Source: Bigelowiella natans CCMP2755 (lineage: Eukaryota > Protista > Cercozoa). From it: a DNA stretch of 64,000 nt. A model generated the notes under the pieces. It made no database searches, was not told where the DNA came from, and saw only the letters and a program-made list of their open reading frames with translations. A program made the translations under genes and the position numbers. Below are positions 1-64,000 of the stretch, one piece after another. The first letter of the stretch is position 1. Each line of letters opens with the position of its first letter. Where the stretch lies: NCBI GenBank assembly GCA_000320545.1, contig ADNK01003276.1:115315-179314 (forward strand), given 5' to 3'.

Positions 1-116
1 TGCGCGTATCCTGCTAGATGGCCACTACTCAAATATAATATCCAGAATTGTAGCATGGAGAGAACGAATCTGCTGATATACTTAAGTCATCTCGTGTCGC
101 GTTTTCTAACAACTAG

Positions 117-3100
117 GGTGGCAACCTCTACGGACAGATAGGAGATGGTAAAACTAATGCCAAACCGATTTTCTCTAAACCCAAAATTGATAGTAGAATC
201 TCTGCTTCGTTGCGTTATAATTCATTCTTAGAAATGATAATAGTAAATGAGAAAATATTGATGGCCAGGTACTCAAACACATCGACCGACACCCGTAGCT
301 GTGTCATCGCTTTCAAATGTGAGTTTCTCTCATTTTTTATTTCTTCTCTCCCCCCCCCCCCTTCCCTCCATTCAAGCAAGCAATTTGGTTTCATCTAATC
401 GCTGTCTGTCGCTGTTTATCCGTCGATATCTGTTCTCCACCAACGTCGCAAACCGGCCTAAGGCCTCTTATCACCAAACACCCTTCGCCAGCATTGCCTA
501 CAGCTGACCGCAGAAACGCCTGAAACCCTTACTTACAGGTTTCTTTTGTCACTGGTGGGGGTTACCACACGTGTGCAATTCACTCTGGTGGCAATCTCTC
601 ATGTTGGGTAAGAGCCAACTAGATCTTTCGATGAAAGAAGTTTCTGCATAGCTCGTCCTCGTCGTCGTCCTTCCTCCTCCTCCTCCTCTCCCCCCTCCCC
701 TCCTCTAAGCTACTTCTTTGAATAGGGAAGGAACACATGGGGGCAATGTGGCAACGGAAGAATGATATCCGCCGAGACGACGCCACAACATGTAATATTA
801 ATCGAAGTGCTACAACCATCTGAGGATGGGGATGGGCCCTTGATGCAAGACCTTCTCTCTCGTTTAAGTCACACGAGTCCGCTCTGTGGTAAACATATGG
901 CCGATTAACCACTCAATCTAGGAATAACTATATAGGTACCCCTCCCTGCTGCGGCCACGAAAGTTGCTTTAGCACGTGCTGTGTCGTGTGCCCTTCTTTC
1001 CACACAGAGGTGAGTGCTTCTCTGTCCAATCAGCATTGAGATGAACCGACTCGCGTTGGTTAGTAGATTGGGGAGTTGAGAGGCTGAAAGCATCAGGCCA
1101 ATGGAATAGAGGAGATACAACCTTGCGTGCAGAGTCGGCACGTGCTAGAAGGCCTTTTGTGTGCTGAGCCCGAAAACAACGAATGTTATTGGGCGAAATC
1201 TTCGGCATTTCCATGCATCTACTAAACAAAATCCATGGCTCTTGATAGCGTTTGATTGGCTTTTAATGCCTATATGCCTTTTCACCAGAATTATGTGCTG
1301 GGGCGAAAACACCTACGGCGTTGTTGGAGATGGTACCTATATCAATAGGACTTCACCTAGGTGTGTCACCAACCAATAATGCCATCTTACAGTAGATAGG
1401 TTACTACTGCTATCGTCAATCTGCACTTCCTTTCGGCTATCAACTCTCCTATCCTATTTGCACGCATGATCATCTTACATTGGTGGTCGCTGGAACACAT
1501 TATTTCCTCTGCTTGCTGCGCAGATATGTTGACGTCTCGTCCAGCGAAAGATTTTCCGACATCTCGGCTGGGTTTCACCACATTTGTGCCGTCAAAGCTG
1601 ATGGTCCGTCTTGCGAGGATTGATTCCGCAGTTTATCAATAATGAGTAGAAGGCGGCGTGTAACTGATGAGATGCTCGTCAATAGGTTGTGGGATTATGT
1701 GCTGGGGCTCAAACACTTTTGGACAACTGGGTGTTGGCAGTAATACTGCTCAAAATAAACCTGTGGGAACGCTAACGGCTCACTGGTAATATGCCCTACT
1801 CTCTTTGGCCATCAAGCGGTTACAAAATCTACTACATTTCATGAATGTGCCTTGCAAGGTTCAACATGCGTGTTTACGTCCAGGAATGTACACAACACAA
1901 ACATAATTATTCTCATGGATTTGCTGTTAGAGCAGCTGCTTCACACATGTGTGAGGGATAGAAAAGATTGAATGCGCACCGAGAGCAACAACAATTTTTG
2001 GGAAAGATTCCAATTCCATCACTTCTGCATTTGTCGTCAGTATTACTCGGGCCCCCACAACGTTAACGCCAACGATATCACCACCCACGACTGCCAATCC
2101 GACCACTACTTCTCCTTCATACAGCCCATCCACTGTCAGTCCATTAACATTCTCGCCCACGAAGGTAATAAGCCAACTGGTACTTCTCTCCTCCGTAAGA
2201 AAACCATAAAATACGGGACTAGTCGGGACAAATAAAACGCGTAACATGCACACAACACATAACGGACACAGATGTGCACCTACCAGTAGCTGGATTCAAT
2301 TCCATTCTCATAATTGATAAAAACAAATGAAATAGAACAGATAATAGCCCACGCTTTTTCTGTGTGCGTGTGAGGCAGGGAGAGAGAGGAGGGGGGAAGG
2401 AGAGAAGAATGTAGATTGGGAACACCTGCGGGCAGTGTTGTCCCTGAATTCAAGTTAAATTAGAAAGGGAAAGGGAAATGTAAAACTCGATTTTCTTCTT
2501 ATTATTATTGCAGTTGGGGCCTACACCTATTTCAGCGCAGTTTTCCGACACATACCAATCAGTGCGCATGAGTTTCCACCGCAGTACAAACCAGCCGGTT
2601 GAACTGACCCTGAAAGCGACCTGCGATGCTCTACTTCATCCTTCTTCCGTGGCATTACTCGGCACAAATTACGGGTGGTAAGCTGTTTACGATGATGATG
2701 ATGATGATGATGATAATGCTGAGAGGGAGATCATTAACCATGTGCGTTTATTTCGTGCGTGATTCCTCCCTGCGGCCGCTTTGTGATGATTCTGCTGTCG
2801 CCTTCCTTCCTATGATGTTCATCTCGGTTGTTCTTCGGCCTTTTGGTTGTCACCACTTTACACTATTCTTCCACCTTGTCATTCCGTTCTCAACTGTCGG
2901 CAACACGCAGGTGCTATTGGGAGGGCCCGACAGTGTTTGTTGTCACGCTAGGGGATGGCTTTCTTCTCGTTCCGGGAAATACGCTGACTCTCATCCAGGA
3001 CACTATCCAGGCCGAGAACAATGCGCTTGAGAGAAATGGCGATTCAGCAGTGGTAAGAATTGTCATTATACATGTGGAGTTACTGATTGTTCACAGAGGG

Positions 3101-3254
3101 CGAGAACCAAACGTAGTAGAAACAAAGTCTACTACTTATTATTCATGAGAGATAGTAATATATGTTTGCGGAAATAAATCATTTTCTTCCAGTTGCCACG
3201 ATACCCTGAATCACTTGTTTCTCCAATATCCTCAATCTCAACCCCCCCCTCCCC

Positions 3255-3299
<45 letters not shown>

Positions 3300-3663
3300 G
3301 CCCCCCCGCACTCCAAATACAAACATCCCTTTACTGTTCTCACTTCCAACTTGGAAATGTAGTTTTAACAATATTTACTTTAATTCAAGGTGGTCTCTCG
3401 CGCATCGACGAATATTGACGTGAGCGTCGTGATTGTCGGCGAAACGGTTTTTGGAACGTGTGGCGGCGTGGCGGAATTGACGGCGAACGGAGAAGGATCG
3501 ATTGCGAAGCCATTCACGTGAGATATAGCTGCTCTTCTTTCCATTTGTGGTGTTAGATATTTGAGTAGTTTTCGAGATAATGCGAGGAGGAGGACCGTTC
3601 TTTTTACTAGAGGATTTTGATTCCTATTAGTGTTGGTTTCACACGTTGATTCTCTTTCTCTCG

Positions 3664-3707
<44 letters not shown>

Positions 3708-5627
3708 GTCTCTCTCTCTTCCTCGCTTCCTCTCTTCCTGCTGCCACTTCTTATAACCTACATAGTCTTATGCGAATTGTGTGTGAGCGACACTTGTGTG
3801 CTGTTTACGTGCTTATGCGTGTGTGATGGACGTACGTGCAATGGTATGTAGTGTGATTACGTCAACATATATGCACCTAATACAGATATACCTGGTATAT
3901 CGTCAACAACACGGGCTTGGACTGGGAGAAATCTCTGAATGCCCTCGCACAGCAGACGACGACAAGCGTCCTCACTCTCAACGGAAGTATGATCCCGCTG
4001 GGAGAGAATGTGACCGTTGCGGTGTCGGTCAAAAACTGGCTGAACGACTCTGCGACATCGCAGCTTGGCTTATTGAAGGTAGTGGTTGATATTTGTGTGT
4101 CTCCCATCCTATCGTTTTCTTCACTTATGACCCATTATCATCATCATTATTAATTATTATTATATTATCATTGGCATGCTGGTATTTTATCGACAACGAA
4201 TATTTACCTGCACCAAGGTTGGCGATGTCGTCCCATCACTGACTCTTCCCAGCTCAAGCAATCTCACAACAAGAAGGAGCCGAATAACAGACATTAATGT
4301 GCAGGTAGTAGTAGTAGTAGTAGCCCACTGTATTCCAAGCACAGATCTTTAAAGGAGAAGCGTCTTCCTTGCGATATTTTTCCACGTCCAAGGAGAAAAG
4401 CGCGGTTGCAGGACACTGCCCGCCACATACAAATATTGGGTCGTTTTTTACGCTCATCACACCTATCGAATTTAGAAAATGTTGCTTTGTCCCCCCCCCT
4501 CCCAAGGTCCGCACGCCGAAATGCATCCCAAACCTCCGCGTCGACGCGTTCTGGTCCCAGGTCGCAGGGCCCCATGCTATTTCGATGACGGACGCGCGCT
4601 CTGCGTACCTGCGCATCCCAGCTTTCTCGCTCGACGTTCTCGCCACGTACCAGCTGCGGCTTGTGGTCAAGGCTGTGTCGCGGCAGACAAACGCCACCCT
4701 AGGCCAGCAATCGGTGGATTTCTATCTGAAGGTTGAGAACGAAGATCTCGAGGCAACGATTGCCGGAGGTGCGTCGGTGTGCGCGTGCGGCTACACATGC
4801 GCATGTATGAGTGCGCGTGTCGTGTGTCCATGACTGCAGGGCTGGAGAGGGGGGCGGAGAAGAAAGCGGGAGATAAAGAAGCCTAAAGCCGTAGGAGAAT
4901 GATTGATGTTTATTTCTACAGTTTCGTTTCACCCCCTTTCACTAGCTTTTCTTACTTTCTTTCTTTCTTTCTTTGAATTTTCCCATTCTTCTCCTAGGTT
5001 CTTCTCGCACCATCCCAGTGTCCGGAAATGCGTACGATATCAACTTCGACGCGTCGGCCTCTACCGATCCCGCCTACCCCTTAGCAGCATCCGGCCTTTC
5101 GTTCAACTGGTCACTGTTCCAAGTCGTCTCCTCCTCGCTAACTCTCGTAAGTCTGAGCTCATCCAGTGGTGCTACTTTGTCCCTTTCCACCGCTCAACTC
5201 AATGCTGATAGGTAGTTGAAGAATCATCTCTCCATTACCATAAGAAAGAGAGAAAATAACATAAAATCAGAGCACATCGTTTGAATGTCCAATCCTCCCA
5301 TACACATCCTTCGTCTTCAATATCCATCTTTTCCTCTTCAGTGAATACTTAATGCGAGTGAGCGTATCCACAAATCGCTCGCAATCGATCACAGCGGTGG
5401 CGTCGCAGACTATCATCACAACATCTCTTCCAGCACCAAGGGTATGTAAGCCTAACTAGCAACATCTAAAGTGAGACGATGACAGAATAAGCGCAGTTGT
5501 TGAAGTATGGCTGTGGACAACAACAGTGGTTTCATAAGACGTTTATGCGGGAGAAGGAGAAGAGGGAGAATAGATGGGAGAAAGGGGTGGGTGAATATCA
5601 TGAAAAGAGAACGTTTTGGGACGAATC

Positions 5628-5685
<58 letters not shown>

Positions 5686-6164
5686 AGCGATTTACCCCTT
5701 GCCTTGCCCATTTCATGTATTTGCCTCTCTCAATTGGCAGGTTACACTCGGTGTCAATCTCGATAAAAGAGTTCAAGATCCGCACAAGAAGCTGGTGCTC
5801 AATGGAAGAGCTGTGCGCGACGACAGCACGAGCGGCAATGACGATCCATCCCTCGCCCTCTCATGGTCAAGTGACGCAACGGATTTTAACATCTCGGATC
5901 GCGCCAACTTGAGATCGGCAATAGATGCGAGAGATCTGGTCATCGCACCGAACGTGCTCATCCCGGGGAAAACCTACAAGTTCACCGTCCAGTCTACGGT
6001 CTTTGCAGGGGGAGCTGCGGTAATTTGCTTCAATAGCATCGCTCCAAAACACACATGTTGTGTTTGTGTTTGCATGCCAAGTGTGGCGACAGACCCACGT
6101 GATTTGAGCTGAGCAGCTTCCCTTGCCCATTAAGTAGTACTACTTACATTGCTGCTGTCTAAAA

Positions 6165-6213
<49 letters not shown>

Positions 6214-6817
6214 CTCTCTCTTCTACCTGCAGGCCGTCGGTTCCGCATCCATTTCAGTCCGAGTGAATTCCCCTCCAGGATCAGGCTCCTGCGTGTCATC
6301 TCCAGATGTAGGCGTCGCCTTTGAAACCGATTTCATCCTCTCCTGTGAAGGGTTCGTAGATGATGCGGAGGACCTTCCCCTTCGCTTCAAGTACCAATCC
6401 GTCAACGGCGAGAACGCGGCAGCCGCACTCGCCAGCCCGGCCACTTACACCGCGACCCAGAGCTCCACATACCTAGACATCTGCAGGTTTCGTGACCTCC
6501 AGTCTTACAAAACAAAGCTTGCAGCTCCTCTTGGGTCCTCCTCCCCGAGGCTGCTGGTAAGGGCCATCGTGAGTGATAATCTGGGTTCGGAAGGCTACTA
6601 TTACTTCGCAACGAACGTTACGCAACCGACCACTCTCAATCTCACCAAGTCGAATCGTGCGTTGACCGAGCGACTGGAGGAGGGCGACACGCAGTCGTTT
6701 GTGGCAGAAGTGGTAAAGATTCCGGAAGGGGTGGGGGGGGAGGGGGGGGGGGGGGTGGACAATAAATCTTCGAGCGATATCTTACGTTTGTGCCGCGCTC
6801 TTCTCCTCTCACTCTCA

Positions 6818-6863
<46 letters not shown>

Positions 6864-8019
6864 CCATATCTTCTGTCTCCGACTCCTTGCGTGTGAACAA
6901 ACACACGTGCGCACACACCCACATACTATCATACCGATGCAATATGATATATGCATGTCGCACACTTGTGATAGGCCGCACTTGCATCGTTCCTCTCGTC
7001 GGATTCTGGTGTGGCGCAAACTACTGACTCGTCCGCAGCAGACGAGCGTGAAGAGCTGCTAAACAAAGTCGCGAGCGTCTCAGTAACCAATCCCTCGAGT
7101 GGGGAATCATCGGCCTCCTCCTTATCACCTCCCGTTATCGCCAGCTTGGCAGAATTCCTCACAGCCTCTTTTCGCCCCGCTGAGATCACCACAAACGTGA
7201 AGTCCAAGACGCTGGATCTCCTTGGGACCGTCACGAATTCGTTCGATGCAAGCTCAACTGCAAAAGCAACTGGAGACGAGGGAGACACTGTAGCATCTGC
7301 TAGCGGGGCTATATCAAATCTGCTCACAGCAGCCTCTAACAATACCGGGACGACAGCCGCGACCAACATGGAGCTTGCGAATGCGGAAAGGCTGGAAAGG
7401 ACACTCTCCGACTTGTCGACGATACTTTCCGTGGGTCTTCTTCCAGGTGATTCTTGTACGTAGCGTGCACATGTGTGCGTTTGGTTGTGTTACTACATGC
7501 TAGGTGGGAAGGGTGAACTGATGGAGGAGGGAGGGGGAGCACACTTGGACTTCATCTGTTTCGGAATCCTCCCTCGCAATGTGGTTTTTGAGGAAACGCG
7601 CACACGCGCACATTCCATTTATTTTCTCTAAGGACCATGCTGACGATTCTCTACCATTGTGTTGCCTTCTCCCCGCCCCCTCCCTTCCTCCTCTACAGGA
7701 GAAGACCAAGTAGTAAAAGGGCAGCAGATTAACACAGGAAGAGCAACCGTTTCTATATCTTCCCGAGTGATGAACCCGGATAGAGCCTTCAACACAACAC
7801 TGACTAGCATCGACGGGGCCACGGTGAGCTTCGAGCTTCTCAACATTTCCTCGTCGGGGGGCGCTACTGGCGTACAGCTGGGATTCATTACAGTTACGGG
7901 GGGGAGAGGAGGATCGCTGTTCCCGTTCACCAGCAACATCACCAGTGCGTACACCAGCAGTCTATCGATAGTAGAAGTCAAGGAAAAGACATTGACTGGA
8001 GGTAGGTGGACGATCCTCC

Positions 8020-8059
<40 letters not shown>

Positions 8060-9306
8060 TTTCATGCTAATGGTAGTAATAATGTGTGCTGCTAGAAGGT
8101 GCTATAGATTTGCCTCGCCCCCGTGCTAGATTTGTGCATGTAGGTGTGTGTCATTCTGCGGTGTCAGTAACTCAATTGCTCCCCTTCCCTCCCCCTCCCC
8201 TTGTGTAACAGTGAGGGAACTTGCGATAGCAAACAAGTCGGTTGCACCGTTTCTCATTCAAGTTCCGACCGATGGAGATGGGGACTCCCTGCCCACAAAC
8301 AGCGATGGCATAGCAGCCGTTCGCCAATGCGTATTTTGGTCTAACGTCACCGGCGGTTGGAGCACAGAAGGCGTCGAGTACAAAGGTAATTGCACCGAGA
8401 TTCGTCAAGACGGGCCTCTGCGAACGAATATACATGTAAATCCTGAAGAAGTATCCTTCCCCCCTCTCCAAATCGTAATAACAATGCTCTTGTCACCAAC
8501 GACTCCTCTTACACAACAGGGCCTAGCGCCGATGGAAACCATAAGTGCGAGTCTAGTCACCTGTCGTCGTTCAGCACCCAGCCGGCCTTCCAAGTGGAAG
8601 TAAACACGTTCTCGGCGAGTGATGCTTCAAACGTCAACGCCTACGACCCGAGCAAGAACCCGGCGATGGCGTTGGCATTAATGCTGATCGGAGTTCTGAT
8701 CCTGCTCTTCCCGCTCACCTATTACATCGACAAGAGCACAGCAAAGTCAAAAGAGCTCATCCTCAAGAACGAGCGAGATTTCTACCGAAGCCTGAATCAT
8801 ACACGTACGAATGCGTGAAAGGCATGCATTAGACCACGACGCCCTAAACAATGCCTTCCGCCCCCCCTTCTTCCCGTACAATTTTCAATCATTCCTTCAT
8901 AGTGCCCCTCCCCCCTCCCCCTCTCTCTCTTCCTCTCCCTCCCGAGAAAAACTAGAAAACCTAGATTAGAAGGATTCAGTGAGAGCTGATCTTACCTATC
9001 TGGTGCAGTAACTTCAAGTTTGTTTGAAAATCGATTTGATGGATACGTATGCTGTGCTGCTGCTAGGCAAGATGCATTACGAAGATCCTCGTTCCCTGCA
9101 AAATTGGAAGGAATCAATCAAGCTTGCCGTGAAGAGGAGGCACCCTTGGCTTTCTTTGTGCATTCGAATGTCCGGGGATTTTATAGACTCGCGGAAAAGG
9201 CTTTTGATTCTTGCCACTCTCACATTCAATGGGGCCGCCGTTTGCGCACTCCTGGTTAGGAAAATACGTTTTCCCAACTATGTCGTGTTGTTTGGTGTTG
9301 TGTGTG

Positions 9307-9346
<40 letters not shown>

Positions 9347-9770
9347 AAAGAAGGAGAGCAGCAGGTCATTATCGTCGTTGTGGTCGTCGTTTGTGTGGAA
9401 GTAGTAACTTTCGTACGAATGACGATAGGTCGGAACGGAGCAGAAGCTGGGGTACATTCAAGGGAACATTGCAACTGCCATTGTTGCGATGTTGATCGGC
9501 TACCCTATACCATACGTCATCACTTCGATATTCGCAAGGAAAACACCACCTAGGTTCAAAGTCAAATTCACACCCGTTGGCCTCGTAGCAGCAATGCCGT
9601 GGTTGCTTTGGGTCGGCTCTATCCTAATGGGGGAGTTTCAAGTTGAGGACGTGGCTGTAGAGGTCGTTTGGGGAGAGGGAAAGTGTGGGTCGGAAATGTG
9701 CTTAATAGAATCATTCACAAAATGTTTTTTCTTGTTTGTAATTATGACACAGTATATATTTAAACCTATT

Positions 9771-9812
<42 letters not shown>

Positions 9813-10379
9813 TGTGCGAACTGTTGTATCTGGATATTAGGATGAAGACGACGCTGGAGCTGATGATGATCCTGGTCCTCGAGCTTTGTTTGTACTTTTC
9901 CTGAGAATGCTGATTTTAAATTCTTCTATTTCGTACATTAATCTGGTCGGCAGCTATTTCGCAGCAGCACTCTTTGCATCCAACACTCCCCATTATCTTT
10001 TCATTCCAAGTGGTTCAGAGATAAGCCGGAATCTCTCTTATTTTCTCCTGTTTCATTTTCCCTACTCTACTTCCAGATCAACGGGATCGTATGGACGACA
10101 AAGACGACAACGATGACGATGACGACGAAGACGAAAAAAAGAATAAAAAGGCCGCAATGGCTGGAGGTGCAGCTGGGGGATTGATTGGAATGTCTGCTGC
10201 TGAATCGTCGAAACAACAGAAACCTGTACGCAAATGACATCTCTGAAGAAAAATTGTCTTATTTTCTCTCCATTTCCTCCCTATGTGGCGCTTTCACTTT
10301 TATTTGTTTAGCATGTGCTAACTTGTGGCTTCAATCCTTGCTCCCGGTAAGCTCAGGTGCAAACTGTTCTGACATCTCT

Positions 10380-10426
<47 letters not shown>

Positions 10427-11238
10427 AGCGGCGGCAGAAGAGCGAAGTCGCGTTCAAGTCCAATCTTAACCTTAATACGTCAGTGCAATCTTTGAACCAA
10501 ATAGACTTGAAAAATCAGAGCACTGTCAGCAATGTGGGGGAAAGCCAACGAATGCTCCTCCGTACCGGCACGAACCTGAACAAAGCTGTGGGAAGAGGCG
10601 ACGACGGTAAGGAGGAAGAAATGGTGCCGATTACGTGCTGCGGAATAATGATTGCCAAGGAACGGGGGAACATTAATTACTCAAAATGGAGTTTCTTGGA
10701 CTTTGTTGGCGCTGCGATTTGTATTGCCGCCGTGGTCGGCTGCGCGTTCATTGTTGTCGTGCTGGGCTATCAAAGCATGGAAGAGGATGGAACTAATTGG
10801 GACATTGTCACATCGGCACTCCTCACATGGCCGCAGGACATCGGAGCACGATTCGTTACGATTGCTTGGCTAGAGGCTGTTCTCACCGCCCCTCTGATAT
10901 TCATATTTTTCCCGTGCTGTGCTGTCTTTGGCGTTTGCAGCTCGGGGACGGGTCGCATTTACTCGAAGCATACCTATACGTTTGATGCAGATGAGGGCGT
11001 TTGTAAACTGGACAAGAATAACTTCGTGACAAGGCTGTATCCTCAAGCGAAAGAGGTGGGGGTGAAAGTTGGATGGCGTGTCATTAGGTTGGCCGATGCG
11101 TCGGTTTCAACCAAACAAGAAACCATCGATCAGCTTCGGAGAATCCACGTGATACATAGGCACTTTGACATCACCTTTGATCCGAGTCCGAAGCGAACAG
11201 AAAGCAAAGCCGCCGCAAAGGGAGCTCCGAGCTTGTGA
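117..11238 (+). CDS. Polycystin-1/PKDREJ-like receptor: RCC1 repeats, P/T/S linker, REJ, GPS, several TM helices, C-terminal PDZ-like domain (multi-exon; 5' end lies before the window)
   Basis: RCC1-like exons: GGNLYGQIGDG (117), GGGYHTCAIHSGGNLSCWG (~555), CWGENTYGVVGDG (~1296), ISAGFHHICAV (~1561), CWGSNTFGQLGVG (~1700). Linker PTTLTPTISPPTTANPTTTSP (~2055-2160). REJ signature VNSPPGSGSCVSSPDVGVAFETDFILSCEGFVDDAEDLPLRFKY (~6263). GPS: CVFWSNVTGGWSTEG (~8328) and CESSHLSSF (8546-8572), followed by TM1. PKD1-like HPWLSL...RKRLLIL (~9141). TGA at 11236-11238. Confidence 0.85.
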
Positions 11239-12932
11239 TGGTGGTGAATGTAGTGTCGCCCATTCAAGCACAACAAGCAGACCAGTTTTCATCAGATGGC
11301 GTGCCATCGTTTGTGAAAGCCACAGCGCTGCGCAGTGTCGTGCAACATGGCGCATCGTGGCATTGCGCGGTCCCCACGTGCATGTCGCCTAGATTTTCAT
11401 TCGGTCCGTTTCGTTGGCTCAAAAATAGTTCTGTGTCTGCATCACAGCACAGACGTGTCGTGGGTCGGCGACATGTTGAGCTTATCAGATGGACTGGGTG
11501 CCAGGGTGTGATGAACACGTCAAAAATCTCAATTGCCGTCCCAATAATGTGACTTCACAAGCTAGCGCAAGGCAGTCTAGCAGAGGCCGCATGTCGCTCA
11601 AATTGCACTCATTTGTCTCTGCCATTGCGTGTCCAATCCATCACACGTGCAAGACAGATGTGATTAATCAATTGAACTTGTTCAATGGTCATGCTCATGT
11701 TTAGATATGGCTGTGCAAAGCGCAGCAGCCACAGCGCTGATGTTGAACCTGTTGGTCTCAGCTGTGATGTGTTCCGTGCAATTGAATGCATGCTGTTTCG
11801 GGCTTGATCATCGCGCATTGCGCGCAGCAGTTCGCGTTTCCTTTTCTTCAGATGTCAGTCTTTTTGTTTCGTCGTCGCGTGTCACACATGATGGCAGTGA
11901 GCTGACTCCTCAAGCGACGTTGATGTGTGACACGAAGTGGACATGACAACCCAGCAACACCAGAACAAGTGGTCCACGTCTTCGATTGTGTTTGCAGATT
12001 GTGCAGTGTGCTTCAGCTGCAGTGCGCAGTCCTCTTGGAGTTTGAAGCTGCCAATGTTGCCAACGCTGCGCACCCATGATGCACATTGCACCCACGCGAT
12101 GTGGCAACACTAGCTAGCTAGCTAGGCAGCTTGAGCCTGTCTCCAGTGATCCGAGACATGCAGGGGGTTGAAACCGAGAGTCTTCATGTGCATGGCTCTG
12201 TTTGCATCGATGTCCATTCGTCATGAAAATCAGACAGCACAGCGGACTTGTGTGTGAATGTGCACATCGTTGTTGTGTCGGACGTGAGTCACATCGTGTT
12301 GCGCGCGCACATTGTGCGTCTCTTTTCACTCTGCAGTTCCAGAGTTGTTGGTCGATCGTTCAGTTTTTCGTCGTCTCTCTACATTGTACGTGGCTGTTCA
12401 TTGTTTGCTAAACTGATGTCACACTTGTTGATGAGCATGCTCTGCTGGGCAGCCTCCACAAATGATCCATGTCGTCGATGATGACAATGCCGCGTGCACA
12501 CGCTGCAGAGACCTTCAGCGCTCTGGCGCTCGTGAACTGTTGCGCATGATGGCGATGGTAGATGATCTGATTTCGTCTTCAGTGATGTCCGTGCTTGGAA
12601 CACATCCAAGTCGTTTCACCAGCACGCGTGCATTGCCCTGTGGTGACACCAGCCGTTCACAAGTGTCGATCGATCCACGCGGTCTCACAGAACAACAACG
12701 ACCTCACATTGCCTCGACTTTGCATTTGGCAATGCAAAAATGGGCATCAATGCGTTGTGACGATGGCTGCCATTCGCTGACGACAACAACCAAAGGGAAA
12801 CCCACCTCCATTTTGCTCATCATCAGTCTGATCACGTCCTGGACGAGTGAGGGGCATTTCATCATGATGGTGTTTGCCATTCATTTGAAGCCGCCGATAA
12901 GCGAGGCTTTCACCTTTGAATTGATCGCATAG
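11239..12932 (-). mobile_element. Decayed, 5'-truncated non-LTR retrotransposon (LINE-like) relic
   Basis: Minus-strand protein-like frame broken by stops. A frameshifted CCHC zf-RVT-like motif CTIC...IEDVDHLFWCC (~11953-12006) is followed by a WTRN motif (~11625). No introns or long microsatellites, sharp compositional shift with TpA loss. The RT catalytic core is not visible. Confidence 0.55.
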
Positions 12933-13045
12933 TCTTGCAGCGTGAACCTCAGTTAAAAAGCAGCACCACGCATCCCCGCCATCGACTTCGGCAATGCTCT
13001 GCCTCCTCGGGGTCTACTACGAGTAAGGTCTTAATCCTCCATGGA

Positions 13046-14600
13046 ATGAGGTATTCTGGAACAAATAGCATTCTTTATTCCCCTGCGACGATACAATTTT
13101 CATCTTACGGTAGTCTTGAACGCAAAAATGGTTTAAGGGGACGGATTTCCCCGCCAAAGCCAAAAAAAAATCCAAAATAATCTCATTCCGTGCCAAGATC
13201 TGTTGTCGCCTAGTGAATATGTCATTCCGTTTTCAATACAGTAATTATGTCGCAGGAGTAAAACGGCAAGTGAATGAAGCCGAATTAGAAGAGCAGTAAG
13301 TGAGCAATAGGGAGGTGTGAGTGTGTGTGTGGGGCTCACATGACCATGACCACCCCGCTCCTTGCTTCATGTAAATCAAACCTGGTACATGCCAGCCAGC
13401 TGGATCAACAGCGGAGATCGCGGGTATGTACGCACAGTTTACGTGAAGAGACTTTGTAACGAGAGATTCGATGGTTTTTACGCGCAAGTCGGAGTCCGCT
13501 TTCTTGTCTTACGTATTTTCGGCTTATTGGTCAATGCAGCCGACTTTTTTGTCTCGTGGCTACACCTTGGCACCCTTTGTCAAACCTGCACAAGAAAAAC
13601 TCAAAAGGTCGGCTTTCATAAAAATGTCGCCGAGGATCGCCCGTGATGACCCACAAAATTCAATCCACACATATCACCTATACCATCGAATAATATGCAC
13701 TGGTAGGCCCGCCACACACCTGCACGTTGACGATCTATATGGTGCTCAACAGTCTATTCAAGTTAATGATGGAAGGGGGTAAGCATAGCTTGATGATTTT
13801 ATTCACTGCTCGTCACACCGCTTTTCCTCTGGCCGCTGATGCTGTGGTAATGCTACTCTCCATACTCTGCAGAAGAATGGTCAAGACTCTCTGCGTTCAA
13901 CTCGGAAAGATCTCGTTGTTGAGACGCATTTTCCGTCCCCTGCATGAAATGAATGGGGTAATAAAAGTTGATAAAGACAAATCGCGATGATGTATTTGAT
14001 ATGGTGAAATTGGTCAGAACTTACATGTGCGGGCAAGGGTCAGCCTCTGCAACAGCATCGAGGGGACCGTCGATACCTGCAATATTCCTCTCATTCTCGT
14101 ACCGTCCAATTTCACATTGCAACTTAACCCACACCACAGAAATGGTGAAGTGCCTATCCCCTGAGAGCGTGGCAGGGAGCAGGAAAATTACCATAAAACA
14201 TGTCAGTACAAGATAGTAAGGTTTAACTTATTTCGATATTCCAGGATGGTGAAGGGGACGGAGAAACGATGCCGAGGCGATGTTCATCGTCACGGCAAAG
14301 GAATAATAATGGTAAGAATGGCGTTGGGGGATTTGTTGCTGGAAACTCAGCTCATGGGCCGCTTCTGACAAACGACACAAGGGGCGATATAAAAGGGGAT
14401 AACTCAGCTATGCAAGATCTTGAGAATCATGCCAATAGTAACAGTAGCAGCAGCAGTGAAGCATTTCTCCAGTTTAGAGACCGAGGGGGGGCAAGCAACC
14501 CTATTGTGTTTAATCAGAACTTCCTCGAAATACAGAACTATGTTCGCCAGGTCATACGCAACCGCATGTTCATGGATTCACTCCCTCTCTCCCTCTCTCC

Positions 14601-14651
<51 letters not shown>

Positions 14652-14853
14652 TGTGTGTGTGCGTGTGTGTGTTTGTGTGTTTTGAGCGCGGAGTCCGAAA
14701 CGTTGATGACTTCTTTCGCCTCCCGCCATTACCACCCCTTACTGCTGTGTATCTTCCCTGTGATTGGTGATTTGCTTACAGCCTCAAACACGATGGGTGC
14801 TACATTTCTCCATTGAGGAGCATAAATGGTCAAGAGCAAACACAACTACACAA

Positions 14854-14927
<74 letters not shown>

Positions 14928-15311
14928 CATGTTTTCCGCTGCTGGATTGGAACCTAAATAAAACACACGCACGCACACACGCACACACGCATTCCAACAA
15001 ACAGCGTGGGAATGGAGCCGACCGGGCTAAAGTTTTTCATCGATCTATTAACCCCACGGAAATCAAGGCAGCAGCGGGGTCCTGCTACGGCAGTGAAGGA
15101 GAAGGAGGAGGAGGGGGGGGATAAGAAGAATGGACAAGATATAGTAAGCAATTCTAGTAAGAAAAAGTTCGGAGGGGAGGAGGAGGGGCACGAGGAGGAA
15201 GGAAGCGACTCAGCAGCAGGTGGAAGAAATCTCTCACAACAGAAAACTATTGTATGTACGTACCCAGAAGAGCTCTGTGCTGCTTTCGAGAATGCTAGTC
15301 CTGTTTTTGGA

Positions 15312-15352
<41 letters not shown>

Positions 15353-15765
15353 TTTTCTCTCTCCCTCCCTCCCCCTCTCTCGTCGTCATCGTCGATTACT
15401 ACTAATATCTTGTATTACTTTTTCGTCGTCGCAGCGCAAAGGAAGAAGAGGAGAAAGAGGCGGCGGAACAGTCACTTAGTGGCAGCAGACCGTGTCGTAT
15501 TGTGGCGTCTATTAGACGATAAGTCCGAAGTGCAGAAGAGCATATTCATTAACGACCAAAAGGTAGTAAGTAGGAGCACAAATGCTTCATGATGATGATG
15601 ATTATTATGAGACATGACGATGTAGCACGTATACATTGCTACATATCTATTAATTCCGCTCGTTCACGTTTGATGATTTCAATAGAATCTCTTCGTCGTC
15701 GTCTTCTTCTTCTTCTTCTTCTTCTTCTTCCTTCCACTTTTCTAGCAAATGCTCATTAATCTGCC

Positions 15766-15801
<36 letters not shown>

Positions 15802-18326
15802 GCATAGGTTGGCCATATCACGTTGAATGTCTCGTGGAAGTACAGCTTTGTGAAGGCAAGGACCTACAATTACTCCTCTCCTTATCCGGAAAACTCCTCG
15901 AAGAGGGGGCACAACTATGCACGGCGGAGAAACCTGAAACAGGAGCAGACGACACCGACAGTGCTTCACAGGTTGGTGCAACCTCCTGATATAATGATAG
16001 TAGTAGTAGAAGTAGTAGTAGTAGTAGTAGTAGTATCATATGGCGGTGCATAAGGAAGTCGACGATTTCCTTTCTCCCATAGTCGTAGTAGCACACACAC
16101 GATGCAGCGATACACACAGGCAGCAGCAGCAGCAGCAGCAGCAGGGTGAGATGTGAACGTGTATGCGCCTCATGACGTGTGTGGGGTGTGTTGTATCTGC
16201 CCAAGAAGAAGTATGTTGTTGTTATTGTTGTTATTGTTGTTACCGGGAGAAATAATAAGAGACCTGCGTGATGATGACGATGACGATGATAATGATGATG
16301 GTGGGTGAAGCATACAGGATCGTTACCATCGTCGTGCAAGTCTTCATCGCACTATCATCTATGTTATCATCACCATCTGAATACCCTCCCTCCTGGCAGA
16401 ATAATATACGGCAAGCAAGGGAAGGAGAAGAGATTCACGGTGAAGAGCAAAGGGCTGCTGTGTGGATTCTGCTCGCACGAGGCCTTTCCAACGATCTGTG
16501 GGCTGGTTTGTCACATGCGCTTCAATCATGGCCTCTACGAGGAAGATGGTGATAGCAACAACCTCAATCATCATAAGCTGCATGCTAATGGGGTGGGGAA
16601 GAGAGGCGGCATGGAACCGAGCACTAGTAGCAGCAAGACCATAAAGGGATGTGGAGAAGGAGGAGGAGGGGGACAAAGAAGAGAGAATAATTGTAACAAA
16701 GGAGGAGTCAGTACTGGTAGTGAGAAGCACCAGCCCTCCTCGCTTCAGCTCATATCAAAGATTCAATACAAAAGAATCGATCGATATAAATACATCATGG
16801 AGGTAAATCGATGTGTGTGTGGGGGGGGGGGGGGAGGGGGGAAGCGCGGTAGAGAACAAAGCAACTCTGCTGGCGTTGTCGAGGAGGTGGGCGTGTGCAG
16901 ATGGGAGGGAGTGTGGTGGTGTTGTCTAGTTCATACGCTGTTAATATCGGAAATATTCGTTTGTGAGGCGACAATAAATACCTCATCATTTTTCCTCCCA
17001 AAAGCTTCTCGCCGGACGAAATCGATGCTTTTGCAAAACTATTTTTCCTTGAAGTATTCCGTGCCATCGTTGCATTTTGATGATAGTAGCAGTAGTGGTA
17101 GCAGTAGTAATATCTTCTATCAATATGTAGACCCGAGTGAATCCAGCTGTCTGCGATCATTGCGACGACGAGGAGGAGGACAAGGAGAAGGAGGAGGAGG
17201 AGGAGGAGGAGGACAAGGCTAAGAAGAGAGAGAGAAGAAAGCAAAATGCCAGAAAGGCGAAGGAAAAGAAGGACAAGAACAACAAGCGCGCAACGACGAC
17301 CAAAGAGCCCATAACAACGAGAAGGACGAGGAGTAGTAGGAGGAGGAAAAGGGGGAGGGAGGAGGAGGAAGCGGAGAAAAAGGATAGGGAAACAGAGGAG
17401 GGAGGGAAAGGGGAGATGGAAGTAGATCAGGAGGAAGAGGAGGAAGAGGAGGAGAGGAAGGGTGACTGCCCTGCTAGCAGTGAGAAGCCGGCCAATGAGA
17501 GCTCTGATAAGAAGAACAACAACAAGAAGAAGAACAACCATCAAGATAGTAGCAGCAGAGATGTCATCGTCGCACCCAGCACCAGCACCAACAGCAACAG
17601 CAAGGGGGAAAATAATGGCTTCAAAACCAACGCGAAGAAGAAGAGGATGATGATGAACAAGAAGGAAAAGAATATGTCGTCGTCTTCATCCTCCTCCTCC
17701 TCCTCACCCCCCTCTTCCTCCGCACGCAAACAAGCCAATCCACGGCGCTTGCAGCTCTCTTCCGCTGATGAGCAGCAGCAGAAGCAGGGGCAGGGGCAAC
17801 TACAGACGTTTGCCTACTTCAACCGCCACGGAGCAAGGTGTGGATTGGTTCAGAAGGTCCTCAGGGAAGCTGCAATGCCCGGTGTCTACTGGAGAGCAGA
17901 TTTCGTCAGTGGCCACAACAACAACAACAACAACAACAACAATAACAGAATATCAGTAATGCGTGATGACCAGCGATGATGACGACAAATATCGAAATAA
18001 TGATGATGATAGTTGTAGTTGCGGTAAGTAGTACAAGGGAACGCGATATTATCCTCCCCTCCCCCCCCCCCGCCTACCATTATCTGGGGAGAACGCACCT
18101 TCGCAGCGGAAAGACGGTGTAAATGTAGCAGCAAATTAATCATTTTAATCAGACGGAAATGCTTCTTCTTCTTGTTCTTCTTCTTGTTCTCCTTTCTCTG
18201 TGTAGGATGATTATTTGCGGCATCTACCAAAAGGAAGCAGAGATCATGCTGCAGCCAGAACATTGGTTTGCACGCATCACATCAATAATACACACGCATA
18301 TATGTATAAATAATATATAATTATAT

Positions 18327-18369
<43 letters not shown>

Positions 18370-19382
18370 TACATATTAATATACACATTTTGATTCTTAG
18401 CGCCATCTAATCGAGGACCATGACGACGACGACGACGAAGAAGAAGAAGAGGATGCCGTTGCGAAAGATGAATATGACGATATCGGTAACGATTAAAAAA
18501 TGAGTCAGGGAAGGGGGGGGGGGGGAGAGATAGAGACAGAGACAGAGAGGGAGAGAGAGAGAGAGAAGAAGCAACGAAAAAAGAATAATTAGTACTAATG
18601 ATAGCAGATATAGTTGCTATATCCATTGTCTCTCATCGTCCTCCCCCTCCTATTCTAATCTCGTCTGGTACATAAATCACCAGAAGTAGCAGCAGCACCA
18701 CCAGCAGCGTCATCCGAACATATGCTAATCGATGAAGATGACAATACCGATGATGACGAGGACGAGGAAGACGATAGAGGGTGCCATAATCGAAACCAGA
18801 AGAAGAAGAAAAAGAACAAGAAGAATGGATCGATGAACAAGAGGAAAATGATAAAAAATCTTAACGGAGGGAGAAAGGCCAACGACAACGCTGTTAAAGG
18901 GAAGATGAAGAGGAAGAAGGGGTCAATTACACTGAAAATCAAGGATATCATAAAACAATGGGTGATGATGAGGACGATGTTATAAAAATCGGTTACAGTT
19001 GAGAAATATGTTCCGACTACTACTGACTACTACTGAATACTATTATACTTTACTTATCATCGCTACAGAGACAACAACAAGAAGAAAAAGAAGAAAAAGA
19101 AGAAGAAAGCTGAGAGAAAAATTAGCAACTTCTTCCACGCCTCGGATACAACTCCCTGTTATGAAGATGAGCTTGATATTGGTAGTAGTAGTAGCAGTAG
19201 TAGTAGTAGTAGGAGGAGGAGGAGGAGGAGGAGGAGGAGGAGGAGGAACAACTAATGACGATGATGATGATGACGATGATGCGAGATCCTTCAGATAGAG
19301 AGACCACAAAATGTTTGTTATCATTATGATATGGGGCGCAATTCCTTTCTCATTTTTCGTCATCATCATCATATCATTCTTC

Positions 19383-19427
<45 letters not shown>

Positions 19428-20556
19428 TTCTCCTGCTGTTTCATCAGATAGCGACGATGAATATGAAGTCGATGACGAGTGGCTAAGAGAACAACAGAAA
19501 CAGGTCAATTTCGTCGCCTTTGTACACAAACAACGATCTGAAGCGATACGTCTCTCACCCTTTCTTCCTCTTTCTTCTTCCTCTCCCCCACCCACCCATT
19601 TTCTTTACATTATCATCATCATCATCATCACCAGAGCATCGAGGAGCTTGAAGAACTCAGTCAATCCGAGCAACTGTTTGCAATCCAATGGAATGACTTT
19701 GTCCACAAACACCACGTGTAAGTAGTCAGTGTATCCGTGTTCAATCCAAATAAAACAAAAAAAGAGCGAGAGTATGCACGAGTGGACGGGGAAAACGCAC
19801 ACTCCAACGCAAGGAATTCTTCGAGATTATTATGTTTGGCAGTGCGTTATTCATTCAATGACTCCTTCGCTTTTGTGTTGTTATTACTTACTCTTGTGTC
19901 CTTAGATACGCTGATTTCGTGTTCCCTCTGATGTGTGAGATCTTCGCTAACGAGCATGGCAAGTGGCTTATTGAGAAAAGGCTCAGGACGAATTTCCTCC
20001 TACATCTTATGACGATGGTGTGTAAGTATATAACTGATTTAATATCGGTACTTGCAACAACAGCATCGATCACCTTCACAGCACCTTGATCAAAACCATC
20101 ATTTCCCTCCAAAGAAACCCCACCCCCACCCCCCTCCAAATGTTCTTGAGAACAAATGTCGATTCGTGCAGCCCTTGCCGTTGTCGCAAGATGGAAGAAG
20201 CTACCACGGATATTCGCTTTTGATATTTAAGATTCCACGCTACGATTTTGTTGATTTCGCATCATCATCATCATCATCATCATCATCACCATCACCTTAT
20301 TACTACGACTACTACTTTTACTCAGTGGGAATGGCGTCTAGTTTCCTCCCGAACCATCCAAAAATGCATGTTGATCGTCGATTCCTCCGGAGCGGACATC
20401 GTAGCACCTGCAAAGGACCTCAACGCCTTCGTTAAAGACGTCAGTAGCAGCACCAGCAGCAGCACCAGCAGCAGCAGCCTCAGTAAGAGGAAGAAGGAGG
20501 AGAGGACGGCAAACAGGCCAAAAGTGACAAGATCAAGGGCGAAAGCAACACGATGA
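13046..20556 (+). CDS. SUZ12: Su(z)12/EMF2/VRN2-like VEFS-box Polycomb PRC2 subunit (multi-exon; start tentative)
   Basis: N-terminal QPTFLSR (~13537; cf. Suz12 PIFLHR). C2H2 finger CGFCSHEAFPTICGLVCHMRFNH (~16460-16530). FFHASDTTPCYEDELDI (~19130). VEFS box DSDDEYEVDDEWLREQQKQ / SIEELEELSQSEQLFAIQWNDFVHKH / CEIFANEHGKWLIEKRLRTNFLLHLMTM / WEWRLVSSRTIQKCMLIVD. TGA at 20554-20556. Confidence 0.85.
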
Positions 20557-22364
20557 TGAAGTAGCGGTCAGTCCCCCCTCACTCACTCCCAAGATGTTGT
20601 TATCTGCTGTGCACGATCGGTACACTACCGAATGCACATGTTGTTGTCGGTTGGTGTCACTGTTGCTGCAATGCACGTACACGCCGTTCGTTACTATAAC
20701 AAGCAAGTATGAGGTTTTCCATTTCCTGCGTGCAATGTGCACATAGCAGTGGTGATGAGCCTCGTCTCAGCGACTAGGCGGGTCGAAATGTAAGAAGCAA
20801 GGGCGAACGTAGAATACAAGCATTGTGTCCATTAGATAATAAAGCAAAAAAGCGCCTGGCCAGCGCGAAGTACGTAACGTACCGCAGCCATCTGCCTCGC
20901 GCATGTCTAGCACGTAAATGCGCCTGCTTGCATGCATGCTTCTAAAATCAGCAAATCATTATTAACTCTTGCGTACATAGCAGGGGCACATCTAGAAAAC
21001 CGTACATCATAGCTTTTGACTAATATAAGGTATACGCATGACATCTGACATATTATATATACATCTGCTATGCTTGCCTAATTTGCGTTCTGCAGATGCG
21101 ACACAATGTCCACCGCCACTTTGCTTTCTCGTTTGCACGCAGCGCGGCGATGCTGCAGCGCACACACCAATACGGATGATTGCAATACAGCATCATTGCG
21201 AACACATACGACAATACGACTAACAATTCTTGCATGTATGGCACTGACACGTACATGATAACATGTCTAGATGTTACATGCATGCGCTTGCGTTTTAGAT
21301 TTGAGCAAATAATGTGAATGGGTGGTGGTGCATGTACATGTACGTACGCATAAGTGCAGTTCAATATTTCTAATATAATTTGCGAATTGTTGCTACTTAT
21401 TGTTGATTGTATAAATAAATAGCAATTACGCTATGCAAACTTTGGATCACACAGTCCCACATGCACATACACATGCACACACACAATCACAAACAGATAG
21501 AGATAGATAGATAGATATGCATAGAGAGAGAGAGCAACACATGTCGACGACACGTCTAGATGTGCATGCATAGCTTCATTAGGATGACAATTGCAAAAAT
21601 GTAATCATCTTATTACACCCGTCTCATCATATGTGCCATTTATTGCATCCAAGTTTCTGCATTTTGATTCCCATCTTTTGTGTGTCGACTTTGTTAAAAT
21701 ATAATTTGTAAGGATGAGTCCCCTTGAAAAATGCGTTATGTCATGCTATCTAATCTGAATAAAATATATAAAAATTGAAAAGGAGCAGAACAGCTAGGTA
21801 AATTTTTATCAATCATCATGCTAATATCTTGTGCATCGTTCGAATTGCATCAGGCAATGTTGTGGCTTGATTTCTGAGGGCTTCCTAGTGTAGATTGCTG
21901 CTGCTTCGAAGGCGATCGTAGATTAATATTCCCTACTGTACTCATCCGGTTTCTGTTGGAACAGCAACAAAATACAAGACAGCAGAAGGAGAAAAGAAAA
22001 ATACAGATAGCGGGAAAAGGGGTTATTACAAATGTAATTGATAATGAAAGTTGATTAATTGCACTAACTGTCTGTTTCAAATCCAATTCTCATTTATTTA
22101 GCATAATCATATGCGTGGATGAGAGCGAGATAGATAGATAGATAGAGAGAGAGAGGGAGAGAGTGCTCGGAAGAGAATCACTTCAAACAACGTGCAATAA
22201 ACATATGAAATATTCAATATTCAGTGTCAATAAATGCGCGTGTTTTAGCTGGGAAGATTCTATCTTAATTAAAGAAAAGACAAAAAACAAACAAAATGTG
22301 CTTTTTCTTCTTTAGTAAGACCAAAAATGCAAAAGTCCCAAAAAATGATGATGTGTTAAATACA

Positions 22365-25068
22365 TCATGCTTGTTGTTGAGGCTGCTCTAGGAATGGCTC
22401 TTGCCAGGCCATTGGAACATCGCTAACCCGTTTCTTCTTAATCTTCACGAAGCTATTTCTACACGCGGGTGATAATTATAGCATACATACATATAGAGTA
22501 ATGAATACGCGGGTTTGAGGACGGACAACACTGTGTCTTCTAATGCGCTTTCGGGTTGTCCTTTTGGTCTTAGATATTTTTATAGGCATAATCTATTTAC
22601 TCACTTGTCACGTTTGCTTGCATCCTGAACCTCGACCTCCTTCGCTTCGATCGCCTGAGACGACGTTTAGCATTAATTCAGCGGAGAAAGTTGGGATTGC
22701 ATATATCACCAAAGTTGCAATGGCCAAGAATATGCGCCATTCATATCGGGTACACACAAGGGCCTGCACATACTCTACGTAGCAAGTATACATACATACA
22801 ATACATACAATACATACACCAAACAGATATAACATGTTAAAAATATACTGAAGAAATCGCATGTCGGTGTGCGCTTGCGCGTGTATACTATGTGTTTTTG
22901 GATGCAGGTGGATAGAGAAATGACCTTCACTTCTAAGATCTCTACGTTTCCAAGCTGCACATATAGGAAAACAACACCAATTCTCATACACATACACTCG
23001 ACGCGTTTGAAAATTCAAGCTCTTGAGTTCGGGTTGTTCTGCTTGCAGTCCCACCTTCTACATAGACAACAAATCCCAATGCTGCTATTACTCCTACTAC
23101 AACACTTACACTACCTTTCTTGGAGAGACGCATTCTTTCACGCACATTATGGCCACAGTCAGCAGGACCACACATCCCATCGACACCATTGCGACACCTA
23201 CATGATGATCATCACAAGCAGGGAACAGATACCAAAGGTAACGATTAACCTAACCGCTATGACTTGCTCCGGATATTCCTCCCCCCCCCCCCCCCCCCTC
23301 CCCCACCTCTCATTGTCAATCACGACTACAAAACTGTGTTCCAAGGCAAAACAAATCGAGCGAAATTATGACGGTCAACAGCAGCAGCAGCAACAGCAGA
23401 TAAGTCGTAAGTTGATATCCTATTGTAGCACCCATGAAGGTATTTCTGCCTCCTATCCATGAGTCCTTCGTCAGAATGATGGCTTTTCCTGTGGTGTGTG
23501 TACGCGTACATGTTACCCGATAAGAAGAACCACATAGCATGAAGGATACAGTTTATTCAGCAACAATGTGCAGAAGATGATGCTAGTTGAGACGCACGAC
23601 AGAAACAACAGCCATGACTAGCATCATATTCACCCACCAAAGATTGATTAGCATAAACAAAATAAGAAAGAAAAGATCAAAGGATAATTTTTCTTCTAAT
23701 GTTGAAGCGAACCTCCCTCAAACGGAGACGTCACGAAACGTGCTGTTACTCTGAAGACAATGCTGTCGCCCTTGTTCAAATCCTGATCTATCCGAGCGTA
23801 TTTCTTCATGAATACTCCTGGTAATAATAATTACGAAGATGGCAATAATGGGAGAAGAGAGCGATGCGGTTATTAATATGTGCTAAGACGATCTGACGAA
23901 ATACGTACGAAATTGCTACTGCTATCACGTCCTTCATACCACAACAGCCACTCCCTCGCCCCCCTCCCTCCCTTGCCCCTTCTTTCTTACACCGCTACAT
24001 TCATCACAGAATTGAGAGAAGAAGAAACCAAAAAGCAAAAGGACCGAGAGCCGCAGTGCGCATCCAGACCATGAAGTGCTCGTTCTGAGAAGCAGAAACA
24101 ACAACTGCATTACTACGGAGATATGAAGGAGTATAACTTTATTGGGCGAGAGGTGTATTCACGACTACCTTCTGCCCTTCCTCCTCCGGAATGACGCCAG
24201 GGTACATCTCGTACAAGCACTCGTACTCCGTCGAGTTGCAGAATTCAGGGTATCTTCATAATCATGGCGCAAACATGACAAACGAAGAAGATAAGCTTAC
24301 GTCAGCAATTATTTCTCTCGTGCTTTTTATTGAGATGTGCTACTTATTTGCTGTGCTACTCATGCCCCTTCCCTCCCCCCTCATCGATAACTGAATGAAA
24401 TGTATACCCGCTCGGGTTGCCGAATCTTTTATTGCGGTCAACCTAATTTACCAGAGAATATTTGTCTCAATGAACTTTTGTTAATTTTTCAGATAGGTGC
24501 CCTCCCTCCCCCTTCCCCCCCACATCTATAGTTCTTATCTTACATGCCAGCTGATATCATCCTCAGACATGGTGATTGAGGTCGGTGAGATTAGCTCGAA
24601 GGTATCATTGAACATCGAGTGAGCCTGGAGTCCACAAGGCACGTACCTGCCGAAAGAGACCAGAAGATAGTAAGGGGGTGGACGATAGCGGTATAGATGC
24701 AGATAACATTTGTTGGAAGCTATGTGATCGTTCTAATTACTACTCAGACTACCCGAAGTGTGCGGAATTTTGATTTCCATTAACATAAATCAATCACTAT
24801 ACATATGACACGATGATTCATGCTAATTATTAGCCATTCTTCGTGTGTGTCGGCGCGTGTAACGGGAGGGGGGGGGGGGGGACAAATCATCGTTAGTTAA
24901 TTTACGGACGTTTCTCCATCCTCTGAGTTGAAGTATTTGCAGTATTGCGTGCTGGTGTCTTTAGTGCTCCTATTATTTCATAGCAATGAAGAAATAAATG
25001 ATGATGATGATGATGATGATGACGATGACTCTGATTGTGCTAAATGGGGGATGTACTGCTGTTGACAT

Positions 25069-25101
<33 letters not shown>

Positions 25102-26087
25102 TACCCACCAGTACTGCAAACCTGCCACTTACTATTCTCATTCCCTCCATTTCTTAGTTACTACTTACACACTTACCCGTCGAGTTGATAGGAGTAATGG
25201 TCTTTCGCATAACTCTGGTAGTTTTGATAGAAGTTGGTGAGGCCGTACCGCACGAATACCGGAGCTTTCATGTCGTTCTTCAGATCCATTGTGATGTCGC
25301 ACACGCGCTCGGTTTGATTTCGAGCGGCAGCAAGCTTGCAATCCTGATAATCAAGCTCGTATCCAAGGCTTTCATAGTCAGATCTGTCGCCTTCGTACAT
25401 CACCATCTGATATGAAGCTTCGTTGGACCCCATTATCACCTTTAGGGGGGGGGGGGGGGTTGGATGTGGGAAAAAAAAAAGGGAAGTAAGCTCGTGGACA
25501 CTATGCACATGTTTGGAGAGGTGTGCATGCGGATGCGCGAGGGATTCGTTGAATTTCCCGTCATCCAGAGTTGTGAATCAGAATTAACGAGATAAGTGTT
25601 GGACCACACATTATTGGTATCTTCTCGTCTGAGACAAGAATGATATCACTTTTTTCGGTTTTGTATTGTGTCATCATCTTCTTAGGAGCTACTGACTAGC
25701 GTAGCTGTGCTTTCACCCCCCCCCCCCCCTCTCTCTCTTTCTCATTTACCAAGCCTCCGATTAGGATGAAGAAGCACCCAACAATAGACAGCACAATCAT
25801 GGTGACGCGAGGCGTTAAAGGCTTCTGTGCTCGAGGCAGTCTTTGCTGCAGGAAACGACCGCACCTATTTGTACACCATTATCCACACACAATTAATGCT
25901 GGTGGTGATAATGATGAAGATGGTGATGATGCAACGTTCCTTGATATAAGTGAAGATTGTTGCCTGAATTTTTCATCTATGCATTGCTCATTATCCACAC
26001 TCACATTCAATACTACCATGTTGACTCGTCAGCGGGGCGATTAGAGTGCAGCTTTGTGTCTTCAAAGGCGTGGCCCTTCATAGATAC
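22365..26087 (-). CDS. CDC50: CDC50/LEM3/ALIS flippase beta-subunit coding region (probably fused to the upstream P4-ATPase; last exons uncertain)
   Basis: SNRPADESTW|CGRFLQQRLP plus TM1 (25750-25864); PVFVRYGLTNFYQNYQSY; PCGLQAHSMFNDTF; NEHFMVWMRTAAL; SWIGGRNTFMG|VAMVSMGCVVLLTVAIMC (TM2) ...SPRK|VG. Extended C-terminal tail. Confidence 0.92.
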
Positions 26088-26260
26088 CTAGGAGGAAGAA
26101 GGTAAATTAGGATTCGGATGTCTGTCTCGTGATGACGACAATAGCAGCAACAACATCATCAACAACAACAACAACAACTCAAATGTTTCTGGAACAAAAC
26201 CGAATTGGAAGTTCTCTCAAAAGTGAGAAATAAGAGTTATCTGTTGCGCAATCAACTTAC

Positions 26261-26338
26261 GTTTATATGCGTATCCTTTCTATCCGCTTTGACCCGACCT
26301 GCTGCAATACGGCGAGAGAGGGTCAAACACCGTGCACA

Positions 26339-26383
<45 letters not shown>

Positions 26384-26394
26384 CACGCACACTC

Positions 26395-26442
<48 letters not shown>

Positions 26443-27249
26443 CACAAAGTTTAGCATGAGATCTAGCGAGAGATGATCGCTCTACCATTCTGGCTTTTAG
26501 AGCTACTCGCATTGTTCTCCTGATCTTTACGTTCAAGACTCTTCTTCTCCTCCTACAAAGGTCGGTAGTAGTAGTAGTAGTAGTAGTTGTTGTTGTTGTA
26601 GCACATACACATCGATGGTCATCGAGGAATAAACAGATGAATTGATCTTGCTCTGTTGATATAGCTTCTCTAAGCAACCATCGACGTGTTCGAATCACTG
26701 CTGCTGCTGCTATGAAAATGTACATAATGAGCCGTTGATTGCATTTCTTGATCTCCTTACCTCCGTGAGTTTGCGTGTGGTCATGGCCCTGTGGAGAGGT
26801 GCTGGAGTAGCTCCAGGATGGGAAAAGTCGAAACCCTTCGTCGTGCCCTGCTTTTTCTCTGATGAGAAGCAAACGTGAGAAATAGGAGGAAAACAATGTG
26901 CACACTAGAGAGAGAGAGCGAGAGAGCATCTTCTGCCGCACCCTCCTTTTTATTCTTTCATCTATCTATGGCATAACGTTCCTTACCGTATCTGCCTAGT
27001 CGAATTGTATATAAAACAGGCCTTATATATTCTATAATTCATTCTCTCGCTACAGCTACTACTATGCACATTCTCCAATTCCATGCTCACCACCATTGAT
27101 TCTACAACACTAATAATGATAACACAACACCTTCGGCTGATGCCTTTTCTAGCTCATGCATCTCAATGTCATTTAACTCTTCATGAACCTCTTTCGCGAC
27201 CCCCCCTGCATAGGTATAGGTAGTAGTGTGTGTAAGAGTGTGTGTGTGT

Positions 27250-27289
<40 letters not shown>

Positions 27290-27536
27290 CAAATTTTGAC
27301 TTCAAAAGTGTGAACAAAACAAAACGACAGCGACGAATATCCAGGCTTCGGACATTTATATCATCGATTTTTGTGTGCATAGCCAACAGAAACAACGACA
27401 GCCACGTGGGAGAGTGTTGTCGCCGCACCTTGATCCCTAAGTTGTTGTTTCACTTGTTTCCCGAGATTCTTCATCACTTCATCCTTGTTCATCATGTAGT
27501 CGGCCTATGATGGCATTAATTCGTATCAGGAGATAC

Positions 27537-27569
<33 letters not shown>

Positions 27570-27976
27570 CCACTATCACGAACAACAAGTCGAAGAGCTC
27601 CCAAGAAAATTGTCGAATATTATGAAATAATGCAAAGAAAAGATGAGTCAGACATACGCAAAAACTTCCGAGAAAAAGAAAGATTCTCAATATTCTTCCT
27701 TGACGGTTGAGACTACAGAAACCGTGGGGGGTGATGCAACTTAGCCTCTGTGCATCATCACTGTTGGGCTGAACGACGTGTGCTAGTAAGTGAAGTACCT
27801 CGACAGCAAAGTCCATGACGGTCGGAAAGAATTCTCTCGATACCCAATGCAGTACGAAGTCAAAGTATAAAGCGGTTGCAGGCACCCCGAACAACACGAC
27901 CTTGATAATGTCATTTCGATGAATTGATATGAAATTAATACTAACGAGGGAACAGTACCACACACAAACACACACA

Positions 27977-28007
<31 letters not shown>

Positions 28008-28216
28008 GTACAATGCAGAGATTTTTTAATTTTGGTATTTCCATCCAGTCGTTCTTGCTATCACGCCTCATAGGCCGCATTTTGTTTGTGGTGGTAGTAC
28101 CCAGAAAATTGCGCTACCCATCATTTGATAAGGCACCTAGAAGGATGAGGATGAGGATGAGGATGAGGATGAGGATGAGGCGGTAATTTCTCAATAATCA
28201 AATATCACAGCACACA

Positions 28217-28289
<73 letters not shown>

Positions 28290-28461
28290 GCACAAGGTGC
28301 TACCCTAATAATCGCTTTCTGCAAAAAGGCAAAAAAATCAAAACGAACAAACGAAATGGGAAGTAAGTATAGCTAAGTATAGCAGGTACCCAGTAGAAGT
28401 TCCAGGAGAGATCATACCATACACCGTAAATTACGAGGAATAGAAAATACCTGTGTACGTG

Positions 28462-28504
<43 letters not shown>

Positions 28505-29937
28505 ACGCATAGGATGTGTTCACTACATCCCCGATGTCTTTCATCTACTGCTACTACTACTGCTACTACTACTACTACCACGATTACTCTACCCGAGAAA
28601 CGAGATGGCAAGCACAATTGCCGTGATGGAGGTCCATGTTACAGTAATGAGCATAACCTGTTTTGCGAATGAATGAGATGTCCGCACTCACATCAAGAAG
28701 ATGAGAGAGGAAGATGACTACGCAACAATAGGAAGTGCGAGCACGTAGCAGCAGCAGCAGTAGTAGTATTAGTAGTAGTAGCAGCTGTTGTAGTAGTACC
28801 CTGTACTGGACTGTAAAAACAAGGCACGAGAACACCAGAGTTCCGAACACGTAGAGGCCTCCCAAATCCGTCTGTGAGGGAGAGTGGCGGTGGGGGGAGG
28901 TGGTAAGAGATGACATTTTCATATGCATCATCATAAGCACCAGCTAATCATGAACAATGAGTAGAAATCTTTGTTACTTTTATACTTTAAAATCACGCAC
29001 ACATACATATATCATTTACTTTTATACATTAAATTTACGCACACACACACACACACACACACATAAGTCTTTTTCTTTTGATACAAAATTTATTTCCCAA
29101 GATTCGCAGCCCGCAGCAACAATAAACCCCCAAAAAACCCGACCTGATCCAATCCAAAATAAGAGAAATACGGCCAGAAGACGACGATGAGAGAGTGAAC
29201 GATGGCAACGGCCAGAAGACGACGATGAGAGAGTGAACGATGGCAAGGAGAATGTATTGGATGATGATGCGGGAATTCAGATCCAGGTTCAGCCGCTGAA
29301 TAGATGGATAATCGCAGGAAGTTAGTTTTTTTTCACAATGTTGATGTCAAAGTGCTATGCTCCTCTTCTACGCAATGTTACGATAAATCACCACAACCAC
29401 AACCACAACCACAACCACAACCACAACCACCTCCACCATCATCATCATCATCATCATCATGGTGATATTCGCCATCAGAACTACATATCTCTATCACACA
29501 AACAACCCCACCCCAGTCATGTAGAGCGCAGGGAACATTTCCACAGTTTCTGAACGGACGTCTTGATCCAAGCAGCCGACGGCGCATATAGGAAGCATCG
29601 TGTGTATGTTGAAACTTGTGTATACCTTTCAGGTATAATGATGATGACGACGACGATGAAGATGATGATGAGTAAGACGCATCACGTAAAGCGACAACAT
29701 TATCTGCAACCATTGAATTTCTTTTGAATTACCCACGAATCGTAAAGGGACGTGCCAGAAAAGCCAGTGGTGAAAGAGAAGTAAAGTAATGTGAGCGTCA
29801 AGCAGAAGTTCTTGTAGAAGACGTACGTGATCACCTGATGACGAGTTGTTTGTTGTCACAGGGATGAATCAATTCGGCAATCTTCAAGATAAATACACAA
29901 CCACACGCTCGTGTCCTCGGATGGTGATAATGATGTC

Positions 29938-30009
<72 letters not shown>

Positions 30010-30407
30010 AAACTACACAACCACAACAACAACAACAGCAAAAACCCTACAACTAATAACAATAGTGAAAAACATCGAGATGAACTTCAAGCTGCGTGGC
30101 AAGATTACTTTGCATATTCTTCGGTAGTTCCACCGCCCGTGTACAAGCAGAAGGCGCTGCAGATACTTAAATCTGACAGAATGTTCATGCAAAGATATTT
30201 TGATGACTGGTAGGAACCAATACAACTTCAGTACGACGAAGAGTGGCTGACGGCATGTCTTGTACGACAGCAAACAAACGTCAAAGTATTGAAAGGGGGA
30301 AAGAATCACTAAGATCACATGCACATACACCAAGGGACTCACGATGTACCTAGAAATTGAAAAATCTGACACATTGGCCGCTTGCTGCCCTTCGTTTCCT
30401 GATAAGG

Positions 30408-30445
<38 letters not shown>

Positions 30446-30514
30446 CATATGTATTGTGTAGGAATCCTGATAATCATCAACATTATCGTAAGCATAGACA
30501 CAACCATCCACGTG

Positions 30515-30547
<33 letters not shown>

Positions 30548-30642
30548 AGTCTGTGCGTACTACTACCGCTGATGCCAACTCCGACATGCGCCCTTTGAAT
30601 CATAGTAACCTATGGGAAAGAGCAAATTCGCAAACACAATTA

Positions 30643-30685
<43 letters not shown>

Positions 30686-31355
30686 CTAGCTGATTTCTGG
30701 TTGTTATATTACTACAACTACTACTACTAATACTGCTACAAACATCGTTAGCCCCGTCCCCAATTGCAAGAGTGATAGGCTCAGGCTTGATGCCCTGTCG
30801 CACCTGAGAAGAACAAAGGAACAAGCACAGCGCAGTGATAGTAGTTGGAGAGAAAAATCAATTTAGCAAATTTTTGGTTGAAAGTGTACTTAGCTTTCGG
30901 ATGTCGATGTTCATCAGCAGCAGGTACTCCTCCTCCTCCTCCTCCTCCTCCTCCTCCTCCTATTACTATTACTATTACTACTACTATTACTACTACTATT
31001 ACTACTACTACTACTTCTGCTGCAACTACTACTACCATCTCGACAAGGAGCGACTTTTGCAGAGGACTGACCCTGCACGCAATCACAACCTATAGTGTCG
31101 TCGGAAGAAGAAGAAGAAGAAGAAGAAGAAACAGCGCCATATAAGATGATAAGCGTGGAAGAGGAAGAGGAAGTGGTTGCTCGATGATAACGTGATGATG
31201 CTGCTGCTGCGGCTGGCTACCTTGCACGCCATTCCCAGCTCAAGCAGCATGTTTCGTCGGATCTCGTGTTCCATGATGTGGGTTAGTGTTGGCCCCGTGA
31301 TAACTAATCCCATATTCTTCAGGCTGATCTGTAACACACACACATACACAAACAT

Positions 31356-31393
<38 letters not shown>

Positions 31394-31934
31394 CACGCAA
31401 ACACGAAGGTATTAGGGCCATTTTGGCCTTCTCCTATGTTTATTGCCATGCATGCTACGAGGTGTGAGCTGCTACTACCACCTTATTGATCTCTACTAAG
31501 CTCTGCTGCATACCCACTTTAGCGTCAGCGCCATTATCTGCATAATAATATTTATTATATTGGATTTGGGGGGAGGAAAAGGAGAGGGGGAAAGCCGGGG
31601 TGGGGGGAATTAGCCAGGCTCTGCAACAACATACCATCGTCTGATAGATCTCGTAGTTGCTGTACCTGCGGTTAGCAAATACTTGAGAATCACATCTCCC
31701 AATCTTTAAACAAGCATTATTACTGCTACTACTACTACTACAACTACTACTACTACCAGGCGTTCCAAACGAAGGTTTATCTTGTCGGGCTGTGTTTCAG
31801 TGATCTTGATGACTTTCATGTCAGGGACCAGAACTTTGCAGCTGTAACCTGTAGGTGAGAGGAAAGTAAAAATCATAAATAGGTTATATATCTTCTCCCC
31901 TTTCCGCCTCCCCCTCTCTCTCGCATGCACACGA

Positions 31935-31975
<41 letters not shown>

Positions 31976-32588
31976 GTTGAAGCATGAAGAAACTCGAGCG
32001 TGAGTGTCCACTGACCGATATTGATAGCGGTTTCAACCTTATCGCCAGTTAATACCCAAAGCTTTATTCCAGCCTCAGCAAGATTGGAAATAGTCTTTGC
32101 TACATCCTCCTGCAGCTTATCCTCAATTGCAGTCACTCCAAGGACCTCAATGTTCTTTTCGATCTCCTCTGCACACTCCTCAAGAAGCTGCTTGCGATTA
32201 TCTCCAACTGACAGTGAAGGGAGGAAAAACAATGGAAGGAGCACGTCGTCGTTCAGGTTGGTATCATGCAGAATGAGAGGAGGGCTAGTCGCTGTCTCAT
32301 TCAAAACAGGGTACCTGTTGTAGCAGCGTTATCGTACTTCTGCTTCCAAGCCTTGAACTCCTCATTTGAGAGCTTTCCTGTTAAAAAATGATTGTGATAG
32401 TAATCTCATGATGATGCCGGGAGCGCAATGGCGATGAGGAGTGGCTTGTTGATGTGATAAGAAAGTCATAGAATGCATCTTTTGCACAATCCATACGATT
32501 ATTAGGCTGAATCTTACTTCTTCCCACAAGCAATGTCCGAAGACCCTCTGTCGAGTAGCTGTATATGGATGTAACACGAACGTATCCA

Positions 32589-32624
<36 letters not shown>

Positions 32625-34161
32625 CGTGCATATGCTACTCAAAACAATACCTATTCAGGTGGTTGTTCAACATCTTCTGATCGGTTGTCTTCTCATCACA
32701 ACGATCGAAGATAACGTTATCAGCTCCCTAAAGTCAATCAGACAGTTAGAATAACCCATCGATTTTGCTCAGTGAGATGACGCCGCATAGAAAGATGTTT
32801 GAGTGGCTTGAGACCGTCACAACGGGGCACAACACACCGCACAATCAGCAGCTGCAACAACATATTTATGCACTTACGATATGCACTACTACGTCCATCC
32901 TACCTTGATGAGGAGCTCGTAGCTACCATCAGGCATCTTTGCGACGACAGACATTCTACGTGTATGCACGATATTTGTGAATGCGTGATGAAAGAAAGGA
33001 GATTGATAGAGAAAGTGCGGAGTGATTTGTACATATGTGTGTGATGATACCCCTTTGATTTTCAGGAGAGGTATACTTGGTGTTGTTATGAGTTAACGAC
33101 TGCTACGACGGCAACAATGATGACGACGACATCGAAGATGAGGACCAACCTTTTCCTTTTTGAGTTGAAGGAGTTAATAGCTTCGATCTGGTATGTCCTC
33201 GGTTTGTTCTCCCACGCAACTGTAACCTCCACCTGCTCACCACGCCTCGTATTGAACCTTTGAGGACAATGAAGACAATAATAGTTATTTTGAGTGTGCG
33301 AAGGAGGTCAGGAAAGATTCAGCTTGAGCACGTGTGATGTGTGCTGTGCTGTCGCATGAGTGGAGTTTCAACGCGCGTTCTTACCTGTATCCAACTTCAG
33401 CCGCGCCATCAACAAGCGCTGCCTCGTCGGGACTCTCCGCTTGATATGCCTGATGATGCAGGATTTGTGTAAAAAGATCAATTTCATATATTCTACTTCT
33501 CTCTTCCTCTCCCCTCTCCTTCACCCAGCCTTTGGTAGTACCCCCTCTTTATCAGTCACGACGGTGTGGGAGACTGCCAAAACCTTTTAGTTAGATTAAG
33601 GAGGAGAAGGAGGGAAAAACATGGCCCGAAAACACTTATTAGGCTTATCAGACACTCGCAACAAATCTTTTGGAACGAAAAGATTAACGACGTATTCTCC
33701 GATCCTATATTGCGACTCCTACTCTCTACTTACTGTACTTACTTACTTACCACAAAGAAGTCCTCGATTTGCTTGTCCGTGCCTTTGTTTAGCATCTTAC
33801 ACAGAAGATTAGTGTCAAAGTCTTTGGCTTCAGTGTTCCCAAAGCCTACCAAATATTGCCATCCAATAGATAAATACAAAAACCACAGGCCCACGGAAAG
33901 AGAAAGAGAGAGGCAGAAACTATTAACAACTTTTCTGTCCCCCCCCTCCCTCTAATTCTATGTGTTACTTGATTCGCCAACAGCGACTTTCTTCAGCTTC
34001 ATGACGTTCTGTGTGAGCGTCCCGGTCTTATCCGAGAAAATGTACTCGATCATGCCTGCAGATACAGGGAGAAGGCAGAGGAGGAGGAGGAGGAGGAAGG
34101 GGTGATGGCAAGACAAGAATGTAAGCAATGCATATGCAGCCGCAGAACTACGAAGAAAAGT

Positions 34162-34202
<41 letters not shown>

Positions 34203-34773
34203 TGTCGCCACTTTGGTTGGTTGATGGCGTATAGAACATTTTCCATGCATTTCTTACCCAACTCTTGACAAAGATTTGAGGCCCGGCAAGACGCAGCGGT
34301 GTCCGTTTCCTCGCAGTAAATCGTGATGTCGTTGTTGATGAAGACACCTAAATTGTACATATTAGAAATATTATATGTATATATATCGGCCTTTGTTTAG
34401 CAGCTCAGCGCCAACCTTGGAGGAGGTTGCAAAGGTCCATCGTGACGTAGATGTTGATCGGGACAAAGTTGTTAAATAGAATGAAGTACGACAACCAATA
34501 CGCTAAACCGTTTGGGAATACATATCCTGAGGAGGAGGAGGAGGAGGAGGAGGAGGAGGAGGAGCGGGTAACCGACGACAATGGCGAGAAGAAGAAGAAG
34601 AAGAAGAAGAAGAAGATTCAGAGAGAACGTCTCAACTACAACTCGTGCATGTTTGAGATGTAAAATCTGTGATGAAGTCACCTCCTTCATCGTCTCCAGG
34701 AGGGATTAGATACCTAAACACACATGTGTATTTGTATGAATGCGCGTGCACATCGCTCAGACTTTGTGCCAAC

Positions 34774-34811
<38 letters not shown>

Positions 34812-35597
34812 CTTCCTCTTCTTTCTTTTCTTCCATTCAACAAATGGCCGACATATCAGCAAATTTTCAACTCAAAGCTCTAACCGCACCCTCTTCTCCA
34901 TCTTGGCATTCATGCTCATATGATGTTGTATTGGTATTAGTAGTAGCAGTGATAGTAGCAAGAGTATTGTTGACTACCACGTAGAGTAGTAGCCTAAATC
35001 TTCCTTTTTCTCGATATTCTGGGAACTCCAAATCAAAAATCTGTTGTGGTTGGTTCACATATGACTTCAATATACAAATCAGCGATATTAAACTCCATCG
35101 CCAGGGATATGATGTGATATATGCATGTGTGTGAAGAGGGGCTATTAAAGAGGTGGTTGTTGTATGTTTGGTACTACTACCCAATGTCGGCAACAGTGAC
35201 GAGACAGCACTGTGCAAAGATCACGATGTACAGAATCTTGTCCACAGTCTTATCAATTGTCGAACGCTTCACCGGAGGATCTAAGTGCAACATTTTCATA
35301 TTACATTTTTATATATTGATTGCACAGTAGCACTAGTATTCAGTCGTCAACAAGGAAAAAAGGACCAGCGCTGTTCAAGATGATCTTTGTCTGTGCACCG
35401 GTATAAACCACCATTCCAATCGCCTAAAACACATTTAACAATGACAGATGACGATATTAGTCGCTAAATAAAAGCATATAATATGTTCTTGTCGTAAATC
35501 AGTGAATCTACACATTTTAACCTGAGTTTTTTTCATATATTGATGAGATATACACTTTGTAGGACAGCATCCTCCATTAGCACAATCGCCCAGTACC

Positions 35598-35639
<42 letters not shown>

Positions 35640-36045
35640 ACACACGCACCCAAGTTGTGTTTCTGAGAACAGAGCCACGATGTAAGAACTGCGGCAAAGA
35701 ACATGGGAATTCCTCTCCTCCTACTCAACAAGACGATGGATGGTACATTTCAGTACTAACAAGGCCAGTGCAAACCGCAAAGTGCTTACCGCATTTAAGC
35801 GTCGCCATGAAAGAGTCGATGCCTGCCAAAACACAACAACACAACGCGGAATAATAGAAGAATATTTAGACGTTTTTCCCACTGCAAAGGCCGAGTGATC
35901 TGAAGCTCCTCTCTGTACATATGAGCATGTTGCAAATATGTGCGAGTATCTCGGGGGTTAGGCAGTTGAATGATAATTTGGAAGGGGGGGGTATCTCGAT
36001 TCAATAGTACGTGGAACAAGTCGTCGTTGTCATAGTAGTAGTAGT

Positions 36046-36079
<34 letters not shown>

Positions 36080-37949
36080 TCATGTGTCCACGACCTGCAT
36101 TCGGAGCAGCAGCCTTGCAACTAATTTCAGTGTTACAAGCGTTTCTCATCGCTGCTGCAGCGTCCGATTTGTCGCTGGCTTGGATACGGTCAGAAATCTT
36201 CTTAGGAGCCGAGCTGCCAATGAATAAATAGTGTGAGGTCACATGTCTCGCACTAATGATGAACAGAAATTAAACTGATTCGAAGAGCGATTTTTGGTTA
36301 TAATTTTACATGTGTTCCTCGACACACGTATGTGCAATAGCGTGTGGTAGTGTTCTTCTTCGTGTAATAATAAATCATATAACCGTAGCTTGAGATTCGT
36401 CTCTCCATCGATGTTAGCTGTCTCCACGTACGCGTTGCCATCAAGCTACAACATACAGCAGCACATCCACAACAACAACAACAACAAATCACATTTGAAA
36501 TATACGCTCAAAACAACAGCCGATGGCTCGACAGGCATTGTGTGAACAACGAGTCAATAATACGCATAGAGTCAATACGCATAGAAAGAAATGACTGCCA
36601 GGCTCAACCAACCTCTGAGGAAGTAAGGAGCACGAGGTCGGATGGGAATGCTTCTCCATTTCGTACAAATACTAAATCTCCGACACAGAAATCAGCCTGA
36701 TGAGAGTTAGCAACCGTGACAAGTATATCGTTAAGTGACCTCGGGCCGTGTACTAGAGATTTCTTTAATCTCTCGGATTTGTTATATTCCTTGTGCGTCT
36801 CTCATTTGCAGCTTGCTTATTTTATTCGTGGCAAACCCATGAGATCAGCTCTTCTGTGGGAGATTTTGACTCTGAAGGTAAGAACTGGATTCTATTGCCA
36901 GAAGTTTGGTTTGTCTCGCGATCTGATCATTATTATATCGTAAAACGCATTAAATGGAGAAGATGCATCAGACCAGTAGTAAGTAGCCCTTCTGGGTTTG
37001 ATGGTGAATGTGTGATGATGATGTAAAAACATGATTTGCAACTGTTTAGAAAGCAATGCCCACCTTTCTTCCATCTATAGTAGTCGTCCCTCGCTTCAAA
37101 ACACATCGACAATCCGACAACAAAGAGTAGAACCATGATCATGGACCTAAAGTTAAATTTTATCGCACGAGTCAGATCATTACAACACCACCAATGGAAC
37201 GGCCGAAGGAAACTTTGTTTTTGGAAGATTGAAGGAGTGATAACTACCATGATTCTAACGGGGACGGATAAAGTGTAGAAAATTCCCCAATCACCTAATT
37301 ACAATCCACATGTTGAATCAAGAACAACATCACGATGCGAAGAAGACATACATGACGGGTAAGCTATTGATAAGAAGCGTATGACATTGTTAACTCTACC
37401 ATGATAAAGGTTTGGATGAGGAAGTAGATGTTCCCAAGTCGTTGAAACTGCCCGCAGAATGAACGAGGTAGGAAGTCATACCTGTGGCAATTATACCAAT
37501 ACATTGCATGATTACTTTGAGACAGATGGTTATATGAAAAGATGATGCCAGCGTACCAGGTGTACTTCGCCGTCCGAATTCCGTTTTTGACGAAGGGGCT
37601 GGGCAATTCTCTAGATGACAGCAAGAAATAGGAGAAGCGCGACGTATTAGACGGTATATAATCTGTGCAAATGCTTCTGTTAGAGCCTGCACCTGTTGTT
37701 GGCCCTGAAGTAATCTTCTTTCTCTTTGAATGTTGAGGGACCTGAAGGAAAAGATCATTATTAATACCAGAGTACAGCTAGTGAGATTGAACCATGTTCG
37801 TGTGTGTTACTACTTAAGAACACCTGATCTTATTTCCCTTAGTTGATCGTCTGTGGCTGCTCCGAACCTGAGATTTTTTGCTTGACATTAGTACCACCAT
37901 GAAATATCTAATCAGACTGGAAGGCTGACCACGACGAAACAGCTCCCAT
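26261..37949 (-). CDS. P4-type ATPase phospholipid flippase (ATP8A/Drs2/ALA-like), many exons; start tentative (MGAVSSW)
   Basis: NGIRTAKYT; [12 protein letters not shown] (~36400); FVPINIYVT; [11 protein letters not shown] (~34010-34040); [11 protein letters not shown]; KGADNVI; TAIEDKLQ; [14 protein letters not shown]; CRVSPLQK; IGDGANDV; GNEGQQAA; [15 protein letters not shown]; C-terminal GFDFS (~26820-26835; cf. Drs2 GFAFS). Confidence 0.95.
29171..29246. repeat. Exact 38-bp tandem duplication inside a P4-ATPase coding exon
   Basis: cggccagaagacgacgatgagagagtgaacgatggcaa occurs at 29171-29208 and 29209-29246, identical. Confidence 0.95.
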
Positions 37950-38561
37950 AGGATGAACACGAATATTTGTAAAGGGGATCTCTTCGAGAAACCCTCTTCA
38001 AATGCCTCTGATTATTCCTGCTGCCTCTCGCTGATCAGATTTCTGGGGGAAACCGTGGTAGTATCTCCTGTTCTTGGCCAGTTACGATGTCAGACTTCAG
38101 CCATAAGCACGTTTATTTTTATCAGCAGTGTGCATTACCGCCTCAAATTGTATTCAATGTATCCATTTTTTATCATAAAATGTAAAAATGGTACACGTTA
38201 TCAATGGGAAATAATAAAAACATGAGTATTTATGAGAACGACATCCCTTTTCCGTCACGCAGATGTACGAGTCGTACGTCGTATAATATTTCATGGATCT
38301 AAATCCGGGATTATTAGTGAAACCGCAGGCATTTTTATCTAGTTGTATTTTGGTTGCTGCGACAAGGAATTTGCAGAAAACTGGATCTAGACTAACAGAA
38401 GCTTGTCGTGTAGAATTTTATTTGGTGCACTAACTTCAAGTTGATGCCGTCGAAAAGGTAAAAAATAATGACATTGATTATCAGCGACAACAAGCCATTG
38501 TTGTCGCATACATTAAATACCAGTAGGACGATATTTTCCTCCCCACAAACCAGTCTCTGTG

Positions 38562-39450
38562 ATGATTCATTTCATCCTCCTCCAGGTAGAACTGATGCAT
38601 GCACACTCGATGTGTATCAGTTTCATACTCATGTACATACTACTTGCCGTTTACATCGTTTCCAAGTCTACAAATCTAACGATGGAAAAATGTTTTAGAA
38701 CAAGCAGGGTAAAACTCGCATTAGTAAATGGTATTCGCCCTTCGAGCATGAAGAGAAGAGAAGACTTGAGAGTGAAATCCACAGGGTTCTCATTCGAAGG
38801 TTGTCACTCAAAATGTGCCATAGCTTTATGCGATGGAAGTGTCCTGATGAGATTGTATTCTGTGCATAAAATTCTATTGGACTGGTGCTAAATGCATTAC
38901 ATTCATTTCATGTAGACCCACGAAGTTCTCATCTTTCATCGAGTTTCGTAAATATACTCTGGTATGTTCTAATGGTTAGAATGTTCATACAAAGTTTAAT
39001 TCATTTATTCTTTTCATTCTTTAAGGTGTACCGCCGCTATGCTGGTAAACAGTAAACAATGCAAACACAAATAGTTATTTGTTTAACTTTCAACATCTTC
39101 ATGACAGTCGTTTCTAATAAATATTTGTTTTTATATCGAAGGACTGTACTTCACTCTCTGCGTAGGTCTGCCCCAATACATTTTAAAATTTGATATGTGG
39201 TGAAATATAATGCGTGAATTTAGATCCGAATGACAACGAACTCTCCTACCTCGAAGCAATTCACCTTTTCGTCGAAATTTTAGATAAATATTTCGGTTCT
39301 GTATGCGAGCTGGATCTTGTTTTCGGTTTCTATAAAGTTTTTGCGCTTTTGGATGAATTTGTTTGCGGAGGCGAAATCCAAGAAACCAGCAAGAAGATTG
39401 TTATGGGGCGCATAAGAGCGTTAGAAGATCATGAGAAGAAGAGTAAGTAA
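38562..39450 (+). CDS. AP2S1: Clathrin adaptor small (sigma) subunit, AP-2 type
   Basis: Spliced: MIHFILLQ|[12 protein letters not shown]...|VYRRYAG|LYFTLCV|[39 protein letters not shown]...[17 protein letters not shown] and ELDLVFxFYKV favour sigma-2. Confidence 0.9.
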
Positions 39451-40075
39451 AATTTAATTTCATCAGCTCTATAGTCTTCATAATCAAGTCTCCGCAATTA
39501 CCGAATTTTGAGGATTCTGGGGCCACTACTATGGTGTCCTACTGCAGCATGCATACCTCGTTAAAATTGTTGGCGAAAGTCAGAGTGATGTTACACAGGA
39601 GACTACATTTGCTGCTACTAGGCTACGCAATGAGCTCTTCCGTGCATGTTTCCTAAAATGCATAGCTTCGCAAGATGAAAGCATGGGCACATTTGTGTAT
39701 GTATTGTCCGATTCCGATTGATACCTCACTAGCTAGCTAGCTCATTTAAACTTGTAAATGGTCAAGCAAGCAAGACGCAATTTCACTTTGGATTTGCAAG
39801 AAGCTGGCTAGCTAGAGCTGTGTAGTTCCATGCTCACTTCCTACAAATGTCATGAGCATGCTTCCGTCTCTAATGCGTCTTTGCAAGTTGCAAAATTTTG
39901 AAACAGGATGCGATCACATCTAGACATTGCAAGCACAGTTTCAATGAACGCAGCTGTTTGCTGCCACCTTTGCAGAAAAAGGGTTTCTGTCATGCAAAAT
40001 CTCACAGAATGTGAGGCATCCAAAACATGTCACAGGGATAACATCGAGAGAACCAAGCGAAATGAATTGTGTTGA

Positions 40076-43000
40076 TCATGAATTCCGATTCCTGAGGCTC
40101 TGCTGAGAATTTCGTCCAGAATTTGAGGAACCTCTGCCAGAATCTAGATTTCCGGTTCCAGCACCGGCTGTAACAGTGGATCCTCTAATCGAATCCAACA
40201 TTCCAGCGATTGCTCCCATCGAGTTGACTGGACTATCGCGATCGGATGATGCAAGGTGAACCATTCTTTCTCTTGTATCTTTATCAGGCCTGTCAACAAC
40301 TGTTTTTTTGTGACTTCTACTTCTCGGCGATGAGCCTGCTGCTGCTAGTAAACTATGCCGGGATTGTGGTCGTTTCGATGAAGGTTTATAATGCTGTGCT
40401 AGCTTGCTATTTACTGCTTCTCCATAATGAAAAGAATTTATTACAGTTTTTATCTTCGATCTCCATAGGTGTTGCGTCTCTTTTGATGTGAATGCAAGTA
40501 CAAAGCAGCGAGGTCGCCAATTCATTTGATCCCCCTTTGTCCAAAGCAGCGCAAGGACAAAAAGAGGAAACGGGTGTGATTTTGGGGGCTCAAAAGCAAA
40601 ATCAGCAGGGATATCGGTAAATACTTTACAAGAATGTGTTTCGAGGCACACCATAGTGCGGGGTGGAGAATTACGAATTTCCTCAGGGACTTGACCTGTT
40701 TTTATGAGGGTAGCTAAATGGCCTACAAAATAATTTGAATTCTCAAACTTGATTCAGAACAACAAATGTGATTGGATCGAAGTCCTACCTTGCAGAAACA
40801 TCAATCCTTCACTAGTAAGAATGACTGTTCGCTTCTTCCAATCTCCAAGCTTTATTAATTTTCTTGTTTTCAGAACTACACAGTTTGAGGAAAGCGATCT
40901 CTCTTCCTTTCCAATACGGAGCATGGCAAATATCGAGTTGCTCCGAAAATGCCGTTCGATTTCGTGCTTGTCTTCCTCTGTATATTCTTGTTTCAATTTG
41001 CTCTCCTGTATCTTTACAAAGCATAATTAACATTAAATTTAGAGTGCAGTCTTACTGTTAACATTCTTTTCTTACTGAGTCATAGCGTTGTTTCATCATT
41101 GTGATTGACTTCTTCTTTTTGAGGAAAGCAGACTCAAACTCAAGGTTAACTTTCTTAATTGCTGTCAGAAAGTTGCTGGGAAATGGCCTACCTTCCACCA
41201 TGCTGCGCGATAGAACATAGAACCAGTATCACATCAAACTACAATATATTCAAGTTGAACGGATGAGCTTCAACCTTTCTAACTGAAGGAACCCAACATC
41301 ATCTTGAAACTTTCCATCTATCATCCACTCTCGAGCCTCGATTTTTAAAGTACTTGCCCGCACACCGAATATTATCTCGAGATTATGATGCACCACACCT
41401 AAATACAGATACTATGTGTTTATGTGAGATTGACCTACGGTAGTATATTTTACTACATGTGCTAAGGTCAACAAAAGCAAAGACGTCATTCTTGCTCCCC
41501 TTTTCCCAGTCATCCTTCGACTTGTAGAAGTACAATCCTTTTTCCACGATTACAGCTAGATGTTTTCCCTGTGTGAAAAGCAAGTGGGAATTTCATTGAA
41601 TTTCTCTGCAGGAAGAATAACCCCGTCGTAAATAATCGATGGAGAAAAAGGCATACCAAACTTCGCTTTCCGGCATGCAGGTACACATTTAGCCTTGTAA
41701 CTGTCTTATTTGAAGTTACAGCAGAACGCGCTTTTTTGAATGCTCTCGTGATTCGAGCGGTATTTATTGCAGCCATTAATCGAGTTGTTTGGGACTGATG
41801 TACAGCATTTAGTTATTTATCCAAATTAAATGAAATTCTTTTCAATCAAAGTTTCACCCTAACAAGCCGAGACCTTAGCAAATTGCCCATTAACCGGTTT
41901 GAAAAGATAAAATGGTCCTAAAACAGTCATTGAGAAAATTCAGTATCCAATTTCTTAATGATCCATGAAGATCCTGTGTTACCTCTTTTGTAAGTCTCTT
42001 TCTGTCACAGATGGACGCACGAGCACATCCTTCTTCGTCGCTCTCCGCATCATCTACCCATATTTCATCTTCATAATACTTCGTTATTATATTCAATGAT
42101 ACCTAATATAGTAGAACATCGGGTTCAGCCACAGAAAGAAAATATATTTCTACGATAATCTGATTTACAATTTCTCGGAATTCGTTCCAAATATTTGTAC
42201 GATCTTTAAGTGGGTAAACTTCTTCAATAATCCAAAATTGAAAACTTTCTCTGGTGGCACAAAAGAAGGGATGAGACTCAATATGTATGTTAACAATTAT
42301 TTAACATTACAAAAATTCTCATATTATTAATTTGCAATTTACCCGATGAGAGCCCCGATCTTGAGCATAATTTGCGCTTTATGTGAAAGCCGGTCAACTT
42401 GCCGTGATATAAGCAATCTAACACTGCGTGGACATCGCACATTTCGCTTAAGGTGCTCCCAGTTTATTTCTTTTCGCAACTTCACGACTCCTGCTTCAAT
42501 GGTAAATAGTCTCTCCCCCTCTTCGAGAATGTAAACGAAGTCACGAATTATGTTTGGGTTGCCATGAGCCTCCTAGAATATGACAGATGAGAATTACAAA
42601 CATTTAAAACAGAATAAATGGCGTGGTTCTACAGTTGCACCTGGATAACAAAATGCGCTAATTCTGGAGGACAATCGTTTACCCTTAGCGACTGGCATAC
42701 GATTCGATAAATCACATCATCAGGGAGCGGTTCAAGGCGGACCAGAGTTGTCTCTGGCATGCCTTTCAATTTTTCAAACCAGGGTCTTGGATCCTGAATT
42801 TTGGACACATTATGATGTTTGCATTTTTGTTAAGAGTAGGAAACTTACCTTCGCATAAGTTGCGCAATAAGAGACTGTCATCGGCCGAGTTGTTATCAGT
42901 ATGAACAAGGGAAGCGATTCCACACTGTTTGCGAGCGATAGTAGGAGCTTCCACGAGTGTTCGTTGAGAAAAATTACATCGTCCATAATTAATATCATCA

Positions 43001-45487
43001 CCTCTTCACCGTGTCTTTTCTCTTTACAATAGTGTGTAATGATTGCTACCGCGATATCAACACATACTTTAAGTTTCTCTTCCACATCTAGGGCTTCTAC
43101 CTCAGGAGTTTCTTCAATCACAATAGGCATGACCTCATTTAGCACTGCTGCGAAAGCTTTCGGAATTCCAGCCTCCTTCATAATCTTAAAAATTGAGTGG
43201 GTTATCTCCTTAAAGTCACCCATATCCATAGGATCTACGATCTTCATCAGCAACGGGCGAAAACAAGATAGTCCCGTTGTCACATTGAATCCATGCGCTT
43301 TGACATAGAACAAAGTGGCCCTTGATTTCCACATGTAATGAACACGGGCACACATTCTCGTCTTTCCAAGTCCAACCTCTGCATAAATTGCTACAATATG
43401 ACCTTTTCCATTGATTGCCTTTCGAATAAGCTGATCTATAGCCACGATTGTCTCTTGAAATATCTTCGGCTCAAACTGAAAACTTGACATTGATAAACGA
43501 GGGTTGGCACGAGAGCTTTGTACCTCAGAAAGAAGCATTTGCTGCGGATTGAATGACCCCGAAGCAGAAAGTGAAAAGGACATTTTTCGTGCAAAGCTAT
43601 TAGCCATTGCCTGATGCTTGTGCTTCTTCTTCTCTGATGCGATTTTGCTATTTTTGCTATTTTTGCTATTTTTGCTATTTTTGCTATTTTTGCTGCCAAA
43701 ACTATCACTGACTCGTTCTGACTTCTCGATGAATCTAATATTATCATCCTCAGTATCACGCCTCTGCAGCTGTGTGGGCGTGTCGTACCTGTCTCCATTT
43801 GTGTGATGCGTTGGGCGCGTGAACTCTCCCACATGCTCTTTGGCATAAGGATGGAATATTTTAATTGGTTTCTTTATTCCTTTTACTTTAATCTTCCCAA
43901 GTGAATAAAACTTAAGATCTTGACGGGTAATGTGCCATGTCGCTCCATCACAAATAACTCCTCCACGCTTTTTTTTGGAGTGTGTCATTAATCTGGCTGC
44001 CAGGTTGACACAATTGCCAAGAATTGAATACTCTCTACGAGATGGGTTTCCTATTATACCGCAAAATGCTAAGCCGGTAGTCACCCCTACTGATGGATAC
44101 AGATTCTTCTGGATTTTCAGCTCGGTACAAATTTGCATGGCTGCAAACAAAGCTCTCAATGGGTCATCCTCATGAGAAAGAGGCGGCAGCCCAAAAACAG
44201 CTATGAGGGTCGAACCTTTGTCATCCATTAGAAACTTGTTTATTGATCCCTCGTACTGATAGACTGCATTCTGAACAATATAAAGGATACTATGCATCCA
44301 GTGTAGATCTTCTTCTGTGGAAAGGCTTGTGAGTTTTTGCTCCGAGATGCCAAGATTGACAAAAAGGACTGTCAGGTCTCTAGTTTCTGCAGCCCAAAGC
44401 TCCTCGTGAGTCTCTACATAGGGTCTTACTGCAGCAGGTTCATATAAAAGGACTCGCTCGCGGACGTAATCTAGGTCCATTCCTTCCAGAATGCTCGACA
44501 TAATGTGCTTTATTGATGTTTTTCGTATTTCCTCTTTACATCGCTGGATACAGGCAAAACGATCGTTTTTGAACTTAGCCTCGAAAACATCGCTAACTAG
44601 ATCGAATGCTTGCGGGCTCATAATGACTTGCTCGTCGTCCCGCTTGGCATCCGCATGGTTCTCTGCCTGGAACGCTTGAGCCAACGCTAGCCCCGTTGGA
44701 ACATACTCTAGTCGATTGAATAGTCCCCCTAGATGTAAGATCGATATTTTACCCACGCCAATTCCAACCTGAGATTAAATTATTGGAAAATTGACAGATA
44801 TAATATAAATTTGCATCAGATAGTTTTCACCTTTACATTGAGTGACTTTTTTACTCCTTTCAAGTCGATTTTAAAACCCTGACATTGAGCTTTTATCTGC
44901 ATAGCACACTGCCCTGCCCGCTGAAATTAAGATCACCGGACGTTAAAAAGGGACTCTAAGGTGAGTGTTACTTCGAAAGAATCAACGCATAAATAGCATA
45001 CTGTTACCTGCACGAGAGTTCTAAGAGTATCAGCGTTTTCATTTTTCTTCGGGCGGGGCCAAAGAACAATCATGGCGTCTCCAGCAAACTTAAAAATATC
45101 TCCGCCTTGGGATCCAATCACGCGAATAATCCTCACGAAATATTGATTTAAGTGTTTATGCAGAAGTTCGTGGCCACCTGAAGAAAATAAGCTCGAAATG
45201 GGATACTCATATTCATATTCTTAAGTTTGTTTTACGGTCTGGATCATAAGCAGCCAGGGATTCAGATAAGCTTGTGAAGCCTGAGATGTCTGCGAATAGC
45301 ACTGCCGTCTCATAGCTTTGGCGAAAAGGGGGGGTGATTTTTATTTTCCTGAAGGAACACTGAATTACTGAATTACACTTTTAAACTGGTAACGATTATG
45401 ACATTACCCTTCATAAAGCTCTTTGAAATGTCTAACCAAAGTCGAGGGAACATATGAACAGTGTCCTGCAAGCTCTGTACTTGTCAT
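40076..45487 (-). CDS. ADCY10: Soluble (ADCY10/sAC-type) class III adenylyl cyclase: two cyclase domains, STAND/AAA NTPase, two PH-like domains
   Basis: SYVP; VLFADISGFT; GGDIFKFAGDA; INKFLMDDKG; FGLPPLSHEDDPLRA; RREYSILGNCVNLAARLM; IKVKG; P-loop AEVGLGKT; ILIMDD. C-terminal PH-like segments GLYFYKSKDDW and LIKLGDWKKRTVILTSEGLMF...FVLAFTSKETQHLWRSKI. Start may lie further upstream. Confidence 0.88.
43644..43694. repeat. 9-bp in-frame coding tandem repeat (SKN)x5 in the cyclase-NTPase linker
   Basis: (tttgctatt)5 plus a partial unit; reads SKNSKNSKNSKNSKNSK on the minus strand. Confidence 0.9.
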
Positions 45488-46562
45488 GCCGTTGATGCGT
45501 AGAAGGGCTGTTTGATGACAACTAAATTTAATAGACAACTTTGATGATCATGTGAGTGCTGAGAGTGCTGAGTGTTGAGTGCTGAGATCAATATCAAATG
45601 TAGTTTATGTAATGTATATTAGCCATAATTAATATGATGATTCCTAAACAAGAAAGATGTGTTAACCAACCTTAGTTAAGTGGTTAATTTGTCCACAAAG
45701 TGTACGAGACAGATTCTAAGTGGAAGTCCTGGCCGCGCTCTCGTGTGTGTCCACCATTGTTGCCTGTTGTCTTTTCTCGCGATATTTTATTTCAGCTGTG
45801 ACAATTCCGGACCAAATACTTGGGAGTTTCACCGTACGACAATAATAATAGCCGAGTATATCTTAATTTAGCCAAATAATCAAATGCCAAGGGAGCATAG
45901 TTCAAAACGTGGGGATAAGCCATAAATTCGACTTGCTTTCTAGTTGTCGTATAACGTTTTCCCGCATGATTCGCACTTTAAATATTTTGCGGGAAAAAGT
46001 CTTCGTTCTTTCAATGGAGATTCGTAGGTATTGATTTGTTGCATTTTATTTCTTCTTGTTCCTTCTCTTGGTAGTAAAGGTTGTTGTAAAGGTTGTTGCC
46101 TTGCTTATTCATTATTACGACTAATAATCTAATTACTTATTACATAGACAGATGTTAGCATATTTTCGTACCATTTGTCTTTTGAGAATATTGTTTTATA
46201 TGATGTAATAAAAAATATCTTAGATATAATCGGTTTAATAATTATTCTAATTTTTTTTCTGAGAGAATAGAAGGCCGAATAGAATCGATAATCTGTGCCC
46301 CTAAGTTCCACAGCGAACCCCAGAGCTCATGCGGGGACGACGGGGGAGAGGCAGAGGAGGGAGAAGGTATAGATTTGAGGCTTTTGAAATGGGGAATCGG
46401 TATTGTTTCAGGCTCGAAAATTAGCATGTTTTTCCTGGCAGACAGCAGGGCAAGGTAGTGGGTGATGTATTCTGTTGTTCATTGTTGTTATTCAGATCTC
46501 GGCTCCCTCCTCTTAACGACGGGGGGGGGAAATCGGATAAGAAAAAGCTAGAGAGAAGAGGA

Positions 46563-47868
46563 ATGGATTCCGACTTTCAAGCCCCTGTCACTTACCCGGT
46601 CGGTATAAAAACAATTTTGCCTCCTCCTCGGTAAAGAAGAGAGCAATGCGAGTAGTAATTCACTGCCATATGTACGTGCCGTTGGCAGGCCAGGAACGCC
46701 CTCGAGTACATGCAAATATCACCAGAAGATTTGGTATCAAATTCATTGTTTTATCCGTAAATGCTCCTTCTTCCATACATAAGGAGGGCTTGTTTTCTAT
46801 TCCTAACCAATGGATACTACCATAAACAGAAAGTGACAGAGGCGATGCGGAAACTAGACGAAGAGATGGAGAAATCCGGGTACAGGATCCCTGGAACTTC
46901 CTACGATACCCTTTTACGAGGTAAATAACTCCAAAATTGATTCGTGCCCGAGGGATCATAGTCCGCAATGTCTATCTTAGATCGATTAGAAAACCTTAAT
47001 GCGCTGCACGGAAAGAAATCAAATGGTGTCAGAAAGTCATTGATGGAGGAACTTCCCAGTTTATCGCCATCCATTTTTCCAGCAGAGCTTATTCGAGGAC
47101 TCAAGCTAAAGAAAAAAAAAAATGCTTACGGTTTACACTCCCTCCTCCACAAAAAATGGATGTACTACGAGGAGGAAGTTGTCCTTCTATTGTCACCTTC
47201 TTATTGACACATATTACCGAAATTCTACCGAAGAACACATATTAGAACCTCTGATAATGACGGGAAAATGACTGTGCTGTATACAGAGGAAGAGGGATCA
47301 GGATTTATGTCAAGCGACTTCATTTCGCACAGCCTTGCTGCGGGTAAGAGAAGGAGGAAGAGAGAAAGAGAGAGAGACGGGGGGGGAGATCATGATGGTA
47401 TTATTGAAGTACTCCAACAGCCAGTAAGACGTATCTACACTTCGTTTGATCGCTATACATATTCTGCATATTCACTACAGTGGGAGATGAAGAAGATACC
47501 CAGTTAAACAAGGACGATGAGAGGATATATGATGACAAGGCAAGTCTCAATACTTTTTGCAATGAGATCAAATCAATTAAGTTACTGTGTGAAAAAGAAG
47601 AATCCAATCTCAATCATTACCATGAAATCAATTAAGTTACTGTGTGAGAGAGAGAAGAATCCAATCTCAATCATTACCATACAGGCAGATGAAGGTGATG
47701 AAGGAGGGGACGACTACAATGCGATGCGTTTCATAGGAGCTGAGACTGGTGGCGACGACGATGGCGACGCTTTTGGCGCCGATGATGGTTATCTTGTTCT
47801 CATATTACATTTCTTTCTTACCTTTAAAACTTGAACGTATTCGTTTATCAGACGAAATACTGCTTTGA
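46563..47868 (+). CDS. RPC31: Probable RNA polymerase III subunit Rpc31/RPC7
   Basis: MDSDFQAPVTYP; IFPAELIRGLKLKKKK; acidic C-terminus DEGDEGGDDYNAMRFIGAETGGDDDGDAFGADD|DEILL*, typical of the Rpc31 family. Confidence 0.6.
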
Positions 47869-48818
47869 CAACATTGATAACTCGGCTGCTGGTGAACACA
47901 TGAATTTGTGTCGGCTGGCAAATGGTTGATATGCGCGAGAAGTGAATGAATTTAGGAGATTTTACATAGTAAAGAGCTGTAACAATACGGTGGAAATCAT
48001 GCTCCAAAGTAAGCATGTATTATGTGATGAAATTTGCCAAAAACAATGTTAGACTCTGCTGTGAGAAAAACATGGGAAGTAGTATGTATGCGGTGCTAGG
48101 GTGTACCGCGATATCGATATGTTTAGCGCTTGTTTGCAAGGTTGAATGTTACGTTAAGCATGCAGTCTTTCATACAGCTTGTTCAGGGCTATGACCCATG
48201 GACAAAATGATGCAAATTTGCATACAGCAGCATCTCTAGATCTAGGAAGCATCAATGACTAGATGACGTCAAAATAGTAAATAAGGCTTAGCTAGATTGC
48301 AAATGTCATTTTCATGCCAATATGTGAAGGATGTGATAATCTGCGTCATGAGCATGCTGTGTGCATATTGCCGCGTGCGTCTATCAGAGGAGGGCTGTAA
48401 ACGGGTTGCTAGCGTGCATTATTAGGCGTACTAGCGTGTATTCAGCACATGGGTCATCAATGTCAAGGAATAAAGAGAGGACCCACAGTGCATGAACCGT
48501 GCGCACCATGCTAGCATAACTGAGAACGCATGCGTACTGCTCCTTGCGTTTTAATTTGGCCGCAGCCTCTGGATCATAATATCTACATTTGTGCATATTT
48601 ACGCAGTGGAAAGTGCATGGTTTAATGAAAGCTATCAGCATATGAGTGAATATGATGATTTGATCATGCGTCGAACCCACTAGACTCTTCCATCCATCCC
48701 ATCCAAGAAGCCTCCCCATGCACCCTGTGTGGTATACATTTTGTTAAATGCACGTTTTGTCTAAGAAAGATTCTTTTTCTTTTAGTTCAACTAGGCCGAA
48801 ATCTTGGCCACATCATAA

Positions 48819-51800
48819 TTACGAATAACATCGAATGCTAACCTTGTCAACTGGTATTGTTTGAGCAAATCTCTGCCAGTTAGGGCTCCCTTTCCCTACA
48901 AAAGCAACCGTTAGACGAGAAGGACGCACGGTAACTACAACGATGTGTAGTGCACCATTAAGCTTACCACTAGATCGAACCCTTCCATCCTTTCGTAGTG
49001 ATATCCACACCATAGCATCCTGATTAACGCTAGCTTCCTCTTTTTGTTCCCCAATCCATCTCTGCCATTCTTCATTTCGCACAGGTTTCACTGACACATA
49101 GTGATAGAGGAGATGAGGAGGAGCAAGGACAGAATGTGTATGCATTAAAACAGTACAGGATCGTTTTTGTAAGAAAGAGAGGGAATGGATATATCACCCA
49201 TGAACGGCTTTTCGTTGTCTGTGAGTTTTTCCCCACGCCTTAAGCACAGTTGCAGCGATGAATAGGAAAAAGAAAAAGAAAAAGAAGTAATAGCATTGGT
49301 CATCACGATGATAGAGGAAGTGGTGGTAGCAAGTGGTGGTGGTAGCAAAAGTATTTCTACAATGGCTTTAATCATAATCCCGTTGGTTTTCTAAACTCTT
49401 CCCGTTGCTCTTTTGGTGGGACACTGTTACTGCTATTTACTAATACTGCTACTACCTATAATTCTCACGAACACTGTTATAATCATCATCATTATTATTA
49501 TTATTATTATCATTATTATTAAGCGTGCATATACCAGGAGAGCCAGTCTATTGTTTCGCTGCTGCCATCATCCTCAGTATTGCCAGCAGCAGGTGAGTCT
49601 TGTCTGTCGTCATACATTACCATCATCGTGAGCATAATCCATTATCTCCTCATCATCATCCTCATCACATAGATGCTACCAAGTCCGTATACATCAGGCC
49701 TTTATTCTTCCTGGCCATTTTTCATTATTTTTTCGAAACACAAATTCGGCAAGATAGATCTATGAGAAATTACATGACTGGGACAACGATCACTGCCCTT
49801 TCCTGATATACAGCAGCAGAGGCAAGGAATAATATTATTTCGAGATGAGTTCTTCAGCTCTGACTTCAGGAAGGAAGCCGTGAAGAAGGTAGAGCAGAGA
49901 TAAGAGATTACTGCTGCGATTGGTGCCACCATGAATATATAGTCCAACACGTAGCTTTCATTACCATCATATTCTTCTCACTCTTCTCTTTATTTCTGTC
50001 ATCGTTTGTATTTCTAGCTCAAATTCGTTTTCAGAGCGTGTCTCGCTCAACAGCACGAATTCCATCCCAACAAACACCAACCAACCAACCGACCGATAAT
50101 TCTGTTCTCCATTCTTCAGCAGCTTTCACAGACGTTGCAAGCTACATCAAACAACAAAACAGGAAGATGTGGTAGTGGTAGTGGTAGTAGTAGTAGTAGT
50201 AAAAGTATAGTTGTAAGTGGCATGGTGGTCGTTGGGATTTGCAAACACTTAATTGTTATGGGGGATAGGAGGAGTAGGCTTTTGATGCATTCATTGACCT
50301 CAGAACTCCCTGCGCTTACGATCACCAGTCTAGCAAAACCTAGGTAATAAAACAATAATTCGATGCAAAATTGTTCAAGGTCCCTCGTCATGTAGTAGGG
50401 AATAGCAGCAGCAGCAGCAGCAGCAGCACGTTTTGTATTAAGTCATTATTGTTTTTAGTTGTAGATATCCTCTCTACTGTTATCATATACATATTCTAAC
50501 TATATTGTTGCTCTCCTTTTACTATTTGGCATGTTGTCTGCTGTAAGAGAGTGGTCATATCGACAACAATGCTGCTGCTGCTGCTGCTACTACTACTACT
50601 ACTACAACCTTGGATATCCTGTAATTGAGCTCTTTTCCCGCTAGGCAACTCGATCACCAACTGAGATAAAACTTCTTCCCTATGCAGTTAAAATTTTGAT
50701 TTCTATTTTATGTGCGTCCGAGTAATAATAGTATTAATAGCAATAATAATAACAACAATAATGTCGTATGATATTGTATCCTAAGAAATATATAGATTAT
50801 ACATAAAGTTCACGAATTTACCTTTCAAATTTTTGTAATCGTTTTGCTTCCTGTGAACGCTCCCTCAGGAAGATGCTGTTTTCCATGTATTAAAGGAGGG
50901 GGTTGCGAGGACAAGTAGTAAAATCAGCACTTTGTGTAACTTAGACCGCCGTCTGAGTAGTCTAATTTTATATGTTTTCAAAATTACCCTGCAAGAACGC
51001 CAAGGCAGGCAAGATCGATTCCTATGGGAAAAAGAAAAAGAACACTTATCTCAGGAAACTAGACGGGGTGAAGGAGGAGGAAGAAGAAACCTAGTGTTTG
51101 TGCTGATTGCTCAACCGTATCAGCCCCAGGTGCATTTGCAATAGATGCAGCTAGTCGGGACATAGCTACAAGAGATGCTACACCGGCTTGCGCAGAGAAC
51201 GCAGCCGCCCTATTATATATAACAACGAAACCAATTATGATGATGATGAGGATGATGATGATGATGAGGATGAAGATGATGACACAGATAGAACAAAAAA
51301 AGATGACCATGACATCTATGGTTGAAATTATACAATAATCATTGAACTACATTAAGCAAGATGCTGTTATGGTGAATGAGACTCACCCCCAAAGCCTGAC
51401 AACAGCAAATGGGTTCGCAACTTCTTGGCGGAGGCGCGCTCGATTGCTCACTGCAGAATGGAGATAACTTAGAGAACAGAAGAGGATCTCTCGTGAAAAA
51501 ATGAAAGTGTAATGTTAGAATCATTAGATCGACCCTCTCTCTCTGCCTTAGCAGTGATAATAGCAGCTTGATAACGACGTGGTGAGGACGTCGACGTCGA
51601 CGTCGATTTGTGCACACTGAAGGGACGACGATGCCCATAAGTCACAGCAGCCCCTGTTACTGCTGCTCTTGCTGCTCCTCCTGCCTTAGGATTCATAGGA
51701 GCTGCTAAATGTAGTATCGAATTTCCAGCAGTCCGACTGCTGAATCCTTTGGTGCTATGGGAGAAGGCCAGCCCTGCTGCCATTAGCAACAGGCCCAGAT

Positions 51801-51822
51801 GCACGTGTGGATGAGGAGCCAT
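48819..51822 (-). CDS. LPA1: LPA1-like (DUF3493) thylakoid PSII assembly factor with a bipartite plastid-targeting leader
   Basis: Leader MAPHPHVHLGLLLMAAGLAFSHSTKGFSSRTAG...; RARLRQEVANPFAVVRLWG (~51390-51450); hydrophobic AAAFSAQAGVASLVAMSRL; C-terminal WQRWIGEQKEEASV...ISLRKDGRVRSSG|KGSPNWQRF. Confidence 0.8.
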
Positions 51823-52073
51823 GGGTTTTGGCTTGCATCGGGGTGACGTCCTACTCCAACGCAGGCCGTTTTTAAATAAAAACACGTACAGGAGCTTTTT
51901 CTCGTTTACTAACTCGTGTCTTTGGATGCCCGTTAGTGACGGATATTCGGGACTGTCTCGTACTTTGAAATGAATCTCTGGATCATCTCAGGACGCCAGA
52001 CTCCTTAACAGTGGAAGATAACTGACAGATGATAACTGCAAAAGCCTACTGCTGCTTTGCTTTTCTCTAGTGG

Positions 52074-52112
<39 letters not shown>

Positions 52113-52116
52113 GTAG

Positions 52117-53312
52117 ATATCTGGATATTACAGACGACTCGTAGACATTGAACATAAACGACTACGACATCTGGGCTCTACAGCACCAACGTTCAAGTTT
52201 GTACGAGCATATCAACGAGAGGAGGGGGAGGAGGCGAGAGCAACAATCACTACTACTCGGAAAACAGGATGACATCTACCATCATTGGTGGCGTTTCGGT
52301 CGAGAAGCATTCTTTAATGTAAAGGCTTTAGTGACTTGTTGGCGCATTGTTTCCCTATGATTATTAAAACGACGACTTCTATCATAGGGCTCACCGCCAT
52401 TGGTTGTAGTTGATCAAATTCTCTCCTCCTATCATAGGAATCACCGTCCTCGTAGGTCATCAATTTCTCTGGGAGAACATCCATACCAAGAGACTAAGGA
52501 TGGAGGATGTATCTGCATGTCACGTAGGTCAGTCGCTACTGTTAGTTATTATCACCTAATATTGATTAAGTTCTTCGGTTATTCGTTCATTGATTCTTCC
52601 TACGCTCCCCTCCTTTACATTAATTTGTTGTCAGATATGTTCGTGTTAAATCTGTCAACGATAAGCCACAAATTCCAGCTGAAGAGCGCAAAAAGCTCAA
52701 CATCAAAAACCTACACATATATGTACCTAGGCGCAATCGTTCATATTTAACATCTTTTCTGTCGGGCCATAATGTTATCTGTTGGTAGTAAGAAATATCT
52801 GTGTTATGATTGTTGCAGGATTCTGGGTGTGGAGGGAGAATTTATAAGCACATATTGCAAGGATCTTTGTGGCTAGTTCTGACCGAGATGACGCTTTATA
52901 TCTTCCTGGTTAACATTCTTTTTGGATGGTAAGTTGTCTACAGCTGAGCATTGTTGTTGTTTCTCTGTCGTCATAGCTTCTCAACGTTGATGCTGAAATT
53001 TCTGCTGCTGCGTATGTTAAACTTGCTGTGTTGTGGGATGGTGGTGATTCTAGCATATATTGGATATTGGGAGGATGCTGTGGAGGCGTAGAAGGAGGTT
53101 TCTGGGTATCAACGTCACCAATACCACCACCACGACGACTACTACTACTACTTACTACCACTATGTACTACTACTTCTACTACTACTACTACTACCTACT
53201 GCTGCTGCTGCGTCTGCTGCTTTACGGACGCATGTATATGTGTGTGACTGATGTGGCTGAGGAGACAATAGGAGTATGTTTTGCAAAAATGATAATTACA
53301 ACTCGTACTTTA

Positions 53313-53377
<65 letters not shown>

Positions 53378-53765
53378 CTATATCTTTGCATGGTAGGACG
53401 ACTTCAACTTCTCATTCCAAACGTTCACGACCGTCGGATACGGAACGGTTAGAAGTAGCAAAATTCATTACCATCAATATCATTATCATTATCATCAGCA
53501 TCAGTTACAACAGAGCATAGATTCCCCAAACAGATAAAGCCATAGTGAAGAAAATAGTATGGCGCATAGCAACAGCTCAGCATATTATAACATATAAAAT
53601 ATGCACATAATATAAATTAATAGATAAATGTATATATATTAATATCTAAATTATATCCGTGTGAAAACGATTTACTTGATTGGTTTTGCTGTGAATGGTG
53701 TCTTTGGCTAACTCCACTATCACTTTCCCGCTGGTTCTGTATGTACTTGTGACGCATAGACAGAC

Positions 53766-53812
<47 letters not shown>

Positions 53813-53950
53813 AAGAGAGAAAAGCCCTCTATTACAACCAATACAATCATCAGCTCTCCCCTCAAGGACCAGCTATTAATACTGTTGTATTCTTTCAAGG
53901 TCATCTTGGCAAATTTGCAGCCACTACATAGAAAGTGCAATATTATGTAC

Positions 53951-53991
<41 letters not shown>

Positions 53992-54103
53992 CCTCCTTCT
54001 TGTATCTGAACTTCTCCTCTATCTCTGCGTGATGGAGTATCTCTTATATTCTATTCCAGGAATCCATAATCTTATTATCACGACGATCTTTGCTGGTCAC
54101 CGT

Positions 54104-54177
<74 letters not shown>

Positions 54178-55899
54178 AAACTATTCTCTAGTGAAAGAAG
54201 TTGATGAATATTTTTTCCACATTCTTTCTGAAATTCCCACCCCCTTACTCTCTCCACGCTTCTGCCTCCCCCCTCGTCATCCATCTGTGTGTTTATCATT
54301 CTGTACATGATAAAGAATCAAGTTTCTCACTATTTTCATAATGTTGCATCATCACAGGCGTAGTATTCACCAAATTTATTCGTCCTAAATGGAAGTTTAA
54401 ATTTTCGGATGTGATGGTGGTAGGGCTTGCAATTTGTCGTGCATCCATTTTCCTTCACTTTAAAGGCATTGCTTCTTCCCGTCTCACAATTTTCTACTTC
54501 TGTTTCCTTTGTACAATCACCCAGTAAGAGAACGATTGTCTTCCTTCTACTGTTCTTTGATGTTTAGGTGCGCAATGTTCGATCTGTTCCCACTCTAGAG
54601 TTCCGATTTGGGAATGTAGAGGGCGCATACAACGATTTGCTCAACGTGACAGCAACCGCCTACCTGGGGCGCTTGTATGTAGTAGTGACAATTGTGTTTT
54701 TGTCGTTTTCCTATAACTTCGCATTTACATTTATATACGTGAGTACACGCACACACACACACACGCATATGAACGTAGATAATATACATTGTAACAGCAT
54801 GTGCTAAAATTAAGTAATTTTACTACTACAATTGTTACCAGTGAGACTGATCCTGACGGGCAGCGGTTTCATCCAACACACACGCTTGAGCTCGTAACAG
54901 AATGCAAGCACAGTGTGCGAGGAGTGTGGACCCTTCAGGTAGTAGTAGTATCACATTTATTCAGTGAGAGAGTGATTGCTTTACCTAAGAAGACGGTTTA
55001 CATGATCTTTTTTGGACTGAATTCAGCATCGGATAATGCCCAACACGCCGTTGTTCAATAGATCTGCCAAGGACATGGAAGAGGACAGAACCAATGTACT
55101 ACTACATCGTGTTTGTAACATTTAGTAGTGCATCGTTTGGCAGGAATATGAAGTCCTGCTGTTTGGTGAATATTTCGAATCATCCACAGTCATCATTGCC
55201 AACTCCTTTTCATCGTTACTACTATCGTGCACTATTTTCTACTTTTACTGCTTAAACTATTAAGATCCACGTGGCAGTAACGGGAATTGACCCCATTACT
55301 GAAGAGAGCGTATGTAAAATTATGCTCTACGAGGCCAAAGATGTTCTCTTTGGCTATCAATTTAAAGATCAGGTGGTAGATTGTTTAGGAACATACCTTC
55401 CGATGCTATAGCTATTTCCAAAATATGATGTTTGGATTTTTACTGGTTTAATAAACGATTGCACCATCAAGCTTGTGCGTTGTTTTACTAGGTGAAGTTC
55501 ATTCCAGAGAATTTCACACTGACATTTAATTATGCCAATCTCTCTGAAGTGGTAAATGTGTTTTAACGGATCGAAATTCCAGTCTATTCATTCTAGTTAT
55601 TCATTTGCGTATTGTAGGAGCCTGCATGGACGTATTATCCTGCAACAGCTGCTAAAAGGCATCCTGCAATAGCTGTTGATAGCGACAAAAGTACAAAATC
55701 GCATCATATCCAAATTTGTCGATCCTTTTCTCAGTACCCTTGTATTCTTGTACAAATCTCCCCGGTTTTTACAACAGATAACGGACAGAGTAGCAATGTT
55801 GGGGCTCGCATGGAAACAGAGAAAAGTCCTCTTAAAACCAGTGACATGACGAGGCGACGACAGCCCAAGTATGGAACATTGATTGCCGTAGAGAAGTAG
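52117..55899 (+). CDS. Inward-rectifier potassium channel (Kir/KirBac-like); true start somewhat upstream (~51930-52120)
   Basis: TM1 IYKHILQGSLWLVLTEMTLYIFLVNILFGW (~52840); pore FNFSFQTFTTVGYGT (~53403-53447); GVVFTKFIRPKWKFKFSDVMV; PTLEFRFGN; IHVAVTGID; YEAKDVLFGYQFKD. TAG at 55897-55899. Confidence 0.9.
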
Positions 55900-56688
55900 T
55901 CAGATGTTGACTATGCTATTGCAGTTTGGTCGTGCACAGCGCAGTAGGCTATAAGCAAAGGCCTGCTAAACATGTTTGACAGGTGTAATGATTTTCAATT
56001 ATTATCCTTATGTAGCAAGCTATGCAAAGCTGCGGCTACAGCGCTCATGTTGTACCTGCTAAACATGTACATGTGGGGTGCAACCGTACCAATGATACAT
56101 GCATGTAGCATAACAGCACGGAGTAGCGCTCTAGCTAATGACCTTCTTGAATTGCTATATAGATTGCGAGAGCTTATTATTTGGGGCTGCAACCGTTCAT
56201 AATCCAACAATGCATATGCATGTAGCTTGTACGTAGCAAACGTAGCGCTCTAGCTAGCTAATGGCCTCCTTTGTTTGGCCTGTCGCGCTTGCACATACGA
56301 CACATGTTCTCACGCACAGTGTTAGCACAGATGGCACCCCTATGTAATTTTCACAGCATGCATTGACCCATCGAATGACAGTATATCTTGCTATATTGCA
56401 AAACAAATGACAGCAAAGGGCTCTACATCGCACACATGCACGTACATGCGCCTTGCGAGACGCTAGATATAAATCATGTGGCCGCGCTATATCAGTCAAC
56501 GAGCAATAGGCATGCTTCTCTTGGTGTCCCCCCATAGCATCATTCAAGGATTATAACTGACTTTTTTTCAAGCAGAGATCGATAAAAATGCATGACTGCA
56601 CCGATAGGTGGCAGACAAGACAAGCAGTATTTGGGAGGAAGCAGTTCCGCAGATGAGTGATGTTCCAGCACGGGTCAGTTATGATTGC

Positions 56689-58695
56689 TTACTTTTTAGT
56701 CATTATTAGCTGCTCGAGATCTTCCAATTCCTTCAACCTATAGTTTGACCCAAGTAAGACCCGGACTTGTGACGCAAAGGCAGTAATGTCCAACTGAAGC
56801 TGCAGACGAATCTTATCCGCATCAGACATGCTCTGTGATGACGATGATGAGGAGGATGATGATGCTGTTGATGCTTGTTGTTTTTTGTTTTTCTTGAGAC
56901 GTGATAGAATTGCTTCAGTTTTGGCGACAACTTGTAGAAGCTCCTTGGCGGTGACCACGTATTTACTGCACACTGAAGCAACAACAGCATCAGCTAGCCA
57001 TCTACAACATACATTTGCCCCCCCGGTGCCACCTCCTCTTTGCTGCTGCTGCTGCTGCTGTAGGTCCTCCTCTTTGTCTACTCCTTTTCCTTCTGCTGCA
57101 GCTGCTGCCAGCAGCAAGTGCTTCTTCAATGGCTCTAATACTGAGGATACGTAAGAGGAAGGGACTTTGGGAGCTGTTTCACCAGTCATACCTTTTTGTC
57201 ACAACAATACGATATGGATGCCATATATCATCATCATCTTGTAAGAAGATAAGAATTGAGAATGCTCTATTATTATTATTATGTGAATTCTTCCATTAGA
57301 CTTATGTGTTGTCTAATAATTCAATATAATTCTCCGCATTTACACAAACATCGCCCAAAATTTAGACTAAAGCAGATCGATCATTGCAAGCACCAGTGTC
57401 ACAGCAGCTAGTATACATTCATTTGCCAAAGCGACATCTTTGCAATATCTCTACCCATCATCACCATTATCATTATCATTATCATCATCATCATCTTCTT
57501 CTTAACTGTATTTGAGTTTAATCCTTGGAACTCCTACAGTAATGAATGCAAGACAATCTCGTGAAACCCTTGAGCTTATGCACGAAATACACCTACGCCG
57601 GGCCTCGTTTATTTGGCTGATGATGTCTTCCATTCCGCTCTCTATTAGCTTCTTTGTCTGCTTGAAATAAGGAGAACAAGGAGAAGAAGAAGAAGAAGAA
57701 GAAGAAGAAGAAGAAGAAGGGAACAGAACGACCGTTGCCAATTAACGTCTTATGTTGTCATTATCACCATCATCATCATCATCATCATCATCTTCATGCG
57801 AGTAAATTTTCTTTACTATTGACATATCAATTCATACTCTTATCCTCATAAGATATATTTATATATAGTATATATTGTATATTGTAATATGAGATTGTTG
57901 GGTTCACCAGTAGTAGCAACTACATACCTCCTCTTCCTCCTCTTCCTTACACTTATTAGCACCGTCCTCTTCATTTTTCGCCGTAGTAGTAGTAGTAGCA
58001 GCAGCAGTAGTAGTAGTAGTAGTAGTAGCAGCGATTGTGTGTTGAATGATGAGAGGGATCAGCCTGCTTTTGATAGCTTTTTCATTCAAAAGATCAATAT
58101 CTTTCTCCAAACTCAGCAAATCAGAAACCGAAGGCAAAGGTTTCCATGCACCACCAATAGTAGACGACGGTATGTTACTACGTGAAGAAGAAGAAGAAGA
58201 AGAAGAAGAAGAAGAAGAAGAAGAAGATTTATTCTCCTTGTTGTCGTTGTCTACTGGGGCTGCTGCTGCTGCAGCGGATGATGATGTTGTTGTTGTTGAT
58301 GATGATGATGATGTGATTGCTGTCTCTTCTGATCCTCCTCCTAATCCTTGAATAATCCAGCTTGTATATCTACAACAAGCACGAACAGGGTAGAGGGAGG
58401 AGGAGTAAGGCAGGGCAGCAGGAGGCACACACATAATGACAGTATTTTAAGTCGATGATGATGAATCATTGTTATTTTGTAACAAGTTCCTCTCATCATA
58501 CTAGGTAGTCATCATTATCGTCATCATCATCGTCGTCATCATTTGAGAAGGGGAGAGGAAGAAAAAGGAAAAATATACCTTCTTAACAACTGAATCGTTG
58601 CCTTGAAAAACCTAGTGTTGGTTGATAAATAGTAGCATCGTCGTCGTAATATGATCATGGTTCTCATAATCATCATCATCATAAAAATAATCATT

Positions 58696-58726
<31 letters not shown>

Positions 58727-58768
58727 CCTCTACTACTGCTACTACTATCACTACCACTACTACTACTG

Positions 58769-58799
<31 letters not shown>

Positions 58800-58949
58800 C
58801 ACTACTATTACTACCTGTGAGTTAGTTTCTCTATGAATATCCCCTTTTCCCAGCACCTAAAGACAGCCTTATACACTTGATGTGATGCCGTCATCGTGAA
58901 GAAGAAGACCTCAGATCGTTGCTGCTGCGCATCTTTCTTTTCTCCCAAA

Positions 58950-58981
<32 letters not shown>

Positions 58982-59084
58982 AGCTCGTCGCTTTTGTGGT
59001 TTGTGTGTGACTGCTGCTTCAAGCCCCTTCCGGATATCCTGAAATCTGAACAAGAAGGAGAAGAACAAGAAGAAGAAGAAAAAG

Positions 59085-59121
<37 letters not shown>

Positions 59122-59688
59122 GTGTAGGTTAGCCGTGCCCCTAAGAGCAGCACATGGCGTTAGTAGTTGCTATTACGAGTACTACCGTAGTTGGAAGTAT
59201 ACAGAAAGACTCCACTTGGATTGAAAGTGACCAATTAGCCTTGATGTCATCAAACGCTGTTTTCTGACCCTGTCCGGACAAAGATCTTGCAGGGCCTTTA
59301 GCAATTGCTGACATGCGGAATACCTAATCGAGTACATTCAGGGAGGAGGAGGAAGAGGAGGAGGAGAGAGGACAATATTACTTGATCATCGTCATCATCA
59401 TCAGCATCATGAAGAAGTAGCAGAAGCAGCAGTTTGATCATGATCATCATCATCATGAAGCAGTAGCAGAAGCAGCAGTTTGATCATGATCATCATCATC
59501 ATGAAGCAGGCTGCCAGTAGTAGTACGGTGTGGTTAATGATTAGTCGATATAGCATGATTGCTATACGGATGATGATGATGATGATGATGATGATGAGGC
59601 GGATGGATTGTAACGATATCAATAAATATACTGCTTCTTATATCTCTGTCTGTCTATTTGCATGCATGCATGTGTGTGTATGTGAGTA

Positions 59689-59723
<35 letters not shown>

Positions 59724-60517
59724 CAAGGAGTAGTACTATTAATATTACCTTCCAAAGAATCTGTCTGGGAGATATGGTGCGAAGAACTCGCTGCCTCCAG
59801 CATCTTCAAGGGCGGGGAGAATCTCAGCAGCGATCGATTTGGTGACAAAGCTGAAGGCCGTGAGAGGAAAGAGGGTTGCGTCCAACACACTTTGGCAACG
59901 AGATGACACAGATGATATCACCATCTGGAATAAATGCTGCAGGGTGCACGCATCTTCAAAGTGAAAGTGTTGCTGGTGGTGGTGCTGCTGCTGCTTTTGT
60001 TCGCCGGTAGCAGCAGCTTGATCGCAGGATAAGGAGGAAGGGGAGGAGAAGGAGGAAGAGGAGGAGGAAGAGGAGGGAGGAACATCTCCCTTAGCTCTCT
60101 TTTTGCTCTTGTTCTTCTTGTTCTTGTTGTTATTGTTGTTGTTGTTATTGCTGTTCGTACTACTCATTTTGGATAAATGACCATCATCATCATCACCACC
60201 ACCACCACCATCTTCCTGCAGAAGAGCTTTGATGATGTCTTTGGTAATGGCTGTTTTGATTATAGGTTTGACAACATGTTCTCTCAGTGTGCTTTCTGCG
60301 AGTTCAATCTTATCCAAAGAGATGAAGCAGCGCAAACACTGAGCAATTACCTGGAACAAATTAACATCGGAAGAACAAAAAGAAGAAGATCAACAACAAC
60401 AAAATAGAGAAATGTGAAATGAAAGACCGGCCAAGCAGTATCATTTATGTTTTTCAGTATGTGCGTGTCTCTACTGCTGGGGCTAGGGCTGGTAGTTTTG
60501 ATTCTTAACTTAATTCT

Positions 60518-60565
<48 letters not shown>

Positions 60566-62512
60566 TGCTACCATAGCTGACTGACCTCTTGCGGCACCAA
60601 GATGATGTCTTCTTGCTGCAGAATCATCACATCGACAAATGTCCTTTTCAGAAGTTTGAGCATGCGCTCTTCCAGTTCAGGAATTACGCTCTGAATAATA
60701 GAGAATCAAAGGGGGGGGGGGGGGAAGGGAAAAATAAGATTTTACAAAAGTCCGATATTCAATAAAATTTTGTATATGTATTTGTGTCGTTTGATTATTA
60801 GTGTAGTTGAATGGAAGGAGGAAGCGGTGGCGATTAAATCTCAAAATGTAGTAGTAGTAACAATATTTGATCAATCATGTGGATTGAATACAACTAAAAA
60901 CACAGCAATAGCACCTGGATATCCTTTGAAATCTTAAATCTCTTCGTTCTCTCCGTGTCAACCTTAAGTCTTGTTATTTCTCTGCTGATGCGCTCTAGAA
61001 ATGCTGAAACTCTACGAATAAAAAATAGTCTTTGCTGCTGGTGCTGTTGTTGGTCAACAGCACCATCATCGTCGTCGCCTTCTTCGCCGCTCTTTCTACT
61101 ACCACCGTTGTTATTTTTTTCGAACAAAAAATCTTTTGTTGTACTCTTCCTCCTAAGGATTTTCTCTGACAGCATTTGGTGGTAGTTCTCCACCAAAGTA
61201 GCCCCCCCTTTCTCTCTTTCTCCTGCTCCCTTCACAATTCCTGCATTTCTCATCACCATTTTCCCTTCATTTTCAAATTTAGTTTTCGCTTCGGTTGCAA
61301 CCGTCTGTTCTCCCTTGGAAAAGACGCTATTTGTTGCTGATTCACCAGTCACTGCTGCTGCTGCTGCTGCTGGCGATGATGATGATGATGATGATAATGA
61401 TGATGATGAAAAGGGATTCTCGGCAACCTGGGATATAGCATCATTACAATCTTCAATGCATGTAACATCCACTGAAAAAATCTCTTTCTTCTCCAGATCA
61501 TCTCTTCGATGGTGCCATCATATGCGTTTCAAATGGATGATTACACACATAAAAGTTGAATCTTCTTTCGTTTGGGTGTTTATGGTTGTCTTACATCCAG
61601 AAGTCGTTTAACTTTATCGAAGGTTTCCACTGCATCTTTGAGGATAAGAAGAACTTTTTTCTTCCTTGCAACTGCCTTTTGTCGTTCTGATGCATTCTCA
61701 AAACGCTTTACCACCTGCCGAATGAAGGAAGAAGGAATAATTTTTCTTGTAGGGAAAAACTGACATAAACATAATCAAAGATGAATAACCAACCGTTTGG
61801 ATTAATTTGTAGACATGTTCCATTTGAGAGTGGACTGACGAAAGTTCTCGAGAGGTGCCATCTACAGAATCACTGCGAGAGAATGATGATAATAAAGCAC
61901 AATGTGCCAAGGTATAGACATCATCGACATAAGATGGGAAGAAAGACTCAACCTTGTTCCTGTGAGCATCGTCGGAAGGCCGATGAAGTCACGGTAATTA
62001 GAATTGAGCAAATCTATCAACCGGTTTTGCAGGGAGATCTGTAGATATTGGTGGTGAATGACGACATCCTTAGCTGTCTCATGAAGTGTTTCATGATTAA
62101 AATCGCTCTATTTTCGCCTTCCTCCATATTTGATAGTAGCGAGAGCGACGGCAGCAGCCAGGAGTATCTCAGCTGCCGCTCTTATTTTTTGCATTGCCAG
62201 GAGTATCTCAGCCGCTGCTCTTATTTTTTGCATTATTAAACGAACACACCTTTGCCCCTCTCAACTCATTTCTGAGTCCTTTGAGTGCGACCTGGGGATC
62301 CACAATAGACTCTGGCTTTTTCATGAAATTCTTTAATTATTCAATAAAGAAGAATTAAAACCGAGGACGTAGCGTTGTAGATTTCGATGACAGAGTTTAA
62401 CCTCAAGGAAAGTTTCAAGCTCAAAGGGCTGGTCCGTGTTTTCTGCAAACATTCTGAGCTGTGGTGGTAGCCCAGCATCGTCGTCTTTGGCCGTGCTTTT
62501 CTCGTCCGCCAT
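56689..62512 (-). CDS. COG2: Conserved oligomeric Golgi complex subunit 2
   Basis: MADEKST...LKGLRNELR; LQNRLIDLLNSNYRDFIGL; LERISREITRLK; FFAPYLPDRF; CWEKGIFIEKLTHRFFKATIQLL; C-terminal DUF3510-like PSSYVSSVLEPL...SDADKIRLQLQLDI. Confidence 0.88.
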
Positions 62513-62779
62513 ATTAAATCGGAGATAGAGATGCTAATAGATGACCAGGATAGCAAAAAAGCAGCAAAAAGAAAAATGATTGGAGTTCACGGGTGGTTAT
62601 GCAATTTTATTCTAGTCCTCCCCAGGCCTTACACACAGGCAAAGTGGTTTGCGTTGGATCATGTGTTATTTTTGAACATTAGTTGTACTTCCCCGCCTAC
62701 TCCCTCTTTTCCTTTGCATTGCGAGACGCACTTCACCTGTGACTCTTCCCTCCTGATGAGAAGCTCCTTCGTCGTCGTC

Positions 62780-62780
62780 G

Positions 62781-62857
<77 letters not shown>
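62780..62857. repeat. (GTT)26 microsatellite just before the right-hand repeat element
   Basis: Perfect GTT run preceded by (GTC)3. Confidence 0.95.
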
Positions 62858-62931
62858 ATGATTGATGGGTGATAATACGACTAATATTGTTACTAGATTT
62901 AACTATAGCTGGGAAGTCAAGGATGCGACTA

Positions 62932-64000
62932 CCAACTTGCGATCAACTGACATGTGCGATTTCGGTGAAAAAATGCACAAACGAGTGTTGTGGGCCTGCG
63001 ATGCAAGTTCACGTTCATTGTGTCAACGTGCAAGCAATGCAACTCCAACCACAACGCACAATGCACAGCACGGCTTCATCTTCTGGAACAATTCCTGACT
63101 TTTTTTTGTTTTTTCCCCAAAAATTGTCACCACCTCTAGACCTGCGTGCTGATCTTGGCAACTGGCCGTCAGAGCTAGGTGCGACCATGCACAAGTTGCT
63201 GTGCTGACCAACCAAGCTGCACTTGGATGCGTCAGACGGTCTCCGAACTCGTCTCTGAACCTCTGGATGAAAGTCAGGACGTCAGCGTGGCTCCAGAGAG
63301 CAGCATGGCTGGTGCACAACAGCGTGCGAGTGACACAATCACCCGGGACGGGAGAGCACCTCTGATCAACCACGTCCACCTGGGTTTCCTGGGAGACCAC
63401 TTGAACACTGCTAGCCTGGTGGCTGTGGAGCTTCGTTTTTCAGCGGGCTTGCGGTAGCTGCTTAGCTTTTGTGCGCGGGACTGTGCTGATGTCACTGAGT
63501 GTCAACACGCGGTCCTGTGTGCGTTTGAATTGTGTTGATGACTTGTGACTTGCGCTGCATGCATGTGCGCATTGGGTTCCGGCGCATTCGCGAAGATTCT
63601 CGAATCTTCCAGAATTCTCTCGAATTCTCTGGAAGATTCTCGAAGCTTCCGGAATGCTCTCGAAGATTCTGGAAGATTCTCGAATCTTCCGGAATGTTCT
63701 CGAAGCTTCTGGAAGATTCTCGAAGCTTCTCGAAGATTCCCGAAGTTCTGAGAACTTCCATGCGCATGTGCGCAGCGCAGCGTGCAGCACGAGTGGACGT
63801 GCGCATGCTGCGACAGCTCCTTGATCGTGGGTGGCGCGGCCAGACCGCTGACACGCCCCCATGGACGTGGTGACCACGATCAGAGTGCTGATGTGCACGT
63901 GCCATTTCTGCCATGGTGACAGAACTTTTGCACGGTGCTGCACATGGACACCCATTCCAAAGGTTTCGGAGTCCGAATGGTTGGCAAATTTTGCCGACCA
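62932..64000. mobile_element. Unclassified repeat/transposon-derived segment, continuing past the window end
   Basis: Sharp loss of TpA as in the 11.2-12.9 kb relic, no introns, an internal 10-bp tandem array, and a minus-strand protein-like frame (63023-63400) with no recognised family. Confidence 0.45.
63591..63759. promoter_or_regulatory. Array of heat-shock-element-like nGAAnnTTCn 10-mers
   Basis: 15 contiguous 10-mers at 63591-63740, 12 of which match GAAnnTTC exactly, then two 9-bp variants. Confidence 0.7.

Follow-up and report, generated by a model that had tools for sequence, protein, structure and literature searches.

The window analysed in this study is a stretch of 64,000 nucleotides from the genome of Bigelowiella natans CCMP2755, and its minus strand carries a transcription unit (21668..38053) in which a P4-ATPase and a CDC50 protein are encoded in one frame. 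The unit was delimited by mapping of the public transcript contig L016 and by tblastn with its protein, P0077, which is present in the public transcriptomes. L016 is 5271 nt long and contains a complete frame of 1626 amino acids (ORF 105-4985). It maps collinearly to the window in 66 exons with 98-100% identity per exon, and all the introns are GT-AG. Position 105 of L016 falls on 37947..37949, where the start codon ATG was verified in the window. The JGI model P0082 of the same gene is imperfect, as one exon is skipped and one wrong exon is inserted; it also takes an acceptor 3 nt downstream at the tandem CAG|CAG site (26301/26298).

The catalytic part of the P4-ATPase (approximately aa 1-1109) occupies 46 exons at 27799..37949 of the minus strand, as assigned from Pfam, the conserved motifs and the match to ATP8A1. 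Pfam analysis of P0077 has identified PF16209 (PhoLip_ATPase_N; 55.5 bits, cut-off 29) and PF16212 (PhoLip_ATPase_C; 234.3 bits, cut-off 28.3), along with PF13246 and PF00702. The catalytic motifs are all present, namely DGET (aa 196), DKTGTLT (aa 438), TGDK (aa 693) and GDGAND (aa 832), and the window exons bearing these motifs match P0077. With these motifs and 10 TM helices, TM10 being encoded by the last ATPase exon (27900-27799), this half is complete in sequence. In the comparison with PDB, ATP8A1 (6k7g_A) was matched with E 3e-202 over aa 39-1146 and Drs2p with E 1e-199, as against E 4e-107 for Neo1 and E 1e-12 for PMCA. By its sequence, the ATPase half is classed as a P4A-type lipid flippase of the ATP8A1/Drs2 kind rather than as a P4B protein (Neo1/ATP9) or a cation pump. 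Three further exons (27504-27429, 27205-27131 and 26858-26761), assigned from their phases and the RNA contig joints, encode its cytosolic C-terminal tail, in which a GFDFS motif lies at 26835-26821. The motif (G/A)(Y/F)AFS is the C-terminal autoinhibitory tail motif of P4-ATPase flippases (PMC9045818). The window protein has D where its relatives and the solved flippases have A, and in six relatives the motif is GFAFS or GYAFS, with an invariant HPG after it.

Inside the ATPase exon 29295-29144, the window contains a 38-nt tandem duplication (29171..29246, minus strand), of which the transcript has one copy. Two copies of the unit would shift the frame and, if real, they would represent a frameshift of this copy in the sequenced strain. 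The possibility that the repeat is a very small intron was tested and ruled out, because the repeat unit contains no AG and is not removable by a GT-AG cut. The peptide of this exon is lacking in the JGI model P0082.

On the other side of the junction, the first CDC50-type exon (26017..26087) encodes the cytosolic N-terminus (...NRPADESTW) and contains the in-frame ATG 26081-26079. The next exon (25750..25864) encodes CGRFLQQRLP and CDC50 TM1 (aa 1276-1294). The ectodomain is spread over 8 exons at 23432..25439 (25439-25177, 24969-24910, 24646-24544, 24442-24408, 24253-24169, 24084-24045, 23817-23713 and 23488-23432), as assigned from RNA joints, phases and PF03381, and the exon at 23115..23197 encodes TM2 (aa 1543-1561) and a PRK motif. 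These are followed by the C-terminal exons 22954-22925, 22654-22605 and 22458-22364 (22364..22954), with the stop TGA at 22367-22365. A second isoform, P0081, skips exon 22458-22364, and the last exon (21668..21952) serves as 3' UTR in the P0077 isoform and as the coding end in the P0081 isoform. All these exons are on the minus strand. Pfam PF03381 (CDC50) was found at aa 1319-1569 of P0077 with 215.3 bits (cut-off 28.6), the PDB entry of CDC50A was matched with E 1e-38 over aa 1257-1560, and exon 25439-25179 finds CDC50 proteins even when searched alone. FLQQRLP at aa 1258 fits the FxQQxLP motif of the cytosolic CDC50 N-terminus, and the ectodomain that lies between the two TM helices contains six Cys and three N-x-S/T sequons. 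The CDC50 half is complete in sequence, with a cytosolic N-terminus, TM1, a predicted glycosylated ectodomain and TM2. To our knowledge, every characterised CDC50/LEM3 member is a separate polypeptide; the CDC50 part found here is joined in frame to the ATPase and is classed as a CDC50 domain rather than a free subunit.

Two linker exons (26552-26486 and 26301-26261; 26261..26552 of the minus strand) connect the tail to the CDC50 exons, as placed by the joints of the RNA contigs and by L016. The initial annotation had proposed eight exons across the junction, from the TM10 exon through the three tail and two linker exons to the first two CDC50 exons (27900-27799 to 25864-25750). All of these are present on the minus strand with AG acceptors and GT donors, direct reading of the sequence has shown that their phases chain without a stop, and the GFDFS, CGRFLQQRLP and in-frame ATG that it described were recovered as well.

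Assembled RNA contigs from two independent studies (X1 from study P1 and X3 from study P2) were used to examine these joints. In each study, every joint from the TM10 exon through the tail and linker to the CDC50 exons lies within one spliced contig. The joints 26486>26301 and 26261>26087, which had been suggested for a check, and also 26017>25864, are present in the assembled contigs of both X1 and X3. The pieces at 26760 and 25862 are 180 positions apart in the contigs and the exons between them add up to 67+41+71 = 179 nt; with the one- and two-base overhangs of the pieces the two values fit, leaving room for nothing else. The joint 26761>26552 is shown by in-contig distances and by L016. 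The exon chain across the junction is not due to chance, because the spliced contigs from two studies show exactly these joints.

The acceptor at 26088, just upstream of the ATG, was also weighed as the trans-splice site of a downstream cistron in an operon. The idea was dropped, since both RNA runs show this acceptor spliced in cis to 26261 and no loose ends there.

The search proposed earlier for single proteins with both PhoLip_ATPase_C and CDC50 has revealed further fused proteins in related algae. Eight long proteins in a collection of 5.8 billion combine both domains; they include Lotharella globosa and two genome models of Amorphochlora amoebiformis, which are paralogues. Transcriptome and metagenome sequences show the same architecture. 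At least five more sequences of chlorarachniophyte type keep it, and they also keep a (G/A)(Y/F)AFS-type motif. One of the relatives, P0089 (1650 aa), is encoded by a single uninterrupted, intronless genomic ORF of 4953 nt on a 66-kb metagenome scaffold. The Bigelowiella natans genome itself has a second locus (G000 contig C2867) with the same collinear order on one strand within approximately 14 kb, comprising a P4-ATPase, a GFSFSHPG tail, NRPSDD..FFQQTLP and CDC50 exons. In the genomic matches to this paralogue, the longer ATPase matches are approximately 50-78% identical and the CDC50 half is more divergent. Alongside the fused gene, CDC50 genes of the classical free kind and P4-ATPases without a fusion are still present. 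The fusion would have arisen before the chlorarachniophyte genera split and would have been duplicated, as the second collinear locus in this genome and the two Amorphochlora paralogues indicate.

These data bear on the possibility that two neighbouring genes have been joined artificially, by chance in-frame exons, mis-assembly or over-prediction in the gene models. The imperfect model P0082 and the 38-nt duplication, which is missing from the transcripts, speak for such an artefact. Nevertheless, the same chain is found in the RNA contigs of two studies, in L016, in genome models of another genus and in a metagenome ORF. An artefact is already contradicted by the RNA contigs, the L016 transcript and the uninterrupted metagenome ORF, and it is hardly credible.

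Alignment of seven fused proteins has shown islands of conservation flanking the junction and a linker of 66-81 aa which is always open (7/7). In the window protein the linker has approximately 75 residues and is charged, K/R-rich, variable and poorly conserved. A methionine is found at or beside the site of 26081 in five of the seven relatives and is absent from two, and conservation extends to the residues upstream of it. The in-frame ATG 26081-26079 is possibly, as judged from this pattern, a relic of a former CDC50 start.

A conjoined or read-through transcript would give the same methionine another meaning. The working products would then be a separate P4-ATPase mRNA, with its stop past the donor 26486 or 26261, and a separate CDC50 mRNA whose start lies near 26087 and whose translation begins at the ATG at 26081, and the fused RNA would be a by-product. 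Stops do come soon when these donors are ignored (past 26486 as well as past 26261, where the frame ends in ...THINVS*), the methionine is in frame where CDC50 would start, and RNA evidence in the form of assembled contigs is blind to transcript ends, minor isoforms and whole molecules; the raw-read run X21, with just 10 reads on the stretch, is uninformative on ends or isoforms. On the other hand, the spliced contig is unbranched through both joints in two studies at a depth of 69-79 units, against approximately 2 units (about 3%) in intron-only bins. The initial annotation had expected separate genes to leave polyadenylated transcripts within 26100-27500 and a separate start feeding the ATG at 26081; the contigs, which cannot show transcript ends, contain no polyadenylated or loose ends in this interval and no such start was seen in them. 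Moreover, complete fused ORFs occur in the transcriptomes of several species, the linker stays open over 66-81 codons with conservation upstream of the methionine, two relatives have no methionine there, and the fused ORF of one relative is intronless. Read-through is therefore considered very improbable.

With one mRNA and one frame of 1626 codons, the locus very probably encodes a natural one-chain P4-ATPase-CDC50 flippase in Bigelowiella natans. It is a natural gene fusion in the sense that one mature mRNA has a single open frame and this arrangement is kept in orthologues of other species. The earlier proposal of one 12-TM polypeptide, in which the GFDFS tail runs into CDC50, is supported by the transcript frame, the domains and the conservation in relatives. 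The chain would be synthesised, and would remain intact, as a single protein of approximately 180 kDa with 12 TM helices. Its CDC50 half would fold back in cis against its ATPase half, like the separate subunits in the solved complexes ATP8A1-CDC50A and Drs2p-Cdc50p. No topology is violated by such a chain, because both of the joined ends are cytosolic. With the cis arrangement, a single gene would be enough to ensure 1:1 stoichiometry, ER exit and co-targeting. As the tail motif is kept, the tail is probably still autoinhibitory, and the linker would act as a loose tether. Cleavage of the linker or internal initiation at the methionine encoded at 26081 may also occur. An AlphaFold2 prediction of aa 960-1626 from a 7-row alignment gave a mean pLDDT of 44.9 and a pTM of 0.35, values too low to judge cis packing or linker disorder.

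The best solved relatives of both halves are ATP8A1-CDC50A and Drs2p-Cdc50p (PDB 6k7g and 6roh). The window protein has the catalytic motifs in common with them, along with a tail motif of the same kind, which reads GFDFS in the window protein. Those complexes are separate gene products assembled in the ER, whereas here a linker of approximately 75 residues follows the tail motif within one frame. In the cryptophytes, fusions of the reversed order (CDC50-P4) were found in which Pfam identifies a full CDC50 and a full P4-ATPase on one chain. These include Guillardia theta UniRef100_A0A7S4UTM1 (1734 aa), Hanusia phi fragments and P0095-P0097, and a 75-kb contig carries the cryptophyte-type P0097 as an ORF without interruption. 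Between the cryptophyte CDC50 part and that of P0001, which is related to the window protein, the identity is only 28%. The reversed order together with this low figure points to an independent fusion event.

It is also conceivable that the chain is translated as a polyprotein and cut in the variable linker, giving ordinary alpha and beta subunits at a fixed 1:1 ratio. The segment that follows the tail motif and precedes the CDC50 N-terminus, being poorly conserved, charged and K/R-rich, is of a kind reachable by proteases. No conserved cleavage motif was found in the alignment of the fused proteins, and the existence of two independent fusions of opposite order has a simpler explanation if a permanent tether is tolerated. 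Further, the P4 C-terminus and the CDC50 N-terminus both lie in the cytosol and are near one another in the solved heterodimers, which also argues against the need for a cut. A polyprotein is accordingly regarded as unlikely, and the uncut chain as the better explanation.

In the P4GC proteins (P4-ATPase-guanylate cyclase) of alveolates and some stramenopiles, a module is also appended to the P4-ATPase C-terminus (PMC13466520), but that module is a cyclase and not a beta-subunit. P4GC still needs a separate CDC50 for its localisation, and it was not found in rhizarians (PMC13466520). The initial annotation knew of no described natural example of a P4-CDC50 fusion. This holds for the searchable papers, as our full-text literature search found no description of such a fusion in either order; fused models have, however, been available in the public databases since the JGI annotation. 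The JGI model Bigna1 91594 of Bigelowiella natans already joins both parts, and the architecture has gone unremarked in this model, in the Amorphochlora models and in Guillardia A0A7S4UTM1.

A more far-reaching view is that the fusion does more than fix the stoichiometry, in that the tether re-wires regulation, and that a shared co-targeting pressure lies behind both opposite-order fusions, in chlorarachniophytes and cryptophytes, which are the two nucleomorph-bearing algal lineages. The motif that plugs the ATP site would then be held between TM10 and CDC50 TM1, which would couple the relief of autoinhibition mechanically to the beta-subunit, and the pressure would be to co-target two obligate partners in cells whose endomembranes are unusually complex. 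We consider this view rather doubtful.

In descriptions of the characterised P4A flippases, folding, ER exit and activity all depend on a CDC50 encoded by a gene of its own. Our study flags a domain architecture so far overlooked in public gene models. For expression, structural studies and complementation tests, the window protein would offer a flippase that nature has already placed in a single gene. If the one-chain reading is true, this version has evolved twice in opposite orders, and evolution would thereby have proved that the two subunits function as a unit of fixed 1:1 ratio. The transport cycle would then require neither partner exchange nor dissociation, and the regulatory tail would tolerate tethering at both ends.

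The minus strand of the window was read from 25000 to 28500, and the eight exons proposed by the initial annotation to chain in phase from the P4-ATPase into CDC50 were translated singly in their own phases, unjoined. All of them (27900-27799 with TM10, 27504-27429, 27205-27131, 26858-26761, 26552-26486, 26301-26261, 26087-26017 and 25864-25750) are preceded by AG and followed by GT, the carried-over bases run 0, 0, 1, 1, 0, 1, 0 and 2, and each exon is free of stops. The canonical GT-AG chain therefore stands as proposed, and the translations are identical to the peptides quoted for it. The tail motif GFDFS lies at 26835-26821 and an in-frame ATG at 26081-26079, and the CDC50-side exon 25864-25750 reads CGRFLQQRLP followed by a hydrophobic helix. 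When the donor at 26486 or 26261 is ignored, a stop is reached within ten or three codons, respectively, and hence the fusion depends on removal of those two introns. A tandem CAG/CAG acceptor is also present at 26298-26303 (minus strand); 26301 is used in the RNA contigs and in P0077, the 1626-residue fused protein of this gene (...SQNAGRV...), and 26298 in the JGI model P0082 (...SQNGRV...), a choice that changes the linker between tail motif and CDC50 by one residue.

In a sequencing-run search, about twenty runs from one organism contained about one fifth of the sampled words, as expected for exon-only (RNA) contigs, and four runs were aligned to 23000-28900 of the window (5901 letters). 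Every joint of the chain was found in one 4919-nt contig at depth 69 in run X1 (study P1) and in one 2552-nt contig at depth 79 in run X3 (study P2). These minus-strand joints are 27799>27504, 27429>27205, 27131>26858, 26017>25864 and 25750>25439 together with 26486>26301 and 26261>26087, the two singled out by the initial annotation, and eight further joints connect the CDC50 exons as far as 23197. Each skipped segment ends in CT..AC on the plus strand, that is GT-AG on the minus strand, which identifies the contigs as spliced RNA; intron-only bins have a depth of about 2. The joint 26761>26552 rests on spacing in the contigs, in which 180 positions separate the pieces placed at 26760 and 25862, against 67+41+71 = 179 nt of exon after one- and two-base overhangs, so that nothing else lies between them. 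Polyadenylated ends within 26100-27500, combined with a separate start site feeding the ATG at 26081, had been named as what would count against a single transcript; no loose ends or end clusters were seen within 26100-27500 in the assembled contigs, which by nature cannot show transcript ends, whole molecules or minor isoforms, and a raw-read run placed only 10 reads on the stretch, too few to inform. It is very improbable that the contigs reflect a conjoined transcript made alongside separate mRNAs.

P0077 matches the window exon by exon, and its 90% cluster includes the JGI model Bigna1 91594 of Bigelowiella natans. Its transcript contig L016 (5271 nt, ORF 105-4985) aligns with the minus strand as 66 exons between 38053 and 21668, with all introns GT-AG, the start ATG at 37949-37947, the stop TGA at 22367-22365 and exon ends in the junction region identical to those first proposed. 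Two transcript isoforms were observed: P0077 includes the exon 22458-22364 and ends ...EQPQQQA, and P0081 lacks it and ends ...KSSHNIA in the next exon (21668-21952, minus strand), so that alternative splicing gives the CDC50 half two different cytosolic C-termini. A 38-nt tandem duplication at 29171-29246, in the exon 29295-29144 (minus strand), is present as two copies in the window and one in L016. Judged from the sequence, two copies, if real, would frameshift this ATPase copy in a TM-encoding exon; P0082 lacks the peptide of this exon and thereby avoids the duplication. The repeat was ruled out as a tiny intron, since its unit contains no AG; the extra copy is due either to faulty assembly or to variation between strains or alleles. 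At 25777 the window has C and every run covering the place (X1, X3 and X20) has G, with the protein unchanged, and the exon holding this position shows one mismatch in L016 too; the base is either window-specific or an assembly error.

Pfam domains on P0077 were found in the order PhoLip_ATPase_N (aa 36-93), Cation_ATPase, Hydrolase, PhoLip_ATPase_C (aa 859-1104) and CDC50 (aa 1319-1569). The three of these domains that are specific to flippases score far over their cut-offs. In the PDB search, aa 39-1146 matched ATP8A1 (6k7g_A, E 3e-202) and Drs2p (E 1e-199) and aa 1257-1560 matched CDC50A (6k7g_C, E 1e-38), so that a single chain spans both chains of a solved complex. The catalytic motifs DGET, DKTGTLT, TGDK and GDGAND are all present, and the ectodomain, which has six Cys and three N-x-S/T sequons, lies between two additional strongly hydrophobic helices (aa 1276-1294 and 1543-1561). 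From TM10 to the CDC50 N-terminus there are 135 residues, 36% of them charged; the AlphaFold model was of too poor quality for use. The product of the first coding exon (37930-37949, minus strand) and the other full-length fused proteins P0076, P0089, P0093 and P0094 all begin with MG, then S or several C within ten residues (MGAVSSW, MGGLCSCLC, MGLLYSCLC, MGGSLGCCC and MGSCQSLC), which we take to resemble a putative N-myristoylation and palmitoylation signal.

The CDC50 exon 25179-25439 (minus strand) was searched against 1.84 billion representative proteins, and the best match was P0001 (1481 aa, aligned at residues 1234-1318), which itself carries both PhoLip_ATPase_C and CDC50. When its C-terminal region was compared with long proteins, eight clusters combining the two domains were recovered. 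P0077 is one of these, and among the others are Lotharella globosa (taxid 91324), two genome models of Amorphochlora amoebiformis, several transcriptome ORFs annotated as complete, and further sequences; single proteins with both domains do occur in related algae. In an alignment of seven fused proteins, invariant residues run through TM10, G-(F/Y)-x-F-S-H-P-G is invariant, a variable stretch follows, and conservation resumes some 25 residues ahead of the CDC50 core (K-D-x-K-I-D ... D-x-K-L-x-x-N-R-P-x-D-E-S-T-W-C-G-R-F-L-Q-Q); the 66-81 residues from tail motif to NRPxDES are open in all seven. A Met at or beside that of ATG 26081-26079 is found in five and missing in two, and the residues N-terminal to it are likewise conserved, a pattern that fits a possible relic of an old CDC50 start. 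The strongest single item on the junction is P0089 (1650 aa, both domains), a single uninterrupted, intron-free 4953-nt ORF at L017:2001-6953 on a 66-kb metagenome scaffold (ENA ERZ23491500, scaffold_545; adjoining genes without recorded Pfam match), where the fusion requires no splicing. With this genomic copy and the spliced contigs, that the fusion is an artefact is hardly credible. An intron-free copy is odd, given the 66 exons of the B. natans gene.

A six-frame census of the B. natans genome matched CDC50 to seven contigs and PhoLip_ATPase_C to five, with both only on C461, the contig of the window, and C2867. The C2867 locus lies at about 11.8-25.5 kb (L013:3776 to L014:7508). There, as judged from collinearity only, a paralogous ATPase comes first, and GFSFSHPG, NRPSDD..FFQQTLP and the whole series of CDC50 exons come after it in the same orientation. 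Free CDC50 loci (C2987, C2909, C2041, C2196 and C1439) and unfused P4-ATPase loci (C719, C2228 and C2650) remain, and hence the fused form exists alongside the classical two-gene system. The C719 gene, with its PhoLip_ATPase_C match (C719:1503-2258, minus strand) in a stop-free frame of 1203 aa, would apparently be intron-free, the other P4 genes of the genome having dozens of exons each. About 1.2 kb past the 5' end of the flippase transcript (38053), on the opposite strand, lies the 3'-most exon of a gene for the small (sigma) chain of a clathrin adaptor complex (39214-39447, plus strand; PF01217, E 9e-25), and transcription of the pair may be divergent.

The most distant match to the P0001 C-terminal region has the opposite order, CDC50 (TM helices aa 44-62 and 352-370) and then a full P4-ATPase, in a cluster of the cryptophytes Guillardia theta (UniRef100_A0A7S4UTM1) and Hanusia phi (P0084/P0080). 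Three further clusters are CDC50-first, one of them a 1469-aa ORF that runs without interruption on a 75-kb metagenome contig (L018:1653-6062). The reversed order, together with 28% identity between the CDC50 part of this most distant match and that of P0001, indicates that fusion arose at least twice, and the two orders probably represent separate, independent events. The literature searched, which included a 2024 P4-ATPase review and a 2026 P4-ATPase-cyclase chimera paper, describes no natural fusion of P4-ATPase with CDC50, and in full text no paper in it names Cdc50 with Bigelowiella or with Guillardia (most subscription journals lay outside the search). The initial view that no natural example had been described thus holds for the literature searched: a known enzyme pair is there undescribed in covalent form, its sequences already public as unremarked gene models.

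One mRNA, read in one frame, carries both complete domain sets, and the arrangement is conserved. P4A flippases depend on CDC50 to fold, to leave the ER and to be active, and the ATPase C-terminus and CDC50 N-terminus are both cytosolic. In autoinhibited ATP8B1, ATP8A1 and Drs2 the (G/A)(Y/F)AFS tail motif occupies the ATP pocket (PMC9045818); the motif here is GFDFS rather than GFAFS. The fused chain is probably kept whole, cleavage within the linker being unlikely, and its CDC50 half may pack against the ATPase in cis, as the separate subunits do in heterodimeric flippases. The linker would then act as a loose tether, long enough for the tail to still reach the nucleotide-binding domain, and the benefit of such a covalent flippase may be assured 1:1 assembly and co-targeting.
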